A DNA stretch of 17,059 bases from a virus. Its lineage: Duplodnaviria > Heunggongvirae > Uroviricota > Caudoviricetes. The notes beneath the pieces are model-generated. The model did not search any database. It saw only the letters and a list, made by a program, of their open reading frames with translations, and was not told the origin of the DNA. The position numbers and the translations under genes were made by a program. Where the stretch lies: positions 1 to 17,059 of the IMG/VR virus record IMGVR_UViG_2579778535_000004; one strand, given 5' to 3'. Below are positions 1 through 17,059 of this stretch, one piece after another. How positions within the stretch are numbered: the stretch's first letter is position 1; each line of letters opens with the position of its first letter.

Positions 1-304
1 CTTCTCCCAAACCAAGGTTTTCGAGAGCCGTTTTCACCGTGCCATCCGATTTGATATCACCAAACGGATTCTTGCGGCTTAACAGCAGCGCACGAAGCGC
101 GGTAAGCAGCTGGTCATGCCGCCCCTTCTCCAGGCTGGCACCGGATGCCTCCACCACGCTGCAGAGTTCTTCCTGCAACATGTCAAAGTAGTCATCATCC
201 AGATCGGTGGCAGGTGTGCCGGTCTGGGGGTTACCACGGGTAAAACCGTTCTTACCCGCGCCGAACTTATCCTTCTGCGCGGTTTTCGTGTCTATACGAT
301 GCAT
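1..304 (-). CDS. Putative phage tail fibre protein, N-terminal part (gene continues beyond the window start)
   Basis: Open frame from ATG (revcomp of 302-304) to position 1, translating [29 protein letters not shown]... A GGAG lies 6 nt upstream of the ATG. The tail-fibre assignment is from remembered similarity only and is unverified. Confidence 0.4.
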
Positions 305-307
305 GGA

Positions 308-649
308 TTACTCCGGATATTTAAAAATTACGTAGGTATGCGAAGGGCAGAGTTTGTTAAGCACACACTCGACAACGGTGTCGCCCCAGATACGCAGTGC
401 GGAATCACAGGGACCGGGTTTATTCAGCGCGTCAATCAGGCGATCGCGCTGGTCAAAGCAGTCATCTCCCACCACATAAGCCGTGATGGACGGGCGGAAA
501 GTGATTTTCCCCAGGTCTTCGGTATAGGGTTTGTCGCGGTTCGGGTATTCGTGCGTTTCCACACGACGACCGGTTCCCGCACTTTCTTCTTCAACCTTAA
601 ACGGCACACCGCGAAATGACGCGTCCTGAAGTCTGTCTTTCCACGTCAT
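308..649 (-). CDS. Mu N-like DNA circularisation protein, N-terminal domain only (truncated, about 113 aa versus about 490 aa in Mu)
   Basis: The track ORF 308..691 contains [19 protein letters not shown]...HEYP, typical of the DNA-circulation N-terminal domain. The likely start is the ATG at 647-649, which has GGAG 6 nt upstream. The stop at 308-310 is followed immediately by the next gene. Confidence 0.5.
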
Positions 650-709
650 ATAAACTCCGTACATAAAAAATCCCACCGGAGTGGGACTCATTAACAGATT
701 AATTTTTCA

Positions 710-2545
710 TTACCTGCCAAAGCGCGTATAGCCAACATCATGGCTGACATCAAAACCGCTGGATCGCGTTTCCATAACCCGCATACCCGGAGGCGAATTC
801 ACAAAAGAGACCTTGATCTCACCATCAACTTTTGGCGCAGAAGCTTTGTTGATCATGAAGGGATTCGGGCCTGTGGCACCGGAGGCGTTGTTTGCCTGAG
901 CCGGATCCACCGCCGGATAAGGAGTGTATCCCCGTGGCGGTATTCCCGTCCCATAAGCATCATAAGCACCCGCGCCCCACTGCGCCGAGTTAATGGCATC
1001 GACCGTGTCACCGGAACTGTCGGTAAACCATTCAATAATCGGCTTCAGCTTGTCCCACATATCCTGAAACCACTTAACAACCGGTCCCCAGTTATTGATC
1101 ACCATCCCCAGCGGCGACCAGGCAAAAACCTTCTTCAGAAGTTCCCAGCCTGCCTCAAAATAAGGACCAATAGTTTCCCAGAGCTTCTTGAAATAAGGTC
1201 CGACAACATCCCAGTTAGTGATAATTAATCCCGCAGCCAGAGCAATCGCCGTCGCAATCATGCCAATCGGCGTCATCGACATGATCCTGCTGACAATACT
1301 GATGGCACCGCCCACGCCCATCAATCCCAGTTTCAGAATCGCAAGACCGGCAGCAAGCCCGACGACGCCGCGAATAACCCGGGGATTTTCATCCGCAAAC
1401 TTCGTGAATTTCTCCCCCAACTCCCCCAGCCACTGCGTGATGTTCTTAGCGTCACCAGAAAATGCGCCGCCAATAGCCGCAAGGCCGTTAGTTGCGGTCC
1501 CCGTCATTGCCTCCCACAGGTTGGACAGCGTACCAAGCTGGGCCTGAACACGTTTATTCAGGCTGGCCTGTTTATTCATCTTCTGCTGGATCTGATCGTA
1601 GCCATCCTTTCCTTTATCGATCAGCGCATTGACCACCTGAAGGGTTTCGGCATCATCACCAAATATTGCCTTAAGTACACCGGTTCGCTTAACGTCGGTC
1701 AGTTTTCGCAGCTTTGCCAGTTGCCTGAACATGTTATCAAGACCGCCAAAACTCCCTTTGCCATCAGTAAAATCGAGCTGTACCCCGAGTTTCTGGCGGG
1801 CCATGATTTTATTGACGTCCCTGATTTTCTTAACGCTTAATCCGGACTGGATAACTTTTCGCAGGGCATTACCTGCCGACTCCCCGTTCATCCCCATTTG
1901 ATCCATCATGACACTGATGGGGGCAAGACTCTGTGCAGCCTGAAGACCGTCCTTGTTCACCATCTTCAGAACAGAGCTGGTTTTAGTGAAGAATGACAAC
2001 ATGTTGGTGTCGTCAACGCCCAGATAAAACGCCTTCTGAATTGTGTCGAACAGCCCCATCATGTCTTCTGAGGCCGTTCCGGTAGCATCCTGCATCTTTG
2101 CAGCAAACTCAGCAGCCGCTTCCGGTGTTTTTTTCAGTTGTACCGCAAGATAAGCTGTCGCTTTACCCACACCACCAAGAATGTTTTCTGCCGGGATCCC
2201 CTGACGCACCAGCATCTGCATCATGTTCTGGAAATCAGCCGTTGTACCGGGTAGCTGGTTACCCAGGCCAATAGCCAGTTTATTGATGTCCTGAAAGCTC
2301 TTTCCAACCTCGCCGTTCGCATCCATCATGGCGACTTTCAGCCCGGTGGCGGCGTTTTCCTGATCGGCATAAGATTTCAGGGAAAGCGTCAGACCTGCTG
2401 CCAGTCCGCCACCAAGCGCCAGCCCACCCTGTGACGCTTCTTCCGCCTGGCGTTTAAATCCCCGGATTTTCTTTTGCATTTTCGACAGCGCGGGAGAAAG
2501 CCTGTCGACACCGGTGATCAACGCCTTAAGCTCAAATTCAGCCAT
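710..2545 (-). CDS. Tail tape measure protein
   Basis: 611-aa ORF directly downstream of the chaperone pair. It has an Ala/Gly/Gln-rich helical N-terminal half and hydrophobic, Trp-rich C-terminal segments typical of tape measure proteins. Confidence 0.85.
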   Translation of the reverse strand: MAEFELKALITGVDRLSPALSKMQKKIRGFKRQAEEASQGGLALGGGLAAGLTLSLKSYADQENAATGLKVAMMDANGEVGKSFQDINKLAIGLGNQLPGTTADFQNMMQMLVRQGIPAENILGGVGKATAYLAVQLKKTPEAAAEFAAKMQDATGTASEDMMGLFDTIQKAFYLGVDDTNMLSFFTKTSSVLKMVNKDGLQAAQSLAPISVMMDQMGMNGESAGNALRKVIQSGLSVKKIRDVNKIMARQKLGVQLDFTDGKGSFGGLDNMFRQLAKLRKLTDVKRTGVLKAIFGDDAETLQVVNALIDKGKDGYDQIQQKMNKQASLNKRVQAQLGTLSNLWEAMTGTATNGLAAIGGAFSGDAKNITQWLGELGEKFTKFADENPRVIRGVVGLAAGLAILKLGLMGVGGAISIVSRIMSMTPIGMIATAIALAAGLIITNWDVVGPYFKKLWETIGPYFEAGWELLKKVFAWSPLGMVINNWGPVVKWFQDMWDKLKPIIEWFTDSSGDTVDAINSAQWGAGAYDAYGTGIPPRGYTPYPAVDPAQANNASGATGPNPFMINKASAPKVDGEIKVSFVNSPPGMRVMETRSSGFDVSHDVGYTRFGR

Positions 2546-2956
2546 GTGTGCGTTTCTCCTGCTCTATCCTGTTTGCCTGACTGACCAGTAAGGGAATTTC
2601 ACTGATCGGCATATTCAGCAATTCGAAAGGATTAATGCGCCAGTAACTGGCGCAGTCAAAGAAGCGATCAGTGAGGTATTCAGCCGTCAGGCCTGGAGGA
2701 AAAAACCAGCCACAAGCCACGCCGCTGCATTCAGGTCTGCCGGAGACATCTGGTCGACAGAGCTTTGCGGCACTTTCGCCAGCCGCACAATGTATTTCGA
2801 TACCACATGCGCCAGAAGTCTGACGGACTCATCCTGATTCATCTGGTAGGGATACCCCAGCTCGCGGACATCTTTCCCGGTGGGCTCATCAAACTCCAGT
2901 ACGGAGAGTGTCTCGCCATGAGCGGTAATCGGTTTCTTTAACTCAAGCTCTTTCAT
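2538..2956 (-). CDS. Tail assembly chaperone long form made by programmed -1 frameshift
   Basis: The -1 frame from the slippery site (plus-strand A-run 2701-2706) stays open to the stop at 2538-2540 and matches the C-terminal 55 aa of track ORF 2538..2720 (FFPPGLTAEYL...). The product ends 8 nt inside the tape-measure start. This is the arrangement conserved in phage tail chaperone genes. Confidence 0.55.
2687..2956 (-). CDS. Tail assembly chaperone (short product)
   Basis: 89-aa ORF between the tube and tape-measure genes. Its start overlaps the tube stop as TAATG. It ends just after a T TTT TTC slippery run. Confidence 0.75.
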   Translation of the reverse strand: MKELELKKPITAHGETLSVLEFDEPTGKDVRELGYPYQMNQDESVRLLAHVVSKYIVRLAKVPQSSVDQMSPADLNAAAWLVAGFFLQA

Positions 2957-3312
2957 TACTGGTAATCCCCTTCTTCACCGTGGAACTCAAGATCAACCGT
3001 CCCTTCTTCGGCATTATGGTTTGCTTCGCCGTGCAGCCAGGCAGACGACAGTACATAGACCTGACCGTTCGCCAGCTCGGCTGTGATGGTCATCTCATCA
3101 GACGAGGTGATTTTGCTCACCGGAAAATTCTTCGGCACCTTGAAGGTCCCTTTAACATAAGGCGCACGGTGAGTTTCCTTGCGGTCCACTGAACCGTCCA
3201 GGCCGATGATGTCATCATTGACCGTCCTGTTCATGGGCACCTCAATGCCGCCGGTCAGCGATAGCTGCTGACCGTCAATTTTGAAATAACAGGTTCCCCC
3301 GATACGGGCCAT
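2956..3312 (-). CDS. Tail tube protein (Mu gpM-like)
   Basis: 118-aa ORF placed immediately upstream of the chaperone and tape-measure genes. It has an AGGAG ribosome-binding site, and an upstream reading frame ends TAATG on its start. Confidence 0.65.
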   Translation of the reverse strand: MARIGGTCYFKIDGQQLSLTGGIEVPMNRTVNDDIIGLDGSVDRKETHRAPYVKGTFKVPKNFPVSKITSSDEMTITAELANGQVYVLSSAWLHGEANHNAEEGTVDLEFHGEEGDYQ

Positions 3313-3583
3313 TATGCGGACTCCTCTGAATACTGAAGACGGAACTGGTTAACCACGGCAAAGACACGCAACTGGTTAACATAGTCAGGCGGGAACAGCG
3401 TGTTCAGGCGGTTCGGATCGCTGGCATCACGCTCCACAACCAGGTACTGCTTAAAAAGTTCGTAGTTTTCCACGATCCCCGCACGCTCAAGCTGACGGTA
3501 GCGATGGTGTATTGAGGCTGGCTATCTTCCTTCGCGAAGGATGCAAGGTCTTCAAACTGCTTAGCTGTAAGAACCACTGTCAT
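3313..3583 (-). pseudogene. Gene remnant read in two frames, possibly the 3' end of a tail sheath gene at a deletion junction
   Basis: Minus-strand ATG at 3583 opens a 59-codon frame (MTVVLTAKQFEDLASFAKEDSQPQYT...) that stops at 3404. A second frame, open from about 3521, carries protein-like sequence (...ELFKQYLVVERDASDPNRLNTLFPPDYVNQLRVFAVVNQFRLQYSEESA) and ends TAATG on the tube start, but has no ATG. Confidence 0.3.
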
Positions 3584-3595
3584 ACCTCTGTCGTT

Positions 3596-3619
3596 AAAAA
3601 ACCTCGCTATTGCGAGGTT
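3596..3619 (-). terminator. Intrinsic terminator-like hairpin at the end of the lysis cassette
   Basis: Minus strand reads AACCTCGC-AATA-GCGAGGTT followed by TTTT. The Rz1 stop codon lies in the loop. Confidence 0.45.
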
Positions 3620-3864
3620 CGCGATTGCTCAATCGTTCGGATGTCCGCTTTATCTCTGTTACACTGCCCCAGCGCCAACAACAAGCTGACATTCAAATCC
3701 AAACTGCCTCCATAGGTCAGCGGCTCAGGAATAGCTGGTTGCAGTGTTTCAGTGGTCAGATTCGCCGGTAATGGCACCGCTGGAACTGGCACGTAAACTG
3801 TCCGCGTACTTCCGCAACCGGTCAGCAGCGGCAGCAGGCACAGCACGTGAAGCACAATCATCAT
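3607..3864 (-). CDS. o-spanin (Rz1-like outer-membrane lipoprotein)
   Basis: Alternate frame beginning inside the Rz gene: MMIVLHVLCLLPLLTGC with an LTGC lipobox, then a proline-rich stretch. About 38 codons are embedded in Rz and the frame runs on past the Rz stop. Confidence 0.6.
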   Translation of the reverse strand: MMIVLHVLCLLPLLTGCGSTRTVYVPVPAVPLPANLTTETLQPAIPEPLTYGGSLDLNVSLLLALGQCNRDKADIRTIEQSRTSQ

Positions 3865-4141
3865 CCGCAACAGCCATTTTGATATCTTCCTGGGTTCTCT
3901 GTGACTCCAGTGTGCTCTGCTGTTTTGCATGCTGGTTAGCCTCCAGTACTGTATTGACGATTTGCAGTGATTGCAGGACGTTATTGGTAATGGCAGTTGC
4001 CGATTTGGCATTTTGTACAGCCTCATCAGCACGTTTCTTTTCGTGCTGATATTTGCTGTAGTAGTAGTTGGCTGACCAGATGAAAGAACTGACGACAGTA
4101 AAAAGGAAAGCAGCGATAACCAGCTTATAGCTTAACTTCAT
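3749..4141 (-). CDS. i-spanin (Rz-like)
   Basis: 130-aa ORF with an N-terminal transmembrane helix (LVIAAFLFTVVSSFIW) and a charged, helical remainder. It starts within the 3' end of the endolysin gene. Confidence 0.7.
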   Translation of the reverse strand: MKLSYKLVIAAFLFTVVSSFIWSANYYYSKYQHEKKRADEAVQNAKSATAITNNVLQSLQIVNTVLEANQHAKQQSTLESQRTQEDIKMAVADDDCASRAVPAAAADRLRKYADSLRASSSGAITGESDH

Positions 4142-4601
4142 TTACCACCCCACCAGCCTCTTTAAATCGGGCAATCAGGTCACCGATTTTATGTTCATAC
4201 TGACCGTAACCTGCACCAGGTAACGACGCCCAGATATTGCTGCACCGGTCGATTGCCTGACGGATATCGCCGCGATCAATCATCGGTAAAGCACCTCGCT
4301 CTTTAATCTGCTGCAATGCCACTGCGTCCTGGCTTTTGGGGGAGAAGTCTTTCAGAGCAAGCTGTTTACGGTATGCATCCCACCAACGGGAAAGAAGCTG
4401 GTATCGCCCGGCAGCCGTTGATTTGAGTTTTGGGTTCAGCGTGACAAGTTTGCGAGGATGATCGGAGTAATCAGTGAACAGTTCGCCTCCCACAATAACG
4501 TCATAACCGTGGTTACATGTCGGTTGCCGTCCGTTATCAGTTCCTTCTGACCATGCCACCATATCGAGGAAAGCTTTACGCTGGGAATTTAGTACCTGCA
4601 T
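4125..4601 (-). CDS. R: Endolysin, lambda R-like lytic transglycosylase
   Basis: The 158-aa translation is close to identical to lambda R as I remember it (NSQRKAFLDMVAWSEGTDNGRQ...GYDVIVGGELFTDYSDHPR...DRCSNIWASLPGAGYGQ). Confidence 0.9.
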   Translation of the reverse strand: MQVLNSQRKAFLDMVAWSEGTDNGRQPTCNHGYDVIVGGELFTDYSDHPRKLVTLNPKLKSTAAGRYQLLSRWWDAYRKQLALKDFSPKSQDAVALQQIKERGALPMIDRGDIRQAIDRCSNIWASLPGAGYGQYEHKIGDLIARFKEAGGVVNEVKL

Positions 4602-4604
4602 AAA

Positions 4605-4931
4605 TTACTCCTTAGAGCCACCAAACTTATTACCGATTACTCTCATTGCAGCCCCACGAATAGCATCGACACCGATCAACCCAACGCCACCACCAATGGC
4701 AACAGAAAGCGATTTAGGCCATCCGACATACTCAAGAGCGGATGCAAAAGTCAGCGTCAGAGCGCCACAGAGTAGAATTTCGAGTGTTTTTCGCTTCCAG
4801 CCACCACCACCGCCAAAATAGGCAATGCGCAAACCAGCCATAACAATCGACATAATCACTGCGCCCAGCGGTGTGTCTCCACGCCACCAGCTCTGGACCA
4901 ACTCCAGCCAGGTATTTGGGTTATGAGGCAT
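4605..4931 (-). CDS. Holin
   Basis: 108-aa ORF immediately upstream of the endolysin. It has two to three hydrophobic helices and a charged C-terminus, with GAGGTGAGAG upstream of the ATG. Confidence 0.7.
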   Translation of the reverse strand: MPHNPNTWLELVQSWWRGDTPLGAVIMSIVMAGLRIAYFGGGGGWKRKTLEILLCGALTLTFASALEYVGWPKSLSVAIGGGVGLIGVDAIRGAAMRVIGNKFGGSKE

Positions 4932-5082
4932 TTGTAGTTATCTCTCACCTCGCTGATACAGCAGGTGCAAATTGAGGAAACATCATGTACCGCAAATCAG
5001 AAGCGGAAACGTCAAAGAAGCCGAGTCAATGGATAACTGCGGGATAGACCAGGCCCAACGAATCCCTAGGCCCAGAAACGAC

Positions 5083-5105
5083 AAAACCCGCTCGACGGCG
5101 GGTTT
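5083..5105 (-). terminator. Perfect 8-bp-stem hairpin, possible tR'-like terminator of the late leader
   Basis: AAACCCGC-6 nt loop-GCGGGTTT. On the minus strand the stem is followed by TTTTGTCGTTTCT. It sits between the cassette and the holin. Confidence 0.3.
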
Positions 5106-5151
5106 AAGCTGTGTGGCGAAGTAACCACTCTTAACAGATTACAATGATTTT

Positions 5152-5179
5152 TGCGTACGCGTTAGCATTTTCGTAAAAT
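5152..5179 (+). promoter_or_regulatory. Candidate sigma70 promoter for the nuclease-methyltransferase cassette
   Basis: TTGCGT at 5152-5157, a 16-nt spacer, then TAAAAT at 5174-5179, about 30 nt upstream of the ATG at 5211. Found by eye only. Confidence 0.25.
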
Positions 5180-5210
5180 ACATTACCTTGCAACCATTTC
5201 AGTATAAAAA

Positions 5211-7001
5211 ATGAGCACAGAATTAAAACTAAAGAAAATTATGGCATCGTCTAAAATTGAGCCATTTATTAGACATATTCGTTTTCCTTTTTTTAAAAAC
5301 CTTGCAGAGGGTAGCAAGATTGATTTTGAGTATCCAATTACAGCATTAGTTGGTCAAAACGGAACCAATAAAAGTTCTGTTTTAAGAGCCCTATTCGGTT
5401 CTCCAAACAACTATTCTCTGGGTAGCTTATGGTTTTCTACAGATGTAGATGAGATTAAAGATGGTGGTCGTTCTAGATTTATTTATGGATATTATGACAA
5501 AGCTACTGATTCAATTGTTGAAGTAATTAAAACTCGAATCTCTAAAGAAAATGATCCTGATTACTGGGAACCATCCAGACCATTAAAATCCGACAACATG
5601 GCTCCAATGCCTAGTACAACAATCTCAACCAATCAACTAAGGACTAGGTGGAAAGCTATTGACAAAAATGTAATATATTTAGATTTCAGAGCAACTATCA
5701 GTGCATTTGATAAGTTCTTTTATCACTCTGATTTTCATACATACCCTAAGAAAGATTATCTTAGAAAACGCAGTCAGATGCTAAAAGACATTATAGATAA
5801 CGATCTTAAAAAATATCAACCTCATAAAGGAAAAAAAGACAAGCTATTTGTTAACACTTTATTAGAAAAAAGTAAGGTAGAGGCAATCAGCAAGATTTTA
5901 GGTCGCAAATACACAAGCATCCGCCTTATTGAACATAGCTTATTCACTAATGACAAAGCTCCCACAATTATTCTTCAATCAGAAAACTTAAAATATTCTG
6001 AAGCTTTTGCAGGCAGTGGGGAATTTGCTGTATCTATATTAGTGCATAAACTAATGGATAGCCCTGATGCATCTTTAATTCTGCTAGATGAACCTGAAGT
6101 ATCACTTCACCCTTCTGCTCAATGTCAATTGATGGAATTTTTATCAGAACAAGCACTTAAAAAGAAACATCAAATTGTCATATCCACACATTCATCAACA
6201 ATAGTAAAAGACTTGCCTAAAAATGCCATAAAATTATTCTGTCTGAATGATAAAATAGGAAAGGTTGATGTTCTTCAAAATGTCAGTCCAGAAGAATCTT
6301 TCTTTATTCTTGGTGAACGCATTGATAAAAGAACCGTTATTGTAGAAGATCGGTTAGCGAAGAGGTTTGTAGAAAAGGCGCTTAAAGCGGGTGGTGAAGC
6401 ATTATTAAACTCCTTCGAAGTAAAACATGTTCCTGGAGGAGCGGGAAGTATTCTTCAAACTTTGGCTGTGCCTTTATGTGTTGCCAATGTTAAAAACGTT
6501 ATTTTCTTATTAGATGGTGACCAATCGAGAACTGATGATTATCCAACTTCTGATTCCATACCAGAAAATCAAAACACAAACCTTCAAAACATCATAAAAA
6601 AAATAACCAATCAAGATATAAAATTTAGTTGTGATGGTTCTAATGGCTCATCAAATAACAATCAAAAATACAAAATGCAAAGAAATTTTATCGATTTCAT
6701 CCACGATAAAATTGCTTTTCTTCCTGTTTATACTCCTGAAGCATTTCTTATTGAGAATGTTCATGGTGATTATAAAGAATATAAAGATCAAATCCCCAAA
6801 AACATTCAAGATGCTAAAGAAATCACCAAAGAACTTTGTAAGTTAGACACAGGGTTGGAGAACGTTACCAGTGACGATATCTTTGAAACACAAATCAGAA
6901 TTCTTAATAAAATACCAAATAATCATGAAGTGTTAACAAAAACTCGAGAGTTGCTGCAAATCTTTTTAGATAATGATACTATCAGACCAAGAGTGAGGTA
7001 G
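5211..7001 (+). CDS. Predicted OLD/Gabija-GajA-like nuclease: N-terminal ABC-type ATPase fused to a C-terminal TOPRIM domain
   Basis: 596-aa ORF with a P-loop LVGQNGTNKSS, Walker B ILLDEPEVSLHP, a STHS H-loop-like motif, and a C-terminal TOPRIM pattern (TVIVEDRLAKRF...NVIFLLDGDQS, about 60 aa apart). Hand counts give about 27-30% GC here versus about 45-55% in flanking lines. Confidence 0.65.
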   Translation: MSTELKLKKIMASSKIEPFIRHIRFPFFKNLAEGSKIDFEYPITALVGQNGTNKSSVLRALFGSPNNYSLGSLWFSTDVDEIKDGGRSRFIYGYYDKATDSIVEVIKTRISKENDPDYWEPSRPLKSDNMAPMPSTTISTNQLRTRWKAIDKNVIYLDFRATISAFDKFFYHSDFHTYPKKDYLRKRSQMLKDIIDNDLKKYQPHKGKKDKLFVNTLLEKSKVEAISKILGRKYTSIRLIEHSLFTNDKAPTIILQSENLKYSEAFAGSGEFAVSILVHKLMDSPDASLILLDEPEVSLHPSAQCQLMEFLSEQALKKKHQIVISTHSSTIVKDLPKNAIKLFCLNDKIGKVDVLQNVSPEESFFILGERIDKRTVIVEDRLAKRFVEKALKAGGEALLNSFEVKHVPGGAGSILQTLAVPLCVANVKNVIFLLDGDQSRTDDYPTSDSIPENQNTNLQNIIKKITNQDIKFSCDGSNGSSNNNQKYKMQRNFIDFIHDKIAFLPVYTPEAFLIENVHGDYKEYKDQIPKNIQDAKEITKELCKLDTGLENVTSDDIFETQIRILNKIPNNHEVLTKTRELLQIFLDNDTIRPRVR

Positions 7002-7004
7002 ATA

Positions 7005-8045
7005 ATGGCTAAAAAGATACACGTTTACGATTTCTTTTCCGGCTGCGGCGGAACCAGTGTAGGCCTAAAAGCGGTGGGAATGGAAATTATTTTCGGTTTA
7101 GATATTGATCTAGACTCCGCTAACACCTTTAAAATGAATAATCCATTTGCACATTTTATCAATGGTGATATCAAAGATACACACGTTGAGGAAATTAAGC
7201 ATCTGGTTTGTGCGTCAACACAAAGCAAAGCTCTAACCCTATTTTGTGGTTGTGCTCCATGTCAACCATTCTCGAAACAAAATAAAATACGGAACGAGGA
7301 TGATCCGAGAAAAGATCTGCTTACTGAGTTTGCACGGTTTGTCTCTTATTATACGCCAGACTTTGTACTGGTAGAGAATGTACCAGGAATCCAAAATGTC
7401 GATATTAACAATGGAAATTTCCAGAAATTTCTTGAGATTTTAGCACATCATCACTACAACGTTGATTTTGGTGTGATTCCTGCGTTGTGGTTCGGGGTTC
7501 CTCAAACACGTGAACGTTTTGTTTTACTGGCGTCAAAACACACGAATATTAAGCTTCCATCACAAACTCATGATGGGTTAAAAACTCCGTATGCAACTGT
7601 CAGAGACTGGATCGGCGGATTACCTCCTATTGCTGCCGGTGAAACTCATAAAGATGTTATGGATCATACAGCAGCCAAACTATCTGATCTAAATATTAAA
7701 CGTATTAAAGCGACTCCTGAGGGAAAAGGTAGAGAATCTTGGCCTGAAGAACTTATACTAAAATGCCATAAAAAATATAAAGGGCATACTGATGTTTATG
7801 GACGGCTTTCTTGGGACAAACCAGCAAGTGGATTAACAACTAGATGTATAAGCTATTCGAATGGACGTTTCGGACATCCAGAGCAAGATAGGGCTATTTC
7901 TGTTAGAGAGGCTGCGTTATTACAGACTTTCCCATTAGACTATTCCTTCACAGGCTCTTTAGTCTCGAAAGCCAAACAGATAGGGAATGCAGTCCCTCCC
8001 AAGATGGCTGAAGCTCTTGGAAGGGCTATCATCGCATCACTTTAA
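7005..8045 (+). CDS. DNA (cytosine-5)-methyltransferase
   Basis: Motif I FSGCGG, motif IV GCAPCQPFS with the catalytic Cys, motif VI LVENVPG, motif VIII PQTRERF, motif X QIGNAVPP, in canonical order. The ATG is 4 nt after the upstream stop, so the two genes are probably co-translated. Confidence 0.9.
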   Translation: MAKKIHVYDFFSGCGGTSVGLKAVGMEIIFGLDIDLDSANTFKMNNPFAHFINGDIKDTHVEEIKHLVCASTQSKALTLFCGCAPCQPFSKQNKIRNEDDPRKDLLTEFARFVSYYTPDFVLVENVPGIQNVDINNGNFQKFLEILAHHHYNVDFGVIPALWFGVPQTRERFVLLASKHTNIKLPSQTHDGLKTPYATVRDWIGGLPPIAAGETHKDVMDHTAAKLSDLNIKRIKATPEGKGRESWPEELILKCHKKYKGHTDVYGRLSWDKPASGLTTRCISYSNGRFGHPEQDRAISVREAALLQTFPLDYSFTGSLVSKAKQIGNAVPPKMAEALGRAIIASL

Positions 8046-8055
8046 AAGCGGAGCC

Positions 8056-8412
8056 CTAGAGGGCTTCGCCTAACAATAATAGAATACCTGATATAAACCC
8101 TATAGCTCCCTGAAGCTCTTTTCTAATTGCTCCATCAGAGCATTTTCTTTTCTTAGCAATGGTGCGTAATGAGATACCAATCACAAAATGAGCAATGATC
8201 AGCTCATATTCTTCTGGTTTATACTTCCGCAGGCGGGCGACACAGCCATCAATCATGATGCCTTCATCATCATCACACTGAATCCGGGACTTTCTGCCAT
8301 GAGGTAAAAGCCCCTTGAAGCCAGCGGCTACCGGTTGCCAATCCACACCACTGTTCTCTGCCGCAGCCCACGCTCCCCAACGGTCTAATACTTCATACAT
8401 ATCACACATCAA
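8056..8412 (-). CDS. Late-gene antiterminator Q (Phage_antitermQ family)
   Basis: 118-aa protein with VLDRWGAWAA...AAGFKGL...CDDDEG...C, matching the Q family of several lambdoid prophages as I recall it. It sits between the nin-like genes and the lysis region. Confidence 0.8.
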   Translation of the reverse strand: MMCDMYEVLDRWGAWAAAENSGVDWQPVAAGFKGLLPHGRKSRIQCDDDEGIMIDGCVARLRKYKPEEYELIIAHFVIGISLRTIAKKRKCSDGAIRKELQGAIGFISGILLLLGEAL

Positions 8413-8426
8413 CTTTCTCCACCAAA

Positions 8427-9422
8427 TCAGGCTAGCACACCAATTGCCAACGCACGGTCGATAAAACGAAATATCAGCTCCAGCTGGGAGCCATACTTCT
8501 CTTCAAATGCCACGGTATCCGCATGCAGCTCGTCGTGATGCTTTCTGCACAAAGGCAACACAAAGAGGTCATGCGCTTTTGTACCCATTCCGCCCTGACC
8601 GTGGCCTATCAGGTGGTGGGGATCATCAGCAGGTTTTCCACAACATGCGCACGGCTGCGTCTTAACCCAGCGCGTGTACTTTTCATTAACCCAGCGGTGA
8701 CGTTTTGGGCGTAACATAAAAGACTCCGGCGACTCCGGATCCACTTTCAGCGCCAGCACCTTTTTCGCCTTATCCTGGATGATGCTGGTGGCAGGAACCG
8801 AAGGCACAAGGTCACTTTCCCGGGTAACAGACGGCACAACAGGCTTCGGTAATCTCAGTGCCTTACGGGCTGCACTTTCCGGTAAGGCATCCGCCAGATC
8901 ATTACGAATCAGCCACCAGCACAGTTCCGGCATTGTCACAACATGACTGTCATCAAAACCGAGATCCCGACGCACAACAGACAACACCCAGCGGGCACAG
9001 TTATCCGTTGCCATTGATTCCAGCCGTTCCGTGAACTGATCGCGCAGCTGGTTATCGCAGTGCCAGCACAGACGGATTGCGCCCGGAGCGTGTCGCATTG
9101 TTGTCATGTTCTCGCTGTGCCAGTCGGAATGAGGCCACTGGCAGCCTTTTTCACGAAGTAACCAGCTTTCAAGACATTCCACGCCACCAGCACGACGGAT
9201 CACTGCCTCATTGCGGAACACGGCCAGAACGGCAGGATCATCCGCCAGCGGTTGTGATGCCGCCGGAACAGCACCACTGGCGAAAGATGAATAACGTTCC
9301 GGCTCAGGCTCCAGCAGGACACGCCCCTGCATAAACAGGGGCATCAGCTCTGAACCTGGTCTGAACAATACGATCCCCATACGCGGGGCAATTTCAGGGG
9401 TCAGTAGTGCTCTCACGGTCAC
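8427..9422 (-). CDS. DUF968-family phage protein with an HNH-like zinc-finger C-terminus
   Basis: 331-aa ORF whose C-terminus reads CACCGKPADDPHHLIGHGQGG...LPLCRKHHDELH. Its position next to Q matches the usual placement of DUF968 genes in lambdoid prophages. Confidence 0.7.
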   Translation of the reverse strand: MTVRALLTPEIAPRMGIVLFRPGSELMPLFMQGRVLLEPEPERYSSFASGAVPAASQPLADDPAVLAVFRNEAVIRRAGGVECLESWLLREKGCQWPHSDWHSENMTTMRHAPGAIRLCWHCDNQLRDQFTERLESMATDNCARWVLSVVRRDLGFDDSHVVTMPELCWWLIRNDLADALPESAARKALRLPKPVVPSVTRESDLVPSVPATSIIQDKAKKVLALKVDPESPESFMLRPKRHRWVNEKYTRWVKTQPCACCGKPADDPHHLIGHGQGGMGTKAHDLFVLPLCRKHHDELHADTVAFEEKYGSQLELIFRFIDRALAIGVLA

Positions 9423-9423
9423 C

Positions 9424-10233
9424 TCAATGAACGGTATCGAGCAGCTTTAACAGCTCAGGGAATCGGGATTCGAAGAAATGCGGCTGCGTCTCGCGCGGAT
9501 TTGCGGGACTGGTGATGTTCTTGCCGAACATGCAGCCTTTCGCTGTCAGTGACCAGAATTTTTTGATGTTGTTAATCGCGGTACGGCTGTATCGTTCGCG
9601 CTGCTCGACGATCCCCAGTTTCACCATCTGGTGATATGCCTGATTAGCCGTCAGGCGGATACCATACTGTTTCAGCAGTGCACTCAGTGACAGTGTCGGG
9701 CGACTTGAGCCATCGTGTGCATCAGCAGGAGCATCAATGGCATAGCGCGGTGCCAGATTCGGTAAGCCAACAGCCTCCTGGAGTTTCTGACAGGCACCAA
9801 GCACTGAAGAGTTAGACAGGTTTAACTCCCTGCGCATAAAGTCCAGCAGAATCACTCCAGCCTGCATCTTGTCAGCAGCCTGCCCGGATAATTTTTCCGA
9901 TGCGCTGGTTACCATATCGAAAGTACGGATCACCTTCAGATGGAATGACGGGCTGATCCACATTGCATAGGCATACACCAGTTCTTTGCAGACATACGTC
10001 CCCTGGTTATTTCCGCCATTAATGACGCTAACTGGTTGATTTTGTTCCAGAGGTGGAATTCCACCCTCGGTGAAAAGTTGTTCAATCAATTCACAGGTTT
10101 GCTTATTGGAGAGCCAGTATTTCGGGCGGTTTTTTTGTTCTCCCCCGGCTGCCCTGTGCAGATCGTTCAGGCTGTAACGCCCATAAGCATCACGACGAAC
10201 TTCAATACCATCAATGACCATCAGATTATTCAT
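9424..10233 (-). CDS. KilA-N domain protein (antirepressor-like)
   Basis: The N-terminus MNNLMVIDGIEVRRDAYGRYSLNDLHRAAGG...KYWL is a typical KilA-N domain. The internal ATG at 10231-10233 is preferred over the track start because AGGAG lies about 7 nt upstream. Confidence 0.7.
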   Translation of the reverse strand: MNNLMVIDGIEVRRDAYGRYSLNDLHRAAGGEQKNRPKYWLSNKQTCELIEQLFTEGGIPPLEQNQPVSVINGGNNQGTYVCKELVYAYAMWISPSFHLKVIRTFDMVTSASEKLSGQAADKMQAGVILLDFMRRELNLSNSSVLGACQKLQEAVGLPNLAPRYAIDAPADAHDGSSRPTLSLSALLKQYGIRLTANQAYHQMVKLGIVEQRERYSRTAINNIKKFWSLTAKGCMFGKNITSPANPRETQPHFFESRFPELLKLLDTVH

Positions 10234-10252
10234 ACTTCGTTTCTCCTCTTGA

Positions 10253-10642
10253 TCAGGCGGCTGCACCCGCCGTTTTCTCGTACTTACTGATAGTGATCTC
10301 GACCTTCCCTTCCGGGATAACCGGTCCCCACTCCACCAGCATTCTTTTCACCTGACTGTCGTCTTCCCACACACCCGCGTGGGTCAGGGCGTCAAACAGC
10401 GCCTTGTTATAGTTGTCCAGATCGCGGATCCGGTTATCCGGAGGAAACAACACGATCTCCACTGAAGCAGGTGCCGACGTTGGTTTTGGCAGACGACGTA
10501 ACTGCTCAACTATTGCTGCACACGCCGCGCTCTGGAATTTGCGCCCCGCCGCGCTTATCAGGCTCTTACCTGCAAACGCCCCTTGGTTGGGGTGTCGCCA
10601 GTACGTGTTCACGCTGGGCGGAAAAGGCAGTATTAGCTTCAT
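10253..10642 (-). CDS. rusA: RusA-family Holliday junction resolvase
   Basis: 129-aa protein with LPFPPSVNTYWRH...RDLDNYNKALFDALTHAGVWEDDSQV, the RusA signature. Its start forms an ATGA overlap with the upstream gene. Confidence 0.85.
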   Translation of the reverse strand: MKLILPFPPSVNTYWRHPNQGAFAGKSLISAAGRKFQSAACAAIVEQLRRLPKPTSAPASVEIVLFPPDNRIRDLDNYNKALFDALTHAGVWEDDSQVKRMLVEWGPVIPEGKVEITISKYEKTAGAAA

Positions 10643-10965
10643 ACTTTCAGCTCCCTCTCATGTAACCAGTGGGCTGCACGCAGCCTGGCGTTTTCCTCAC
10701 CGGCAAGCAGTGAGCGGATAATCCCGACCGCCTCGCTGTCGTCGTCCTTCACCGCGGTATGAAGCGTTATCCCCCGGGCCACGCCACGCTTTATCGTGAT
10801 GACGCCTTTTTTCTCCAGTGCGCGAAGATGCTCCACCGCTGCATTCACTGAACGGTATCCCAGCATGGTTGCCACCTCCTGATTGGTTGGCGGAAAGCCA
10901 CGCTCTTTCTGGTAAGAAATCAGCATATCCAGCACCTGCTGCTGGCATTGAGTTAACGTCGTCAT
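10639..10965 (-). CDS. LexA-like N-terminal DNA-binding domain protein with no peptidase domain
   Basis: MTTLTQCQQQVLDMLISYQKERGFPPTNQEVATMLGYRSVNAAVEHLRALEKKGVI parallels the LexA winged-helix domain. The start at 10963-10965 is chosen because it overlaps the upstream stop as TAATG. Confidence 0.6.
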   Translation of the reverse strand: MTTLTQCQQQVLDMLISYQKERGFPPTNQEVATMLGYRSVNAAVEHLRALEKKGVITIKRGVARGITLHTAVKDDDSEAVGIIRSLLAGEENARLRAAHWLHERELKV

Positions 10966-11459
10966 TACGCCCCCACGTAATTCCCTGACAGATACCACTC
11001 ATCACTCGATACAGCGCGCTTGCTGCTTTTCCGTAAACACTGCTCACGACGCGCCAGAAAATTGTTTCGTTCTGGCTGGGAGTGGCTTTCACGGAATGCC
11101 ACCACCCACACCGTTGCAGCACGACGGTATAAGCCCCTGGACTCCAGTTCTTCCGCCTGGCGGGTCAGGCACAAAATCTCCCGCGGGTCGTTAGTGCCGA
11201 CATAGAAATTGCGCACAGGTCTGGTTTCACGAACTGATTGCGGTTCCGCCTCCTGCGCTCTCTCAGTCAGGCGCGGGAAATGTCTGCGTGTATCCCCTTC
11301 ACAACGGTGAGCCACACGACCACTCTGACGTAACTTGCTTGCTGACTGCAGAACGCGCTGCCGTGAGTAACCTGCAAAAGCATCCGCAATGTCTCCGGAA
11401 GTACACCCCGGATGGGCTTCAATGAATTTCTGAACGTCATTCAAAAGACTCATGCTCAC
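10965..11459 (-). CDS. Putative PerC/Pch-like regulator
   Basis: The C-terminal half has RGLYRRAATVWVVAF...ARREQCLRKS, resembling the GLWRRAA-RW motif of PerC-family activators. This is a memory-based call and unverified. Confidence 0.4.
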   Translation of the reverse strand: MSMSLLNDVQKFIEAHPGCTSGDIADAFAGYSRQRVLQSASKLRQSGRVAHRCEGDTRRHFPRLTERAQEAEPQSVRETRPVRNFYVGTNDPREILCLTRQAEELESRGLYRRAATVWVVAFRESHSQPERNNFLARREQCLRKSSKRAVSSDEWYLSGNYVGA

Positions 11460-12397
11460 CCCCTGAATCCTGCCGGGATCTGGCTGTAGTCCACGTTGTC
11501 GTAACTGGCTTTGAAGTACGGGTCTTCGCGTTTTTCGGTGTACGTGCTGACGGACGGCGATAAGCGCAGGGAAAGCTCATCCCATTTTTCCCGCAGCTTC
11601 GACGGGCTGAGCACGTTACGGCACCAGAACGGATCGCGACTGACGCGGCTGTACATCTCGCAGATTTGTTTATGAGTACGACCATCCTGCACACACATCA
11701 GGCGAATTTCGTTTGCCCAGGCTGTCCAGTTCGGTTCTTTGGGACGAACCACCTCGCCGTCACATTCGGCGGCCTGCTCGTACAGGGCGATGATTTTTTT
11801 CCAGAGCCACTGTGCGCAGGTCAAATCATCCTGCGTTCCCCACTGGCGCTTTTTAGGGCTGAATACAACCGCATCAGGATGGCGAGTTAAAAACTCCTGT
11901 TCAGCCGTCTGCGTGTCCGGTTGCGAAGCGTCCGGACGAGAAGTTTTTTTATCTGACGGATCATGTTTTGATTTTACTGACGGATCCCCGCCAGATTCTG
12001 ACGGGTGAAAACCCGCTTTTTTGCCAGATTTCGACGCATCAAATTTTGACGGGTCAGATTTTGATGCGTCAGATTTTGACGGGTCAGAATCTGACAGTTG
12101 AGAAAATGCCGCTGCCTGAAGCTTCGCAACGTTAAGCTGATAAACATTCGACGCATTGCGGTTACCCTGGCGACGCGCCTTACGCGTTAACCAGCCTTCT
12201 GCTTCCAGCCGTGCGATAGCCGTCCTGACGGTACTCATCCCCGCGCCAATCTGACGGGCAATAGTTTCAATTGATGGCCAGCACACACCTTCGTCATTAC
12301 TGAAATCAGCCAGGCGGGCCATAATTGCCACGCTGGATAATTTCATGCCTGATGCAGCGCAACCATCCCATACATAGCCGGTTAATTTAGTGCTCAT
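11456..12397 (-). CDS. Replication initiator-like protein (N-terminal HTH domain, repeat-encoded linker, C-terminal domain)
   Basis: 313-aa ORF with an N-terminal winged-helix region and a central SKSD-type peptide repeat encoded by tandem DNA repeats. It occupies the position of a lambdoid O gene after the cro and CII-like genes. Confidence 0.55.
   Translation of the reverse strand: MSTKLTGYVWDGCAASGMKLSSVAIMARLADFSNDEGVCWPSIETIARQIGAGMSTVRTAIARLEAEGWLTRKARRQGNRNASNVYQLNVAKLQAAAFSQLSDSDPSKSDASKSDPSKFDASKSGKKAGFHPSESGGDPSVKSKHDPSDKKTSRPDASQPDTQTAEQEFLTRHPDAVVFSPKKRQWGTQDDLTCAQWLWKKIIALYEQAAECDGEVVRPKEPNWTAWANEIRLMCVQDGRTHKQICEMYSRVSRDPFWCRNVLSPSKLREKWDELSLRLSPSVSTYTEKREDPYFKASYDNVDYSQIPAGFRG
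11948..12098. repeat. Tandem 15-bp direct repeats (iteron-like) inside the replication initiator gene
   Basis: Five contiguous 15-bp units between 12024 and 12098 (TCAGATTTTGACGGG and variants), plus three degenerate copies back to 11948. They encode the linker of the initiator. Confidence 0.55.
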
Positions 12398-12406
12398 GAC
12401 CGACCT

Positions 12407-12745
12407 CTATTTCCCTGAATTTACGACGAAACTGTTCGAGCGGACTGAAGCACTCATGCTCATAGCCTTCGCGGAGGTAGATAACCCGTTGTGTTTCCGG
12501 TTCCCAACGAATGACTCTGACGGGCACTCCGTAGTGATCTTTGAACCAGCGGTTAACTTGTCGCAAAGGACTGTCTCCTTCTGCCGGTTGAAATCACCCA
12601 CAGCCCACTCTGCAAAGCTGTGGGTTACAATTTCCCTGTCACCTGGTACATTTACTGCATAGCAATACTCCACCTTCGCTTTTCCACCCGGTACAGGAAG
12701 CGCAATCAGTTGCGAGCGACGGTAGTGTGTTGTTAAACTGTTCAT
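12407..12745 (-). CDS. Hypothetical phage protein with an ambiguous 3' reading frame (possible frameshift)
   Basis: The N-terminal half ([53 protein letters not shown]) looks protein-like. The Ser-rich tail of the listed frame looks less so than an alternative frame (12387-12593, ...[56 protein letters not shown]) that ends overlapping the next gene's start. Confidence 0.4.
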
Positions 12746-13305
12746 GCGTTAGTTTCTCCACAGTCACGACACGCCACGGCGCCCGGAGCTGCACACTCGC
12801 GGGCGTCATTACTTTCTGAAATGCAAAAGATTTTGTAGACCAGTGCTGCATGCTCCTGCAGCTTCGAAATTGAGAGATATAGCTCGTCGTTAATTGCTGT
12901 TTTCTCATGCGGTTCCACTACACCGTCTTCGATTGCTGAACGAATCTGTTTTGAATAACTGCCGATCTGTTCAATGACTTCCAGCAGACGCTGGTTAATA
13001 TCGGCGTTGTCCACATCCTCGACGTCAGGAAGAGACACAAATACGCCATTTGCAGACTGCGCCACAGCATCAGCAATGAAGTGAGTGCCACCAGCACGCT
13101 GTAAAACCATTGCCCATCCCAGCGGAAAAATCTGATCGCCATCTGCACGAAGGCGGTTGAATAAAGCGTTCTCTGTTACATCCAGCCAGTCAGCCGCTTC
13201 AGCGTAACCACCCGGCAACGCCGCGATAGTTTTTCTGACAGCTTTCACGTACCACTCAGGCTGTTTTTCTATTTTCCAGTGATGCTTACCCACGATTAGC
13301 CTCAT
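12742..13305 (-). CDS. Putative CII-like regulatory protein
   Basis: 187-aa ORF immediately downstream of the cro-like gene. The family assignment is from weak remembered similarity and position only. Confidence 0.4.
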
Positions 13306-13336
13306 CGTTCTGTGGTTAAAAATTGAAAGTGTTCTG

Positions 13337-13537
13337 CTAATCTTTCGGATAGATATCCGGTCTTAAGTCAGATTTCGTAATTGCACCTGACGTGCATTGC
13401 TCAAGTTTTTTAGCCAGCACAAAACTGGCTTTTTTATAGCCATTGAAAACCAGCCGTAAGTAGCCAGGTGTTGAGCCAACTTTTCCGGCCAACTCGCCCT
13501 GCTGTTCTTTGGTTAAAGAGTCCCAATACGCTTTCAT
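13337..13537 (-). CDS. Cro-like HTH regulator (YdaS-type)
   Basis: MKAYWDSLTKEQQGELAGKVGSTPGYLRLVFNGYKKASF...SDLRPDIYP. GGAGG lies 9 nt upstream of the ATG at 13535-13537. It is divergent from the CI-like gene. Confidence 0.65.
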   Translation of the reverse strand: MKAYWDSLTKEQQGELAGKVGSTPGYLRLVFNGYKKASFVLAKKLEQCTSGAITKSDLRPDIYPKD

Positions 13538-13591
13538 ACAATATGTACCTCCGGTGTACATACTACATGATTAAAATGAACCTTCAAGATA

Positions 13592-13612
13592 CTTGTACCT
13601 TAACGGTACAAG
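13592..13612. promoter_or_regulatory. Palindromic operator in the CI/cro divergent promoter region
   Basis: CTTGTACC-TTAAC-GGTACAAG, with perfect 8-bp arms, overlapping a candidate plus-strand promoter (TTGTAC, 17 nt, TTTAAT) whose start site would fall at the CI ATG. Confidence 0.5.
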
Positions 13613-13627
13613 GGTTTTAATTTCGTT

Positions 13628-14302
13628 ATGAAAACAATCCATGACATCCGGCGGTCTAACGCCAGAAAACTGAGAGATGGTGTAGGCGGGAATTCTTCCT
13701 TTGCCACTATGATTGATCGCGAGCCAACCCAGACCAGCAGGTTTATGGGAGATGGTGCTACTAAAAATATCGGTGACAGCATGGCACGACACATCGAAAA
13801 ATGTTTCGACCTGCCTGTCGGATGGCTCGATCAAGAACACCAGACAACCAACATCACAAAAAAACCTGATGTTTCAATCACTAATAAACAAATCACATTA
13901 GTCCCTGTCATATCATGGGTACAGGCCGGAGCATGGAAAGAAGTTGGATATTCTGAGGTTGATTTGAGCACAGCAGAAACGTATCCCTGCCCTGTACCCT
14001 GTGGGGAAATGACTTATATCTTGCGGGTGATAGGTGATTCAATGATTGATGAGTACCGCCCGGGAGACATGATTTTTGTCGATCCTGAAGTACCTGCCTG
14101 CCACGGTGACGACGTTATTGCATTGATGCACGATACAGGTGAAACCACCTTCAAAAGGTTGATAGAAGATGGGACACAGCGTTATCTCAAAGCGTTAAAC
14201 CCAAACTGGCCTGAGCCTTACATTAAGATCAACGGTAATTGCTCTATAATTGGAACTGTGATTTTCTCAGGAAAACCAAGAAGATACAAAATCAAAGCCT
14301 AA
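13628..14302 (+). CDS. CI-like repressor (HTH plus S24 LexA-type autopeptidase domain)
   Basis: 224-aa ORF with an N-terminal HTH, an Ala-Gly cleavage site (VQAGAWKE), the catalytic Ser in VIGDSM and a Lys in TFKRL. Confidence 0.85.
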   Translation: MKTIHDIRRSNARKLRDGVGGNSSFATMIDREPTQTSRFMGDGATKNIGDSMARHIEKCFDLPVGWLDQEHQTTNITKKPDVSITNKQITLVPVISWVQAGAWKEVGYSEVDLSTAETYPCPVPCGEMTYILRVIGDSMIDEYRPGDMIFVDPEVPACHGDDVIALMHDTGETTFKRLIEDGTQRYLKALNPNWPEPYIKINGNCSIIGTVIFSGKPRRYKIKA

Positions 14303-14314
14303 TCAATGTTTATG

Positions 14315-14337
14315 AACCTGCTTCGGCAGGTTTTTTT
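14315..14337 (+). terminator. Rho-independent terminator after the repressor gene
   Basis: AACCTGC-TTCG-GCAGGTT followed by a run of seven T. Confidence 0.65.
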
Positions 14338-14341
14338 ATAC

Positions 14342-14374
14342 TTGACAATGTACCTTTGAGATACATAATGTATC
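14342..14374 (+). promoter_or_regulatory. pL-like promoter with an overlapping palindrome (candidate operator)
   Basis: TTGACA at 14342-14347, a 16-nt spacer, then CATAAT at 14364-14369. The palindrome GATACAT-A-ATGTATC (14360-14374) covers the -10. Confidence 0.4.
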
Positions 14375-14473
14375 CAAGAGAAACAAAAAACAGGCAGGAC
14401 GCCCACGAAGTAGCCGCCGGTGGCGTATGAATGACCGGATGATTCGTTAAATACTATGTGTAAGAGAGCGCAA

Positions 14474-14677
14474 ATGAACCGTTATTTCACATGCTCGTTT
14501 TGTGGCGCAAACGAGCTGCAGGCAAAAAAAATCATCGCCAAAGGCGGAAAAGATGAAGTTGCTATCTGCTCTGAGTGCGTAGTCTTGTGTGTCGGGGCAT
14601 TAATCAATATCAGCACAACTATTCAGTTCACACCAAATGAGAATGCGCCTTTAGATGCGCGGAAATCTGGAGGTTAA
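14474..14677 (+). CDS. Small zinc-ribbon protein resembling the ClpX N-terminal zinc-binding domain
   Basis: FTCSFCGANELQAKKIIAKGGKDEVAICSECVVLC parallels the ClpX zinc-binding domain (CSFCG ... ICDECV-LC). The start is taken at the internal ATG at 14474, preceded by AGAGAG. Confidence 0.5.
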   Translation: MNRYFTCSFCGANELQAKKIIAKGGKDEVAICSECVVLCVGALINISTTIQFTPNENAPLDARKSGG

Positions 14678-14685
14678 AGAACAAA

Positions 14686-14961
14686 ATGAAAGTCCAGATT
14701 TTAAACAATAGTGGTGAAGTCGTTTGGTCATACGACATAGCCGCTCCTGTAGATCAGAGCGGCGATAGCTGGACCAATGGGAAACATCAGATTATGGCTG
14801 GAGTTGTGTTCTCTTTACGCCGTGCTTTAGAACAGGCTGAAGTCTTTCCATCAGACCCTGAATGGAAATGGCCTTTTTCTATTTGTCCAAATTCGGAGAG
14901 TACATTTCAGAAAATTGGTCAGAAAGTCGCACTCGAAGAGCATCAGCCAACTGTTTCCTGA
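14686..14961 (+). CDS. Hypothetical protein, second gene of the left operon
   Basis: 91-aa ORF with GGAGG about 12 nt upstream. Its 3' end overlaps a convergent ORF by about 83 nt. Confidence 0.45.
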   Translation: MKVQILNNSGEVVWSYDIAAPVDQSGDSWTNGKHQIMAGVVFSLRRALEQAEVFPSDPEWKWPFSICPNSESTFQKIGQKVALEEHQPTVS

Positions 14962-15124
14962 TTTTTTCAGGTAACTCGTCGGCATCGCAGAAACAACAAC
15001 GCTCGATCATGTTGAAAGCCGATTCGTAGAACTGTTTTTGCTGAGTGTCGCTGAGACAGGAAAAGAGCGACGTTACGATGATTTTATTAATTGCATTATC
15101 AAGTTCTTTTTCATCAAAAGTCAT
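14879..15124 (-). CDS. Hypothetical protein, convergent with the left operon
   Basis: 81-aa ORF with AAGGA about 8 nt upstream of the ATG at 15122-15124 and protein-like composition. Confidence 0.45.
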   Translation of the reverse strand: MTFDEKELDNAINKIIVTSLFSCLSDTQQKQFYESAFNMIERCCFCDADELPEKIRKQLADALRVRLSDQFSEMYSPNLDK

Positions 15125-15378
15125 TTGATTTTCCTTTTATGTATACGGGCTTAAAAGGATACCACCGAGCCTGAAGTGGTGAAAAGACAGGCACATAACA
15201 GCTAAGTATTTTCAACCAGAGAGAATCCTTAGCGTTGTGGTGAATGCGGCTCAGCGCACACGGGTTAAGGTTGAGGCTGACAGTCGACCTTCTGTGGATA
15301 CCCACCCGCCTGGTGTGCAACCTTCGCCAGGCACCGGGAGGCACCCGGCACCACAACTTTATGCTGTGTGTAGTCTTA

Positions 15379-15423
15379 GCGGTACCAGCTTGTACCCTTG
15401 CTTCCGGCTGGTACCGTCCTTTT
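15379..15423 (+). terminator. Terminator-like hairpin inside an ORF-poor GC-rich region
   Basis: CGGTACCAGC-17 nt loop-GCTGGTACCG followed by TCCTTTTT. The loop contains CTTGTACC, identical to the operator half-site at 13592-13599. Confidence 0.35.
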
Positions 15424-15637
15424 TACAAAACAGAGAAGAGCATCACCGGACGACGGGCTCATAACCCAATCCATCCGGGCGGCTGCCACCGCAGGTGTTC
15501 TTCTCTGTTTTGTGGAGAAACTAACCGCCCCTACGGGGGCATTTATGGAAATGTAATTGACTCAATAATCGCCGGACGGTGAGGGCTTCCTTTTACCCGA
15601 ATTCAGCGCGGTGCAGCGCATATACGTGGAGAACAAA

Positions 15638-16174
15638 ATGTCATTTATTAAAACTTTTTCCGGGAAGCATTTTTATTATGACAGGATAAATAAAGACGAC
15701 ATCGTTATTAACGATATCGCGGTTTCCCTTTCAAATATCTGTCGCTTTGCAGGACATCTTTCACACTTCTACAGTGTCGCCCAACATGCGGTGCTTTGCA
15801 GCCAGCTGGTGCCACAGGAATTTGCTTTTGAAGCTTTAATGCATGATGCAACAGAAGCATATTGCCAGGACATCCCCGCACCACTGAAACGACTTCTTCC
15901 TGACTATAAACGGATGGAAGAAAAAATAGACGCCGTAATACGTGAGAAATACGGGTTACCTCCTGTTATGAGCACGCCAGTGAAATATGCCGATCTCATT
16001 ATGCTGGCAACCGAACGCCGCGATCTCGGGCTTGATGATGGCTCTTTCTGGCCTGTACTGGAAGGTATCCCGGCAACAGAGATGTTCAAAGTGATTCCAC
16101 AGGTACCGGGCCATGCCTACGGGATGTTTATGGAACGTTTTAACGAGTTATCGGAGTTACGCAAATGCGCATGA
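15638..16174 (+). CDS. HD-domain phosphohydrolase
   Basis: H...HD metal-binding pattern (SVAQHAVLCSQL ... ALMHDATEAY). The start is taken at the ATG at 15638, with GGAGAA 8 nt upstream. Confidence 0.7.
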   Translation: MSFIKTFSGKHFYYDRINKDDIVINDIAVSLSNICRFAGHLSHFYSVAQHAVLCSQLVPQEFAFEALMHDATEAYCQDIPAPLKRLLPDYKRMEEKIDAVIREKYGLPPVMSTPVKYADLIMLATERRDLGLDDGSFWPVLEGIPATEMFKVIPQVPGHAYGMFMERFNELSELRKCA

Positions 16175-16527
16175 ATGTTTTCGAAATGGAAGGGTTTCTT
16201 CGTGGGAGATGTGTACCGCGAGATCTGAAAGTGAATGAAACAGATGCTGAATACCTGGTGCGTAAATTCGATGCGCTTGAAGCTAAATGTGCAGCACAGG
16301 AAAACAAAGTAATACCAGTGTCAACTGAACTGCCACCAGCAAATGAAAGTGTTTTGTTATTCGATGCTAACGGAGAAGGCTGGCTAATTGGCTGGCGTTC
16401 TCTCTGGTACACCTGGGGACAAAAAGAAACCGGAGAATGGCAGTGGACATTTCAGGTCGGGGACCTTGAAAACGTCAATATCACTCACTGGGCAGTAATG
16501 CCAAAAGCACCGGAGGCTGGAGCATAA
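16165..16527 (+). CDS. DUF551-like phage protein
   Basis: 120-aa ORF ending ...GEWQWTF...ITHWAVMPKAPE, reminiscent of DUF551. GGAG lies about 10 nt upstream. Confidence 0.45.
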   Translation: MRMNVFEMEGFLRGRCVPRDLKVNETDAEYLVRKFDALEAKCAAQENKVIPVSTELPPANESVLLFDANGEGWLIGWRSLWYTWGQKETGEWQWTFQVGDLENVNITHWAVMPKAPEAGA

Positions 16528-16832
16528 TGACCACTTTTACCGACAAAGAACTGATTAAAGAAATTAAAGAGCGTATCAGCAGCCTTGACGTGCGAGACGA
16601 TATTGAGCGCCGTGCTTATGAAATCGCACTCCTATCTCTGGAAGTAGAACCAGATGAACGCGAAGCTTATGAATTATTCATGGAAAAGCGTTTCGGTGAC
16701 TTAGTAGATCGTCGGAGAGCAAAAAACGGCGATAACGAATACATGGCATGGGATATGACTCTCGGTTGGATCGTCTGGCAGCAACGAGCAGGTATCCATT
16801 TTTCAACAATGTCACAACAAGAGGTGAAATAA
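16527..16832 (+). CDS. Hypothetical phage protein
   Basis: 101-aa ORF whose ATG overlaps the upstream stop, with GGAGG about 12 nt upstream. Confidence 0.5.
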   Translation: MTTFTDKELIKEIKERISSLDVRDDIERRAYEIALLSLEVEPDEREAYELFMEKRFGDLVDRRRAKNGDNEYMAWDMTLGWIVWQQRAGIHFSTMSQQEVK

Positions 16833-17059
16833 TGGAGCCATACAGCCTCACACTCGATGAGGCCTGTCATTTTCTCAAGATATCCAGACCGACTGCCATT
16901 AACTGGATACGCACAGGGCGTCTTCAGGCAACACGCAAAGATCCCACTAAGAATAAATCTCCTTACCTCACAACACGACAAGCCTGCATTGCGGCTCTTC
17001 AGTCTCCGCTGCATACTGTCCAGGTGAGCGCGGGTGATGGCATAACAGAGGAAAGAAAA
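16832..17059 (+). CDS. xis: Excisionase-like protein, partial (open to the window end)
   Basis: MEPYSLTLDEACHFLKISRPTAINWIRTGRLQATRKDP is the winged-helix excisionase pattern. GAGGTG lies upstream of the ATG at 16832. No stop is reached within the window. Confidence 0.6.
   Translation, partial: MEPYSLTLDEACHFLKISRPTAINWIRTGRLQATRKDPTKNKSPYLTTRQACIAALQSPLHTVQVSAGDGITEERK

Follow-up and report, generated by a model that had tools for sequence, protein, structure and literature searches.

We conclude that the chaperone gene described here very probably employs a programmed -1 ribosomal frameshift of the tail-assembly-chaperone type, the arrangement known from lambda G/GT and P2 E/E+E'. The gene lies in a prophage, and the window that we analysed is the whole stretch of 17,059 nt. 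In the proposed mechanism most ribosomes would stop at the TGA at 2689..2687 and release an 89-aa chaperone. In a minority of ribosomes the two tRNA-Phe on T_TTT_TTC (2705..2699) would slip back one base, and these ribosomes would read 53 further codons in the -1 frame up to the stop TGA 2540..2538 at the start of the tape measure gene, producing a 139-aa fusion. Lambda and P2 suggest by analogy that the shared N-terminal domain would coat the tape measure protein, that the -1-encoded domain would recruit the tube protein, and that tail assembly would require the long product to be made at a fixed, low proportion to the short one. Judged by sequence comparison, the frameshift site is real, strongly conserved and ordinary, with nothing new in kind. 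The main value of the result is the correction of annotation; it adds no new biology.

As read from the sequence, all features of the chaperone locus are on the minus strand (Table 1), a point that a preliminary description of this DNA had left out. The tube, chaperone and tape measure genes follow one another in this order and in the same orientation, which is a placement of the G/GT type. The TAA of the tube gene and the ATG of the chaperone gene share one base (TAATG). The ATG of the tape measure gene is found within ATGGCTGA, which also contains the stop of the predicted fusion, and an AGGAG at 2560..2556, 10 nt 5' of this ATG, is located within the coding region of the T-equivalent extension. 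The preliminary description had identified the gene as a tail assembly chaperone. This identification holds, since the 89-aa product matches the Pfam HMM PF10109 (Phage_TAC_7) with E=1.9e-16 and 60.3 bits against a cutoff of 25, residues 4-86 aligning with positions 2-78 of the 79 in the profile, and the gene is flanked by those for PF10618 and PF10145 proteins. The same product is named 'phage tail assembly protein' by PGAP in E. coli genomes. Both family and position between the tube and tape measure genes thus support the assignment of the 89-codon gene.

Table 1. Features of the chaperone locus (positions in the 17,059-nt window)
Feature	Position	Strand	Details
Tail tube gene	2956..3312	-	118 aa; PF10618 Tail_tube E=2.4e-33; phrog_185 tail tube protein E=1.1e-44
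Short chaperone ORF ('G'/'E' equivalent)	2687..2956	-	89 aa, zero frame; ATG 2956, TGA 2689..2687
Mechanically called ORF	2538..2720	-	60 aa, GTG start; not regarded as a separate gene
Slippery heptamer T_TTT_TTC	2699..2705	-	Zero-frame phase GG[T TTT TTC]; encodes Phe85-Phe86
-1 frame extension ('T'/E' equivalent)	2538..2699	-	53 codons (PPGLTAEYLTDRFFDCASYWRINPFELLNMPISEIPLLVSQANRIEQEKRTHG) + TGA 2540..2538
Predicted frameshift fusion (GT/E+E' equivalent)	2538..2956	-	139 aa = 86 zero-frame + 53 -1-frame
Tape measure gene	710..2545	-	611 aa; ATG 2545; PF10145 E=1.3e-26; phrog_28 and phrog_17727 tail length tape measure protein

The zero-frame 3' end of the chaperone gene reads GCT GGT TTT TTC CTC CAG GCC TGA. 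The heptamer is in X_XXY_YYZ phase. The zero-frame stop follows three codons later, in agreement with the preliminary description, which placed the end of the frame shortly after T TTT TTC. The -1 frame is open from 2828 to 2541, across the heptamer. With the first TTT of the heptamer as codon 1, its length is 55 codons, in agreement with the length of about 55 given earlier, of which 53 encode new residues after the shift. Its stop inside ATGGCTGA creates the overlap with the tape measure start that had also been noticed, and this overlap with the tape measure ORF amounts to 8 nt. The +1 frame is shut 2 codons beyond the zero-frame stop, leaving -1 as the open frame. The predicted tryptic peptide across the shift junction is VPQSSVDQMSPADLNAAAWLVAGFFPPGLTAEYLTDR.

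In order to estimate how often such an arrangement is expected by chance, the long ORFs of the whole window, 4616 codons, were used. They contain 20 in-frame X_XXY_YYZ heptamers, about 1 per 230 codons. The frequency of -1-frame stops is 0.078 per codon, which gives a probability of ~0.012 that a -1 frame stays open for at least 55 codons. Only T_TTT_TTC at 2705..2699, among the 20 heptamers, stands at the 3' end of a gene and is followed by a -1 frame that reaches the start of the next gene exactly. Because this arrangement is conserved in homologues, it is far beyond chance.

In nearly all public annotations the 141 nt that separate the tape measure gene from the chaperone stop are empty, as expected if this stretch were a non-coding spacer with a -1 frame open by chance and no second product were made. 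The sequence comparisons effectively refute this reading. The chance of an open frame of this length is low in the window alone (see above), and no homologue contains a stop in the -1 frame. The pN/pS ratio is 0.31 in the -1 frame versus 1.15 and 1.12 in the other two frames; in the two homologue groups compared, the -1 frame gave 0.31 and 0.28 and the other frames 1.1-1.6. An excess of third-position substitutions was found in both groups (42 of 90 variable columns in group A and 40 of 72 in group B), and similarity of the -1-frame protein is detectable at ~40% identity. By these measures the extension evolves as a protein in the -1 frame only and is under purifying selection.

The heptamer is conserved along with the extension. 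The region is 98-99% identical to that of the Shigella phages SfI, SfV and SfII and to that of SKA5. All nine phage records compared (SfV, SKA5, EPP-1, AH07, F1055, SfIV, ST64B, phiP27 and BgVeeders33), some at ~40% protein identity, encode the homologous Phe-Phe with an in-frame TTTTTTC or TTTTTTT. In eight of the nine the stop of the -1 ORF is within ATGGCTGA at the tape measure start, and in BgVeeders33 it falls 4 nt short of it. Of 32 loci in genomes of different bacterial species, 31 keep the arrangement, the sole exception being a pseudogene in Serratia symbiotica, and the heptamer with its -1 extension is kept in 77 of 80 viral contigs. A tblastn search with the fused product returned two-piece, full-length matches in phages at ~40% identity. 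The preliminary description had spoken of a conserved two-product arrangement, and down to this identity an in-phase heptamer and a -1 extension are indeed kept. It had also named the lack of the overlapping -1 frame in homologues as an observation that would count against it; the frame is present in them, and its claim survives, as does every other part of its reading that could be checked.

Protein alignments show that the Phe-Phe at the slip site is invariant. Among the aligned relatives the preceding codon is Gly, Asn, Arg or Ser depending on lineage, with T as third base throughout, and the first Phe codon is TTT without exception. As judged from these alignments, the heptamer is under selection at the nucleotide level. 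The zero-frame tail past the slip site is variable (3, 8, 9, 12, 20, 21 or 26 codons in the homologues), and the length of the -1 extension is stable at 50-57 codons. The extension has a conserved core, F/Y-W-R/K-I/L/V-N/D-P, which is FWRINP in many homologues. The run of T is of two lengths: SfV-type relatives have T6 and ST64B-type relatives T7. Three natural variants with GGG instead of GGT ahead of the Phe-Phe were seen in the viral-contig set.

The mechanically called 60-aa ORF might instead be read as an independent small gene that is translated from its own GTG at 2720. Such a start codon is present, and some phage records treat the second half of the fusion in this way: in ON470584.1 the equivalent ORF is listed as a 'hypothetical protein', and in PHROGs it makes up a separate family of 'unknown function', phrog_32181. 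We regard an independent gene as highly unlikely. The GTG falls out of the zero-frame codons GCG TGG and no Shine-Dalgarno-like sequence was found upstream of it. Of 30 homologues, 22 lack any ATG, GTG or TTG between the upstream stop of the -1 frame and the slip site, and no Shine-Dalgarno-like sequence precedes the starts in the other 8. The first start 3' of the slip site is usually at least 28 codons into the conserved domain. The GTG start is therefore an artefact, in view of the 22 homologues that lack any start upstream of the slip site, as the preliminary description had stated for the start of a track ORF, which is this 60-aa ORF. A search of NCBIfam found no family that matches either the fusion or the 60-aa ORF.

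Transcriptional slippage could yield the same fusion: RNA polymerase would insert an extra U while copying the T6 run, some of the mRNAs would then have both parts in a single frame, and no slip of the ribosome would be needed. Both types of relatives have a homopolymer here, T6 or T7, and the T kept at the preceding wobble position also extends the T run. The resulting protein (…GFFPPGL…) would be identical and, for this reason, the comparative evidence, i.e. conservation and pN/pS, is blind to the difference between ribosomal and transcriptional slippage. For efficient slippage, bacterial RNA polymerase generally requires a run of at least about 8-9. Both observed variants are U_UU.U_UU.Y heptamers. 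As members of the H_HH.U_UU.Y class, U_UU.U_UU.C and U_UU.U_UU.U count among the -1 heptamers with the highest slippage efficiencies measured in E. coli (PMC4066793). At chaperone sites homologous or analogous to this one the shift is taken to be ribosomal (PMC5009743, PMC3091744), and the lambda site, G_GGA_AAG, is not a homopolymer (PMC5009743). Consequently we consider transcriptional slippage unlikely and favor ribosomal frameshifting.

We also searched for elements that could stimulate a ribosomal shift. The 30 nt 5' of the heptamer contain no GGAG, GAGG or AGGA that could serve as a Shine-Dalgarno-like element. The 99 nt 3' of the heptamer fold somewhat better than shuffled sequences (z = -2.9), and the fold of a 211-nt context has z = -1.5. 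An 8-bp hairpin, TGCGCCAG-TTA-CTGGCGCA (2654..2636), starts 44 nt past the heptamer and is enclosed by a 9-bp pairing of CACTGATCG with CGATCAGTG; this enclosing helix is not conserved. RNAalifold across 15 relatives found a single compensatory change in the hairpin and no other variation, apart from the divergent relatives, in which the pairing is disrupted. Its conservation can be explained by the conserved residues C-A-S-Y-W-R that it encodes. With essentially no covariation and a distance of 44 nt, the hairpin was rejected as a supported stimulator. An Rfam scan of 2300..3100 gave only a sub-threshold chance match to a CRISPR repeat. Slippage efficiency is thus unpredictable here, since neither a supported stimulatory structure nor a Shine-Dalgarno-like element was found, and the minor share that we assign to the fusion is an expectation. 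To our knowledge the chaperone frameshift sites of lambda and P2 likewise lack stimulators.

Structure-based searches were carried out with the predicted fusion. The best viral fold matches in BFVD are chaperones of the tape measure or of tail assembly. The T-domain part of the structure model has low confidence (pLDDT 45-58). A search of the PDB by sequence gave only chance matches to light-harvesting proteins, and a search by fold gave no match at E <=0.001.

Existing annotations would be changed by this result. Records of SfV, SfI, SfII, SfIV, ST64B and phiP27 list only the short 'phage tail assembly protein', and a frameshift is not mentioned in the SfI or SfIV genome papers. The same is true of the PGAP-annotated prophage AR_0055, from one of about 1100 E. 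coli genomes with this region, for which only the short product is given. The unannotated gap before the tape measure gene is 141 nt, or 84 nt in the ST64B type. Joining the two frames at the heptamer would give the correct 139-aa product. Some entries in a protein database (P0001-P0006, 107-139 aa) appear already fused. We examined them as natural single-frame genes and rejected them as noisy assemblies: each comes from one contig, all but one have a single member sequence, and several internal frame errors are present.

The prophage around the locus has lost its sheath, baseplate and head genes, and the tail module is truncated on both sides. The tube, chaperone and tape measure genes are intact, 98-99% identical to those of functional phages, and are located directly downstream of the lysis genes. 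The slip site can probably still be decoded here. Because the prophage has lost most of its tail genes, the role of the site in this genome is probably vestigial, and it would be unable to contribute to the building of a tail. One could imagine that the tube-chaperone-tape measure block has been kept and is expressed for a new role, e.g. to form assembly-incompetent complexes of the tube, chaperone and tape measure proteins that would interfere with the tails of related phages during superinfection, in which case the frameshift ratio would still matter. We find this very doubtful; the intact reading frames are all that speaks for it, and a recent deletion explains them equally well.

Among the known systems, E. 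coli dnaX and the IS3-family elements share with this site an X_XXY_YYZ tandem-slippage heptamer and E. coli-type ribosomes. Frameshifting at these -1 sites depends on a Shine-Dalgarno-like element 5' of the heptamer, on a hairpin or pseudoknot that follows it after 5-9 nt, or on both. Here neither a conserved hairpin or pseudoknot at 5-9 nt nor a Shine-Dalgarno-like element 6-17 nt upstream was found, and the locus does not belong to the dnaX/IS3 type. The gpG/gpGT pair of lambda (Levin et al. 1993; Xu, Hendrix and Duda 2004, 2013, 2014, as summarised in PMC5009743) follows the same logic, with its genes directly upstream of the tape measure gene, and both proteins are absent from the virion (PMC5009743). 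Lambda differs in its non-contractile tail, its heptamer G_GGA_AAG and its larger proteins, which have no detectable sequence similarity to those studied here.

The Pfam name of PF10109, 'E, or 41 or 14', also covers Mu gp41, and the neighbours sheath L, tube M, the gp38-like gene, tape measure gp42 and N are homologous. A weak fold match to Mu FS-gp41 (UniProt P0DJY4, 'Probable tail assembly protein FS-gp41') was obtained at a non-significant E=0.025. Mu gains its extension, which is in the +1 frame, through a -2 shift (PMC5009743), and our reading of the Mu sequence confirmed an open extension in the +1 frame. In the present locus, in contrast, the -1 frame is open, which places it outside the Mu gp41 (-2 frameshift) subtype.

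The closest counterpart is E/E+E' of P2, whose frameshift is described as established (PMC3091744); the comparison draws on Christie et al. 2002, as reported in PMC3091744, and on the annotation of NC_001895. P2 gpE is likewise a PF10109 protein of a contractile-tail phage, encoded between the tube and tape measure genes. The P2 products are 91 and 142 aa long, compared with 89 and 139 aa here, and the P2 heptamer GG[T TTT TTG] has the same phase after a Gly codon as GG[T TTT TTC]. The stop of the P2 fusion overlaps the start of the tape measure gene (T) by the same 8 nt, and no downstream structure is known in either case. P2 E+E' aligns colinearly with the fused-product profile, including the motif FHWPPSELYPMSLTEL versus YWRINPFELLNMPISEI. 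The last base of the heptamer is G in P2 but C here (T in ST64B-type relatives), the sequences share very little identity (E=0.63 in pairwise BLASTP, 11.8 bits against the profile), and the remaining tail module here is Mu/SfV-like rather than P2-like. With a T-rich -1 heptamer after Gly and a predicted fusion of ~140 aa that overlaps the tape measure gene, the locus fits the P2 E/E+E' subtype. PF10109 proteins would thus acquire their extensions by different routes: a -1 shift on U_UUU_UUG in P2, a predicted -1 shift on U_UUU_UUC or U_UUU_UUU in the phages described here, and a -2 shift in Mu.

A frameshift site is present at 2538-2956, and the sequence evidence supports its reading as a programmed -1 frameshift in the tail assembly chaperone gene, with two predicted products. 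All relevant genes lie on the minus strand, the only point left unstated by a preliminary description that was otherwise correct in its coordinates and account of this region. In the zero frame the chaperone ORF ends ...GCT GGT TTT TTC CTC CAG GCC TGA, so that only three codons separate T_TTT_TTC, which is in X_XXY_YYZ phase, from the stop. The -1 frame opens at 2828 and, taking the heptamer's first TTT as codon 1, runs for 55 codons, adding 53 residues after the shift; both the early zero-frame stop and a -1 frame of about 55 codons overlapping the tape measure start had been proposed. Its TGA lies within ATGGCTGA, which also holds the tape measure ATG (2545), giving an 8-nt overlap. The AGGAG that would serve this ATG sits within the extension.

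Features of the chaperone region and its surroundings
Feature	Position	Strand	Remark
Tail sheath C-terminus remnant, 53 aa	3473..3312	-	last 53 codons of sheath gene
Tail tube gene, 118 aa	3312..2956	-	PF10618, E=2.4e-33
Chaperone ORF, 89 aa	2956..2687	-	PF10109 ('Phage tail assembly chaperone proteins, E, or 41 or 14'), 60.3 bits (cutoff 25)
Slippery heptamer T_TTT_TTC	2705..2699	-	read from sequence
Predicted fusion, 139 aa	2956..2538	-	chaperone zero frame plus -1 extension
Mechanical ORF, 60 aa	2538..2720	-	GTG start
Extension stop TGA	2540..2538	-	
AGGAG	2560..2556	-	
8-bp hairpin	2654..2636	-	TGCGCCAG-TTA-CTGGCGCA
9-bp inverted repeat	2665..2673 pairing to 2600..2608		CACTGATCG with CGATCAGTG
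Tape measure gene, 611 aa	2545..710	-	PF10145
Chimeric ORF	691..308	-	DNA_circ_N residues 21-95, then baseplate-wedge-like C-terminus
Holin ORF	4605..4931	-	
ATP-dependent nuclease (596 aa) and DNA cytosine methyltransferase (346 aa) genes	5211..8045	+	names from PGAP annotation of matching E. coli locus

In the 4616 codons of the window's long ORFs there are 20 in-phase X_XXY_YYZ heptamers, and the -1 frames of these ORFs have a mean of one stop per 13 codons, so that the probability of 55 open codons in a row is ∼0.012. Only the slip site, among the 20, is at a gene 3′ end with a -1 frame reaching exactly the start of the next gene. In the holin ORF, codon 4 has an in-phase CCCAAAT, after which the -1 frame stays open for 62 codons; its 5′-terminal position in the gene and its weak motif make chance the most likely explanation.

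Over the 1.1 kb spanning the slip site, Shigella flexneri serotype-converting phages SfI, SfV and SfII and Escherichia phages SKA5 and vB_EcoM-689R6 show 98-99% identity to the window, and of 5426 complete E. coli genomes 1117 carry the region. Using the fused product as query, tblastn returned 30 phage records, 23 with two-piece, two-frame matches jointly covering at least 80% of the query, including SfIV, ST64B, phiP27, F1055 and Burkholderia phage BgVeeders33 at ∼40% identity. Nine phage loci were read directly. At the homologous Phe-Phe all carry an in-phase heptamer, TTTTTTC in the SfV type and TTTTTTT in the ST64B type, and in all the -1 ORF ends at the tape measure start (in ATGGCTGA in eight, just before the start in BgVeeders33). 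When one genome per species was scanned, 32 loci emerged, all in Enterobacterales; 31 retain the arrangement, and in the remaining one, from the endosymbiont Serratia symbiotica, the gene is disrupted. Lack of the overlapping -1 frame in homologues had been named as evidence against the site; the frame is present in these nine phage and 31 genome loci, and this strong comparative evidence supports the interpretation as a conserved two-product chaperone arrangement.

Among 80 near-identical viral contigs, 77 retain TTTTTTC and one is chimeric. In three (L068, L098 and L104, around 1449-1458) GGG replaces GGT ahead of the T run, leaving only the U_UU.Y tetramer, and one of these also has TTT TTT CTC; decay of the prophage, sequencing error or a lower-efficiency variant could each account for them. 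Thirteen contigs (among loci L048-L127) have lost the TGA inside ATGGCTGA; their extension is two codons longer (…THGGI) and ends at GAATTTGA within the tape measure gene. In protein alignments Phe85-Phe86 is invariant. The preceding codon encodes Gly, Asn, Arg or Ser by lineage, yet ends in T in all, and the first Phe codon is TTT throughout the homologues while wobble positions nearby vary freely. Past the slip site the zero-frame tail can be anywhere between 3 and 26 codons long, but the -1 extension is steady at 50-57 codons. These features support selection acting on the slip site itself. The extension has a conserved core, F/Y-W-R/K-I/L/V-N/D-P (FWRINP in many).

The extension carries a coding signal. 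Mean pN/pS was 0.31 in the -1 frame, 1.15 in the zero frame and 1.12 in the +1 frame for 10 SfV-type sequences, and 0.28, 1.26 and 1.61, respectively, for five ST64B-type sequences. Substitutions are concentrated at third codon positions of the -1 frame, and none of the 15 sequences has a -1-frame stop in the extension. This signal rejects a non-coding spacer after the chaperone stop. Separate initiation of the extension was also rejected: the GTG at 2720 has no Shine-Dalgarno-like sequence, and 22 of 30 homologues lack any ATG, GTG or TTG in the -1 frame between the upstream stop and the slip site. In the other eight, the start codon results from a zero-frame Trp codon lying five codons before that site. 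The listed start of the 60-aa ORF is thus an artefact, as had been suggested.

Transcriptional slippage on the T6/T7 run would yield the same protein as ribosomal slippage, and computation cannot separate the two for that reason. It is nevertheless an unlikely source of the fusion, since T6/T7 is a short run, both the P2 homologue and the lambda analogue of this site are regarded as ribosomal (PMC5009743, PMC3091744), and the two variants observed are exactly the U_UU.U_UU.Y heptamers. These fall within H_HH.U_UU.Y, which Sharma et al. found to be the most efficient -1 slippage class in E. coli, active at >0.1% even without stimulators (PMC4066793).

The predicted frameshift at this site bears on public annotation, and correcting that annotation is its practical value. 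No inspected record of the locus annotates a frameshift; the records list the short protein and then leave 141 nt empty. ON470584.1 (Escherichia phage vB_EcoM-689R6; L128:537-719) differs in entering the -1 ORF as a 60-aa 'hypothetical protein' in its own right. The window's mechanical ORF is the same one, and its PHROGs family is phrog_32181 ('unknown function', E=6.5e-41). The stand-alone protein in both is a propagated annotation artefact. In ST64B (L009, AY055382.1, 689-1024) the sb15 CDS starts at an ATT that precedes, by nine bases, the GTG start of the near-identical phage F1055; the deposited start is probably wrong.

The window is colinear with SfV from 410 to 3501, an interval that has one end inside the N-terminal portion of orf15 (DNA circulation protein) and at the other takes in the final 189 nt of the sheath gene. 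This SfV-like tail module is a 3.1-kb fragment with deletions on either side and junctions near 410-413 and 3501-3648. Positions 1..413 match a related prophage's tail protein gene and its neighbour ymfQ, and the sequence from 3648 onward matches the lysis genes of that prophage. Head genes, most of the sheath gene and most baseplate genes have thus been lost, and the prophage is defective. The tube, chaperone and tape measure genes are intact and run in the same direction as the lysis genes that lie immediately upstream; their transcription may persist, but they cannot build a tail. This exact architecture was absent from all complete E. coli genomes searched. Between the antiterminator Q and holin genes, the nuclease and methyltransferase genes occupy the opposite strand and resemble cargo that has entered the late region.

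No Shine-Dalgarno-like element was found within 30 nt upstream of the heptamer, and Rfam searches found nothing. The perfect hairpin inside the extension, enclosed by the inverted repeat, has a regional fold z-score of -2.9. Its first base is 44 nt past the heptamer, too distant for a classical stimulator, and across 15 sequences it is near-invariant in close relatives and broken in divergent ones, with one compensatory change. Since it coincides with the conserved residues C-A-S-Y-W-R, we do not count it as supported. In the AlphaFold model of the fusion (pLDDT 72.5 overall) the N-terminal domain is confident and the extension poor (45-58 over the last 50 residues). Sequence and fold searches found no match among solved structures; the best-ranking viral fold hits are chaperones of the tape measure or of tail assembly, with Mu FS-gp41 among the viral matches at a non-significant E=0.025.

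The site is already known in kind: its class is well known and includes a proven relative from the same protein family. Genes neighbouring the Mu chaperone are homologous to those of the window's tail module, but the Mu extension is in the +1 frame, reportedly reached through a -2 shift (PMC5009743), whereas the +1 frame here closes at once. The closest known system is P2 E/E+E′, which shares the Pfam family. The P2 products are 91 and 142 aa compared with 89 and 139 aa here, the heptamers are GG[T TTT TTG] and GG[T TTT TTC], respectively, and the fusion stop overlaps the tape measure start by 8 nt in both. A profile of 26 fused products aligns end to end with P2 E+E′ (11.8 bits), with the slip sites coinciding and FHWPPSELYPMSLTEL paired with YWRINPFELLNMPISEI. 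At the lambda and P2 sites the heptamer acts alone (PMC3091744); with no supported stimulator, the present site resembles them.

Follow-up and report, generated by a model that had tools for sequence, protein, structure and literature searches.

Our analysis of a 17,059-bp stretch of DNA, which comprises one entire draft contig (AYQQ01000075.1, assembly GCA_000503395.1) and is referred to as the window throughout, has led us to view the region between its lysis and tail genes as very probably the scar of a single deletion inside an SfV-like prophage that has removed the packaging, head and neck genes and nearly all of the sheath gene. Measured against the intact prophage of E. coli DLI.6n, the window lacks 10,197 bp between positions 3501 and 3502 (locus L002 3809|14007), in agreement with the deletion of more than 10 kb of head and packaging genes that had been proposed in the initial annotation, with HNH, DUF2513, neck and tail-terminator genes also gone. 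The loss of essential morphogenesis genes, the mapped breakpoints and the fusion of fragments at both of its two deletion junctions, where the N-terminus of a 64-residue protein is joined out of frame to the C-terminus of the sheath and the protein N in frame to gp48, thus define the element, as far as can be judged from sequence, as a prophage that is defective by internal deletion. The features on which this assignment is based are listed in Table 1.

Table 1. Features at the two deletion junctions and in the adjoining lysis and tail genes, in window coordinates.
Feature	Position	Strand	Evidence and remarks
Fusion of DNA-circularisation protein N (residues 1 to ~85) with gp48/YmfQ C-terminus (161-194), in frame	308..664	-	Spans junction 2 at 410-416
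Tape measure protein, 611 aa, intact	710..2545	-	Pfam PhageMin_Tail; length as SfV orf14
Tail assembly chaperone (89 aa, 2687-2956) with -1 frame extension (2538-2720)	2538..2956	-	Pfam Phage_TAC_7
Tail tube, 118 aa, intact	2956..3312	-	Pfam Tail_tube, E 2e-33; 100% identical to SfV tube
3' remnant of tail sheath gene, residues 437-498 of 498 and stop	3312..3501	-	PF17482 Phage_sheath_1C; 100% identity to DLI.6n and SfI sheath C-terminus
Chimeric 59-aa ORF made by the deletion	3404..3583	-	29 native residues and 30 from out-of-frame sheath DNA
Deletion junction 1	3496..3501		6-bp microhomology CGGTAG common to both parents; three-way alignment and BLAST breakpoints
5' remnant of 64-aa gene of unknown function (WP_053893048.1), 3' of Rz1 in intact relatives	3502..3583	-	99.6% DNA identity to DLI.6n and three other E. 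coli genomes; first 29 residues identical
Native terminator-like hairpin	3594..3619	-	8-bp stem, 4-nt loop, T run; fold and identity with intact relative (L002)
Rz1/LysC o-spanin lipoprotein, 85 aa	3607..3864	-	Lipobox LLTGC (MMIVLHVLCLLPLLTGC); Pfam LysC, E 6e-17; annotated lysC in relatives
Rz-like i-spanin, 130 aa	3749..4141	-	Position and length as SfV Rz; weak DUF2570 match
Endolysin, 158 aa	4125..4601	-	Aligns to DLI.6n GH24 endolysin; same length, 154/158 identical, no internal stops
Holin, first lysis-cassette gene, 108 aa	4605..4931	-	Pfam Phage_holin_3_1; DLI.6n holin of same length, 107/108 residues identical

Gene content and order characterise the window as an SfV-like lambdoid myovirus prophage of E. 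coli or Shigella with a Mu-like tail, and as an incomplete derivative of this family. The lambdoid myoviruses SfV, SfII, SfI and SfIV of Shigella flexneri (Allison et al., 2002, as cited in PMC3603311) combine lambdoid regulation and lysis with a Mu-like contractile tail (PMC3603311). In a megablast comparison with phage records, SfV, SfII, SfIV and relatives from E. coli match the window at about 96% identity over 60-70% of its length (96.2-96.4% over 70% for SfV and SfII, with aligned blocks at 96-97.5%), and in a BLAST alignment to SfV all blocks appear in SfV order except at the deletions. The window covers the canonical order of this group from xis to the tail-fibre gene and shares with it the Mu-like genes for tube, chaperone, tape measure, N, gp48 and fibre, the lambdoid layout of the regulatory and lysis regions and a high identity over the tail, lysis-adjacent and early regions. 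In contrast to SfV, it lacks the segments equivalent to SfV 36604-37074 and 1-8817 (holding HNH, cos, terminase, portal, protease, capsid, the neck genes and sheath residues 1-436) and to SfV 11910-16558 (holding the baseplate), it contains a more divergent allele of the lysis cassette (88.7% identical to SfV and 97% to DLI.6n) and it carries a nuclease/methyltransferase module at the place of SfV orf47-orf48.

The intact reference for our comparison is the prophage of E. coli DLI.6n (NZ_CP103974.1, 1928801-1957065), a full-length SfV-like element with terminase, portal, capsid and sheath annotated between its holin and tape measure, which is collinear with the window and 96.6-98% identical on both sides of junction 1 (flanks 96.6-97.2%). 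Both share the hairpin behind Rz1, the start of the 64-aa gene and the nuclease/methyltransferase module, whereas the DLI.6n prophage keeps the 10,197 bp and the baseplate genes that are missing from the window, as well as a dam gene that is absent from it. The latter, encoding a dam-like N6-adenine methyltransferase of about 640 bp in SfV and DLI.6n, is precisely missing at window 10962-10971 between a LexA-like gene and yfdN, whose flanks overlap by 10 bp, and the same arrangement is found in the prophage of the finished E. coli genome LR-03, which probably reflects modular variation rather than decay. The contig starts inside the tail-fibre gene and ends at 17059 inside an xis-like gene just before the integrase, suggesting that the assembly was interrupted at sequences that also occur in other prophages of this genome; our view consequently does not extend to the att sites, to the integrase or to any O-antigen-modification (gtr) genes. 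A scan of the window at the gathering score has revealed no Rfam families.

The signature of the event is contained in a stretch of 272 bp on the minus strand (3312-3583), which had been described as a two-frame gene remnant in front of the tail tube. The requirement for a change of frame upon reading it from end to end is borne out, whereas its interpretation as a single frameshifted gene is not, since its two parts, when compared to intact relatives, are recognised as fragments of two unrelated genes that are joined at the deletion junction. A Shine-Dalgarno-like GAGG followed by an ATG at 3583 opens the chimeric ORF, and in another frame reading is uninterrupted from 3503 down to a stop at 3312-3314 that overlaps with the ATG of the tube gene. 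That the remnant might be an intact small gene in relatives applies only to its first 29 codons, which belong to the 64-aa gene, the rest being derived from the sheath, and the fragments reside in different frames because they have never been one gene. The distal half of the remnant matches positions 52-104 of 104 of PF17482 in a profile search (E 1.1e-10), as expected for the C-terminus of a sheath protein, and it lacks a separate start codon that would be in register with the coding sequence upstream. The chimeric ORF shows no match to Pfam and its product is absent from an index of 153 billion genes in an exact-product look-up.

The endpoints of the deletion and the identity of the fragments on either side emerge directly from alignments to intact relatives. 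With respect to SfV, the alignment breaks at window 3501, which corresponds to position 8818 inside the sheath gene, and it resumes at 3628, corresponding to 36603 at the end of Rz1. In a three-way alignment, the window agrees with the sheath-side sequence as far as 3501 and with the lysis-side sequence beginning at 3496, with the hexamer CGGTAG present in both. At 3250-3501, the window shows 100% identity to the boundary between sheath and tube genes in SfI and in hundreds of prophages of E. coli, and at 3496-3760 it shows 99.6% identity to a segment that four E. coli genomes, DLI.6n among them, have annotated as 'lysC plus hypothetical protein'. When a 511-bp probe covering the stretch was compared to database records, it always fell into two separate parts, and none of the records contains both halves. 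The chance of sharing at least 6 bp at a random joint is about 0.0013 by computation, and the improbable identity gives the joint the appearance of a microhomology-associated illegitimate recombination.

The genes lost with this segment are equally evident from the comparison with DLI.6n. They include the rest of the 64-aa gene, DUF2513, HNH, TerS, TerL, YmfR, portal, protease and capsid, followed by the head-tail connector, the head closure, the tail terminator, DUF2635 and sheath codons 1-436. In tblastn searches with SfV and DLI.6n queries, none of the packaging and head proteins (TerS, TerL, portal, protease, capsid, adaptors, neck proteins and HNH) finds a match in the 17-kb window, and a match for the sheath is restricted to its last 62 codons. 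The initial statement that terminase, portal, protease, capsid and sheath are absent is thus upheld, with the sheath being reduced to residues 437-498, and the window, despite spanning the SfV order from xis to the tail-fibre gene, does not hold head or packaging genes at another location. Since the cos site of SfV, which marks the ends of its genome, is located between orf53 and TerS (in the HNH-TerS interval) and hence inside the deleted segment, cos would, judged by the gene order of SfV, also have been lost from the window.

The event itself may be reconstructed as follows. The ancestral minus strand would have contained, in this order, Q, holin, endolysin, Rz/Rz1, the terminator hairpin, the 64-aa gene, DUF2513, HNH, cos, TerS and TerL, continuing with portal, protease, capsid, connectors, tail terminator, DUF2635, sheath, tube, chaperone and tape measure. 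A joint between the two copies of CGGTAG, located in the 64-aa gene (codon 28-29) and in the sheath gene (codon 436-437), would have removed all 10,197 bp between them, leaving behind a meaningless chimeric ORF of 59 residues. Behind this ORF, a promoterless sheath fragment without a start continues into the tube gene, which is intact. The genes that remain show 96-100% identity to their counterparts in intact phages, and the deletion is hence recent.

Junction 1, for which we provide a 29-mer as marker (AAGCTGACGGTAGCGATGGTGTATTGAGG), is defined at the level of a single draft contig, and exact-junction searches of 5,426 complete E. coli genomes, the GTDB species representatives, the JGI metagenomes and IMG/VR have not found it elsewhere. 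Its absence from any other record searched would be compatible with an assembly artefact, where two loci, or two prophages of the same genome, were joined without a deletion having taken place in the cell. Along the same lines, the window equals a whole draft contig with both ends in the often-repeated prophage genes for tail fibre and xis, and two identical contigs from metagenomes stop at positions 3295 and 3143, just short of the junction. We nevertheless regard such a misjoin as very unlikely. The 6 bp shared at the joint are far below any overlap or k-mer length used by assemblers, and a repeat-driven misjoin would thus not be expected; the second junction of the same contig is confirmed on three independent public contigs, and comparable deletions are found in finished genomes. 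It is possible that a second, intact SfV-like prophage resides elsewhere in the same genome, our evidence being derived from one contig.

The deletion at this second junction affects the baseplate. Window 1-416 corresponds to SfV 16974-16559 and the sequence from position 410 onward to SfV 11909 downward, resulting in a loss of about 4.65 kb (SfV 11910-16558) that contained the baseplate genes P, gp45, gp46 and gp47 and whose joint falls within a microhomology of 4-7 bp. The N-gp48 fusion is present on three other public contigs (two from ENA metagenomes and one from Logan) that are 100% identical to the window. In an exact-product look-up, its 113-aa version recovered the contig of the window and these three sister contigs, while nothing was found for a 127-aa version; junction 2 was also not found in JGI metagenomes or GTDB representatives. 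Both ENA contigs are those that end short of junction 1. The Logan contig (L006, ERR4843236_342; positions 549-550) joins window 4287 in the endolysin to 2261 in the tape measure, with 100% identity on both sides, and has thus undergone a further deletion of 2,025 bp that took Rz/Rz1, junction 1, tube, chaperone and part of the lysis cassette. This looks as if the same prophage lineage were decaying in steps, or it may be an artefact of the Logan assembly. The identical sister contigs together with the further deletion suggest that the decayed lineage circulates and is still shrinking.

On the other side of junction 1, the lysis cassette has retained its coding capacity. Holin, endolysin and the LysC frame, and likewise tube and chaperone, are of full length, do not contain internal stops and are identical to DLI.6n at 89-100% of their positions; the tape measure is likewise free of internal stops. 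The Rz1/LysC gene, starting with an ATG at 3864, overlaps with the 3' end of Rz and extends past it. The terminator-like hairpin that had been noted behind the Rz1 stop is confirmed. Its GC-rich stem and loop at 3600-3619 reads AACCTCGC-AATA-GCGAGGTT on the RNA strand and is followed by a run of T, with the TAG stop of Rz1 (3607-3609) covering the last base of the stem and the loop. Together with a neighbouring hairpin, it folds with an energy of -16.6 kcal/mol (z = -3.1), a stability not reached by any of 200 shuffled sequences. A consensus terminator scan did not list this hairpin, since only four T are left after the maximal stem. It is base-for-base the same in the intact prophage of DLI.6n and thus ancestral: it was located between Rz1 and the following late gene before the deletion occurred, and it is neither a product nor a marker of this event. 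In lambdoid phages, late transcription modified by Q, as in case of lambda Q, is expected to pass such terminators.

Another strong terminator-like hairpin (AAACCCGC...GCGGGTTT and a T run) is found at window 5084-5105 on the minus strand, about 150 bp upstream of the holin and on the strand of the late genes, in a layout that resembles pR'-tR' of lambda, with no promoter-like site called by a scan. If this resemblance holds, the target site of Q would be parted from the Q gene by a 3-kb antisense insertion. This insertion, located between Q (8056-8412, minus) and the holin, is a module of two genes running opposite to the late genes (5211-8045, plus), of which one encodes a 596-aa OLD-like ABC-ATPase nuclease (Pfam AAA_15/AAA_21; best PADLOC match HEC-04 at 2e-36, followed by ATPase-Toprim) and the other a C5 cytosine methyltransferase of 346 residues. 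The same module is found in LR-03 and, as already mentioned, in DLI.6n, and it is a candidate for defence or restriction-like cargo.

The described losses and the genes that remain define what this prophage might still be capable of. Since it lacks cos, terminase, portal, capsid, sheath and baseplate, the packaging of DNA and the building of particles should be impossible, and the removal of the baseplate genes by the second deletion implies that a functional tail could not be made either. In contrast, the intact frames of repressor, Q, holin, endolysin and spanin suggest that SOS induction could still lead to Q-dependent late transcription and lysis. Late transcription would in this case pass the native hairpin and extend into the chimeric ORF and the tube, chaperone and tape-measure genes, which would now be functionless passengers. 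The initial proposal that the prophage keeps its lysis functions is accordingly supported only with respect to the integrity of the reading frames; a sister contig that is otherwise 100% identical has since lost part of the lysis cassette.

The intact lysis cassette, Q and repressor, combined with the nuclease/methyltransferase module between Q and holin and the persistence of the decayed lineage, as evident from an identical tail-side remnant in three other samples, could also be viewed as properties of a domesticated unit, which would either be a selected SOS-inducible lysis and defence island or a head-less, tail-derived particle resembling a tailocin. In its former version, the host lineage would have kept the decayed prophage as a non-infectious island with the repressor, Q, the lysis cassette and the OLD-like nuclease/methyltransferase module as cargo, and the late lysis transcript would, as a result of the deletion, in addition directly include the tube, chaperone and tape-measure genes and the new chimeric ORF of 59 residues. 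We consider either version highly improbable. No contractile particle could be formed with a sheath of 62 residues and without the baseplate hub, gp45, gp46 and gp47; the close identity of the remaining genes to intact phages indicates a recent deletion and carries no signal of long retention; the module is equally present in the intact relative; and the further deletion from the endolysin into the tape measure in the sister contig counts against selection for the lysis genes. An R-type tailocin, as might be suspected from the absence of head genes next to a lysis cassette, was rejected on the ground that 436 of 498 sheath residues are missing along with the baseplate hub, gp45, gp46 and gp47. 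A phage satellite of the PICI or P4-like type was equally rejected, as, apart from two deletions, the content of the window is collinear with that of a complete SfV-like phage and the cos-bearing HNH-TerS interval is deleted.

The Mu-like tail module of this defective prophage can still be recognised but is incomplete. What is left of it are the intact tube, chaperone and tape measure, the sheath remnant and the fused N-gp48, with P, gp45, gp46 and gp47 being absent and no match for the baseplate hub, gp45, gp46 or gp47 detected in the 17-kb window by tblastn with SfV and DLI.6n queries. The module contains a two-frame gene at a different location, which by its sequence features is the Phage_TAC_7 chaperone downstream of the tube, where a slippery heptamer T_TTT_TTC (2699-2705) just before the chaperone stop, combined with an ORF of 60 residues in the -1 frame, points to the programmed frameshift that is usual ahead of the tape measure gene. 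That the 272-bp stretch at junction 1 would itself be a genuine gene expressed by programmed ribosomal frameshifting, or an intact small gene of relatives, as its two overlapping open frames directly upstream of tail genes, the GAGG and ATG of its first frame and the start of the relatives' small gene at the same ATG might suggest, is almost certainly incorrect, since its halves are found 10 kb apart in every relative as parts of different genes (the 64-aa gene and the 498-aa sheath), the frame changes exactly at the deletion breakpoint, the continuation of the first frame has no family match and no identical product on record, and the real frameshift gene of the module is the chaperone; a -1 frameshift gene of the tail chaperone type was rejected on the basis of the three-way alignment.

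Related prophages in finished E. coli genomes have decayed in a comparable manner. In LR-03 (L007 12883-14075), where the prophage is located at thrW, the N-terminus of TerL is fused to the C-terminus of baseplate protein J. In EC05 (L008 20079-23881), the prophage between prfC and yjjG contains a joint of N and YmfQ that differs by 23 bp from the one in the window and it is heavily eroded, with an IS903B insertion, a truncated tape measure and further losses, and it adjoins the defence gene Dsr1. Both belong to the same phage family as the window, and in both, internal deletions have fused unrelated morphogenesis genes while regulatory genes, and in LR-03 also lysis genes, are retained. Their breakpoints differ from those described here and neither of them shares junction 1, thus indicating independent events. 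The cryptic prophages e14 and CPS-53 of E. coli K-12, whose ymf and yfd gene names recur in these annotations, are presumably akin as defective remnants.

Collectively, our analysis describes an ordinary example of prophage decay whose exact junction 1 is on record nowhere else in the collections searched. The deletion fits a pattern where incomplete prophages preferentially lose the genes for packaging and particles (PMC7744054). For annotation, it implies that the ORFs at 3312-3583 should be labelled as pseudogene fragments rather than as a gene or a frameshift site and that the prophage should be flagged as defective. Beyond annotation, its significance is small: the microhomologies of 6 bp and 4-7 bp at its two joints add one more case of microhomology-associated deletion to the decay of SfV-like prophages, and the sister contig with its further deletion offers a small snapshot of how such decay may proceed in steps.

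Follow-up and report, generated by a model that had tools for sequence, protein, structure and literature searches.

Whether a putative ATP-dependent nuclease and a cytosine methyltransferase that are encoded side by side in a lambdoid prophage act together, or are unrelated pieces of cargo, is the question raised by a two-gene cassette in the 17,059-nt stretch of viral DNA analysed here (the window). We examined the genes and their prophage setting, the architecture of the two proteins, the linkage of the two genes in other genomes and the functions that this linkage may reflect.

The cassette and its prophage slot

The first gene of the cassette, taken like the second from the ORF list, encodes a 596-aa ATPase-TOPRIM protein (5211..7001, plus strand, ATG start), and the second encodes a 346-aa C5 methyltransferase (7005..8045, plus strand, ATG start; PF00145 and TIGR00675). 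With Met11 as an alternative start, the nuclease gene yields the 586-aa protein found in some NCBI records. At the junction of the two genes (6995..7007, plus strand), the sequence GTG AGG TAG ATA ATG contains a GAGG Shine-Dalgarno motif within the end of the first gene, 7 nt before the second ATG, followed by the TAG stop and a 3-nt gap, a layout that is compatible with translational coupling. The upstream intergenic region (5107..5210, plus strand) is the presumed site of the cassette promoter, and a consensus scan of this region found no promoter above threshold or chance. By eye, TTGCGT and TAAAAT, separated by 17 nt upstream of the nuclease gene, form a weak promoter candidate. The same cassette was found with 99% identity in 8 of the 5426 complete E. 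coli genomes in RefSeq, where the genes are named 'ATP-dependent nuclease' and 'DNA cytosine methyltransferase'. Strains that carry the cassette include E. coli C4, LR-03 and A21. The two ORFs are real genes, not chance ORFs.

Both genes are located between a lambda-family holin, the first gene of the lysis cassette (4605..4931, minus strand; PF05106, E 6e-25), and the antiterminator Q (Phage_antitermQ; 8056..8412, minus strand; PF06530, E 9e-44), on the strand opposite to both and convergent with Q. A preliminary description of the window had reported this arrangement, with two co-directional genes 3 nt apart and opposite in strand to the flanking Q and holin genes, and the coordinates and Pfam matches agree with it. 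The low GC content relative to the flanks that it had also reported was confirmed (0.36 versus 0.52), with 0.358 for the cassette (0.332 for the nuclease gene and 0.404 for the methyltransferase gene) against 0.515 in the left and 0.526 in the right flank. In sister prophages, the slot downstream of Q held either a 71%-identical allele or unrelated cargo, including other defence-like cargo such as DUF262 with a HEPN nuclease, and Dam-like and other methyltransferases were also carried by this prophage family. An empty-site search with a joined holin-side and Q-side query found no cassette-free junction with coverage of at least 80%. Deviant GC content, insertion between conserved phage modules and variable content among sister prophages are the marks of lambdoid moron cargo, and the cassette is cargo in a variable slot of a lambdoid prophage.

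Architecture of the two proteins

The nuclease protein matched AAA_15 (1e-15) and AAA_21 (2e-13) above the Pfam cut-offs. Its best PADLOC match was HEC-04 (2.3e-36 for the whole protein and 1.4e-6 when only the C-terminus was searched), and ATPase-Toprim_I-B (3.5e-25) and GajA, the latter over the Walker B region, were also matched. Alignment of 22 homologues located the Walker A motif GQNGTNKSS (Lys54; 5352..5378, plus strand), in which G48, N50, G51, N53, K54, S55 and S56 are invariant. Invariant alignment columns further located the ABC signature-like YSEAFAGSGEF with the Walker B/D-loop LILLDEPEVSLHP (Asp293, Glu294; 5994..6113, plus strand) and the H-loop STHS (6183-6194, plus strand), and K54, D293, E294 and H327 are invariant among the aligned homologues. 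The protein thus carries the Walker A, signature-like, Walker B and H-loop elements of the N-terminal ABC-type ATPase of the OLD family. The TOPRIM core (6336..6746, plus strand) contains VIVEDRLA (Glu379), PGG (408-410), LLDGDQ (Asp435, Asp437) and TPE (Glu510). Its E/DxD residues are, together with the ATPase motifs, invariant across the 22 homologues, and the conserved Glu and DxD metal-binding motif are those of the C-terminal TOPRIM domain of the OLD family.

Fold comparisons led to the same families. The AF2 model of the 596-aa protein (pLDDT 86) had Ts OLD (6p74) and GajA as its top full-length Foldseek matches, and PtuA, SMC and Rad50 heads were also among its fold matches. The isolated C-terminal TOPRIM model gave weak scores (best E 0.028), with GajA among the top matches. 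Searches with 17 C-terminal sequences against curated Pfam models (TOPRIM, OLD and DUF4435-type) matched no Pfam family at E <=10, and a PDB sequence search with the C-terminal profile gave no match. The TOPRIM core is followed by an all-helical C-terminal region (6747..6998, plus strand; helices H520-588 of the AF2 model) that had no significant family match; a DpnI_C-like HTH match in these helices (E 0.09) was treated as noise. Domain searches found no DNA-reading, methyl-reading, PUA-like or other modified-base-binding domain in the nuclease protein.

The second protein matched PF00145 (8e-59) over model positions 2-323 of 324, TIGR00675 (1.5e-41) and PADLOC MTase_II (5e-91). Its motifs I (7032-7052), IV with PCQ (Cys86; 7248-7274), VI (7368-7388), VIII (7500-7520), IX (7890-7934) and X (7983-8000), all on the plus strand, are those by which it is, as judged from sequence, a complete C5 methyltransferase with its catalytic motifs intact. 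An automated label of a 68%-identical homologue, 'Modification methylase HgiDII', was rejected as a source of its specificity, as one such homologue is insufficient for assigning a motif.

With an ABC ATPase followed by a TOPRIM domain, the nuclease protein has OLD-family architecture. The preliminary description had named an ABC-ATPase N-terminus, which the Pfam, PADLOC and Foldseek matches bear out, a TOPRIM-like C-terminus at OLD/GajA size, which the invariant E/DxD residues and the full-length fold matches support, and a complete C5 methyltransferase. Of the profile searches that it had suggested, those for the AAA families and the DNA methylase gave matches and those for the Pfam TOPRIM/OLD models did not; the predicted structure matched OLD and GajA best. 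Membership in Gabija itself was rejected because neither the window nor the related loci encode a GajB UvrD-like helicase.

Linkage of the two genes

A survey of other genomes supported the expectation that the two genes co-occur. Among 80 bacterial loci that encode a nuclease relative, 74 also had a C5 methyltransferase within <=6 kb, and three of the six exceptions were truncated contigs. A C5 methyltransferase was likewise present in 60 of 62 viral loci with a nuclease relative, where both exceptions were truncated contigs. Taken together, 134 of 142 loci carried both genes, and five of the eight negatives were truncated contigs. For reverse look-ups, three methyltransferase homologues were picked blind to gene context; in all three cases the gene immediately upstream was that of the nuclease, and the mobile context was a different one each time. 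The linkage to a nuclease that characterizes Type II restriction-modification systems is therefore seen in all three data sets (74/80, 60/62 and 3/3). Close homologues of the nuclease were absent among 50,697 GenBank phage records, and the 62 viral copies came from IMG/VR contigs.

The commonest layout among ORF-called pairs was the nuclease gene followed by the methyltransferase gene on the same strand, with a gap of -17 to +26 nt (36 loci); 14 of these 36 adjacent pairs overlapped by 1 to 17 nt, often by 1-4 nt. Among the ORF-called pairs, the identities of both proteins to those of the window co-varied (Spearman 0.61, p 8e-6). The pair was kept in unrelated genomic contexts in Proteobacteria, Actinomycetota, Acidobacteriota, Bacteroidota and others, and it is carried by prophages and integrative elements, where it occupies cargo slots of the defence type. 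The linked m5C methyltransferases came from two clades, window-type and HpaII-type, that are 25-29% identical. No other conserved neighbour and no conserved helicase cluster were found around the nuclease relatives in 83 loci, and none of 10 small ORFs upstream of relatives, searched as candidate C proteins, matched an HTH family. The two genes form a genuine, nearly obligate pair in many phyla as well as in phages. Full-text literature searches, with REBASE outside their coverage, found no paper describing a pair of an OLD/TOPRIM protein and a C5 methyltransferase.

Relatives of the nuclease were also located in larger operons. In about nine Bacteroidota loci, the gene order was C5 methyltransferase, GHKL/HEF_HK, Response_reg_2, a variable slot and Vsr, with the window-type nuclease in the variable slot; about seven further loci had a HATPase_c_3/Hypoth_Ymh GHKL protein instead. 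Vsr adjoined the nuclease relative in 11 loci. Operons of C5 methyltransferase, GHKL, Response_reg_2, nuclease and Vsr genes have been described with the nuclease slot most often occupied by HNH (Bellieny-Rabelo et al. 2021, PMC8011034), and MORC-containing restriction-modification systems were described by Iyer et al. (2008, PMC2292703). The published operon descriptions name HNH_2 and other nucleases and make no mention of an ATPase-TOPRIM protein (PMC8011034, PMC2292703). Compared with these operons, the window cassette is a minimal two-gene form without the GHKL, response-regulator-like and Vsr genes. In six Flavobacteria loci, a complete M.HpaII-like/R.HpaII pair preceded the nuclease gene, which was third in order, and thus the nuclease cannot be the only restriction nuclease there.

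Function of the pair and comparison with known systems

In line with the restriction-modification-like logic suggested in the preliminary description, we propose that the two genes form a mobile module for defence and addiction, carried as prophage cargo, in which m5C shields self DNA from an ATP-dependent TOPRIM nuclease, and we put the chance that this reading is correct at about even. The methyltransferase would mark one conserved target motif in the DNA of the lysogen with 5-methylcytosine. The 596-aa OLD-family enzyme, in which the ABC ATPase would control the metal-dependent TOPRIM nuclease, would nick or degrade incoming DNA that lacks the mark, and it may recognize unmarked DNA either alone, like its sequence-specific OLD relative GajA, or in complex with the methyltransferase. 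Support for such a module comes from the architecture, the intact motifs, the linkage, the operon-like junction and the cargo slot, and from these we infer nuclease activity, sensitivity to methylation, a protective role of the methyltransferase and an anti-phage function. A role as the nuclease is further supported by the place of its relatives in the slot that HNH most often fills in the described operons, and its closest model, HEC-04, is an ATPase-TOPRIM protein active against phages. Comparison of 37 linked methyltransferases showed that the TRD (aa 185-290) is 66% conserved and the catalytic half 51%; a TRD conserved above the catalytic half fits a nuclease that is co-adapted to a single motif, and it predicts that homologues from Burkholderia, Pasteurella and actinomycetes would modify the motif recognized by the window enzyme.

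Two observations complicate this logic. HEC-04 (Hma-embedded candidate 04; PADLOC model PDLC04149) was reported in a preprint to have anti-phage activity in experiments, dependent on its Walker A and E/D/D residues, to be active when cloned alone, without a methyltransferase, and to be toxic when induced (Payne et al. 2024). Since HEC-04 defends without a methyltransferase, such a nuclease does not intrinsically require one. The second observation is the position of the nuclease behind M.HpaII/R.HpaII in the six Flavobacteria loci. In addition, a nuclease gene in first position and no controller protein look risky for the establishment of the module in a new host. The negative searches for a DNA-reading or methyl-reading domain, the weak Foldseek scores of the isolated TOPRIM domain and the absence of TOPRIM enzymes among the restriction endonucleases known to us also count against the proposal.

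The nuclease may instead be a guard or back-up, as in PARIS and PrrC: an ATPase-TOPRIM abortive-infection effector, attached to m5C modification systems, would fire when a phage protein inhibits or evades methylation or restriction, and the methyltransferase would be a guarded or scaffolding partner, not a protector. The HpaII loci and the larger GHKL-containing restriction-modification-like operons would suit such a role, as would HEC-04, which was found embedded in the methylase-containing Hma and works alone, and the nearest solved relatives, AriA/AriB, PtuA and GajA, whose families include sensors of anti-restriction proteins. In most loci, however, the two genes stand alone, so that a restriction enzyme that could be guarded is missing, and a lone methyltransferase confers no immunity for a phage to inhibit; a link at the level of the substrate accounts better for a conserved TRD and for the co-varying identities of the two proteins. 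We consider a guard role unlikely.

A Metis-like mechanism, drawn purely by analogy, appears improbable; it would be a self-contained m5C counterpart of Metis that is built on an OLD-family enzyme. Here, the methyltransferase would label host DNA with m5C without protecting it from the nuclease, and breakdown of the chromosome by the phage would free 5-methyl-dCMP or a derivative, which would bind the ATPase and unleash the TOPRIM nuclease abortively. The strict linkage to m5C methyltransferases of two clades would then be explained without sequence recognition by the nuclease. The Metis preprint showed sensing of m6dAMP and predicted systems with their own methylase and others that sense methylated cytosine, and the OLD relative GajA is described as a nucleotide-sensing endonuclease (PMC8136825). 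Against this, no PUA-like or modified-base-binding domain was found in the nuclease protein, a conserved TRD would be irrelevant if only a modified nucleotide were sensed, and the frequent Vsr and restriction-modification-type partners point to a function at the DNA level.

Very improbable is a role as a repair accessory, in which the ATPase-TOPRIM enzyme would process T:G mismatches or other lesions of m5C deamination as an analogue or helper of Vsr/MutS/MutL and so compensate for the mutations that the methyltransferase brings about. Vsr is a classical companion of C5 methyltransferase genes and adjoins the nuclease in the 11 loci above, and the same operons encode MORC/MutL-like GHKL ATPases, a parallel that PMC2292703 points out; but because Vsr and the nuclease co-occur, the nuclease does not replace Vsr, all its close relatives of known function are defence nucleases, and the slots that the pair occupies in prophages and integrative elements are of the defence-cargo type. 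That a stand-alone OLD-like defence gene lies by chance next to an orphan methyltransferase of the phage, with an anti-restriction or epigenetic role, could draw on the frequency of orphan methyltransferases in lambdoid phages, this prophage family included, and on the activity of HEC-04 alone, but is essentially refuted by the co-occurrence data (134/142 loci with five of eight negatives truncated, and 3/3 reverse look-ups), along with the overlapping genes, the co-varying identities and the persistence of the pair across unrelated contexts and phyla.

The restriction-modification-like reading, if true, would provide a tractable OLD case in which self is a single m5C motif, as the rule by which OLD proteins tell self from non-self is otherwise unclear. 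The cassette is 2.8 kb long and native to E. coli prophages, and is therefore directly testable. With its spread over many phyla and phage genomes, the system is relevant to competition between phages, to barriers against gene transfer and to annotation by defence finders, where such pairs currently carry only the generic names given above.

Among known systems, HEC-04 resembles the window nuclease in that one polypeptide combines an ABC ATPase with an OLD-like TOPRIM domain, and the spacing from the TOPRIM Glu to DxD is identical. The best stretch matched by the window nuclease covers only positions 155-386 of the 494 in the HEC-04 profile, and HEC-04 is a stand-alone gene embedded in Helicase-Methylase-ATPase (Hma), whereas the window gene lies outside Hma, has a methyltransferase gene as its partner and belongs to a family of about 600 aa that is almost always found beside a C5 methyltransferase. 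The OLD nucleases (P2 Old, Class 1 Thermus scotoductus OLD 6p74 and Class 2 Burkholderia OLD 6nk8) have the same N-terminal ATPase and C-terminal TOPRIM domain at about 590 aa, and P2 Old is likewise phage-borne, but their identity to the window nuclease is about 11-17%. According to papers from the Chappie laboratory, Class 1 reportedly lacks a conserved partner, Class 2 is paired with a UvrD-type helicase and Class 3 with retrons, and to our knowledge a C5 methyltransferase is not among the partners of the described OLD classes. GajA of Gabija is also an ATPase-TOPRIM endonuclease, but is partnered by the GajB helicase instead of a methyltransferase. PARIS differs in its split AriA/AriB, triggered by anti-restriction proteins, in place of a single protein, and the ATPase-TOPRIM effector of retron type I-B needs a reverse transcriptase and msDNA, neither of which is in the window. 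If the proposed reading holds, the pair would form a further OLD class set by its partner, next to Gabija and to the forms that stand alone or are linked to a helicase or a retron.

Type II restriction-modification systems with a C5 methyltransferase are likewise compact mobile pairs of a methyltransferase and a nuclease, with low GC content, sometimes Vsr and an addiction-like logic. Known restriction endonucleases have PD-(D/E)XK, HNH, GIY-YIG, PLD or half-pipe folds, and we know of no TOPRIM enzyme among them. The window nuclease has none of these folds but that of an ABC ATPase with a TOPRIM domain and presumably needs ATP, unlike the ATP-independent Type II enzymes, and the TRD is conserved throughout its family instead of diversified. 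Should m5C protect self DNA as proposed, an ATP-dependent TOPRIM enzyme of the OLD family would join the nucleases that are paired with a protective methyltransferase.

The cassette and its prophage setting

The nuclease gene (protein 1, 596 aa, plus strand, 5211-7001) and the C5 methyltransferase gene (protein 2, 346 aa, plus strand, 7005-8045) were found as two co-directional ORFs with a 3-nt gap, as the preliminary description had it; the junction reads GTG AGG TAG ATA ATG, with a GAGG Shine-Dalgarno sequence within the end of the first gene. The cassette lies between an antiterminator Q gene (Phage_antitermQ, 8056-8412, E 9e-44) and a lambda-type holin gene (4605-4931, E 6e-25), both on the minus strand, opposite to the cassette, and its GC content is 0.358 versus 0.515 and 0.526 in the flanks, so the site and the low GC described earlier were confirmed. 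The prophage that the window represents is lambdoid, of the E. coli ymfL/DUF968/KilA-N type.

On the minus strand (710-4931), the holin gene is accompanied by a 158-aa ORF (4125-4601) without a Pfam match, which occupies the position of the GH24 endolysin in the related locus L001, and by a DUF2570-like ORF (3749-4141) whose match is weak and under the Pfam cut-off. Tail genes come directly after these lysis genes, likewise on the minus strand: one for the tail tube (PF10618, 2956-3312) and one for a minor tail protein resembling a tape measure (PF10145, 710-2545). Terminase, portal and capsid genes are absent between the lysis and tail genes (710-4931); in L001 and the relative L002, HNH, terminase, portal and capsid genes were located at that position. 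The prophage appears to be a mosaic or to have undergone partial deletion. More than 2400 E. coli genomes share the segment 5000-5190 at about 90% conservation, and lambda, 434, Stx2 and Sf phages share it in part. On the minus, late-gene strand of this segment lies a terminator-like hairpin (5084-5105, AAACCCGCCGTCGAGCGGGTTT plus a T-run), probably a tR'-type terminator, which would place the cassette between Q and the region of the late promoter and terminator.

The slot downstream of Q carries different cargo in two sister prophages (L089, 2851-4462; L090, 1523-4384), namely two hypothetical genes in one, and a DUF262 protein, an HEPN-like nuclease and a different C5 methyltransferase in the other, and it behaves as a defence-cargo hotspot. 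Besides an early-region phage Dam-like methyltransferase, L089 (1184-2236) and another sister prophage, L003 (5470-6522), have a further 350-aa 'DNA-methyltransferase' gene immediately upstream of the holin, so this prophage family accumulates several methyltransferases.

The two predicted proteins

The N-terminal 340 residues of protein 1 matched AAA_15 and AAA_21, both above Pfam cut-offs, and Walker A (GxNGxNKSS, K54), the signature-like YSEAFAGSGEF, Walker B (LDEPEVSLHP, D293/E294) and the H-loop H327 were invariant in an alignment of 22 homologues (43-84% identity), which bears out the proposed ABC-ATPase N-terminus. After the H-loop, E379-D380, P408-G410, D435-G436-D437 and P509-E510 were also invariant. 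Pfam, NCBIfam and PDB sequence searches, including with a profile, gave no named domain for the C-terminal 245 residues. The best defence models were HEC-04 (Hma-embedded candidate 04, a single-gene ATPase-TOPRIM defence modelled in PADLOC; 2.3e-36) and 'ATPase-Toprim_I-B' (3.5e-25, residues 253-484), which we take to be the retron type I-B effector. The C-terminus alone still matched HEC-04 (1.4e-6), and the Glu-to-DxD spacings of 56 and 58 residues are the same in both. The full-length AlphaFold model (pLDDT 86) best matched Thermus scotoductus OLD and several GajA structures over the full length, as anticipated; Foldseek with the isolated C-terminal domain was weak (best E 0.028), with GajA, OLD and PARIS among the top five. 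The invariant E/DxD residues, the HEC-04 match and the fold support the proposed TOPRIM-like C-terminus. We conclude from sequence and model that protein 1 is built like an OLD-family enzyme and that its ATPase and TOPRIM sites are apparently intact. Its homologues are a distinct, bounded family, since the C-terminal profile reaches only 589 cluster representatives among 1.84 billion (E 1e-3 or better); full-length members are mostly 580-630 aa, and the PHROGs entry, phrog_3940, is of unknown function.

Protein 2 is predicted to be a complete C5 methyltransferase, as described before, with PF00145 matched across the whole model (8e-59), TIGR00675 also matched, and motifs I, IV (PCQ, Cys86), VI, VIII, IX and X all readable. 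Among solved structures, its best sequence matches are to the catalytic domains of eukaryotic DNMT1 (E 2e-34); M.HaeIII (4e-19) and M.HhaI (5e-13) follow far behind. Among 37 nuclease-linked methyltransferases, identity to the window residue was 66% in the target-recognition region (aa 185-290) and 51% in the catalytic N-terminal half; this greater conservation suggests a common specificity, and the target motif is hinted at only by an 'HgiDII' label that automated annotation gave to one homologue.

Linkage of the two genes and other operon forms

Nuclease relatives, sought in one genome per species, gave 80 bacterial loci in Proteobacteria, Actinomycetota, Acidobacteriota, Bacteroidota, one Clostridium MAG, Patescibacteria and others. 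A tblastn search with the methyltransferase of the window detected a C5 methyltransferase in the fetched flanks of 74 of the 80; of the six negatives, three stop at or within the nuclease gene and three adjoin other defence genes. Among IMG/VR viral loci the count was 60/62, both negatives being truncated at the nuclease gene. In reverse, three methyltransferase homologues (Hafnia, Burkholderia, Pasteurella), selected solely for long contigs, all had a 587-606-aa AAA_15/AAA_21 gene directly upstream, in different contexts (the Q-holin interval, beside an integrase, beside a prophage repressor). The commonest order among ORF-called pairs was nuclease then methyltransferase on the same strand (36 loci, gaps -17 to +26 nt, overlapping in 14), pairs closer to the window pair in one protein tend to be closer in the other too (Spearman 0.61 between the two identities, p 8e-6), and any other neighbour was conserved in at most 11 loci. 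This allele occurs in 8 of 5426 complete E. coli genomes; a second, with about 71% nucleotide identity in the aligned 5' part of the nuclease gene, occurs in about ten more, and in both loci examined a methyltransferase gene again accompanies it downstream of Q. Chance adjacency is excluded, and the co-occurrence that the preliminary description had wished to see surveyed is extensive. Rare members without a nearby C5 methyltransferase (L042, 4759-5475; L082, 19-5860 and 7793-13668) adjoin an AspBHI-like m5C-dependent restriction enzyme N-domain, a GmrSD-like protein and large helicases (UvrD-like, DEAD/ResIII, MrfA-like).

Clustering and annotation of neighbour genes gave four further forms: methyltransferase then nuclease; methyltransferase, GHKL ATPase (HATPase_c_3 + Hypoth_Ymh), nuclease and Vsr; in Bacteroidota, methyltransferase, a 990-aa HEF_HK GHKL protein, Response_reg_2, nuclease and Vsr; and, in six Flavobacteria loci (L048, L053, L061, L065, L068, L081), M.HpaII-like methyltransferase, R.HpaII (PF09561, E 8e-147) and nuclease, with genes overlapping by 1-4 nt. 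The third form is the two-component-like restriction-modification (R-M) operon of Bellieny-Rabelo et al. (PMC8011034). That the family substitutes into the nuclease slot of such operons argues that it is a putative DNA-cleaving effector of m5C-based systems, and, as the HpaII triads show, the family can also join a complete R-M pair.

Proposed mechanism and relation to known systems

We give about even chances to the cassette being an R-M-like module. In this proposal, m5C on one motif would shield resident DNA, and the TOPRIM nuclease, gated by the ATPase, would attack unmarked DNA, the site being recognized via the methyltransferase or by the nuclease itself, as GajA, described in PMC8136825 as recognizing a specific sequence, does. 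The module, as other R-M pairs, would stabilize the prophage through post-segregational killing. We infer all of these activities; the architecture, motifs, linkage, operon structure and cargo-slot context are directly supported. Against the R-M-like reading, HEC-04 works without a methyltransferase, HpaII triads exist, the nuclease gene comes first, no controller protein was found (ten small upstream ORFs from relatives matched no HTH family), and protein 1 yielded no domain that would read DNA or methyl marks. A PARIS-like guard is an unlikely alternative, and Metis-like sensing of methylated cytosine nucleotides, a class that the Metis preprint predicts, is less likely still. A repair accessory is very improbable, and unrelated neighbours can be nearly dismissed.

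The preliminary description had recognized no obligate pairing of OLD with a cytosine methyltransferase, and a literature full-text search, with REBASE and the newest defence-finder releases outside its scope, likewise found no account of a C5 methyltransferase working together with an OLD/TOPRIM nuclease. RefSeq names for both proteins are generic only, and the pair may have been catalogued earlier as a 'putative Type II system'. Its architecture places protein 1 in the OLD family, broadly defined, and it is predicted to work like a member; it fails curated TOPRIM sequence models. Of the OLD/Gabija-like label, the OLD architecture and the GajA fold matches were upheld, whereas identification as Gabija, PARIS or a retron effector was rejected. 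The nearest system is HEC-04, an ABC-ATPase/TOPRIM fusion that was shown to defend E. coli and was inactive as the K62A or the E319A/D375A/D377A mutant (Payne et al. 2024 preprint); protein 1 differs from it in size, profile coverage and its obligate partner. Compared with Type II R-M, the cassette is alike in logic but unlike in nuclease fold.

Follow-up and report, generated by a model that had tools for sequence, protein, structure and literature searches.

An Asparagine-Type Walker A Motif Marks a Large Clade of Methyltransferase-Linked OLD-Family ATPase-Toprim Nucleases and Is Probably a Functional Variant

Few residues in biology are as highly conserved as the glycine that precedes the Walker A lysine, and a predicted ATPase that lacks it raises the question of whether its active site still works. 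Such a case was flagged by a first-pass annotation of a 17,059-nucleotide stretch of a Caudoviricetes record (IMG/VR IMGVR_UViG_2579778535_000004, positions 1 to 17,059; hereafter the window), which read the P-loop of an ATPase-nuclease as GQNGTNKSS, with Asn in place of the glycine, and proposed that the ATPase might be altered, regulatory or inactive. Our comparative analysis leads us to favor, with reasonable though not high confidence, the interpretation that this residue, Asn53, is a lineage-specific but functional Walker A variant of an OLD-family ATPase-Toprim nuclease, and that the ATPase bearing it is probably working rather than broken.

The protein encoded by the ORF in question (Table 1) includes the segment ...YPITALVGQNGTNKSSVLRALFG..., and the motif with Asn before Lys is exactly as it had been reported, down to the codons gga acc aat aaa agt; the span originally noted for it, 5335-5380, covers residues 42-57 and contains the motif. 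The protein fails the strict Walker A consensus GxxxxGK[ST] while still presenting the lysine, the serine and the first two glycines. In phmmer alignments, the segment VGQNGTNKSSVLRA pairs with VGPNGAGKTTILRA of the Thermus scotoductus OLD protein (6p74) and likewise with IGENGSGKSSIFEA of Rad50 (3aux), such that Asn53 falls on the Gly preceding the Walker A Lys. In the AlphaFold model, residues 48-54 are placed between a strand (43-48) and a helix (54-62) with a pLDDT of 92-95, which is the standard location of a P-loop. A search of the 596-aa protein for a second [GA]xxxxGK[ST] yielded none, and its sole GK dipeptides, in HKGKKD and KIGKVD, are unrelated to such a motif. Hence, both a second Walker A and an alternative register with an intact GxxxxGK[ST] were rejected, and the alignments to 6p74 and Rad50 confirm the initial reading. 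Many database entries give a 586-aa version of the protein that starts at Met11 (MASSKIEPF...), i.e., at 5241 rather than at the start used in the window, 5211.

Table 1. Features of the ATPase-Toprim gene and its methyltransferase partner (window coordinates; the Asn and Gly classes are those of the 163-member alignment)
Feature	Position	Strand	Remarks
ATPase-Toprim ORF, 596 aa	5211-7001	+	ABC-type ATPase (~18-360) fused to C-terminal Toprim nuclease (~370-560)
Walker A/P-loop G48-Q-N-G-T-N53-K54-S-S (GQNGTNKSS)	5352-5378	+	Coding DNA GGTCAAAACGGAACCAATAAAAGTTCT
Asn53 codon AAT	5367-5369	+	Walker A position 6, normally Gly in P-loop NTPases
ABC signature-like motif A267-G-S-G-E271	6009-6023	+	G268, G270 and E271 100% in Asn and Gly classes
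Walker B LILLDEPE (D293, catalytic E294)	6075-6098	+	Aligned to 6p74 Walker B; D293/E294 100% in both classes
D-loop SLHP	6102-6113	+	After Walker B
H-loop T326-H327-S328	6186-6194	+	H327 100% in both classes
Toprim acidic motif V378-E379-D380	6342-6350	+	E379 and D380 100% conserved
Toprim DxD motif D435-G-D437	6513-6521	+	D435 and D437 100% conserved
C5 cytosine DNA methyltransferase	7005-8045	+	First base lies 3 nt beyond the stop of the ATPase-Toprim ORF; Pfam DNA_methylase 8e-59; PADLOC MTase_II 5e-91

Several independent lines of comparison place this protein. Pfam recovers AAA_15 (1e-15), AAA_21 (2e-13) and SMC_N, and the PADLOC profiles recover HEC-04 as the best match (2.3e-36, with the best stretch covering positions 155-386 of the 494 in the profile and the N-terminal P-loop region lying outside it), followed by ATPase-Toprim_I-B (3.5e-25) and many generic ABC-ATPase defence profiles, such as PtuA, AriA, GajA and Old. 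An AlphaFold2 model (mean pLDDT 90) compared with the PDB by Foldseek retrieves TsOLD (6p74) first and then GajA, with full-length matches over ~600 aligned columns (E ~1e-13); the C-terminal half matches the Toprim region of OLD and GajA by fold. All of the ABC/SMC-like features, namely the Walker B, a signature-like motif, the D-loop and the H-loop His, are present, and the AGSGE stretch is, by its position and by analogy, the putative ABC signature motif. The protein thus displays the hallmark architecture of the OLD family, an N-terminal ABC ATPase followed by a Toprim domain at the C-terminus in which a Glu and a DxD motif are conserved, and the profile matches, the structural matches and the invariant Toprim residues together identify it as an OLD-family ATPase-Toprim nuclease. 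The kinship with OLD, GajA and AriA and the intact Asp-Glu pair of the Walker B (D293-E294), both of which had been proposed from the letters of the sequence, are accordingly upheld by the Pfam, PADLOC and phmmer results and by the LILLDEPE motif, respectively.

The substitution is by no means peculiar to this protein. Among its 120 nearest database homologues (100% to ~44% identity), Asn precedes the Lys in all 115 with readable N-termini. An exhaustive search of 50%-identity cluster representatives gave 395 clusters at E <= 1e-30, and the best 150 of these display N in 88, G in 52 (53 upon adding one canonical G-K sequence that lay outside the search pattern), S in five, C in one and H in one. 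When these 150 representatives were combined with 13 closer homologues from the first search, the resulting alignment of 163 full-length members, a sample biased towards the clade of the query, showed N in 104, G in 52 (a third of the members), S in five and C and H in one each at position 53. A few members of the Asn clade feature His (GQNGCHKSS), Cys (GKNGSCKSS) or Ser at this position (P0138, P0135, P0127, P0141, P0158, P0169 and P0184). To judge from these sequences, more than one polar side chain is acceptable at Walker A position 6 in this family.

We applied Fitch parsimony to the position-53 states on a simple neighbor-joining distance tree of the 163 members, which required nine state changes as against ~50 with shuffled tip states. 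A tblastn search of plasmids retrieved only distant relatives (<=28% identity), which served as out-groups and carry the canonical Gly, e.g., GKNGTGKST in a Clostridium estertheticum plasmid protein (28% identity) and GSNGTGKST in pEntH10407. With the tree rooted on the Clostridium protein, Gly is the ancestral state, and a single 112-tip clade holds 103 N, five S, two G, one H and one C; Asn has been kept in 92% of this 112-cluster clade, which spans many phyla. As reconstructed from the tree and alignment, this shows that Gly changed to Asn once, in the ancestor of a large clade, and that Asn was thereafter kept by purifying selection. A single nucleotide step leads from Ser (AGY) to either Asn (AAY) or Gly (GGY), in agreement with the minor states observed. 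The recurrence of Asn in a subclade, for which an alignment against the OLD, GajA and AriA homologues had been suggested, is therefore real: it marks a large, nearly monophyletic clade that emerged from a Gly-bearing ancestor.

The same data dispose of one alternative, that Asn53 is a mutation of this strain alone, an error of sequencing or a by-product of the base composition (GGT to AAT) of its surroundings. The cassette (within 4801-8400 of the window) is indeed AT-rich, with 33-39% GC as against 50-55% in the flanking lambdoid prophage. However, all close homologues and hundreds of independent contigs share this residue. Pattern scanning of GTDB, with each species represented by one genome, further identified at least 451 loci with relatives of this gene, and in the best 80 of these (L001-L080), which we examined, the Asn codons are AAT in 14 cases and AAC in 13. 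AAC is retained in high-GC actinobacteria, such as Micromonospora, Nocardia, Mycolicibacterium and Mycobacterium, and Asn is therefore no by-product of AT-richness. Taken with its presence in 115 of 115 near homologues and 104 of 163 family members, the usage of both codons refutes this explanation, to which we assign a practically negligible probability.

Another alternative is that the domain is a dead pseudo-ATPase, which merely acts as a scaffold for the Toprim nuclease. Its sole support is the loss of the near-invariant Gly itself. Against it, Lys54, D293, E294, H327 and the GSGE motif are invariant across the 104 Asn-type members, down to ~35% identity. Indeed, in the 104 members of the Asn class and the 52 of the Gly class alike, conservation is 100% at G48, N50, G51, K54, G268, G270, E271, D293, E294, Q321, H327, E379, D380, D435 and D437. 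Neither of two measures by which the Asn and Gly classes were compared indicates that constraint on the ATPase relaxed after the substitution: within the classes, ATPase domains are on average 44.4% versus 45.0% identical in pairwise comparison, and the ratio of ATPase to Toprim conservation is 1.64 versus 1.67. The Asn-type members thus conserve their ATPase domain better than their Toprim domain, and no worse than the Gly-type relatives do; moreover, the AAT/AAC turnover at the Asn codon is synonymous. The inactive option raised in the first-pass annotation does not withstand this combination of invariant catalytic residues, equal constraint and synonymous turnover, and we regard a dead ATPase as very improbable. 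Therefore, as far as can be judged from conservation, the ATPase of this cassette should be regarded as a functioning component of the nuclease, and by extension annotators should be wary of calling such ATPases inactive from the motif alone.

How an asparagine could serve at this position is suggested by the geometry of the loop. In a survey of P-loop NTPases, Walker A residues 4-7 alternate between right- and left-handed helical conformations, with position 6 being left-handed and "exclusively" Gly (PMC11959459); the Asn53 variant is hence structurally non-trivial and unusual. Position 6 would have to be left-handed helical for its NH to point at the beta-phosphate. Of all residues other than glycine, Asn has the strongest tendency to enter the left-handed helical region, which offers a simple reason why Asn can replace Gly here, with Ser, His and Cys doing so only occasionally. 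As the non-glycine that adopts this conformation most readily, Asn would preserve the phosphate "nest", and ATP would still be bound and hydrolysed. The ATP-dependent engagement of two ABC heads would then continue to gate the Toprim nuclease in the manner of other OLD proteins, and the side-chain amide of Asn53 may add a contact or tune affinity or turnover. An effect of the Asn-type P-loop on nucleotide affinity or rate is possible, as the altered or regulatory options of the first-pass annotation would imply.

Precedents from other P-loop proteins with a replaced glycine point in different directions. In small GTPases, replacement of the same Gly (G15A in Ras/Rac and G17A in RhoA) strongly lowers nucleotide affinity. 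The MCM helicases (Walker A GDPxx[A/S]KS), by contrast, are working P-loop ATPases that have another residue in place of the Gly preceding the Lys, as seen in the Ala at position 6 of the GDPGTAKS motif of PDB MCM5 chains; however, they belong to the AAA+ rather than the ABC branch, have Ala or Ser rather than Asn, and have no evolutionary link to the proteins considered here. Within the OLD family and its relatives, mutation of the Walker A Lys abolishes function in HEC-04 (K62A; bioRxiv 10.1101/2024.01.29.577857), P2 Old (PMC10568477) and the Vibrio cholerae OLD (K48; PMC12392090).

These considerations leave room for a third alternative, namely that the site is a slow or binding-only switch, in which ATP or another nucleotide serves as a ligand for regulation or sensing and is scarcely turned over, and the Toprim domain is gated by occupancy rather than by cycles of hydrolysis. 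The otherwise exclusive presence of Gly at position 6 (PMC11959459) makes a kinetic effect plausible, and ATP has a negligible effect on cleavage by TsOLD and only a slight one on that by P2 Old (PMC10568477), indicating that the ATPase and nuclease are loosely coupled in some OLD proteins. The neighboring position 52 also differs, being S/C in Gly-class members but T in those with Asn, and a slow, switch-like ATPase would itself be expected to conserve its catalytic residues. Nevertheless, it is usually the Glu of the Walker B or the His of the H-loop that is missing from degenerate ABC sites, whereas Glu294, His327 and the signature motif are retained throughout the Asn clade, with the constraint on the ATPase domain being equal in both clades. 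Furthermore, the occasional reversions to Gly and the Ser, Cys and His variants inside the clade suggest that position 6 is tolerant rather than specialized. No column of the alignment cleanly splits the two classes as a compensatory partner of Asn53 would; the best are 172 (H/F), 352 (V/F), 252 (T/S) and 52 (T/S-C), and such class-correlated columns are uninformative because there was essentially one evolutionary transition. We therefore see the switch as a minority possibility, though one to be taken seriously, and return to the functional variant as our preferred reading. The literature searched yielded no biochemical study of any member of the Asn clade. This large natural clade, which has long kept Asn with the rest of the site intact, offers a ready-made test of how strictly Gly is needed in ABC-type ATPases.

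The genomic context of the gene bears on what such an ATPase might do. It is followed by a C5 cytosine methyltransferase gene (Table 1) with intact FSGCGG, PCQPFS, ENV, QTRER and GNAVP motifs, and this linkage recurs across the family. The best 80 of the at least 451 related loci span Pseudomonadota, Bacteroidota, Actinomycetota, Bacillota, Acidobacteriota, Planctomycetota, Nitrospirota, Patescibacteria and others. In these 80, a C5 methyltransferase gene is directly adjacent in 53, co-oriented in all but one, and lies within 6 kb in a further 22, so that ~75 of the 80 are paired. In the Asn-class loci, the methyltransferase gene is mostly downstream, as in the window, and its product is much closer to that of the window (E 1e-108 to 1e-152) than are the methyltransferases of the Gly class; hence, the ATPase-Toprim/methyltransferase pair co-diverges. 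Three of the 80 loci (L034, L048 and L066) have no C5 methyltransferase gene within ~6 kb and are situated among other defence or mobile genes, their neighbors being a serine recombinase and an HNH protein, a GmrSD_N protein and a UvrD-like helicase, or DUF6339.

Certain Gly-class loci contain additional genes between the methyltransferase and the ATPase-Toprim. In Bacteroidota, six loci (L022:3694-4767, L026, L029, L035, L037 and L059) have a full R.HpaII-type restriction endonuclease in this place, as detected by PF09561 (5e-143) in L022, the only locus scanned, and as deduced from the same size and position in the others; there, the OLD-like protein would be one of three components and would share the nuclease role with another enzyme. 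Elsewhere in the Gly class, the insert is a ~550-aa GHKL ATPase (HATPase_c_3) with a C-terminal Hypoth_Ymh domain, joined in some loci by a ~990-aa HEF_HK/GHKL protein (inserted genes at L043:4276-5925, L012:4273-5922, L058:3837-5882 and L045:1367-4354).

The methyltransferase linkage suggests a restriction-like role for the ATPase-Toprim nuclease, and together the two genes may constitute a restriction-modification-like or defence module, which was inserted as an AT-rich segment into a lambdoid prophage. As in type II restriction-modification systems with C5 methyltransferases, the two genes are co-oriented and tightly spaced, code for a nuclease and a C5 methyltransferase, and form a horizontally mobile unit that is AT-rich relative to its host. 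The difference lies in the nuclease, which is an ATPase-Toprim protein with no known type II restriction endonuclease fold or match to a Pfam restriction endonuclease family; moreover, some of the related loci already carry a classical restriction endonuclease, R.HpaII.

Among the known OLD systems, four classes have been published: the single-gene (1), GajB-linked (2), retron-linked (3) and split PARIS (4) types (PMC10568477; PMC12392090). The Class 1 proteins (P2 Old, the Thermus scotoductus OLD 6p74 and the Vibrio cholerae OLD) share the N-terminal ABC ATPase and C-terminal Toprim in ~520-600 aa, the Walker A Lys, the Walker B D-E and the Toprim acidic residues, and 6p74 is the best PDB match by both Foldseek and phmmer. 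However, the sequence identity is only ~17%, the Class 1 Walker A has the canonical G-K rather than N-K, and these proteins are encoded by stand-alone genes, unlike the methyltransferase-coupled gene studied here. HEC-04/IbfA, the best PADLOC match with its partial coverage, also joins an ABC ATPase to a Toprim domain, and its defence activity needs the Lys of the Walker A as well as the acidic Toprim residues (bioRxiv 10.1101/2024.01.29.577857), but it is ~100 aa shorter and is a single-gene system for which no dedicated C5 methyltransferase partner is described. GajA of Gabija (Class 2) matches in fold over its full length (8u7i and 8x5i; E ~5e-13) and has the same domain order, but at an identity of ~14%; the neighboring gene in the window is the methyltransferase rather than a UvrD-like GajB gene, and a UvrD-like gene is found beside only one of the 80 related loci (L048). 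The ORF list of the window has no reverse transcriptase, which together with an ncRNA defines Class 3, and the fusion of the ATPase and Toprim domains in one ORF sets the protein apart from the AriA/AriB pair of Class 4. WonAB was likewise rejected as the same system, for WonA, an ABC ATPase, partners a PD-(D/E)xK nuclease and has neither a Toprim domain nor a methyltransferase.

The methyltransferase-paired OLD-type nucleases hence lie outside the four named classes, and the current OLD classification has no place for OLD-type nucleases that are systematically paired with cytosine methyltransferases; in the literature that we searched (OLD classes, the V. cholerae OLD, MORC/restriction-modification and Dnd), no description of a methyltransferase-linked OLD type was found. 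A bolder proposal, which we consider rather unlikely, is that the Asn-type P-loop marks the principal branch of a fifth, as yet nameless type of system within the OLD family, present in at least 451 bacterial species genomes, in which an ATP-driven Toprim nuclease serves as the restriction arm of a C5 methyltransferase module, with Asn conferring a distinct handling of the nucleotide (for example, firmer binding, a lower turnover rate or a different nucleotide preference) on which the distinction between self and foreign DNA depends in part.

In the window, the Q antiterminator gene (8412-8056) and the gene for the holin (4931-4605) flank the cassette, which is inserted antisense to them, with the holin-endolysin-Rz genes lying on the other side of it from Q; the methyltransferase and Q genes converge, with their stop codons only 10 bp apart. 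The cassette is present in eight of 5426 complete E. coli genomes. In the neighboring part of the window (710-4141), Rz (4141-3749) is directly followed by genes for the tail tube (3312-2956), the tail assembly chaperone (2956-2687) and the tape measure (2545-710), with no terminase or head genes between the lysis and tail genes, which suggests a mosaic or defective prophage. A promoter scan of the cassette gave sites no more numerous than in shuffled sequence, and a nucleotide search of phage records did not recover the cassette, with only a 180-bp upstream region being matched. Positions 5000-5180 of the window, upstream of the ATPase start, are 93-96% identical to unannotated DNA of the Shigella phages SfII and SfIV and contain a strong terminator-like hairpin (5105-5084, minus strand); this stretch is possibly the late-promoter/tR' region of the prophage.

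Follow-up and report, generated by a model that had tools for sequence, protein, structure and literature searches.

The window, by which we mean the whole 17,059-nucleotide stretch of viral DNA analyzed here, is an E. coli lambdoid prophage, and several complete genomes are 98-99% identical to it over 4.5 kb. Its minus strand carries, in this order, immunity and replication genes, RusA, a KilA-N protein, a DUF968 protein, the antiterminator Q, and the first late genes, which encode a lambda-type holin, a lysozyme, and a spanin (Table 1). A cI-like repressor with an S24 peptidase domain is encoded at 13628-14302, and an early operon protein (10639-10998) that consists of a LexA DNA-binding domain only adjoins a PerC-like regulator (10965-11459). 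Directly after the lysis genes lies a C-terminal remnant of a tail sheath gene, and the region beyond it (308-3312) encodes a tail tube, a chaperone, a tape measure, and a DNA-circularisation protein. No terminase, portal, or head genes were found in the window; the prophage is therefore defective, and its late circuit is possibly no longer under selection.

Q matches the Pfam model PF06530, which corresponds to the Q21 family (Yin and co-workers, PMC9388147). It is a protein of 117 amino acids, and the start annotated in its relatives is the ATG at 8409 in the window. Identity to the 162-residue Q21 is about 27%, and the match to the Q21 structures 6p18 and 6jnx is distant and weak (E 0.003). 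Between Q and the holin, a cassette of two genes is encoded on the opposite strand. The first, an ABC-type ATPase, matches the PADLOC models HEC-04 (E 2e-36) and ATPase-Toprim_I-B (E 3.5e-25); the second, a C5 cytosine DNA methyltransferase, matches MTase_II (E 5e-91) and also DruM. Each gene thus matches defence-family models, and no single named defence system spans both. The G+C content of the cassette genes is 32-40%, compared with 47-56% in the surrounding backbone. Judged by composition and model matches, the two-gene cassette is foreign and defence-like. A version about 75% identical to it is found in other E. coli strains (loci L006 and L007).

Table 1. Features of the Q-to-lysis region of the window and their coordinates
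Feature	Position	Strand	Basis or remarks
Antiterminator Q, Q21 family	8056-8412	-	PF06530, E 8.8e-44
Junction hairpin spanning the Q stop codon and the 10-bp gap	8048-8069	-	9 pairs, G+C-rich
C5 cytosine DNA methyltransferase, second cassette gene	7005-8045	+	PF00145, E 8e-59; convergent with Q
ABC-type ATPase (AAA_15/AAA_21), first cassette gene	5211-7001	+	Pfam; annotated as ATP-dependent nuclease in RefSeq relatives
Candidate cargo promoter	5151-5179	+	-35 TTGCGT 5151-5156, 17-nt spacer, -10 TAAAAT 5174-5179
Candidate late-promoter unit	5165-5076	-	About 90 bp, conserved
Invariant block CTAACGCGTACGCAAAAA	5165-5148	-	With weak -35 CTAACG (5165-5160) and promoter spacer
-10-like hexamer CATTGT	5146-5141	-	TATTGT in most relatives
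-10-like hexamer TAATCT	5141-5136	-	Overlaps CATTGT by one base
Invariant start region GTTAAGAGTGGTTACTTCGCCACACAGCTT	5135-5106	-	Contains TAAGAG
Candidate tR' hairpin	Stem 5105-5098/5091-5084, loop 5097-5092	-	Terminator scan and folding
T-run TTTTGTCGTTT	5086-5076	-	Begins inside the 3' arm of the hairpin
Holin leader, terminator to holin	4932-5075	-	Part of the lysis module
First late genes	3749-4931	-	Pfam PF05106 and RefSeq annotation of relatives
Lambda-type holin	4605-4931	-	PF05106
Lysozyme	4125-4601	-	RefSeq annotation of relatives
Rz-like spanin	3749-4141	-	RefSeq annotation of relatives
Tail-sheath C-terminal remnant	3312-3473		Directly after the spanin

The stop codons of Q (TAG, 8058-8056) and of the methyltransferase (TAA, 8043-8045) face each other across exactly 10 bp (8046-8055), the distance given in the initial annotation of this DNA. 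That annotation had also argued that a late promoter has no room just after Q, and the point holds more widely: in some relatives, the gene in this place, here called cargo, overlaps Q by 8-21 bp. The 10-bp gap forms the 5' half of the junction hairpin, which has the Q stop codon at its center and after which the Q strand continues with UUUUAAAG. The predicted folding energy is -14.8 kcal/mol on the minus strand (z -2.35) and -17.1 kcal/mol on the plus strand (z -4.5), and a U-run is present on the Q strand only. Because UUUUAAAG follows on that strand, the hairpin could serve as a terminator, at the convergent junction, for transcripts of Q and the early genes. Most other cargo types likewise carry a G+C-rich hairpin that coincides with the Q stop codon or lies just beyond it.

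A perfect hairpin with a U-run on the minus strand, which the initial annotation had pointed out upstream of the holin, is indeed present. The holin start (4931) lies 153 bp downstream of its 8-bp stem (5084-5105), which comprises eight perfect pairs, five of them G-C, around a 6-nt loop, and is followed on the minus strand by TTTTGTCGTTTCT. Taken alone, this candidate terminator is modestly above chance: the z-score of the 57-nt fold is -2.4, and 11 terminator-like sites were found in the region, where 3.6 are expected. It is significant because it is conserved in relatives. Under a strict rule, hairpin and U-run are present in 38 of 49 unique variants, which include compensatory changes and replacements by non-homologous hairpins. 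Thus, an intrinsic terminator (stem and U-run together spanning 5105-5076) lies just downstream of the predicted transcription start and ahead of the late genes.

The segment immediately upstream of the hairpin has the layout of a promoter. The invariant block is conserved at close to 2 bits per position and is followed by two overlapping -10-like hexamers, the more conserved of which has the form TAnnnT (5141-5136). In 37 unique segments, the T, the A, and the final T of this hexamer are invariant (2.0 bits each), and the middle three positions carry 0.7-0.85 bits, which in an alignment is the pattern expected of a sigma-70 -10 element. The -35 hexamer on the late strand matches the consensus at three of six positions, with an 18-nt spacer. 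A consensus promoter scan of positions 4400-8900 called no promoter in 5100-5210 on either strand, because such a -35 match is under the threshold despite the good -10 hexamers. A -10 element inside the invariant block was also considered and was rejected, as there is no T at position -7.

From this anatomy we infer a start site. The TATTGT register (5146-5141) would give the geometry of phage 21, with TAAGAG at +2; since either -10 register may be used, the predicted start is placed within 5135-5128, and the pause element is uncertain. TAAGAG resembles TAAGCTG of phage 21, aligns with AACGAT of lambda, and is a candidate sigma-dependent pause element, which would be transcribed or not depending on the -10 register. 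The start region as a whole is invariant in our alignment and nearly invariant across Q clades that are 49-57% identical. Within it, TAAGAGTGGTTACTTCGC matches positions +1 to +18 of lambda pR' (lambda 44587-44604) at 13 of 18 positions, and this likeness despite unrelated Q proteins suggests a shared signal for pausing of the host polymerase. The terminated RNA is predicted to be about 45-55 nt long. An Rfam search of 4800-5400 returned two chance-level matches only (E 0.6-0.9) and no known RNA family. The core of the block, GCGTACGC, is a palindrome, unlike the direct-repeat Q-binding element (QBE) of phage 21. Judged by its position and conservation, the block is a candidate Q-binding element; it may also be conserved simply as two back-to-back -35 elements.

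Comparison with relatives delimits this unit on both sides. Other E. coli prophages with the same Q and holin have unrelated genes in the slot between them, always on the opposite strand and abutting or overlapping the end of Q. In pairwise BLAST comparisons, backbone homology on the holin side extends from 4402 to 5165-5179; on the Q side, it begins at 8092-8119. Bases 5166-5210 belong to the cassette. The holin leader is homologous in loci L001-L004, SfII, and SfIV and is absent from three loci (L005, L007, and L008) in which other late regions follow the same Q and cassette; by homology, it accompanies the S-type holin rather than Q. Accordingly, the placement of late-promoter elements at 4932-5210 in the initial annotation stands for the middle part, 5076-5165, and fails for the holin leader and for the cassette edge at 5166-5210.

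Elsewhere, Stx-type or essD-type late regions follow this Q and the same cassette or a diverged form of it, and homology starts exactly at 5083. This position is the outer (3') edge of the hairpin, where the recombination breakpoints lie. In total, the same cassette and the same Q were found joined to three different late regions. Several phages match the window only at 5083-5180; in these, Q is 91% identical and lies about 1.5 kb off. Because these homology boundaries fall at the edges of the unit, we conclude that 5076-5165 travels with Q and not with the lysis genes or the cargo, and it is the only conserved non-coding DNA that accompanies the Q type of the window.

Among the IMG/VR loci, 75 have enough flanking DNA and a Q 83-100% identical to that of the window. 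The block is present in all 75, always 626-5400 nt downstream of Q and never adjacent to it; the distance in the window is 2.9 kb. A unit directly after Q was thus not found with this Q type. [quoted passage not shown] These relatives lend support to the suggestion of the initial annotation that the cassette sits between Q and the late promoter and terminator, unlike stx genes, since the unit follows Q where cargo is lacking. Nor do relatives without this cassette keep the same distance between Q and the lysis genes, a point that the annotation had raised against itself: the spacing follows the cargo and ranges from 0.6 to 5.4 kb.

The sequence of the block depends on the Q clade. It is AACGCGTACGCAAAAA in clade A (the window, SfII, and Stx2a_1447), ACGCGGTCCGCA or GTGCGGTCCGCA in clade B (SfIV, mEp390, and EH2201), and TTTACGTACGTAAAAAA in clade C (the porin phages, with quuD-type Q); the corresponding block of phage 21 is ATTGAGCAAATGAGCA. 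The transcribed part of the unit is almost unchanged across the clades. This variation would fit a block that is read by Q and a remainder that is read by the host polymerase; physical linkage could yield the same pattern.

The Q side of the slot has a different character. When Q was used in a tblastn search of the phage collection, every match was limited to residues 1-100. Since backbone homology starts only at 8092-8119, the last 12-21 codons of Q (8056 to about 8118) fall into the variable segment, and the C-terminal tail of Q indeed varies with the cargo type, in agreement with the tblastn coverage. Codons 97-117, approximately, encode a hydrophobic C-terminal tail, GFISGILLLLGEAL in the window, which is swapped with the cassette. 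The Q proteins of clades B and C have a longer conserved tail (..RLEMD..), and a gap precedes their cargo.

These observations bear on the possibility that the late promoter has stayed at or inside the 3' end of Q, or lies in the cassette, that the cargo is crossed by antisense read-through, and that the hairpin at 5084-5105 acts only as tR' or shields the lysis genes as a terminator. A Q-modified polymerase does read through kilobases of DNA and many terminators according to the literature, and the growth of phage 434B despite an IS5 in its cargo is allowed by this model and by a displaced promoter alike. However, the DNA on the Q side varies with the cargo while residues 1-100 of Q are conserved, and a matched Q-binding site therefore cannot be on that side; moreover, a hairpin stands directly after the Q stop codon in most cassettes. 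The 189-bp gap between Q and cargo in the porin phages would offer room for a promoter, but it is taken up by two hairpins, and no promoter is evident in it. The -10 signature and the invariant block, on the other hand, lie immediately upstream of the terminator hairpin, and the whole unit directly follows Q in the cargo-free relatives. We consider a promoter at Q quite unlikely.

Among 83 loci, we distinguished 27 cargo types, and in every type the largest open reading frame is antisense to Q. Nine of 20 representative cargo types match known or candidate defence families in PADLOC (PD-Lambda-5, PDC-S42, PDC-M53A, PDC-S33, PDC-S60, a caspase-like family, and an RT-associated MBL/LmuA-like family), and the rest are uncharacterised. 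The same architecture occurs in isolated phages, including SfII, SfIV, mEp460_4F5, Stx2a_1447, the porin phages, and 434B. In the single genome of Stx2a_1447, an antisense cargo precedes the unit and stx follows it, and the IS5 of 434B, which does not prevent growth, lies inside the cargo. The slot therefore looks like a cargo hotspot in the usual sense, with variable genes of foreign composition at a fixed place, a candidate promoter, and hairpins at the Q end. Going by these comparisons, it is recurrent and holds at least 27 different cassettes, some of them in isolated and propagated phages, and this is where the initial annotation, which had envisaged a single insertion of the present cassette, must be revised. 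In the literature, we found no paper that states a cargo slot between Q and pR', only general remarks on cargo downstream of Q (e.g., PMC8579659). Both the presence of cargo downstream of Q and the antisense porin genes are nevertheless long established.

The same evidence speaks to the idea that a one-off insertion cut Q from its promoter in a decaying prophage and left non-functional debris. The prophage is defective, with a sheath remnant after the lysis genes and neither head nor terminase genes, and the G+C content of its cassette is foreign, all of which would suit such a history. Yet the architecture recurs with other cargoes in isolated phages and in dozens of viral contigs, the same cassette and Q are found on three different late regions, and Q, block, -10 element, and terminator are all intact in the window. 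As an explanation of this locus, debris is highly improbable.

The cargo has a candidate promoter of its own, from which transcription is predicted to begin near 5186, some 25 nt ahead of the ATG at 5211. The -35 hexamer of this promoter lies inside the invariant block, and its -10 hexamer lies at the edge of each otherwise unrelated cassette; the late and cargo promoter-like sites are therefore arranged back to back. On the cargo strand, TTGCGT is followed by TAnnnT at 17-18 nt in 34 of 37 unique relatives. In the cargo-free Stx2_EH2201 (L018, 790-830), TTGCGG and TACTTT, separated by 18 nt, lie opposite pR' and point into the 3' end of Q. Such an antisense promoter may be older than the cargo slot.

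The regularity of this cargo-strand promoter, and the palindromic block, which could bind a dimeric regulator, raise the question whether the unit mainly controls the cargo, as a promoter with a shielding terminator, and the late genes are transcribed from some other promoter, such as the RpoE-dependent one of DLP12. Rueggeberg et al. are said to have described RpoE control of the DLP12 lysis cassette, and the same group reportedly found in 2013 that DLP12 Q bound a promoter upstream of essD. A published primer, described as starting at -121 of the DLP12 lysis promoter, maps to 3183-3202 of the 434B/DLP12 locus (L015), inside the 5' end of nmpC. The start reported for DLP12, on which a published reporter construct is based, would then belong to a different promoter, which we place about 350 nt upstream of the unit, and this placement favors control of the cargo. 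Because an RpoE-dependent start is used in the literature, other promoters also feed DLP12-type lysis genes. Nevertheless, the unit is equally conserved directly after Q in the 16 cargo-free phages, a cargo promoter needs neither an invariant transcribed region on the late strand nor a terminator, and both layout and size match pR' of phage 21. We therefore regard a unit that serves mainly the cargo as very unlikely.

Our preferred reading, to which we give a probability of roughly 0.8 on the comparative sequence evidence, is that the late promoter-terminator unit lies away from Q, at about 5165-5076 on the minus strand, with the cassette in between, in a slot whose content appears to be swapped by recombination. 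By analogy with phage 21, we infer Q binding, Q dependence, and the activity of both promoters as follows. Host RNA polymerase would start constitutively at the unit, within GTTAAGAG, and be halted by the hairpin. Q, once bound to the block AACGCGTACGCAAAAA, would load onto the paused polymerase, which could then read through the terminator and transcribe the genes for holin, lysozyme, and spanin and those that come later. The cassette, 3 kb long and low in G+C, faces against late transcription and is probably transcribed from the promoter that contains TTGCGT; the hairpin over the Q stop codon probably insulates it from transcription on the Q strand. Cassettes would be exchanged by homologous recombination, with the body of Q on one side and the promoter unit on the other, and this would account for the cargo-dependent sequence of the last 12-21 codons of Q.

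The displaced unit can be read further, as a two-way switch, although we hold this extension to be tentative and rather doubtful. The 16-18 bp block would serve both as the Q-loading site and as the -35 element of the cargo, making the slot a socket for cargo that is expressed in lysogeny only and shut off by Q. Lysogens would transcribe the cargo, which is often a defence system. Since the cargo strand lacks a U-run after the junction hairpin, the cargo transcript could run antisense into Q and help to hold Q down, as paQ does in lambda and phage 21. As Q built up, it would occupy the block and late transcription would surge, which together would silence the cargo promoter, and the replicating phage would be spared from its own defence cassette. 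Any cassette that recombined into the slot would acquire an instruction to be expressed only in lysogeny.

Descriptions of lambdoid late control put pR' directly after Q. If our reading is correct, there is a clade of the Q21 family, common in E. coli and Shigella, in which a cargo slot parts Q from the late promoter, and in such prophages, including some Stx2a phages, this promoter should be looked for near the first late gene and not near Q. Lysogens should express cargo that precedes the unit, such as the present cassette, and cargo that follows it, such as stx, should be expressed on induction. The slot can be searched for with two landmarks, residues 1-100 of Q and the motif CTAACGCGTACGCAAAAA ... 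GTTAAGAGTGGTTACTTCGCC. The overlap between the -35 element of the cargo and the probable Q site suggests a link between the expression of defence genes and the choice between lysis and lysogeny.

The closest known system is that of phage 21 (Yin, Kaelber and Ebright 2019), with which the window shares a PF06530 Q and a unit of about 85-90 bp whose elements come in the same order; both would be expected to yield a terminated transcript of about 50 nt with a TAAG-type element at its start. The unit annotated in phage 21 (OL657228) begins 6 bp beyond the Q stop codon and fits a -35, a spacer that contains a 16-bp QBE, a weak -10, the transcription start, the pause element TAAGCTG at +2, and the terminator into 85 bp. 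The QBE fills the same place in the promoter as the invariant block of the window. However, it consists of two 8-bp direct repeats next to a perfect -35 element, whereas the block of the window is palindromic and its -35 is weak, and the unit of the window is 2.9 kb from Q, behind antisense cargo, rather than 6 bp.

In stx phages, as in the window, accessory genes lie between Q and the lysis genes. The stx genes, however, are located after the unit, are co-oriented with it, and are expressed by Q-dependent read-through, whereas the cargo of the window is located before the unit, is reversed, and has its own candidate promoter. The porin morons lc (PA-2) and nmpC (DLP12; qsr', J02580, and 434B) are more similar, as they are antisense genes between a PF06530-family Q and the lysis genes, with a homologous promoter-terminator unit between cargo and holin. 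They differ from the window in the Q clade (49% identity), in the block, in a full Q C-terminus, and in the cargo itself, which is a porin. Their 189 bp between Q and cargo contain two hairpins, and we saw no convincing promoter there. In Lambda_4C10 (L012, 1838-2025), the U-runs of the hairpins in this gap face opposite ways, so convergent transcripts would overlap by about 100 nt. The IpeX RNA of DLP12 is reported from about this place. The Casjens/Young annotation of 434B lists no late promoter.

Variable cargo in this neighborhood is known outside these phages as well. In APSE, a variable toxin module lies directly after a PF06530-family Q, a recurrent position among converting phages (PMC8579659). 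The phage hotspot described in 2022 (PMC9122126) resembles the slot of the window in that a fixed site holds many alternative, often defence-related cassettes. Those phages belong to another family and the flanks of their hotspot are different, whereas the slot in the window splits a regulator from its target promoter and shares DNA with that promoter.

Follow-up and report, generated by a model that had tools for sequence, protein, structure and literature searches.

What would a LexA DNA-binding domain do without the protease half of LexA, in the early operon of a phage? The question is raised by a short gene, here called mini-LexA, of a lambdoid prophage that occupies the 17,059-nt stretch of DNA analysed in this work (the window). 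The original prediction, made from the letters of the sequence, held that such a protein could occupy SOS boxes or prophage operators without being cleavable after DNA damage, and could in this way modulate prophage induction or the SOS response of the host.

A LexA DNA-binding domain without the peptidase

Residues 1-65 of the product cover all 65 positions of the Pfam profile LexA_DNA_bind (PF01726; E = 2.9e-19, 69 bits against a cut-off of 23.7), and BLASTP aligns residues 1-90 with residues 1-86 of E. coli LexA at 43% identity (E = 1e-21). Among PDB sequences, the best phmmer match is the LexA DNA-binding domain 1lea (E = 7e-16). An AlphaFold2 model, computed for the monomer from a shallow alignment of 26 close relatives and reaching a mean pLDDT of 78.6, folds residues 1-68 into three helices (6-22, 28-35 and 40-52) and a beta-wing (strands 56-58 and 66-68). 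Foldseek superposes this part on 1lea and 3jso at 1.5-1.6 A and about 50% identity (1.6 A and 51% for 1lea). The match to the LexA domain is far beyond chance, and the LexA-type winged helix that had been predicted for this 108-residue protein is borne out by sequence and structure comparison alike.

The protein is, however, not a LexA in the full sense. It covers only positions 1-91 of the 203 positions of the lexA equivalog profile TIGR00498, with 70.8 bits where the curated whole-protein cut-off is 110.95; the winged helix is present, whereas the S24/dimerisation domain with its Ser119/Lys156 dyad is missing and the Ala-Gly cleavage site is not conserved in the family. Its membership of the PF01726 family and of phrog_362 ('transcriptional repressor') is above threshold and full-length, the latter profile being matched by residues 1-108 over positions 1-106 of 106 (E = 6e-59). 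A Pfam search of the protein gave no match to the S24 peptidase domain PF00717, as had been anticipated, and a PADLOC search gave no meaningful match. Since rusA follows directly downstream, with a start that overlaps the mini-LexA stop, the protease half is truly absent and not split off by a frameshift. Without a catalytic Ser/Lys peptidase domain, RecA-stimulated self-cleavage of mini-LexA is impossible, and in this respect the original prediction of a protein that DNA damage does not cleave stands.

Table 1. Features of the mini-LexA gene and of the surrounding prophage, in window positions
Feature	Positions	Strand	Basis or remark
Mini-LexA coding sequence, 108 aa, LexA-type winged helix and helical tail	10639..10965	minus	stop codon included
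Mini-LexA start codon (ATG); stop codon (TGA)	10965-10963; 10641-10639	minus	ORF list and sequence
Residues 1-69, winged helix-turn-helix homologous to the LexA N-terminal domain	10759..10965	minus	Pfam, phmmer, model, Foldseek, BLASTP
Recognition helix, residues 39-52, SVNAAVEHLRALEK (LexA: SPNAAEEHLKALAR)	10810..10851	minus	alignments
Residues 70-108, short linker and conserved amphipathic two-helix tail	10642..10758	minus	model, relatives, dN/dS
TAATG junction, stop of upstream PerC-like gene overlapping mini-LexA start by 1 nt	10963..10967	minus	sequence, ORF coordinates
ATGA junction, mini-LexA stop overlapping rusA start (translational coupling)	10639..10642	minus	sequence, ORF coordinates
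PerC-family (YfdN-like) regulator, upstream operon partner	10965..11459	minus	PF06069, E = 7.9e-10; RefSeq yfdN
RusA Holliday-junction resolvase, downstream operon partner	10253..10642	minus	PF05866, E = 6.8e-15
cI-like HTH+S24 repressor	13628-14302	plus	
cro-like gene	13337-13561		
CII-like gene	12742-13305		
HTH_36 replication gene	11456-12397		
KilA-N protein	9424-10266		
DUF968 protein	8427-9422		
Q antiterminator	8056-8412		
Two-gene insert between Q and holin	5211-8045	plus	opposite strand
Holin, endolysin and spanin	4931-3607	minus	holin 4605-4931, endolysin 4125-4601

A coupled gene in the early operon of a lambdoid prophage

A longer reading of the gene from a GTG at 10998 would give 119 residues; in RefSeq, identical copies are annotated with the 108-residue form. 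A Shine-Dalgarno-like GGGGG run lies 6-10 nt 5' of the ATG. The overlapping TAATG and ATGA junctions join the PerC-like gene, mini-LexA and rusA into one translationally coupled unit, and the module is so packed that it has no intergenic space for an autoregulatory operator. No terminator-like site was seen on the coding strand from 12400 to 9400. On the same strand, no sigma-70 promoter was found from 14400 to 8000 by an insensitive scan that also missed the expected early promoter.

The neighbours of the gene (replication gene, PerC-like regulator, RusA, KilA-N, DUF968, Q, lysis cassette and cI-like S24 repressor) support the predicted prophage origin, and this part of the window corresponds to the early rightward (nin-like) segment of a lambdoid prophage. 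Prophages almost identical to it are found in E. coli at tRNA-Thr next to proA. Being coupled into the early operon between the replication gene and Q, mini-LexA is expected to act after induction or infection, and not on the decision that keeps a lysogen quiet. Tuning of induction from within the lysogen, one of the two outcomes first envisaged, becomes less likely for a gene of this operon, which would be made after loss of the repressor.

Several other features of the prophage deserve mention. The insert between Q and holin encodes a 596-aa AAA_15/AAA_21 ATPase (PADLOC HEC-04, E = 2e-36, with OLD/Gabija/PtuA-like matches; 'ATP-dependent nuclease' in RefSeq) and a 346-aa C5 cytosine methyltransferase (MTase_II, E = 5e-91), and is a candidate for a defence or restriction-like system carried by the prophage. 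A perfect palindrome, CTTGTACC-N5-GGTACAAG, lies at 13592-13612, in the 66 bp that separate the cro-like gene from the cI-like one; it is probably the immunity operator and does not resemble an SOS box. Just 3' of the cI-like repressor, a 73-aa ORF (14456-14677, plus strand) encodes a ClpX-type C4 zinc finger (PF06689, E = 1.4e-10). The lysis cassette is followed by genes for the tail tube (2956-3312), tail chaperone (2687-2956), tape measure (710-2545) and DNA-circularisation protein (308-691), all on the minus strand. No terminase, portal, capsid or sheath genes occur between the lysis cassette and the tail genes (window 308-4931, minus strand), so that the prophage looks deleted and is probably defective. 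Related genomes carry truncated terminase and baseplate pseudogenes at the corresponding place (for example locus L150).

Distribution, synteny and selection

Mini-LexA is not new: it belongs to a known kind of phage gene, common and already annotated. With a threshold of 90% identity, the 327-bp gene is present in 2233 of 5426 complete E. coli genomes (about 41%), in up to four copies, and in at least 585 IMG/VR contigs. Among its carriers are the cultured phages mEp460, SfII, Ayreon and Kati, several ECOR13 phages, Shigella serotype-converting phages and Stx2a/Stx2c-converting phages; related proteins are known from Citrobacter, Salmonella and Hafnia. Beyond this family, LexA-domain proteins that stand alone are common in phages, Mycobacterium phage Wildcat and the tectiviruses being examples. 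RefSeq names the protein 'LexA family transcriptional regulator/protein' (e.g. WP_000210163.1), and cultured phages label it 'LexA DNA binding domain protein', 'repressor, lexA family' or 'SOS-response repressor and protease LexA'. The identical 108-aa protein is variously recorded as 'LexA repressor', 'SOS-response repressor and protease LexA', 'Rrf2 family transcriptional regulator' and 'hypothetical protein', and in some records it is joined to the upstream Dam methylase in a single protein (PF05869+PF01726: P0021, P0092, P0098, P0120). These database names rest on homology and claim more than is known; 'LexA repressor' and 'SOS-response repressor and protease LexA' are wrong. The full-text literature searched yielded no work on how the enterobacterial protein functions, be it on DNA binding or on effects on the SOS response.

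The gene order Orep-(PerC)-(Dam)-miniLexA-RusA-(KilA-N or Rha/ANT)-DUF968-Q recurs in about 140 loci in the same orientation. It extends to relatives of 47-50% identity, in which Dam methylase, mini-LexA, RusA, Rha/ANT and DUF968 are found together. By position and orientation the gene is thus a conserved member of the lambdoid nin-region module in the early rightward operon. Its upstream neighbour varies (PerC and/or Dam methylase in related loci); directly 3' of it lies rusA in most of these loci, with one intervening ORF in about ten. Such constancy may hint that mini-LexA is a DNA-binding accessory of replication or recombination and not a transcription factor, marking or bending DNA for RusA, the DUF968 nuclease or replication. 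It stands almost always just 5' of rusA, and DUF968/HNH-like and antirepressor-like genes share its module. The order of genes in nin regions is, however, for the most part a product of history, and the conserved residues of the recognition helix are those typical of sequence-specific operator reading. To our knowledge, there is no precedent for a LexA-type winged helix as a replication or recombination accessory, and we regard this role as quite improbable.

The resemblance of the protein to a truncated LexA, together with the apparent deletion of head genes from the prophage in the window, might also mean that the gene is a non-functional remnant of a captured lexA. The pattern of substitution speaks against this. 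Over 1209 pairs drawn from 82 distinct mini-LexA gene sequences, the median Nei-Gojobori dN/dS is about 0.28, and the separate values for domain (0.26) and tail (0.35) indicate that both parts are maintained by selection. In addition, relatives of 38-98% identity retain an uninterrupted ORF of 103-111 aa in a conserved gene order, and the gene is carried by plaque-forming phages, e.g. mEp460, SfII and Ayreon. The remnant view is disfavoured on these grounds, to the point of being hardly credible.

DNA recognition

In E. coli LexA, the contacts of helix III with DNA are made by Ser39, Asn41, Ala42, Glu44 and Glu45 (PMC3091678), and those of Asn41 have been described in a LexA crystal structure (PMC5999292). 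Comparison of SVNAAVEHLRAL in mini-LexA with SPNAAEEHLKAL in LexA shows that four of the five contact residues are kept (Ser39, Asn41, Ala42 and Glu45), while Glu44 is replaced by Val. The helix is of the E. coli or gammaproteobacterial LexA type, and Glu45 is mostly retained across the family. In the 150 best representatives drawn from a library of 1.84 billion proteins, Glu prevails at position 44 of the canonical LexA relatives (EE, ED or EQ at 44-45), whereas all ten genuine tail-bearing relatives examined have a non-acidic residue (V, T, F, A, L or Y) at this position, which in the window gene is codon 10834-10836. The predicted occupancy of SOS boxes is therefore supported only in part: most of the LexA contacts are in place, but the loss of Glu44 throughout the tail-bearing relatives leaves the identity of the target with the SOS box unproven. 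From the helix, the binding site is probably built of CTGT-like half-sites and need not equal the SOS box.

As the main alternative, mini-LexA may be a phage-specific regulator whose specificity has diverged, acting through an operator of its own, located on the phage genome or at a small number of host promoters, as an activator or a repressor of phage or moron genes and with little effect on the SOS response. This would be consistent with the non-acidic residue at position 44 in every tail-bearing member and with the variation of positions 44-46 between subfamilies, which read VEH in the window protein, TDM in the P0123 group and FEH in the P0126 group. Duplicates of LexA often drift to new motifs (PMC8565304), and the protein gp6 of phage GIL01, discussed below, offers a precedent. 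Against such divergence, Asn41, Ala42 and Ser39 are kept and Glu45 mostly so, in a helix of gammaproteobacterial LexA type. Moreover, no conserved candidate operator lies beside the gene, in a module that has no room for one, and the late genes are already under the Q antiterminator. A diverged specificity seems to us on the unlikely side, while deserving to be taken seriously.

SOS boxes in the window and in related loci

No credible SOS box was found within the window. The pattern CTGT-N8-ACAG, with one mismatch allowed, occurs at nine sites where 5.8 are expected, and exact CTG-N10-CAG at eight where 4.4 are expected, all with GC-rich spacers. The suggestion that mini-LexA binds the operators of its own prophage through SOS boxes thus finds no support here, and the same absence would agree with a diverged operator.

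The related loci differ from the window in this respect. Many of them carry near-consensus SOS boxes in coding DNA, and the 83 window-type loci scanned hold 47 near-consensus sites. One of these, TACTGTTTTTA[T/C]ATACAGTA, matches the consensus at 18 of 20 positions and is embedded, in 22 of the 83 loci, in the gene of a cI-like HTH+S24 repressor; translated, it reads T-V-Y-K-N-S and belongs to the linker (L076 3549-3568, L014 2189-2208, L150 17294-17313). A LexA site within a phage repressor gene is unusual. Another, TACTGTAAAAATAAACAGTG / ...ATATCCAGTA, also in 22 of the 83 loci, spans codons 4-10 of a gene for a 350-aa DNA methylase located between Q and holin (L076 12086-12105, L046 9824-9843), and its position suggests a LexA-controlled methylase insert.

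In 16 of the 17 loci that cover both the box-bearing repressor type and its nin region, mini-LexA is present. This co-occurrence says nothing about function, the two modules lying 3-5 kb apart and being inherited together. The exact 20-mer of the repressor box, TACTGTTTTTAYATACAGTA, is found in at least 120 viral contigs (L151-L270), 34 of them with the L014-type repressor, and 86 of the 120 occurrences are in other contexts. The association of box and mini-LexA may accordingly reflect nothing but linkage between adjacent mosaic modules. The immunity module and the insert of the window differ from those of the box-bearing loci.

The C-terminal tail

A feature that had escaped the original prediction is the conserved tail of 39 residues that follows the winged helix. 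In the AlphaFold2 model it forms two helices (75-87 and 93-103), with a pLDDT of about 86 over residues 80-100 and a low-confidence linker at 71-73. The pattern is kept in relatives of 38-65% identity, with conserved hydrophobic residues at 79/80/82/83/86/87/93/97/98/100/101 and conserved arginines at positions 84, 94 and 96. Judging from this conservation, the tail is part of the design of the protein and not a ragged end.

Residues 1-87 of LexA fused to a foreign dimerisation domain restore repression, which is the basis of LexA-based bacterial two-hybrid systems. In LexA itself, targets are recognised by the dimer, the C-terminal domain supplying dimerisation and the N-terminal domains forming an interface on the operator (PMC3159453). 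Given that LexA binds its operators as a dimer and that the determinants of dimerisation reside in the domain that mini-LexA lacks, the simplest reading of the modelled two-helix tail is that it probably serves dimerisation. Some relatives of 140-350 aa (P0129, P0131, P0148, P0152, P0153, P0156, P0160) contain two tandem LexA DNA-binding domains, which is another route to two reading heads without the LexA dimerisation domain.

Residues 86-90 of the tail, LLAGE, align with the cleavage site VAAGE of LexA. This alignment suggests descent from a lexA gene truncated just past the cleavage site. It was also considered as a preserved cleavage site and rejected as such, because the Ala-Gly pair varies in relatives (LLANE, LLVGE, MVERE, LLSGG) and the AlphaFold2 model makes a helix of these residues. 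For the same reason we attach very little probability to mini-LexA being a decoy or substrate of the SOS machinery, in which LLAGE would mimic the cleavage site and the protein would either undergo cleavage in trans or, by competing for RecA* or for the active site of LexA, UmuD or cI, slow the cleavage of repressors. The similarity to LexA does run through the cleavage-site motif, the TIGR00498 match reaching profile position 91. However, Ala-Gly is not conserved, the helix of the model replaces the strand-loop of LexA, and RecA* is engaged through the C-terminal domain of LexA (PMC3159453).

A possible function during lytic growth

The reading that we tentatively prefer, with a confidence somewhat short of even, is that mini-LexA is a RecA-insensitive, dimeric, LexA-derived putative regulator that occupies SOS-like palindromes. 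It would be made together with the replication and recombination genes once the S24 repressor has been inactivated, or upon infection. Two molecules would pair through the helical tail, the mutual contact of the LexA DNA-binding domains on DNA adding to the interaction, and the dimer would occupy palindromes of LexA-like CTGT half-sites. Being uncleavable, it could keep these sites occupied while the LexA of the host is being destroyed, and could thereby re-impose repression during lytic growth. Candidate sites would be the SOS operators of the host, or the SOS boxes in the repressor and methylase genes of related phages; the loss of Glu44 would probably alter the affinity, or one base preference, relative to LexA.

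Several lines of evidence argue for this occupancy of SOS-like palindromes: the match in domain and fold, the missing protease, the four contacts retained out of five, the conserved amphipathic tail, the position and coupling in the operon, and the presence of SOS boxes in many phage loci that carry the gene, with the co-occurrence in 16 of 17 loci. Other observations argue against it, namely the family-wide replacement of Glu44, the tendency of LexA duplicates to drift, the activator role of gp6 with a motif of its own, the window without an SOS box, and the fact that the boxes of the relatives belong to neighbouring mosaic modules.

A stronger version of this proposal would be that the uncleavable protein takes over the very SOS boxes that host LexA has vacated, combining a lytic-phase shut-off of the SOS response with a commitment switch. 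We consider this version unlikely. It would amount to an SOS shut-off in lambdoid phages, including Stx2-converting ones, and to blocked re-synthesis of the repressor with the embedded SOS box, and such a switch would affect mutagenesis, competing SOS-controlled elements (colicins and other prophages) and the output of Shiga toxin. Induction of Stx2a/Stx2c phages depends on the SOS response, and these phages are among the carriers of the gene. More generally, if SOS boxes are occupied by a protein that ignores RecA, mini-LexA would represent a widespread and so far overlooked means by which phages influence the timing of the SOS response, SOS mutagenesis, the competition between prophages and the release of toxin. 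If it has an operator of its own, it would be one more phage regulator, of local interest.

Comparison with known systems

The window gene does not differ from its own family, the phrog_362 and RefSeq members of mEp460, SfII and the Stx2a/Stx2c phages, which are 96-100% identical to it in DNA, equal in length and likewise placed before rusA, and whose names are homology-based. With E. coli LexA (1lea, 1jhh, 3jso), mini-LexA has in common a homologous N-terminal winged helix with Ser39, Asn41, Ala42 and Glu45. It differs in lacking the S24 catalytic and dimerisation domain and the conserved Ala84-Gly85, in the change of Glu44 to Val, in the unrelated 39-residue helical tail that stands in place of the C-terminal domain, and in being phage-borne, in a lytic operon.

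The closest characterised analogue is gp6 of GIL01, a tectivirus of Bacillus thuringiensis; this truncated homologue of LexA has its palindromic site at the late promoter P3, which it activates (PMC6182141). Both proteins are phage-encoded LexA DNA-binding domains without a protease domain, expressed from an early operon, and gp6 provides the precedent for such a domain as a sequence-specific regulator. On the other hand, gp6 itself has 66 residues and no helical tail, recognises the motif GaCACA..TGTGaC and is an activator; host and virus family differ as well, as does late-gene control, which in the mini-LexA phage involves the Q antiterminator. In the window, no candidate site of the gp6 type, a palindrome that overlaps the -35 element of a late promoter, was identified. 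Assignment of mini-LexA to a gp6 family was considered and rejected: BLASTP between the two proteins gives no alignment at E<=100, so that they are analogues only, and their truncations, one of a Bacillus-type and the other of an enterobacterial-type LexA, are independent.

If the proposed mechanism is right, the behaviour to be expected of mini-LexA is that of the Ind- LexA G85D mutant (1jhf, which is among the Foldseek matches) or of fusions of LexA(1-87) to a dimeriser. In both, a dimeric LexA domain, insensitive to RecA*, keeps SOS operators repressed. The Ind- mutants and the fusions are mutants of the host gene or laboratory constructs, whereas mini-LexA occurs naturally in phages, with changes in its recognition helix and a tail of its own.

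Follow-up and report, generated by a model that had tools for sequence, protein, structure and literature searches.

Annotation of the window, by which we mean the whole 17,059-nucleotide stretch of DNA analysed here, identified a segment of a lambdoid prophage whose early-right operon, on the minus strand, contains a replication-initiator gene of the 'O-like' type (11456..12397, minus strand; 313 aa; ORF list, translation and PHROG 391). The operon is divergent from a gene for a cI-like S24 repressor on the plus strand (13628-14302), and its order up to the initiator gene is Cro-like, cII/CP76-like, a 112-aa ORF and then the initiator; past the initiator gene lie PerC-like, LexA-DNA-binding-like, RusA, KilA-N, DUF968/HNH and Q antiterminator genes, followed by the lysis genes. 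Residues 1-313, the entire initiator, align with positions 1-298 of the PHROG 391 profile ('replication initiation O-like', E=1.6e-135). At the DNA level its gene is 98-99.6% identical to genes of the Shigella phages SfIV and SfII, of vB_EcoS-569R4 and of several E. coli phages; the counterparts in SfIV, SfII and vB_EcoS-569R4 bear the annotation replication protein O or primosomal protein.

The layout of the initiator is modular, with an N-terminal domain, a linker that carries the candidate origin described below and a C-terminal domain. Residues 1-96 (12110..12397, minus strand) form a winged-helix DNA-binding domain, the presumed reader of the repeats, for which a Pfam scan returned HTH_36 (aa 23-70, E=4e-11), GntR (6e-7), HTH_29 and PaaX together with weak matches to DnaD_N and RP-C, which are winged-helix domains of initiators. 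The same scan gave no match of the initiator to Phage_rep_O (PF04492) at E <= 0.01, and by Pfam the protein is outside the lambda O family. The C-terminal module (aa ~160-313; 11456..11918, minus strand), presumed to recruit the host replisome, matched PHROG 2357 and, more weakly, families named 'replisome organizer' and 'DnaD-like helicase loader', and had neither a Pfam nor a PDB sequence match. Searching PDB sequences with the full-length initiator yielded only marginal MarR-type chains, aligned to residues 42-119, that is, from the N-terminal domain into the repeat linker; a single-sequence AlphaFold2 model of the protein was poor (pLDDT 43.5).

Iteron-like repeats and an AT-rich tract within the initiator gene

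Repeat finding and homologue comparison revealed five contiguous 15-bp iteron-like units with the core TCARAATCTGA at 12020..12094 on the minus strand: u1 (TCAGATTCTGACCCG, 12080-12094), u2 (TCAAAATCTGACGCA, 12065-12079), u3 (TCAAAATCTGACCCG, 12050-12064), u4 (TCAAAATTTGATGCG, 12035-12049) and u5 (TCGAAATCTGGCAAA, 12020-12034). They are followed by an 18-nt spacer (AAAGCGGGTTTTCACCCG, 12002..12019, minus strand), which encloses a small hyphenated palindrome, CGGGT-TTTC-ACCCG, and whose A-run and TTT are partly conserved in homologues, and then by a sixth, dyad-symmetric unit, u6 (TCAGAATCTGGCGGG, 11987..12001, minus strand), the best conserved of all, which lies within a 17-nt dyad (CCGTCAGAATCTGGCGG, 11988-12004) with complementary arm pairs at 7/8 positions. 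Three degenerate copies on the same strand, starting at 11980, 11971 and 11956, run into an A-rich stretch. The six clear and three degenerate units together span 11942-12094, inside the initiator ORF and 3' of the part coding for the DNA-binding domain. The original prediction had placed five contiguous and three degenerate copies in the middle of the initiator gene, between an N-terminal HTH and a C-terminal domain; this observation was confirmed, the units being flanked by the HTH_36 match on one side and the C-terminal module on the other.

Tandem Repeats Finder reported the stretch 12025-12088 with a period of 15 (4.3 copies, 81% matches) and a period of 30 (2.1 copies, 88%), and a repeat search returned families at 15-nt spacing with outlying copies at 11989-12011, 11948-11962 and 11972-11986. 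A 30-bp superperiod with alternating CCG and GCA spacers was dropped, being absent from homologues. The degenerate motif TCARAWTYTGR occurred nine times in the 17-kb window, every time within 11991-12094, against 0.27 matches expected from shuffled sequence, and 0/200 shuffles reached nine; the 13-mer dyad GTCAGAWTCTGAC, allowing up to 2 mismatches, gave four matches, all in the cluster (0.34 expected). That motif formed one cluster only in the window, and Tandem Repeats Finder detected no second array in the early region. The core of the unit is an imperfect dyad, GTCAGA-W-TCTGAC, the symmetry of most units being only 4/5, and the pitch of 15 bp corresponds to about 1.4 helical turns. A terminator-like hairpin on the plus strand at 12002-12015 was treated as chance: it is weak, with a 5-bp stem, and four such hairpins were found against 1.7±1.3 expected.

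On the protein, the array reads as DPSKS/DASKS directly after the winged-helix domain, in agreement with the five-residue periodic SKSD linker described earlier. The repeated antisense readout is also roughly as had been claimed; this frame reads ...QILTGQILMRQILTGQNLT and contains QILTGQIL.

The repeats adjoin, on their downstream side in the direction of transcription, a short AT-rich tract of about 45 bp (11939..11985, minus strand; 32% GC), a candidate unwinding element of the kind that the original prediction had suggested looking for beside the array. Its segment 11939-11978 is the lowest-GC 40-mer of the initiator gene (27.5% GC), and 40-mers with a GC fraction of 0.30 or less make up only 0.24% of the early-right operon (8427-13561), in which no other tract is strongly AT-rich. 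The tract holds the degenerate units TCAGTAAAATC and TCAGATAAAAA, a pair of GATCCGTCAG repeats at a distance of 24 nt, and GATC (Dam) sites at 11959 and 11983. The order along the gene is thus N-domain coding sequence, repeats, AT tract and C-domain coding sequence. No DnaA box was found near the array, the sole DnaA-box-like site in the window being at 8634.

The repeat array is conserved as DNA

To characterize the conservation of the array, we assembled relatives of the N-terminal domain from 80 loci, taking a single genome for each species (protein identity 52-100%; mostly Enterobacterales with a few outliers), and added six phages. The array directly follows the N-terminal domain in all intact homologues, typically with 5-8 units. 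Neighbouring units are most often spaced 15 nt apart, by a wide margin (295 gaps); the information content is 1-2 bits at core positions and 0.3-0.6 bit at unit positions 11-14. Identity to the window and per-column information delimit a 60-nt core block of DNA-level conservation (TTTCACCCGTCAGAATCTGGCGGGGATCCGTCAGTAAAATCAAAACATGATCCGTCAGAT, 11951..12010, minus strand), in which homologues match the window with a median DNA identity of 0.85, compared with 0.73 in the N-terminal domain. For identical residues, the median third-position identity to the window is 0.88 in this block and 0.42 in the N-terminal domain (n=77). Unit u6 is nearly invariant in 78 homologues, third codon positions included.

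A codon test showed strong synonymous constraint. The peptide pattern S[KE]S[DE], used as the sole criterion, picked out 147 units from 74 distinct genes belonging to different species, and their codons were compared with the background elsewhere in the same genes. The first serine is encoded by TCA in 97% of the units (background 16%), the lysine or glutamate by the codon ending in A, AAA or GAA, in 100% (background ~60%), the second serine, at position 3 of the motif, by TCT in 86% (background 9%) and the aspartate by GAC in 80% (background 47%). The fifth, 'spacer' codon of the unit, which served as a control for relatedness, varies freely. In a second such control, 56 conserved columns of the N-terminal domain in the same genes, the top codon accounted on average for a share of 0.54 and the third-position entropy was 1.39 bits; the contrast in third-position identity given above is a third.

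These results bear on another explanation, in which the array is the coding sequence of a low-complexity Ser/Lys/Asp linker made by replication slippage and the DNA periodicity has no function. Such an origin of the repeats would fit the periodic peptide between two domains, the whole 15-bp steps by which the number of units differs among near-identical relatives, and the lack of secondary structure over aa 100-161 in the low-confidence single-sequence AlphaFold model; however, it does not account for the conservation of synonymous positions, which greatly exceeds that in the flanking N-terminal domain of the same genes. The residue at position 3 of the unit drifts among S, F, P, I, T and N by single-base changes while the DNA core is mostly kept. 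Moreover, one lineage preserves the core but translates it in another frame: in a Citrobacter locus (L078) and in Stx2a phage KH16-043, a 1-nt deletion before GTTTTCACCCGTCAGAATCTGAC and a 1-nt insertion after it leave this element intact and change the peptide to VFTRQNLT from the usual GFHPSESG, and a second copy of the element lies 33 nt upstream in the usual frame. The units are also dyad-symmetric, and dyad symmetry counts in favour of a DNA site because a peptide repeat does not need it; two relatives (L079 and L085) carry the perfect palindrome CCTCCAGAATCTGGAGG and a third (L087) the closely related dyad CCTCCAGATTCTGGAGG. We therefore regard a functionless slippage product as very improbable.

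Constraint on synonymous positions could also come from an overlapping gene, antisense or in an alternative frame, or from mRNA structure. ORFs of 55-60 aa do cover the array on both strands, and palindromic units could form RNA hairpins. Yet the stop-free stretches in alternative frames barely exceed the array (medians 36-231 nt versus an array of 134 nt) and fall to 6-36 nt in some homologues; because of this loss no alternative ORF is conserved across the homologues, and an antisense or alternative-frame ORF was rejected as the source of constraint. A stem in the RNA would contain an A·C mismatch in most units, position 3 being A in 68% and position 7 C in 78%, and no promoter-like site was found in 11300-12900. 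An overlapping gene or RNA structure thus deserves hardly any credence.

Together, the synonymous constraint, the copy retained in a shifted frame and the perfect palindromes of relatives indicate that the array is selected as duplex DNA and that the peptide follows from the DNA. On the reading of the locus as an origin, the SKSD-type peptide would be largely a by-product, the linker tolerating what the DNA element dictates. According to the original prediction, homologues that keep the peptide linker and lack the periodicity of the DNA would count against it; the opposite was observed, the DNA being under tighter conservation than the peptide.

Co-inheritance of the repeats and the N-terminal domain

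Mosaic relatives of the initiator switch partners at a 34-nt hinge (11919..11952, minus strand; …KKTSRPDASQP…), the junction between modules. Citrobacter phage phiNP is homologous to 11919-12396 only, that is, to the N-terminal domain, the repeats and the AT tract (83% DNA identity), and its C-terminal domain is unrelated, of the TIGR02220 type. Conversely, mEp460_4F5 is homologous to 11456-11952 only, the C-terminal module, which is preceded there by a different N-terminal domain and then by different repeats of 23 bp and 12 bp. In the species set, the N-terminal domain plus repeats is joined to at least three types of C-terminal module. A review by Weigel and Seitz reportedly speaks of 'replication modules'.

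When viral contigs were scanned for two adjacent units purely by DNA pattern, 125 matches turned up in 120 contigs, and 125/125 lay directly downstream of a homologue of the N-terminal domain. Initiators with other N-terminal domains carry dyad repeats of their own at the same position in the gene, for example 24 bp x2.9 in the 'O' gene of phage 24B and 21-24 bp in SfV orf39. The linkage of the repeats to the N-terminal domain is the pattern expected if this domain reads the repeats; the co-inheritance could in part be explained by physical adjacency alone. Comparison of recognition-helix residues with the iteron core in divergent homologues did not reveal clear co-variation. Repeat number, whose comparison across related prophages had been proposed at the outset, varies by whole units: in 80 contigs with a 100% identical N-terminal domain the arrays differ by whole 15-bp units only, giving proteins of 303, 308, 313, 318 and 323 aa. 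Plasmid records that contain the N-terminal domain were considered as evidence of autonomous replication and rejected because the 15-kb 'plasmids' are apparently e14-type or prophage circles that have been excised.

Comparison with characterized and proposed origins

Theta plasmids such as pSC101, R6K, RK2, P1 and F encode a winged-helix Rep protein and carry an array of direct repeats with an adjacent AT-rich unwinding region; their iterons are 17-22 bp long with a pitch of about 22 bp and are usually intergenic, with DnaA boxes alongside. The locus studied here shares with these origins the winged-helix initiator, the direct repeats and the AT-rich neighbour, and differs in its 15-bp pitch, in the intragenic position of the array and in having no DnaA box nearby. 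It therefore falls outside the plasmid type of iteron, defined by 17-22-bp repeats, a pitch of about two turns and DnaA boxes. In the SPP1 G38P/oriL system and in lactococcal phage TP901-1, repeats for a 'replisome organizer' lie inside the initiator's own gene. Our locus resembles them in its intragenic initiator repeats and in the weak matches of its C-terminal module to 'replisome organizer' and 'DnaD-like' PHROGs, whereas those phages have Gram-positive hosts and a helicase loader and helicase encoded next door, and their repeats have no detectable sequence relation to ours.

Among initiators of the same wider group (PHROG 391/9773), SfV orf39, the 'O' gene of Stx phage 24B and mEp460_4F5 share with the window the position of the gene, its architecture and the possession of their own dyad repeats after the N-terminal domain, and the C-terminal module of mEp460_4F5 is nearly identical to that of the window. 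They differ in repeat sequence, in their periods of 21-24 bp and in their N-terminal domains, which are about 39-43% identical or unrelated.

The closest parallels are the origins of lambdoid phages. The lambda ori lies inside gene O and consists of four iterons of ~19-20 bp and an AT-rich tract, and the Stx phages 933W and P27 have six-iteron origins, also with an AT tract, inside the initiator gene (PMC7466680). The window shares with lambda, 933W and P27 the imperfect-dyad sites midway along the initiator ORF, immediately past the DNA-binding N-terminal domain, the AT-rich tract on the downstream side and the location in the early-right operon past cro and a cII-like gene. Likewise, specificity is tied to the N-terminal half, the C-terminal half being exchangeable, and relatives differ in iteron number, extra iterons making the protein longer (PMC7466680). 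Unlike these phages, with iterons of ~19 bp at a 20-24-bp pitch, the window has 15-bp head-to-tail units, typically 5-8 in number; the pitch in lambda is about two turns as against the 1.4 turns found here. Compared with lambda, the N-terminal domain is HTH_36 instead of Phage_rep_O, the initiator gene is not followed by a gene for a P-type helicase loader, and the origin is a predicted one. In phage P22, the initiator gene, gene 18, contains four ~20-bp repeats inferred to be an origin, and gene 18 of phage L contains six imprecise 11-bp repeats (TGTCCAACGGA), also an inferred intragenic origin (PMC8022706). These distantly related initiator genes resemble ours in having distinct short repeats that are read as their own iterons (PMC8022706), and for a core of only about 11 bp phage L sets a precedent. 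They differ in repeat sequence and in that a DnaB-type helicase (gp12) partners the initiator; the module studied here has no helicase gene.

The likening of the locus to lambda, whose iterons lie inside the initiator gene, was accurate (PMC7466680; PMC8022706), and every testable sequence-level prediction that follows from reading the repeats as iterons of an intragenic origin held.

A candidate origin of replication

The sequence and the comparison with relatives support the reading of the locus as a candidate origin, as originally proposed. The 15-bp repeats are very probably the binding sites of the initiator at the phage origin, in a lambda-like arrangement, and the data support a candidate lambda-style origin, made up of iterons and an AT tract, of a specificity class that has not been described. 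We estimate a probability of roughly 80% that this SfII/SfIV-like lambdoid prophage has its replication origin in the cluster at 11939-12094, located inside its own initiator gene and acting by the mechanism set out below.

The main alternative is that the array binds protein and the real origin lies elsewhere. The array might then serve autoregulation or a block of the early-right operon, limit copy number by handcuffing or titration, or mark a recombination hinge. The comparative data prove selection on the DNA and are silent on its purpose; arrays of plasmid iterons act in copy control as well, the module junction adjoins the array, and apart from the AT tract the locus has no DnaA box or other hallmark of an origin. 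Against this, the window holds a single cluster, with no other array in the early region, and a site 300 nt inside an ORF would be an odd operator. In addition, the position, the dyads, the AT tract and the linkage to the N-terminal domain match the experimentally defined origins of lambda and of 933W/P27 (PMC7466680). We consider a purely non-origin function of the array improbable.

For the origin reading we propose, by analogy with lambda O/ori and other iteron origins, that dimers of the N-terminal domain would bind the six or more units and would build a multimeric nucleoprotein complex. This complex may strain and open the adjacent AT tract at 11939-11985, after which the C-terminal module would bring in the host DnaB helicase, probably by way of host DnaC. 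As in lambda, the site would be traversed by transcripts that start at the early-right promoter. The 15-bp pitch, at about 1.4 turns, implies a complex of different geometry from that of lambda. The stacking of dimers on neighbouring 15-bp units, which are more tightly spaced than in lambda, is not obvious.

The helicase-loading step of this scheme is a conjecture. The Pfam scan and inspection of the gene neighbourhood revealed no gene resembling P, DnaB or DnaC in the module, which is in this sense 'initiator only', and given that no phage gene for a helicase or loader follows, loading would probably proceed via host DnaC. A lead on recruitment comes from the end of the C-terminal module, SQIPAGFRG, which is identical at 8/9 positions to what we take to be the C-terminus of E. 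coli DnaT; a tail of the form [ILV]P-x(1-3)-GFR[GS] is shared by at least three C-terminal modules that are unrelated to one another. We regard as doubtful a fuller model of an 'initiator-only' origin in which dimers at 15-bp pitch would spiral round the DNA and the DnaT-mimicking tail would recruit host DnaB-DnaC. The spiral contrasts with an arrangement in which dimers line up on one face and the DNA is wrapped.

Significance

A description of this origin or its motif was not found in the searchable literature: the paper on the SfIV genome describes no origin, and motif strings matched unrelated primers only. The concept falls within the lambda paradigm unless the route of helicase recruitment is new, and a specialist would expect an origin at this place. 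The locus provides a testable candidate origin of about 160 bp with the consensus TCARAATCTGA at a 15-bp pitch. It also offers a clean case of dual coding from nature, in which a DNA element dictates the sequence of a protein linker, as seen in the synonymous constraint and in the copy retained in a shifted frame. The replication module is widespread in prophages of Enterobacterales, including SfII, SfIV, e14-like elements and phages of Klebsiella, Yersinia and Citrobacter; its recognition could be of use in annotating prophage origins and in predicting groups of replication incompatibility or specificity, and may possibly serve for the construction of replicons or origin-decoy inhibitors for phages of Shigella and E. 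coli.

Intragenic repeats in the initiator group

We found that three sister initiators, Stx phage 24B 'O', SfV orf39 and mEp460_4F5, have different N-domains and that each carries its own 21-24-bp dyad repeats (for example GGGCAGGAGCTGCCC and GTGCAGGAGATGCAC), the first unit lying about 290 nt inside the gene. In the homologue records these repeats map to 1729-1792 (L169), 1723-1808 (L170), and 2998-3029 and 3111-3168 (L002). Since each sister initiator harbors repeats of its own, the presence of an intragenic array appears to be general among the initiators of this group. Exploring two E. coli chromosomes (loci L062 and L086), we found the N-domain with 99% identity, but only its residues 1-79, joined in frame to a 455-aa ORF, indicating that the repeat array has been deleted there. 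By inspection, the downstream portion of the fused ORF resembles a phage terminase, and the fusion is similar to the ymfN (oweE-aaaE) fusion of K-12 e14. An 81% identical N-domain is also present in OR902851.1, a circular, e14-like record of 15.2 kb carrying icd, mcrA, hin and tfaE.

The AT-rich tract next to the array carries two exact copies of GATCCGTCAG, 24 nt apart (11953-11986), and with them two GATC sites for Dam (11959 and 11983). In homologues the two copies are kept with their GATC sites, codon third positions included, and this conservation in sequence suggests that the candidate origin may be subject to methylation or SeqA-type control. In the related phages SfII and SfV, this same module includes a dam gene. 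A hairpin, CGGGTGAAAACCCG followed by CTTTTTTGCC (12002-12015, plus strand), is located antisense to the initiator gene, between the fifth and sixth units of the array. It scored weakly as an intrinsic-terminator-like site, and with 4 such sites found versus 1.7 expected its resemblance to a terminator is probably due to chance.

Neighboring genes and the C-terminal tail

The 112-aa ORF immediately upstream of the initiator (12407-12745, minus strand), assigned to PHROG 1170 (unknown function) and without a match in a Pfam scan, is a conserved companion of the initiator. Plasmid and chromosome records give the annotation 'DUF4222 domain-containing protein' to the gene that overlaps the initiator homologue at its start. 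We observed a two-gene cassette (5211-8045, plus strand) that looks like a defence-type moron; it lies between the genes for the Q antiterminator (8056-8412) and the holin (4605-4931), both of which are on the minus strand. One gene of the cassette encodes a 596-aa ABC/OLD-like ATPase (PADLOC HEC-04, 2e-36; ATPase-Toprim_I-B, 3.5e-25), the other a 346-aa C5 cytosine methyltransferase (PF00145, 8e-59). In Stx phages, stx sits at the position that the cassette occupies here.

The initiator ends in SQIPAGFRG (residues 305-313; 11456-11482, minus strand), which matches the C-terminal end of E. coli DnaT at 8 of 9 positions; the DnaT-like tail probably accounts for the 'primosomal protein I' annotations. 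Among the homologues, a tail of the form [ILV]P-x(1-3)-GFR[GS] was found on at least three unrelated types of C-terminal module. It is possible that this tail is a short linear motif that recruits the host replisome in a module lacking a helicase loader.

Follow-up and report, generated by a model that had tools for sequence, protein, structure and literature searches.

A probable OR control region of the e14/SfV immunity type, with five predicted operator sites and a leaderless repressor transcript

Bacteriophage lambda and the locus described here share a general plan, in which the cI and cro genes are divergent, three 17-bp dyads (predicted in the present case) occupy OR and a second operator cluster lies at pL. 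In both, a weak middle site (again predicted here) centred at about −42/−43 from pRM overlaps the pR −35 element, the cI mRNA is leaderless and is made from a weak pRM, and the repressor has an S24 C-terminal domain with the Ala-Gly, Ser and Lys residues. The two differ in several respects. The N-terminal domain of the repressor and the operator sequence are unrelated to those of lambda, and the predicted operator centres are 33 and 17 bp apart, compared with 24 and 23 bp in lambda. The best-matching site overlaps the cI −35, whereas OR3 of lambda is the weakest CI site. There appear to be two sites in OL, where lambda has three, and the rex genes are lacking, so that OR and OL are only ~755 bp apart. 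CI and Cro use common operators in lambdoid switches. The lambdoid switch of the Shiga-toxin phage 933W has three OR but only two OL operators; its repressor specificity and operator sequence differ from those of the present module.

The DNA analysed here, hereafter the window, is a stretch of 17,059 nucleotides (positions 1 to 17,059 of the IMG/VR virus record IMGVR_UViG_2579778535_000004). Its region 13300–14480 has ~98% nucleotide identity to the ymfT-ymfK region of prophage e14 of Escherichia coli K-12 MG1655, 97.5–98.8% identity over the module to phages SfV, SfIV, PhiR29 and PhiR49, and ~95% identity to Stx2c-converting phages. The e14 genes cohE (ymfK) and croE (ymfT) and the cI-cro genes of SfV and SfIV constitute the same module, with the same terminator, pL and predicted operators, and with cI, cro and intergenic DNA all near-identical to those of the window. 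The CI protein is 100% identical to that of SfIV. No N gene has been reported for SfV or SfIV. Of 5426 complete E. coli genomes, 2105 (~39%) contain the module. The window differs from e14 in its setting: e14 is a decayed element, and the window module lies in a larger lambdoid prophage, for which RefSeq lists a Q antiterminator, lysis genes and a P27-family terminase. Downstream of pL, the window has a gene for a ClpX-type zinc-finger protein in place of the ymfJ/ymfI genes of e14. In a 99.9% identical genome, RefSeq annotation names the genes ymfT, ymfK and ymfL. The window also encodes an intact YmfM, which is without annotation in the near-identical RefSeq record, and there are iteron-like repeats inside its replication gene.

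The spacer between the divergent genes is very probably the OR control region of this e14/SfV-type lambdoid immunity module, and a scheme of five operator sites in OR and OL forms part of that joint best explanation. An earlier note, made from the sequence of the window, had drawn attention to a palindromic operator and an apparently leaderless repressor transcript in the spacer. Both features are already on record for identical sequence, through the operator annotation of SfV and the transcription start site (TSS) maps of K-12. The GenBank record of SfV marks a 'putative operator region' at the equivalent of window positions 13543–13611 and a terminator after cI, and the record of phage Ayreon has a promoter annotated at the equivalent of 14341–14368 and an annotated cI terminator. 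A lambda-like control region and a leaderless repressor mRNA are confirmed here for a very common E. coli/Shigella immunity type, both points being present in databases and papers. The present analysis adds a map of five predicted operators and a consensus, TGTACC-N5-GGTACA, that spans Enterobacterales to a Pseudomonas phage. The features are as follows, with offsets given relative to the cI ATG.

13337–13537, minus strand: cro-like gene, homologue of ymfT/croE, 66 aa, YdaS-family HTH (ORF list, Pfam, and RefSeq ymfT at the same coordinates)
13544–13560, no strand assigned: predicted operator B (OR1-like), TGTACCTCCGGTGTACA, 1 mismatch, offset −84, over the pR −10/+1 and the cro Shine–Dalgarno sequence
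13560–13587, minus strand: predicted pR for cro, read from sequence, −35 TTGAAG (13587–13582), 16-bp spacer, −10 TAGTAT (13565–13560)
13577–13593, no strand assigned: predicted operator C (OR2-like, weak), TGAACCTTCAAGATACT, 3 mismatches, offset −51, over the pR −35
13593–13628, plus strand: pRM-like cI promoter, −35 TTGTAC (13593–13598), 17-bp spacer, −10 TTTAAT (13616–13621), +1 at 13628 (sequence, and a published TSS on identical sequence)
13594–13610, no strand assigned: predicted operator A (OR3-like), TGTACCTTAACGGTACA, 0 mismatches, offset −34, over the cI −35 and promoter spacer
13628–14302, plus strand: cI-like repressor gene, homologue of ymfK/cohE, 224 aa, N-terminal HTH and S24 autoprotease domain with A100-G101, S138 and K176 (ORF list, Pfam, PDB, alignment)
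14314–14340, plus strand: intrinsic terminator of the cI transcript (hairpin covaries and T-run is kept in homologues; SfV and Ayreon annotations)
14342–14369, plus strand: pL-like early-left promoter, TTGACA (14342–14347), 16-bp spacer, CATAAT (14364–14369) (11/12 match; Ayreon annotation)
14349–14365, no strand assigned: predicted operator L1, TGTACCTTTGAGATACA, 1 mismatch, offset +721, in the pL spacer
14369–14385, no strand assigned: predicted operator L2 (weak), TGTATCCAAGAGAAACA, 3 mismatches, offset +741, over the pL +1, 20 bp from L1

The 224-aa protein has the sequence of a self-cleaving phage repressor, with an N-terminal HTH followed by a C-terminal domain that matches Peptidase_S24 in Pfam (E 1.5e-26). 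This C-terminal domain is 35% identical to that of lambda CI (PDB match, E 1.9e-9), and the two proteins have in common the VQAG cleavage motif (A100-G101), the GDSM motif with the active-site serine (S138) and the TFKRL motif with the lysine (K176). The N-terminal domain shows a weak match to phage repressor PDB 5d50 (E 0.0018). The 66-aa protein has sub-threshold Pfam matches to YdaS_toxin (E 1.5e-5) and to HTH_3. Together with the RefSeq names ymfK and ymfT, these matches confirm the divergent CI-like and cro-like genes that had been read from the sequence. The next gene after cro on the minus strand encodes a YmfL-family, CII(CP76)-like regulator.

The repressor and cro genes lie around a single operator-promoter spacer of 90 bp (13538–13627). 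The earlier note had placed the intergenic region at 13562–13627, and the left edge of that interval is wrong. A cro start at the ATG at 13561, which would give an ORF of 74 aa, was considered and rejected, as it is out of frame in the homologues, and both RefSeq and a conserved Shine–Dalgarno sequence (GGAGG, 13552–13548) favour a start at the ATG at 13537. The misplaced edge explains why the strong putative operator B (13544–13560) was missed, having been taken as coding sequence. Compared with MG1655, the 90-bp spacer has only two base differences, at 13563 (C here, T in K-12), which makes the pR −10 TAGTAT here and TAATAT in K-12, and at 13573 (A here, G in K-12). From 13574 through the cI ATG, the window and MG1655 are identical.

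The inverted repeat at 13592–13612, previously described as a perfect 21-bp palindrome, reads CTTGTACC-TTAAC-GGTACAAG. Its 8-nt arms are indeed perfect (100% complementary) and flank a 5-nt centre, TTAAC, which is asymmetric, so that 9 of the 10 symmetric pairs match. Its core is site A, the best match of all sites. Copies of the pattern TGTAC-N7-GTACA are present at 13544–13560 and 13594–13610 and, with one mismatch, at 14349–14365. The refined core TGTACC-N5-GGTACA has three matches at ≤1 mismatch in 17 kb, compared with 0.04 expected, and none of 200 shuffled sequences reached three. The search for further copies of the half-site that the note had proposed yields four other positions: motif scans gave B and L1, and comparison of homologues added C and L2. 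The idea of one isolated operator is rejected on these results. The description of the palindrome as an operator finds support in the comparative evidence and was incomplete, the palindrome being one of three putative OR sites, to which two in OL are added. Tandem copies of the dyad thus lie over both promoters of the spacer, with a second cluster at pL, a pattern drawn from sequence and comparative conservation, and binding of these sites by protein is predicted on the same basis. Full-text literature searches with the operator sequences returned no match, and searches of the literature gave no footprint, EMSA or ChIP record for YmfK or YmfT.

Sixteen homologous loci from other Enterobacterales, with CI proteins 73–88% identical to that of the window, were used for comparison. 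Every one of the 16 has site B at −84 or −85 relative to the cI ATG, site A at −34 or −35 (14 with 0 mismatches) and L1 at about +721 (range +719 to +748). Putative site C is present at −51 with ≤2 mismatches in 10 of the 16, and its left half, TGAACC, is invariant throughout; L2 is likewise found in 10 of 16 at +740 or +741 with ≤2 mismatches. Within the window, C and L2 (three mismatches each) are individually at chance level, and they are proposed as candidate sites from their conserved positions, a conservation that may in part reflect common descent and overlap with promoter elements. In the strong sites of the homologues, almost no change is seen in the half-sites, whereas the central 5 bp are free to vary. 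At site A, for example, 14 distinct 5-bp central sequences occur amongst the 17 loci, between half-sites that are essentially invariant. The other conserved parts of the spacer correspond to the cro Shine–Dalgarno sequence (inside B), the pR −10, TGAACC, the TTG of each of the two −35 elements and the TAAT of the cI −10.

A second, shorter palindrome had been reported next to the first at 13585–13595, CAAG-ATA-CTTG, and it is present there as CAAGATACTTG. An independent role for it as an operator, such as a Cro site, is rejected; its conserved parts are explained by overlapping elements, namely GATACT (which is the right half of site C), the nucleotide C immediately before site A, and the TTG sequences that stand back to back in the divergent −35 hexamers. 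The Pantoea homologue breaks the left arm (AAAG).

The variation amongst homologues also bears on whether the inverted repeat acts as DNA or as RNA. A terminator scan lists 13592–13612 as an 8-bp stem, four of its pairs being GC, and a loop of 5 nt, followed by GGTTTTAATT, and on this evidence it could be a plus-strand hairpin or intrinsic terminator, for instance one stopping antisense transcripts across cro, instead of an operator. Such a role is very unlikely. The arms of site A show no compensatory change across the 16 homologues, whereas the hairpin of the real cI terminator (14314–14333) covaries. The T-rich tail is not kept either, GAATGTCTAAT, CACTGTTTAAT and similar sequences being found in the homologues, so that the compensated stem and conserved U-run of an intrinsic terminator are both missing at the site flagged by the scan. 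In addition, the motif recurs at four other positions without a T-run, including one inside the pL spacer. Invariant arms, a free centre and a lack of covariation are the signature of a protein-binding dyad and not of an RNA hairpin. The protein in question might be a host factor, since e14 genes are SOS-inducible and the palindromes could be SOS boxes for LexA or another host regulator, with induction running directly through LexA. This is extremely improbable. The sites (TGTACC-N5-GGTACA) do not match the LexA box CTGT-N8-ACAG, and induction outside LexA repression has been described in the literature on SfiC+/ymfM. The prophage has an S24 repressor of its own, in which cleavage site and catalytic dyad are intact, and the motif tracks the recognition helix of that repressor as far as Pseudomonas.

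The last point comes from Pseudomonas phage vB_Pae_BR133a, in which the first 71 residues of the repressor are 59% identical to those of the window CI and the C-terminal part is without significant similarity. The recognition helix is REPTQVSR in BR133a and REPTQTSR in the window, and the cI-cro spacer of BR133a contains TGTACCTCCTGGGTACA at −85, a weak TGTACCGTCAAGGTTCT at −51 and TGTACATTTCTGGTACA at −34, as well as AAT 6 nt before the cI ATG. The operator motif is missing from distant homologues (Comamonas, Variovorax, Ralstonia phage Hennie), whose recognition helices differ; where dyads are visible in them, these are different ones, such as TTAGC-N5-GCTAA, which occurs twice in the Comamonas locus. 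The Cro of BR133a is also homologous to that of the window (33% identity), and the comparison therefore ties the motif to the immunity type, with CI, Cro or both as its reader. If the Cro-like protein were the main reader of the motif, or if Cro bound A and CI the other sites, the flagged palindrome would not be a repressor operator. Site A lies over the cI −35, where Cro-type shut-off of cI would be expected; BR133a keeps the CI N-terminal domain, Cro and the motif together; and CI and Cro have dissimilar recognition helices (TQTSRFM and PGYLRLVF, respectively). This explanation is nonetheless unlikely, as the motif is also present in the pL spacer and over the +1 of pL and of pR, positions at which the maintenance repressor has to act. 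Genes on the pL and pR sides are co-repressed in K-12 lysogens and co-induced under stress, and the regulator expressed in the lysogen is CI and not Cro. Sharing of operators by CI and Cro in lambdoid switches would, moreover, make the two readings compatible. Recognition of the sites by CI, with Cro presumably acting on them as well, is the interpretation followed below.

The promoters of the region differ in strength. A consensus promoter scan with a threshold of 9/12 returned nothing in OR in either the window or K-12. The weak −35/−10 pair that the earlier note described as overlapping the palindrome does exist; it scores 8/12 and places +1 on the repressor ATG. The putative pR also scores 8/12, with a predicted +1 at ~13552–13555, and its assignment is suggested by conservation, the TTG and a TAATAT-like hexamer being kept in the homologues. 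At the other end of the module, just beyond the cI terminator, the strong, near-consensus pL-like promoter is invariant in all homologues, with a predicted +1 at ~14376.

That the repressor mRNA would be leaderless, as had been proposed from the sequence, was a correct inference and is borne out by published mapping of e14 in K-12. In a dRNA-seq study of MG1655, ymfK has a class I TSS on the first base of the gene, with a leader length of 0, and is one of five leaderless E. coli mRNAs, three of which are for prophage regulators (PMC4681348, including Table S3). A later study using Rend-seq ends lists cohE with known leaderless genes (PMC8794815). The 5′ end of the repressor mRNA called for in the note is thus available for K-12 as the A of the ATG, within the stretch (13574 through the ATG) in which the window is identical; transcription of cI from a weak promoter with its +1 at this A has been shown experimentally for the identical K-12 sequence. 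There is no in-frame start codon upstream of 13628, the frame opening only after a stop at 13601–13603, and no Shine–Dalgarno sequence before the cI ATG is conserved across the homologues. In all 16, TAAT (AAT in every case) is placed 6 nt before the cI ATG (7 nt in L020), and the 6 nt between vary freely. The N-terminal residues of CI are part of the conserved DNA-binding domain. The racR (Rac) and dicA (Qin) mRNAs, from two other K-12 prophage switches, likewise start at or ≤3 nt from the start codon in the same dRNA-seq study. RacR and DicA differ from the present repressor in being short XRE-type proteins without an S24 autoprotease domain, and their operators are unrelated.

Relative to the cI start, site A extends from −34 to −18, taking in the −35, and C from −51 to −35 (centre −43), with B centred at −76. 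Relative to the putative pR, B would span −7 to +10, C −40 to −24 (over the −35) and A −57 to −41. At pL, L1 spans −27 to −11 and L2 −7 to +10, the latter being placed as B is at pR. These positions suggest how the switch might work. In the lysogen, the early operons of pR and pL would be turned off by CI dimers bound to B (with C) and to L1 (with L2). Occupation of A would limit transcription of cI itself, either as negative autoregulation or as a target of Cro, and CI bound at C, centred at −43, may activate the weak cI promoter in the way that lambda CI acts from OR2. Repression would be released, and the prophage induced, by RecA-stimulated self-cleavage at Ala100-Gly101, after which Cro would presumably act on the same sites to shut down cI. 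Operator occupancy, the order in which the sites fill and activation are all inferred parts of this model.

Some features of the locus argue for caution in extending the analogy with lambda. A lambda-style order of occupancy may not apply, because transcription of cI takes place in K-12 lysogens even though the best site, A, covers the cI −35. Centre-to-centre distances are 17 bp (~1.6 helical turns) for C and A and 33 bp for B and C, and since these spacings differ from the 23–24 bp of lambda, cooperativity and activation are uncertain. Dimers on C and A would be roughly on opposite faces of the helix, their centres being only 17 bp apart. Putative site C, weak and conserved and centred at −43 from the cI start, directly abuts the strong site A that covers the cI −35. 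Its weakness is maintained in the different species, and site B, near pR, lies three helical turns away. It is conceivable, though on balance doubtful, that the switch logic differs from that of lambda, for example through an A-C tetramer with tight negative autoregulation, through a short OR-OL loop of ~755 bp, or through an A site preferred by Cro. If so, any such alternative would replace the OR1-OR2 cooperativity and OR2-dependent activation of the lambda type.

Published expression data from K-12 can be set beside the predicted map. Exposure to HgCl2 co-induced ymfJ, the first gene on the pL side, together with croE, ymfL and ymfM on the pR side, by 49- to 185-fold (PMC5769350). The pL-side ymfJ and pR-side croE-ymfL-ymfM also belong to a single iModulon, whose activity is highest on H2O2 challenge or in the absence of Fur (PMC10602906). 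Co-induction of the two sides fits a single cleavable repressor holding both promoters through a shared operator. SfiC+/YmfM, the division inhibitor of e14, is SOS-inducible without being repressed by LexA, and control by the CI-like repressor has been assumed for it. The operator map could guide footprinting of YmfK and YmfT, and could help in interpreting the 'YmfT iModulon' and the SOS-inducible division block by YmfM, for which the link between repressor and operator has so far been assumed.

Downstream of pL, a 59-nt element in the pL leader (14390–14448) is a conserved structured RNA, and is a more interesting by-product of the analysis than the immunity switch. Searches of Rfam and a full-text sequence search of the literature gave no match to it. 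Its identification as a homologue of HK022 put is not supported, as its covariance model gives no match in the HK022 immunity region. One stem of the element shows clear compensatory changes. In ST64B, ZF40 and an Aeromonas phage the element is also conserved, there lying downstream of repressor genes that are unrelated; a T5-like Providencia phage has it in its terminal repeat, and it is found in at least 63 IMG/VR contigs.

The leader of the pL-like promoter, which lies downstream of the cI-like repressor gene, contains a conserved element predicted to be structured. The features of this region are as follows:

14390–14448, + strand: conserved structured element of 59 nt, ACAGGCAGGACGCCCACGAAGTAGCCGCCGGTGGCGTATGAATGACCGGATGATTCGTT, within the pL leader
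14456–14677, + strand: first gene past pL, encoding a ClpX-type C4 zinc-finger protein (Pfam E 1.4e-10)
15237–15556, + strand: frameshifted pseudogene, as annotated in RefSeq

The 59 nt element is present as a single copy within the window. Among the phage records checked, it is also found about 100–170 nt downstream of unrelated repressor genes in ST64B, Pectobacterium ZF40 and Aeromonas pAEv1818, and a T5-like Providencia phage carries it in the terminal repeat as well. Searched with a covariance model built from the element, 80 IMG/VR loci gave hits in 63 cases (46 distinct sequences); the loci had been chosen by the exact pattern GCCCACGAAGTAGC, and conservation of that stretch is therefore partly by construction. 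In the predicted structure, paired cells amount to 89–95%, and the observed value was reached by none of 500 shuffles. One 5 bp stem shows compensatory changes at four of its five pairs; the unpaired stretches CACGAAGUAGC, GCAUAYGAA and GAUGA are near-invariant.

Neither Rfam nor a full-text literature search with the sequence of the element gave a match. The N gene is reported to be absent from SfV and SfIV, and for this reason we propose, as a hypothesis, that the element may, as RNA, act in cis to modify transcription elongation. Its function would be analogous to that of HK022 put; homology is not claimed, as comparison with the HK022 put region revealed no match. The zinc-finger protein encoded next is 73 aa in length, compared with an annotated 67 aa, and its gene occupies the position held in K-12 e14 by ymfJ/ymfI.

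To the left of the repressor gene, three further features were identified:

11456–12397, − strand: HTH_36/DnaD-like replication gene
12025–12088, within this gene: tandem repeat, 4.3 copies of the 15 bp unit CAGATTTTGACGGGT
12407–12745, − strand: full-length YmfM ORF, 96% identical to K-12 YmfM

The 15 bp repeats resemble origin iterons embedded in an initiator gene, an arrangement similar to that of lambda O. K-12 YmfM inhibits cell division and is SOS-inducible. The ORF encoding its homologue is unannotated in the near-identical RefSeq record, which has an overlapping DUF4222 gene (12387–12566) in a different frame.

A distant homologue of the repressor N-terminal domain, in Comamonas terrae (locus L023), has a different recognition helix. 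The dyad TTAGC-N5-GCTAA, unlike that of the window, occurs twice in the spacer upstream of this homologue (about 1427–1480). This pairing is consistent with an operator that changes jointly with the recognition helix.

Follow-up and report, generated by a model that had tools for sequence, protein, structure and literature searches.

A probable early-left operon start with a conserved structured leader RNA and a free-standing ClpX zinc-binding-domain homologue beside the repressor gene of a lambdoid prophage

In phage lambda the accessory genes rexAB, which adjoin the repressor gene cI, are co-transcribed with it in the lysogen. Phage proteins that blunt host AAA+ proteases include lambda cIII, directed against FtsH, and T4 PinA and T7 Gp4.5, both directed against Lon. 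The protease ClpXP controls lambda O, MuA, RpoS (through RssB) and ssrA-tagged proteins; a phage factor of the cIII, PinA or Gp4.5 sort against ClpXP is not known from the literature searched, which also yielded nothing relevant on phage proteins of the ClpX zinc-binding-domain (ZBD) type or on ClpXP inhibitors. We know of no function for any free-standing ClpX-ZBD protein. To our knowledge, passage of early-left terminators in lambdoid phages without N is described only for put RNAs of the HK022 type, which bind the zinc-binding domain of the RNAP beta-prime subunit and thereby promote read-through. The ClpX ZBD is a dimerisation domain and adaptor hub, is needed for the degradation of lambda O and MuA, and carries a hydrophobic patch (F16/I46) as the binding site of lambda O, SspB, RssB and trigger factor (PMC7804408). 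The put RNAs are built of two long stem-loops (PMC9378689).

Here we describe the interval 14342-15124 of a 17,059-nt stretch of tailed-phage DNA (the window; IMG/VR record IMGVR_UViG_2579778535_000004), which is best read as the start of an early-left (PL-type) operon in an SfV/CPS-53-like, N-less lambdoid prophage of E. coli. The full model comprises this operon head, its repression by cI, a ZBD protein acting as a decoy and a leader RNA acting on the polymerase in cis; we put its probability at roughly 0.6. It corrects the reading of the locus from lysogen exclusion genes to predicted induction-time genes, and thereby alters which experiments make sense.

Promoter, operator and operon context

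The features at the repressor side of the interval are as follows.

13628-14302, cI repressor (ymfK-type, S24; Peptidase_S24 E 1.5e-26)
14314-14333, + strand, intrinsic terminator of cI: 8-bp stem GAACCTGC/GCAGGTTT, then T7
14342-14369, + strand, putative PL-type early-left promoter TTGACA-16-CATAAT, 11/12 consensus matches
14349-14365, no strand, predicted OL-type operator TGTACCTTTGAGATACA: palindrome in the promoter spacer, between -35 and -10

An earlier note on this DNA had reported a near-consensus promoter directly after the repressor terminator, overlapped by a palindrome, and both are present as listed. The promoter is the top-scoring one of the 2.5-kb region scanned. The pattern TGTAC-N7-GTACA, with at most one mismatch, occurs at three sites in the 17 kb (0.23 expected by chance), of which those at 13544 and 13594 lie between cI and cro and the third lies in the promoter. 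Because its palindrome matches these cI-cro operators, the promoter appears to be a PL/OL analogue and should be repressed in lysogens. A perfect palindrome, GATACAT-A-ATGTATC, is found at 14360-14374, and an inverted repeat, I1, is formed by 14349-14366 and 14368-14385; a second, weaker operator site may lie at 14369-14385.

As at lambda PL/OL, the promoter lies just past cI, on the same strand and reading away from it, and is overlapped by an operator of the OR (cI-cro) type; unlike lambda with its three operators, it carries one clear, strong operator only. Downstream on the same strand follow yfdR, yfdT and then excisionase and integrase (synteny with E. coli VE-T9 and SfV), so that, judged by gene order, the promoter would head an operon ending at xis-int, as in lambda. 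Among relatives the promoter and operator differ by immunity type, with the leader RNA described below constant behind them. Q is present in the window, and a search of the window for an N-like gene found none.

The earlier note had likened the genes of the interval to rexAB; on that reading they would form an accessory module, expressed in the lysogen, for superinfection exclusion or host modulation. The likeness lies in small accessory genes adjoining cI. Such slots often hold morons, the genes have a separate promoter, and expression in the lysogen is conceivable for the 81-aa gene, as it is for the BssS-like genes that Salmonella relatives carry in this slot. We nevertheless regard this explanation as improbable. 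Differently from rexAB, the genes stand past the cI terminator, which separates them from cI, and behind a promoter with a cI-type operator in its core; the promoter occupies the PL position and co-varies with immunity type, and the genes lie on the strand that continues to xis-int. PADLOC defence models gave no family at E <= 0.01 for any of the three proteins (67, 91 and 81 aa), which also weakens the exclusion idea. From the operator in the promoter core, the PL position, the direction toward yfdR and xis-int and the variation with immunity type, the 67-aa and 91-aa genes are expected to be early-left genes, silent in the lysogen. With cI repressing the promoter, both proteins would be made on infection or induction.

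The structured leader RNA and the terminators before yfdR

The most conserved element of the interval is a leader RNA that the earlier note had missed. Transcription from the promoter is predicted to begin a few bases 5' of it.

14383-14454, + strand, conserved structured leader RNA, 72 nt, between promoter and first gene
14385-14390 with 14443-14448, helix P1, two internal mismatches in the window copy
14393-14395 (GGC) with 14401-14403 (GCC), helix P1a
14417-14421 with 14434-14438, helix P2, loop GGCGUAUGAAUG

The near-invariant core of the leader is CCCACGAAGUAGC and its 3' junction is AUGA. A covariance model (CM) scores the single copy in the window at 81 bits (E 8e-27); a second copy behind PR, sought in the window with the same model, was not found. 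In the alignment 95% of cells are paired and 11 of the 14 pairs show compensatory changes, which 0 of 500 shuffles match; slid controls give 22-43%. RNAalifold yields the same fold. P1 may be weakened in the window copy because of its two mismatches. Candidate contacts within the leader are a pseudoknot between UAGCC and the P2-loop GGC and a sarcin-ricin-like AGUA/GAA pairing; the core hardly varies. A mini-ORF starting at the AUG of GGAUGA was dropped as a candidate because some members have AUA or GUG in its place.

The leader was counted in the first 100 species-representative genome loci returned by a pattern scan. It is present in 61 of them, all but two from Enterobacterales, each match being full-length at 68-92 bits with the CM, and the core stays conserved when the 3' half serves as the anchor of the scan instead. 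In every immunity type examined, a strong sigma-70-type promoter precedes the RNA by 5-20 nt. Rfam contains no match, at the gathering cut-off or at E <= 10, a literature search with the leader sequence string returned nothing relevant, and the papers on SfIV and mEpimmI do not describe it. The leader is a widespread, uncatalogued RNA with clear covariation, far more widespread than the put RNAs of the HK022 type.

The RNA probably acts on transcription elongation. It would do so in cis on the transcribing polymerase, by antitermination or anti-pausing, so that in this phage, with Q and without N, transcripts from PL would run through the terminators at 15379-15430 and 15430-15512. Antitermination would be unnecessary if the downstream genes have promoters of their own, which could exist. 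The two barriers are:

15204-15430, + strand, STnc100-like RNA with an intrinsic terminator at its 3' end (12-bp stem 15379-15417, then UCCUUUUU)
15430-15508, + strand, long structured hairpin, then UUUUG; second barrier before yfdR (15611)

The hairpin of the first terminator folds at -20.9 kcal/mol (z -3.0), and that of 15430-15508 at -41.3 kcal/mol (z -3.9), with an equally good fold in 0 of 200 shuffles. At 40.2 bits (E 2e-7) the match to RF02076 (STnc100) falls short of the gathering cut-off, which is 47. The alignment of 15204-15426 nevertheless spans the whole model, taking in the UGGUGAAU and CACCGGGAGGCACCCGGCACCA blocks and a terminator at the end, and together with the E value it suggests a relative. 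In ST64B, SfV and related loci STnc100 was sought at gathering level and not found. C4 and isrK RNAs were found in the PR operons of SfV, ST64B and sal3.

Lambda nutL and HK022 putL both differ from the leader. At the position of lambda nutL the window carries a three-helix RNA of 72 nt in place of boxA and boxB, and the N gene is absent; a boxA beside a boxB hairpin together with an arginine-rich N-like protein, the combination that defines a nut site, was not found in the window. HK022 putL is alike in several respects: it is a cis RNA about 70 nt long, it starts only a few bases into the PL transcript, its phage is lambdoid and without N, and it is independent of which gene follows. The leader nevertheless has no sequence similarity to put and lacks a PR copy, and it is folded as a closing helix with two inner hairpins, differently from the two long stem-loops of put (PMC9378689). 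A homologue of putL or putR was accordingly rejected, as the CM finds nothing in the put regions of the HK022 locus and the architecture is another.

It is possible, though we think it the lesser likelihood, that the leader is not an antiterminator at all and serves as a 5' stability element, a riboswitch-like sensor of a ligand or protein, or the 5' part of an early small RNA. Its unlikeness to put and nut and the lack of a second copy at PR speak for such a role; the distance to the first ORF is variable and the following gene differs among loci, which fits a general element at the mRNA level, and about 25 unpaired, near-invariant nucleotides suggest a specific binding partner. Against such roles stands the absence of a conserved expression platform after P1, and a mere stabilising hairpin could do without an invariant core. 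Furthermore, terminators lie downstream, and an rrn-type boxA (GCTCTTTAACAA) is enriched next to the leader: 9 of 105 contexts have one in the 200 nt downstream, where about 0.5 would be expected. In sibling phages a hairpin and GCTCTTTAACAA follow the leader; in the window no boxA was found between 14300 and 15700.

The most far-reaching version of the cis-acting reading is held only tentatively. According to it, the leader would represent a new class of RNAs that reprogram E. coli RNA polymerase in cis where early-left operons begin, in N-less lambdoid prophages across Enterobacterales and in some T5-like phages. It would be functionally analogous to HK022 put or would replace N/nut without a protein, and the ZBD-like protein encoded behind it would be the first case of a phage mimicking a ClpX domain to disarm N-domain-dependent ClpXP proteolysis.

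A free-standing ClpX zinc-binding-domain homologue

The first gene after the leader encodes the small protein in which the earlier note had recognised the four-cysteine pattern of the ClpX ZBD.

14474-14677, + strand, free-standing ClpX-ZBD-like zinc ribbon, 67 aa, PHROG 5259

The ORF has a Shine-Dalgarno (SD) sequence, AAGAGAG, five nt upstream, and the cysteines stand at positions 7, 10, 32 and 35 (CxxC...CxxC). The pattern holds up in profile searches, with a match to Pfam PF06689 (zf-C4_ClpX) at E 1.4e-10 and 41.3 bits (cut-off 27), and in a phmmer search against the PDB the best matches are the ClpX ZBD structures 2ds5 and 1ovx. PGAP (NCBI) already names the protein 'ClpX C4-type zinc finger protein'. 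The structural likeness is borne out by an AF2 model of moderate confidence (pLDDT 64 overall, about 75 in the domain), which superposes on 2DS5, 2DS6 and 2DS8 with an rmsd of 1.5-1.7 Å and a target TM-score of 0.78-0.81. Five of the top six Foldseek matches are crystal chains of the isolated E. coli ClpX ZBD (probability 1.0), and the sixth is the full-length ClpX-ClpP integrative model 9a5x_A (rmsd 5.0 Å). By sequence and predicted fold, the 67-aa protein is a true homologue of the ClpX ZBD. A ClpX unfoldase orthologue was ruled out, as the protein has 67 residues only, lacks the AAA+ module of about 360 residues, and scores 22-26 bits with the NCBIfam clpX equivalogs (cut-offs 359-371).

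Like the ClpX ZBD, to which it is 36-39% identical over 41-45 residues, the protein has a zinc ribbon of the form C-x2-C...C-x2-C with a helix behind it; it retains the CSFCG and ICxEC motifs and, within CSFC, the Phe of the hydrophobic patch. It differs in being phage-encoded and free-standing at the start of an early operon, in a three-residue insertion in the beta-hairpin, in the residue aligned with I46, which is Ala42 (followed by Leu43), and in a C-terminal tail of 25 residues that is variable among relatives and predicted to be disordered. The Ala at the I46 position and the hairpin insertion are the reasons why its binding specificity may differ from that of the ClpX ZBD.

The gene is optional cargo of a repressor-controlled early phage operon. 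It occurs in about 4% of the distinct contexts behind the leader, and in diverged relatives it is always the first gene after it. Free-standing ClpX-ZBD copies are common; the search returned 154 cluster representatives, and such proteins are found also in Pseudomonas and Bacillus phages.

The homology by sequence and predicted fold, together with the retained patch Phe, makes interference with recognition that depends on the ClpX N-domain a reasonable hypothesis, and the protein probably competes with that domain. It would decoy or poison the N-domain of host ClpX, either by binding N-domain-dependent substrates or adaptor tails or by forming a heterodimer with the ZBD of ClpX itself; by either route phage or host proteins would be spared from ClpXP early in lytic growth. 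It would thus resemble cIII, PinA and Gp4.5, likewise small early phage proteins, in shielding unstable phage regulators from a host protease, and would differ from them in its proposed mechanism, domain mimicry. An early phage gene for a ZBD offers a clean test of such mimicry against ClpXP.

Two other roles for the protein are each judged unlikely. It might be a zinc-ribbon regulator whose target is nucleic acid or RNA polymerase instead of ClpX, acting in the N slot, possibly with the leader, or in the manner of the Ogr/Delta-type activators. Zinc ribbons commonly bind nucleic acid and RNA polymerase, the gene holds the N position directly behind the leader, and there is a weak Elf1-type match (E 0.069); yet about 96% of the distinct contexts, SfV and ST64B among them, have the leader but not the gene, the significant matches in sequence and fold are to the ClpX ZBD only, and an arginine-rich motif is lacking. 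With a similarly small share of our confidence, the protein would hijack ClpXP, through a dimer with the ClpX ZBD or as an adaptor, and direct it toward repressor fragments or a host defence protein. This would agree with the ClpX ZBD being a dimerisation domain and adaptor hub (PMC7804408), and the variable C-terminal residues, predicted to be disordered, would suit a tethering tail; the tail, however, is not conserved among relatives, and nothing separates hijacking from the decoy role, which we continue to prefer.

The 91-aa gene and the convergent 81-aa gene

Two further ORFs complete the interval, and the second has a leader of its own.

14686-14961, + strand, 91-aa protein of the SfV orf33 family, PHROG 3195 (phrog_3195 E 8e-64)
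14879-15124, - strand, convergent 81-aa protein, PHROG 3311 (phrog_3311 E 3e-55)
15125-15190, - strand, 5' leader of the 81-aa gene, conserved: a CCAC...GUGG hairpin and, after it, the helix UCCUUUUA/UAAAAGGA, predicted to sequester the SD

Pfam, NCBIfam and PADLOC returned no match for the 91-aa or the 81-aa protein. The frames of all three ORFs are intact in diverged relatives, where dN is 0.19-0.33 and synonymous sites are saturated in most comparisons; the three dN/dS ratios that could be computed over the three ORFs range from 0.20 to 0.44. All three are under purifying selection. For the 67-aa gene dN is 0.19-0.26 relative to the window copy, with dS saturated, and the ratio is 0.36 between two relatives; for the 91-aa gene dN/dS is 0.20.

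The SD of the 91-aa gene, GGAGG, sits within the 3' end of the ZBD ORF. The earlier note had described the 91-aa protein as a partner of the 67-aa protein. The ORF is there, but the partnership is neither obligate nor dedicated: SfV and Rac-like prophages carry the 91-aa gene but lack the ZBD gene, and the reverse holds for Salmonella relatives. Other prophages encode homologues of the 91-aa protein (57-71% identity) whose gene comes first behind the leader. Its AF2 model has a pLDDT of 44 and is for this reason unusable for a structure search.

The convergent 81-aa gene overlaps the 91-aa ORF by 83 nt at the 3' end of the 67-aa/91-aa gene pair, as had been stated before. It is missing from the PGAP annotation, and its ORF persists in loci L179 and L182/L183 with 61-67% identity. 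About 60 nt of its leader are near-invariant in loci where the synonymous sites of the coding sequence are saturated, and the helix of this leader becomes UCCUUCU/AGAAGGA in L182.

Prophage layout and the promoter beyond cI

The gene order of the window is of the lambdoid prophage type. Tail and lysis genes and an inserted pair encoding an ATPase and a cytosine methylase precede Q, beyond which lie genes for DUF968, KilA-N, RusA, PerC, a replication protein and a CII-like product. Downstream of the interval 14342-15124 follow yfdR, a DUF551 protein gene and yfdT, with excisionase and integrase next in the parent genome. No N-like gene was found among the window genes, although Q is present. 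The chromosome of E. coli VE-T9 is 100% identical to the window over the 901 bases searched (14300-15200), and Shigella phage SfV matches it in blocks of 94.5-98% identity, except for one 74-base block at 82%.

Immunity region and promoter of the window
8056-8412, minus: Q
13337-13561, minus: cro
13628-14302, plus: cI, an S24 repressor
14314-14333: cI terminator, hairpin and T-run
14342-14369: promoter TTGACA, 16 nt, CATAAT (11/12 matches)
14349-14365: palindrome TGTACCTTTGAGATACA between the two promoter hexamers

The inserted pair occupies 5211-8045 (plus strand), between the lysis genes and Q, and consists of a 596-aa AAA ATPase of the OLD/Gabija/PtuA kind (PADLOC HEC-04, 123 bits) and a C5 cytosine methyltransferase (PF00145, E 8e-59); it is likely a prophage-borne defence or restriction-modification-like moron. 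The PR operons of SfV, ST64B and sal3 carry a C4 antisense RNA and isrK, both exceeding the Rfam cut-offs (comparison loci L001:3898-4086, L002:240-428 and L003:240-428, minus strand). The window is without that segment and has no C4 or isrK match.

An earlier note had described a near-consensus promoter overlapped by a palindrome directly after the cI terminator, and both were recovered, the promoter being the top-scoring match within the 2.5-kb region scanned. With at most one mismatch, TGTAC-N7-GTACA occurs at three sites in the 17 kb (0.23 expected by chance), two in the cI-cro gap and the third inside this promoter core; a weaker second arm reaches 14385. In 48 IMG/VR loci carrying the ZBD gene, which encodes a 67-aa protein resembling the zinc-binding domain (ZBD) of ClpX, the module follows cI/cro regions of no fewer than four types. 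Promoter sequence and inverted repeats vary by immunity type, whereas the following 72 nt are constant. The 67-aa gene and the 91-aa gene behind it share the strand that runs on to xis-int.

Because the operator sits in the promoter core, the promoter is immunity-linked, the leader is constant and the strand leads toward xis-int, the interval is, as read from its sequence, arranged like lambda PL/OL and unlike rexAB. The lambda rexAB genes are co-transcribed with cI, and the 67-aa and 91-aa genes are not arranged in this way; they would be silent in the lysogen and expressed on induction or infection. PADLOC defence models gave no match for the 67-aa, 91-aa or 81-aa proteins, and the rexAB-like exclusion module proposed earlier is not borne out.

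The ClpX-ZBD-like protein and its neighbours

Genes and structures between the promoter and yfdR
14474-14677, plus: 67-aa ORF
14686-14961, plus: 91-aa ORF
14879-15124, minus: 81-aa ORF, 83-nt tail-to-tail overlap with the 91-aa ORF
15125-15190, minus: 5' leader of the 81-aa gene, nearly invariant where coding synonymous sites are saturated
15204-15430, plus: STnc100-like RNA (RF02076, 40.2 bits against a cut-off of 47, E 2e-7, full-length alignment)
15379-15430, plus: its terminator, 12-bp hairpin and U-run
15430-15508, plus: long hairpin, 15-bp closing stem, then UUUUG (-41 kcal/mol, z -3.9)
15527-15540, plus: GCCCC/GGGGC hairpin

The 67-aa protein matches Pfam zf-C4_ClpX at E 1.4e-10 (41.3 bits, curated cut-off 27), and a sequence search of the PDB ranks the isolated E. 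coli ClpX ZBD and full-length ClpX highest. Its AlphaFold model (mean pLDDT 64, about 75 for residues 1-49, tail disordered) superimposes on crystal structures 2DS5, 2DS6 and 2DS8 at 1.5-1.7 Å across 41-45 residues, with 36-39% identity and target-normalised TM-scores of 0.78-0.81; no other fold comes near the ClpX ZBD in the structure search. The earlier observation is confirmed, and the structural half of its interpretation holds while the rex-like, exclusion half does not. The ZBD gene adds a new member to a domain family already catalogued, and PGAP names the protein 'ClpX C4-type zinc finger protein' with the same 67-aa start; it falls in PHROG 5259, a family without assigned function. 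At E <= 0.001 an exhaustive profile search gave 154 cluster representatives, nearly all of them proteins 60-300 aa long that contain between one and four ZBD-like repeats and are not true ClpX. Pseudomonas and Bacillus phages also encode similar small proteins. Against Salmonella relatives (66-74% identity) dN is 0.19-0.26 and dS is saturated in both comparisons with the window copy, while between the relatives dS is 0.68 and dN/dS 0.36; these values indicate a real gene under selection.

The ClpX ZBD is required for lambda O and MuA, and SspB, RssB and trigger factor dock on it; lambda O and the last three bind the F16/I46 patch (PMC7804408). Compared with it, the 67-aa protein has a 3-residue hairpin insertion and retains the CSFC Phe, which makes up half of this patch. 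On induction, the promoter would open with the loss of cI, giving a transcript with the leader RNA at its start and the ZBD copy as first coding sequence. Since ClpX itself depends on its ZBD for substrates and adaptors, a free copy could titrate the ligands of this domain or form pairs with the ZBD of ClpX itself, and N-domain-dependent proteolysis would be blunted early in lytic growth. The protein may instead be a regulatory zinc ribbon, or an adaptor-like hijacker of ClpX; judged by homology and position, interference by the ZBD copy appears the most likely mechanism.

The 91-aa ORF assigned to the ZBD protein as a partner exists, but the ZBD protein does not need it. SfV retains the leader and the 91-aa gene (orf33), with 45 bp in place of the window's 235-bp ZBD segment, and ST64B has the leader with no ORF across the following 600 nt. 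Of some 115 distinct contexts of the leader in viruses, 5 contain a ZBD ORF and 9 the 91-aa gene. ZBD homologues at 60-75% identity are always the first gene past the leader, and the small convergent gene behind them differs in family from case to case, e.g. BssS-like. The ZBD gene is therefore cargo, its protein independent of the 91-aa protein, and the leader independent of both. A 628-bp insertion separates the ZBD gene from the 91-aa gene in four comparison loci (L019, L021, L026 and L028, about 3201-3841).

In diverged copies (57-71% identity for the 91-aa, 61-67% for the 81-aa protein) both reading frames are preserved, as is the overlap of the gene ends that had been noted before, and such pairs lie immediately behind the leader in prophages of Rac-like and other kinds. 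For both genes dN is 0.2-0.3 and dS saturated. Neither protein has a match in Pfam, NCBIfam or PADLOC, and the structure model of the 91-aa protein was unusable. The 60 nt 5' of the 81-aa start outrank its coding sequence in conservation. There a predicted UCCUUUUA/UAAAAGGA helix can sequester the Shine-Dalgarno sequence, and in a relative it reads UCCUUCU/AGAAGGA, a compensatory change that points to control of this gene at the level of translation. The 81-aa gene is a better candidate for lysogen expression than the two plus-strand genes. Salmonella and other relatives have various unrelated small genes convergent to their first early-left gene, and this position looks like a general moron slot.

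Convergent-slot genes in comparison loci
L354:2767-3018, minus: BssS-like
L355:2802-3218, minus: 138-aa
L353:2724-2948, minus: 74-aa

PGAP annotates 15204-15430 as a 'frameshifted hypothetical protein', which is probably the structured RNA misread. The segment appears to occur in ST64B too, where the translation of an ORF has a single stretch of peptide in common with it. Several barriers are stacked between the cargo genes and yfdR (15430-15560).

A conserved leader RNA

The uncatalogued leader RNA at 14383-14454 is the more novel object of the interval than the ZBD gene; Rfam has no family for it, and its sequence string did not occur in the literature searched. A 58-nt stretch (14389-14446) shares 97-98% identity with ST64B, mEp460 and other phages and 82-92% with Yersinia, Pectobacterium, Klebsiella, Aeromonas and even T5-like Providencia phages, invariably directly downstream of a promoter. 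When 44 distinct copies are aligned, the structure is closed by a 6-bp helix, P1, followed by a small hairpin (GGC/GCC), a core CCCACGAAGUAGC that hardly varies, and a 5-bp helix P2 with loop GGCRUAYGAA and junction (A/G)UGA. This fold is strongly supported: 95% of cells are paired, with compensatory changes at 11 of 14 pairs; none of 500 shuffles reaches the observed values, slid partners pair at 22-43%, and RNAalifold predicts the same fold independently. The P1 of the window (14385-14390 / 14443-14448) sets AAAAAA against UUCGUU, with two internal mismatches, whereas nearly all other copies are fully paired (ACGAAC, GUCAUC or ACCACC types); the window copy may therefore be weakened.

The covariance model finds a single copy in the window (81 bits, runner-up 9.7). 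With each species represented by a single genome, 61 among the first 100 matches that the pattern scan listed are full-length (68-92 bits), 59 of them from many Enterobacterales genera. The two others, in assemblies labelled Pseudomonas lundensis (L248) and Chryseobacterium sp. (L226), could be contamination or genuine transfer. A scan anchored on the 3' half retained the exact 14-mer in 90 of 119 matches, most others having single changes, so that the 5' core is conserved even where the search pattern does not select for it.

The leader starts 5-20 nt past the point where the -10 box of each promoter predicts transcription to begin, and occurs irrespective of which gene comes next, and two strong plus-strand barriers precede yfdR in the window. 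A hairpin and an rrn-type boxA GCTCTTTAACAA follow within 200 nt in 9 of 105 distinct contexts, about 18-fold above chance; the T5-like Providencia phage PSTCR5 (L054:1555-1600) has CGCTCTTTAA after the leader. Another 35 contexts, about a third, carry a second conserved module of ACGTTCCGC, a hairpin and AAGGGCA. These features point, with a probability of roughly one in three, to a cis-acting element that would modify the elongation complex. The analogy is with HK022 putL, which has the same position and acts on the elongation complex (PMC9378689), but the leader is not a homologue of put, the covariance model having no match in the HK022 put region. The leader may instead serve as a stability element or as a sensor.

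In siblings with the same cI and promoter (L119, L066, L122, L125, L171 and others), the hairpin and GCTCTTTAACAA, identical to rrn boxA, replace the ZBD/91-aa block. The second RNA-like module reads in full GCGCAGCAGG ... ACGTTCCGC, variable hairpin, AAGGGCA, and usually lies downstream of the leader (L057:1565-1640, L165, L099, L105 and others), twice upstream (L074, L118).

Follow-up and report, generated by a model that had tools for sequence, protein, structure and literature searches.

What does a stretch of about 500 bp specify that lies among the early genes of a prophage and contains no recognizable gene? The stretch in question (positions 15125-15637) belongs to a DNA segment of 17,059 nt, hereafter the window, which was analysed as a whole. 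A first-pass annotation, made from the sequence alone, had described it as GC-rich, devoid of a convincing ORF and possibly a structured RNA. We found that the stretch is a cluster of plus-strand RNA elements inside the early-left operon.

Setting and coding potential

The window belongs to a lambdoid prophage with 100% identity to one located beside both a tRNA-Thr gene and proA in E. coli VE-T9, and the prophage is of the SfV/e14-like lambdoid type. On the plus strand, the order is ymfK, pL, small genes, the RNA stretch, yfdR, two small genes, xis, and int (Table 1); the excisionase and integrase genes thus come after the yfdR-like gene. The genes between pL and the stretch encode a ClpX-type zinc-finger protein and a hypothetical protein. 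The probable promoter pL, about 860 nt upstream of the RNA, is the only good promoter match 5′ of it on this strand. An operator-like palindrome (ATGTACC..GATACAT) sits between its hexamers, and palindromes of the same type occur at 13545-13560 and 13592-13612 in the cI/cro gap. ST64B and the loci L025 and L047 share the conserved leader at 14380-14440. Given this gene order, the stretch lies inside a repressor-controlled early-left operon, in agreement with its earlier placement between left-operon genes and an HD-domain hydrolase gene.

Table 1. Positions of genes, promoter, and RNA elements in and around the stretch (window coordinates)
Feature	Position (nt)	Strand	Remarks
cI-like repressor gene ymfK	13628-14302	+	own terminator downstream
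Probable early-left promoter pL, TTGACA-16-CATAAT	14342..14369	+	directly after the ymfK terminator
Hairpin ACCAC-N10-GTGGT	15161-15165 / 15176-15180	+	within the block at ~15160-15200
P0 hairpin, GCTAAGTATTTTC / GAGAATCCTTAGC	15201..15233	+	abuts the core
Conserved pseudoknotted core, type B, ~125 nt	15234..15357	+	Rfam STnc100, model R1, covariation
P1, 9-bp closing helix, GTTGTGGTG/CACCACAAC	15234-15242 / 15349-15357	+	
P2, 6-bp stem, bulged A, loop UCAGC	15245-15250 / 15256-15262	+	
Pseudoknot helix	15267-15273 / 15318-15324	+	
P4	15308-15315 / 15325-15332	+	
P5 hairpin CCGGG-AGGCA-CCCGG, near-invariant	15334-15348	+	
U/G-rich single-stranded linker UUUAUGCUGUGUGUAGUCUUAG, 22 nt	15358..15379	+	directly after P1
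Intrinsic terminator, 10-bp perfect stem, 17-nt loop, CCUUUUU	15380-15389 / 15407-15416, end 15423	+	
Long hairpin, 25-bp arms, three-way tip	15425-15449 / 15489-15513 (element 15420..15518)	+	
Small hairpin GCCCC-UAC-GGGGGC	15527..15540	+	no U-run on + strand
yfdR-like HD-domain 5′-deoxynucleotidase gene	15638..16174	+	first protein gene 3′ of the stretch

The GC content was indeed elevated (0.53-0.56 over 15150-15600 compared to 0.40-0.46 in the flanks), reaching 0.61 in the conserved core described below. The listed ORFs of 80, 75, 112, and 52 aa overlap one another, gave no match in a Pfam search, and are not kept open in relatives; across these relatives, no frame on either strand stays open. 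For instance, of the 112-aa frame of the window, no more than 24 aa remain open in ST64B, 41 aa in phiES15, and 44 aa in L047. Substitutions track base pairing, including G.U pairs, and not codons. The stretch is therefore non-coding. Nevertheless, a ymfH-like protein-coding gene at 15244-15582 has to be considered, as the 112-aa ORF is open in the window, RefSeq annotates ymfH over the equivalent copy in the e14 element of K-12, and many records, among them phage records, carry a hypothetical protein at this position. In the identical genome of E. coli VE-T9, PGAP annotated the largest ORF as a pseudogene with a frameshift, and a frame conserved among homologous regions had been named beforehand as the observation that would speak against a structured RNA. 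Since no frame is conserved, the coding explanation is refuted by this measure, and we regard such a gene as highly improbable.

Evidence for structured RNA instead of genes came from three sides: a full-length but sub-threshold Rfam match, abundant compensatory changes, and the lack of a conserved frame. Predicted folding energies were low, with a minimum free energy of -93.2 kcal/mol for 15195-15430 (z = -3.99, not reached by any of 200 shuffles) and of -63.2 kcal/mol for 15418-15560 (z = -7.32 vs shuffles). The three inverted repeats listed in the first-pass annotation all exist, but their coordinates were off by 1 nt for the 10-bp stem and by 3 nt for the GCCCC hairpin. The strongest elements had not been listed at all, i.e. 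the closing helix P1, the P5 hairpin, the pseudoknot, and the 25-bp inverted repeat. Likewise, the proposal of one structured RNA was right with respect to structure but not with respect to a single element, as at least three separable RNA modules are present.

The hairpin at 15161-15180 is located outside the conserved core, in a block shared by the window, mEp460_4F5, and phiES15; it displayed no covariation and was terminator-like on the minus strand only in a terminator scan. For the small hairpin close to the yfdR-like gene, SfV keeps a hairpin at the same position with changed bases.

A pseudoknotted core of the STnc100 family

At gathering thresholds, the whole window gave no match with Rfam. 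A permissive search, however, aligned the model of STnc100 (RF02076) over its full length to 15204-15426 with 40.2 bits (E 5e-7), which is below the gathering score of 47 bits. In relatives (SfV, mEp460_4F5, ST64B, 118970_sal3, and phiES15), conservation of the core by far exceeded that of the flanks. ST64B has a hairpin of other sequence in the position of P0.

Scanning viral contigs with an invariant 20-mer yielded at least 120 loci of two types, namely type A, the canonical one, GGUGAAUCCCCCUGUGCGGAGGGG, and type B, the type of the window, GGUGAAUGCGGCUCAGCGCACGCGG. All type-A copies tested passed the STnc100 threshold (57-208 bits; 207.7 bits for the copy downstream of stx2B in 933W). In contrast, all type-B loci tested scored 29-41 bits, and eight loci besides the window also stayed below the threshold. 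A covariance model built from type B only (R1) scored 132.6 bits in the window, where it found a single copy. In total, it found 124 copies in 98 loci, type A included, and it recovered canonical STnc100 copies at E values of 1e-7 to 1e-15 over all 130 positions. As the type-B model recovers the canonical copies while type B itself remains below 47 bits, type B constitutes a divergent, uncatalogued subfamily.

The fold of the core (Table 1) is supported by several lines of evidence. From 14 type-B cores, RNAalifold picked P1, P2 with its UNNGC loop, P5, and a long-range helix. The latter reads AAGGUUG/CAACCUU in the window, AAGGCUG/CAGCCUU in phiES15, AGACUGACAAA/UUUGUCAGUCU in L019, and GAACUGGCA/UGCCAGUUC in L011. 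Its 3′ strand is located in the loop of P4, and the fold therefore contains an H-type pseudoknot. P4 itself extended over a mean of 7.1 contiguous bp compared to 3.9 in partner-shuffled controls, with 47 distinct stem sequences.

In alignments of 94 distinct sequences and of 52 less biased sequences, both fitted to the model and hence biased toward structure, 95.2% and 94.9% of the cells were paired, respectively, compared to 78.4% and 74.7% in shuffles and to 38-45% and 35-46% when partners were slid. The covariation score was 0.41 vs 0.12 in shuffles for the 94 sequences and 0.47 vs 0.14 for the 52 sequences, and in neither set did any of 500 shuffles reach the observed value. The pair-type numbers, the RNAalifold result, and the P4 test are independent of model fitting. 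Within the set of 52 sequences, the pseudoknot helix was 98.5% paired, with double changes at 6/6 pairs, and P5 showed compensatory changes from C:G to U:A and from G:C to U:A; covariation in P5 became visible once sequences not chosen by P5's own sequence were included. The search for compensatory changes across relatives, proposed in the first-pass annotation, thus gave a plentiful yield. The RNA is encoded on the plus strand, because the reverse strand scored only 15 bits with R1 and one P2 pair is U:G in 49 of the 52 sequences.

The structure shared by STnc100 members (P1, P2, and P5 together with conserved junctions and loops) was found in the window, and the helices covary between types A and B. 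In both types, P2 has six base pairs, a bulged A, and a loop of the form UNNGC. Its stem sequences are fully compensatory; relative to STnc100, the stem sequence is completely swapped in type B. Further common traits are a P1 ending in GGUG, the AAU junction, a pseudoknot involving the loop of P4, and, stacked on P1, the invariant hairpin CCGGG-AGGCA-CCCGG, as well as the order of core, linker, and terminator and the carriage by prophages of Enterobacteriaceae. The core of the window is thus homologous to the core of the STnc100/PasD/EcOnc27 sRNAs and represents a divergent subtype below the Rfam threshold.

Besides P2, the variable region differs between type B and STnc100, and so do the genomic settings. 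In type A, a sigma-70-type promoter precedes P1 by about 7 nt, and the core is followed by a variable linker of 20-45 nt and a strong terminator. Type-A copies occur as single units or in arrays of 3-5 units, most of which have their own terminator, and canonical STnc100 copies are free-standing genes of late regions next to Q, stx, nanS-p, and tRNA genes. Type B, in contrast, is found in early-left operons or ahead of ORFs, and most copies have no promoter at P1, copies in Enterobacter being an exception. The copy of the window possesses a terminator but, unlike type A, no promoter at a fixed distance upstream.

Canonical members of the family have been described as Hfq-bound sRNAs, namely EcOnc27/sRNA103 of EHEC (PMC12711010) and PasD1 and PasD2 of EPEC, which were found by RIL-seq (PMC8550237). 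PasD has been linked to STnc100 by structure (bioRxiv 10.64898/2026.05.13.724894). The STnc100/PasD sRNA family is already known as a kind of element. New are the subtype missed by Rfam, the pseudoknotted architecture of the family, and the operon and leader contexts including two loci of K-12. In the literature on STnc100, PasD, and EcOnc27, we found no description of the type-B lineage or of the pseudoknot; searching full texts for the motif sequences returned no match, and papers mentioning ST64B sRNAs contained nothing on the type-B locus. STnc100, PasD, and EcOnc27 hereby gain a defined architecture, including the pseudoknot.

Linker, terminator, and long hairpin

Downstream of the core, the U/G-rich linker leads directly into an intrinsic terminator with a G+C-rich stem followed by a U-run on the transcribed strand. 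The terminator scan missed it, as the scan was limited to loops of 8 nt and this loop comprises 17 nt. The 3′ end near 15423 that had been predicted beforehand coincides with the end of this canonical terminator. The linker is a candidate seed or Hfq-binding stretch. A motif, UUGCUGUGU, is kept directly before unrelated terminators in ST64B, phiES15, and L019, and in L025 and L047 it precedes a terminator that lies before the core. Since the motif is found beside terminators on either side of the core, it travels with the terminator as a unit.

Judged by sequence, linker and terminator weakly resemble the sRNA DicF. Global alignment of 15358-15424 with K-12 DicF scored 29 vs 13.5 ± 4.2 for shuffled sequences, a value reached by 2 of 500 shuffles. 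The Rfam model of DicF (RF00039) gave 13.5 bits (E = 8) at 15365-15419 against a gathering score of 48 and had no match in seven other type-B loci. Because the model rejects the linker-terminator unit, the link to DicF is a lead and not a membership. The single-stranded parts also differ (UUUCUGGUGACG vs UUUAUGCUGUGUGUAG).

A GcvB-like seed in the linker was considered and rejected, as the similarity to the R1 region of GcvB was reached by 66 of 300 shuffles. Only in L019 was the GcvB similarity of the linker significant (1 of 300 shuffles). A search for targets of the linker within the window gave none above chance.

The loop of the terminator hairpin had been noted to repeat an operator half-site. 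An exact 8-mer, CTTGTACC, is indeed present at 15389-15396, but chance alone predicts about 0.5 exact matches in the window; the agreement with an operator half-site is probably coincidental. Allowing one mismatch, we counted 18 matches over the whole window vs 9.9 ± 2.8 expected. Close relatives with the same repressor type carry TTTGTACC or TTTGTACA instead, and no inverted partner was seen at the operator spacing of 5 bp. An element acting at the DNA level, e.g. extra repressor operators or another protein-binding or recombination site, would account for the half-site in the loop and for the two occurrences of GGTACC in the stem. With these observations against it, and because only one strand can fold owing to the G.U pairs, we consider such an element extremely improbable.

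The terminator is followed by the long hairpin, which was found only beside type-B cores among the loci compared. G.U pairs and one compensatory change relative to ST64B point to an RNA on the plus strand also for this element. In phage mEp460, terminator and hairpin are kept and the core is only a remnant. The long hairpin may be an RNase III site or serve as a leader for the genes that follow. One branch of its tip (15455-15468, CGGGCUCAUAACCC) is identical in 14 of 14 positions to the anticodon stem-loop of E. coli tRNA-fMet, with an estimated chance expectation of about 1e-4 for one tRNA, and variants of the tip retain the GGG/CCC stem and a 7-nt loop. Neither ARAGORN nor Rfam detected a tRNA or tmRNA in the window. 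A literature search for mimics of the initiator-tRNA anticodon arm in prophages returned only general toxin-antitoxin reviews.

Genomic contexts and candidate functions

In ten phages or prophages, type B separates the repressor gene from the early-left genes and shares their strand: this window, SfV, ST64B, 118970_sal3, phiES15, mEp460_4F5, L011, L047, L099, and e14 of K-12. A different location was seen in L019, L066, and L078, where type B is the first element of a small island of genes flanked by the terminase and portal genes, with a palindrome-bearing TTGACA promoter about 150 nt upstream. In Enterobacter (L142/L144), type B is chromosomal; a promoter lies immediately at P1, and a LuxR-type gene follows after about 25 nt. 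A second copy in K-12 fills the dicF-dicB spacer of the Qin prophage (83.2 bits, E 7.5e-20; 34.4 bits with Rfam STnc100). Here, P1 is extended to about 18-21 bp and begins 17-19 nt after the 53-nt DicF, the position at which the RNase III cut giving the 72-nt DicF has been reported (PMC9438474, PMC5069750). The exact subtype (B1 sequence) occurs in 1,844 of 5,426 complete E. coli genomes and is routinely annotated as a hypothetical protein; the K-12 RefSeq record has no RNA feature at either type-B copy. The element is absent from O157 Sakai Sp1 and K-12 CPS-53.

The likeliest product of the stretch would be an Hfq-type sRNA ending at 15423, with the core most likely serving as a binding or stability domain for a host factor. 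We lean, if only slightly, towards a terminated sRNA that is released from the early-left operon and acts in trans through its linker. This reading is based on the layout of core, linker, and terminator, which is that of the Hfq-bound canonical members, and on the parallel with DicF in the dicBF operon of Qin. That operon is known to yield an Hfq sRNA via termination and processing by RNases E and III (PMC9438474, PMC5069750). Like the window, it is a repressor-controlled early-left operon with a short sRNA module of the Hfq type (predicted in the window) that has its own terminator and lies beside the same core, and its downstream genes need read-through. The order is reversed, with DicF, core, and dicB in Qin as opposed to core, DicF-like module, and long hairpin in the window. 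DapZ and SroC, two 3′-end-derived Hfq sRNAs, similarly have a seed-like single strand before the terminator hairpin and are made by premature termination within an operon (PMC9438474), but they are not known to have a large conserved 5′ domain, unlike the RNA of the window.

According to the proposed course of events, polymerases coming from pL, or from a putative start near 15200, would stop at 15423 and thereby release an RNA of about 190-225 nt composed of core, linker, and terminator hairpin with its U-tail. A 3′ fragment of about 66 nt may be cut off after the core, as RNase E does for DicF. The released RNA or its 3′ fragment would then act in trans via the linker with Hfq, while in read-through transcripts the long hairpin, which is probably a target of RNase III, would become part of the yfdR...int message.

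Several observations argue against this sRNA model. Some type-B copies lack a terminator and lie about 25 nt before an ORF (Qin dicB, L138, L142/L144 in Enterobacter, and L011/L047), so that they look like a 5′ leader. A base-pairing sRNA would not need a core of such complexity and near-invariance. To this add the missing promoter at a fixed distance, the rejection by the DicF model, the linker without significant target or GcvB similarity, and a C:A mismatch at 15247:15260 in P2 of the window.

The same copies raise the possibility of a cis-acting leader, in which a riboswitch-like sensor or protein-binding domain in the 5′ part of early-left or other transcripts sets how much downstream message is made, kept, and translated, the terminated RNA being a by-product. 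In ST64B, L011, and L099, the RNA follows the repressor gene without any intervening ORF that is annotated or convincing, which makes it the first element after pL. In L025, L011, and L138, a long upstream hairpin shares its 3′ arm with the 5′ strand of P1, and the two folds are thus mutually exclusive. Invariant junctions and loops with covarying stems are also aptamer-like. However, the window has its 22-nt linker between P1 and the terminator, and no alternative pairing between the two was seen; the genes downstream of the various copies are unrelated (nucleotidase, kil, dicB, a LuxR-type regulator, and an esterase), and canonical copies form the tandem arrays with individual terminators described above. 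A match to an Rfam riboswitch was not found in the window. We treat a leader function as the main alternative to the sRNA model, albeit a rather doubtful one.

HK022 put is an RNA of about 70 nt with two stem-loops, is present once per early operon, and acts on RNA polymerase in cis. Like the element of the window, it is a structured RNA in the early-operon leader of a lambdoid phage without N. By analogy, the nascent core could bind RNA polymerase, bypass the terminator at 15423, and replace the missing N as a processive antiterminator. The core does take the nutL/putL position of the early-left operon, the annotation lists no N-like gene, and terminators lie between pL and the early-left genes. 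The differences from put weigh more heavily: the core measures about 125 nt, is pseudoknotted, and occurs only once although the 17 kb of the window cover both early operons; the rightward operon contains no partner. Put and the early region of HK022 gave no match to the family. Moreover, the order relative to terminators is inconsistent, as the core follows the terminator in L025, L047, and L011, while canonical copies mostly have a strong terminator of their own directly after them and accumulate as terminated sRNAs; mEp460 even retains the terminator with only a remnant of the core. Antitermination of this kind thus appears very unlikely.

The comparison of loci places the same domain in three contexts, namely in free sRNAs, within operons, and in the position of a 5′ leader. 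In e14, the copy shares 97% identity with that of the window, is overlaid by the annotated CDS ymfH on the same strand, and has a damaged P5. Over-expression of 'ymfH' has been listed among the triggers of the retron-Sen2 toxin (bioRxiv 10.1101/2020.06.22.160242). A speculative and, in our view, unlikely extension is that the core is more than a scaffold for a base-pairing sRNA and is specialized in binding a host or defence factor (protein, polymerase, or ligand), that the RNA and not a protein triggers retron-Sen2, and that the copy of the fMet arm is a functional mimic. If so, prophages would place the core at the head of early transcripts and free-standing sRNAs alike, and the fMet-arm mimic might, for instance, act as a decoy that diverts an anticodon nuclease, or be bound by a translation factor. 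The two copies in K-12 make the binding partner of the core directly testable in that strain. Since they lie under ymfH and in the dicF-dicB spacer, 'ymfH' phenotypes and models of dicB expression may need to take the RNA into account.

A 'ymfH' clone used as a retron-Sen2 trigger would express type-B RNA. Furthermore, ymfH is grouped with xisE and intE in the YmfT iModulon (PMC12132413), which fits its co-transcription with the early-left genes.

Copies of the core in E. coli K-12

Two copies of the pseudoknotted core were located in E. coli K-12. The dicF-dicB spacer of prophage Qin is such a copy, carried without annotation and with its closing helix lengthened to ~18-21 bp. Its start coincides with the reported RNase III cut site that yields the 72-nt DicF (PMC9438474, PMC5069750). 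The second copy, in prophage e14, overlaps the annotated protein gene ymfH on the same strand. Its invariant hairpin (P5) carries a 1-nt deletion in the loop and one mismatch in the stem. Over-expressed 'ymfH' is among the reported triggers of the retron-Sen2 toxin (bioRxiv 10.1101/2020.06.22.160242), and the RNA under this gene could be responsible for that triggering.

Coordinates of the early-left features, the RNA and its counterparts (L, compared loci)
Feature	Position	Strand	Remarks
Conserved post-pL leader	window 14380-14440; L004 (ST64B) 2672-2730; L025/L047 upstream regions		AACAGGCAGGACGCCCACGAAGUAGCCGCCGGUGGC...GAUGAUUCG
First gene after pL	window 14456-14677		73-aa protein; Pfam match at E 1.4e-10 to a ClpX-type C4 zinc finger
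81-aa ORF	window 14879-15124	minus	good ribosome-binding site
Long-hairpin tip	window 15455-15468		CGGGCTCATAACCC, identical to initiator tRNA (metZ) anticodon stem-loop
Core copy, prophage Qin	L150 3452-3587 = NC_000913.3 1,649,451-1,649,586		E. coli K-12 MG1655, 83.2 bits
Core copy, e14 of K-12	L151 5257-5387	minus	under CDS ymfH (b1142), 97% identity
Region of the core remnant, phage mEp460	L131 2350-2500		GCACCGGTCACCACAAC, core 3' end
Type-B core, Enterobacter chromosomes	L142 4820-4946; L144 742-868		
Canonical STnc100 arrays	L027 342-1038; L036 1723-2347; L074 4349-5513 and 8357-8555; L017 2265-3380		
C4 antisense RNA and isrK, adjacent	L004 409-597		ST64B rightward operon; 79.7 and 64.3 bits, respectively

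Variation in the core, the long hairpin and their surroundings

In the window copy, an A at 15260 replaces an otherwise conserved G, so that stem P2 contains a C:A mismatch (15247 with 15260). Other E. coli genomes carry copies with 99% identity. In phage mEp460, the core is reduced to its 3' end, with both the terminator and the long hairpin intact behind it; the full core is present in the hybrid mEp460_4F5. The match of the long-hairpin tip to metZ takes in all three G:C pairs. In relatives, the tip preserves the GGG/CCC stem, with a loop of 7 nt that reads CUCAUUA, UUCAUAU or UUAAUAA. A literature search for initiator-tRNA anticodon-arm mimics in prophages found nothing on the tip.

The two Enterobacter chromosomal loci carry a type-B core that looks like a 5' leader of a non-phage kind. 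Their features comprise (i) a TTAGAT-17-TTAAAT promoter ~7 nt ahead of closing helix P1; (ii) absence of a terminator; (iii) a gene for a 186-aa LuxR/GerE-like regulator starting ~25 nt after the core; and (iv) an adjoining cytochrome b561-like gene. Canonical STnc100 occurs in arrays of 3 to 5 tandem units with a period of ~250 nt, often adjoined by tRNA genes. In 933W, an AsxR gene lies antisense just past the STnc100 terminator.

The early-left region upstream of the RNA

At Rfam thresholds, the window has no counterpart of either the C4 antisense RNA or isrK of ST64B. The ~60 nt immediately after the probable early-left promoter pL are conserved among phages despite their different repressors and operators, which suggests a functional leader RNA. 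The ClpX-type zinc-finger gene that follows holds the position occupied by N in lambda. The 81-aa ORF further downstream, uncalled by PGAP in the identical genome, is antiparallel to the early-left operon, and the plus-strand ORF at 14686-14961 overlaps it at its own 3' end. Transcription of the 81-aa ORF would run towards pL. The e14 gene ymfI resembles this ORF in position and orientation, the two features on which the likeness is drawn.
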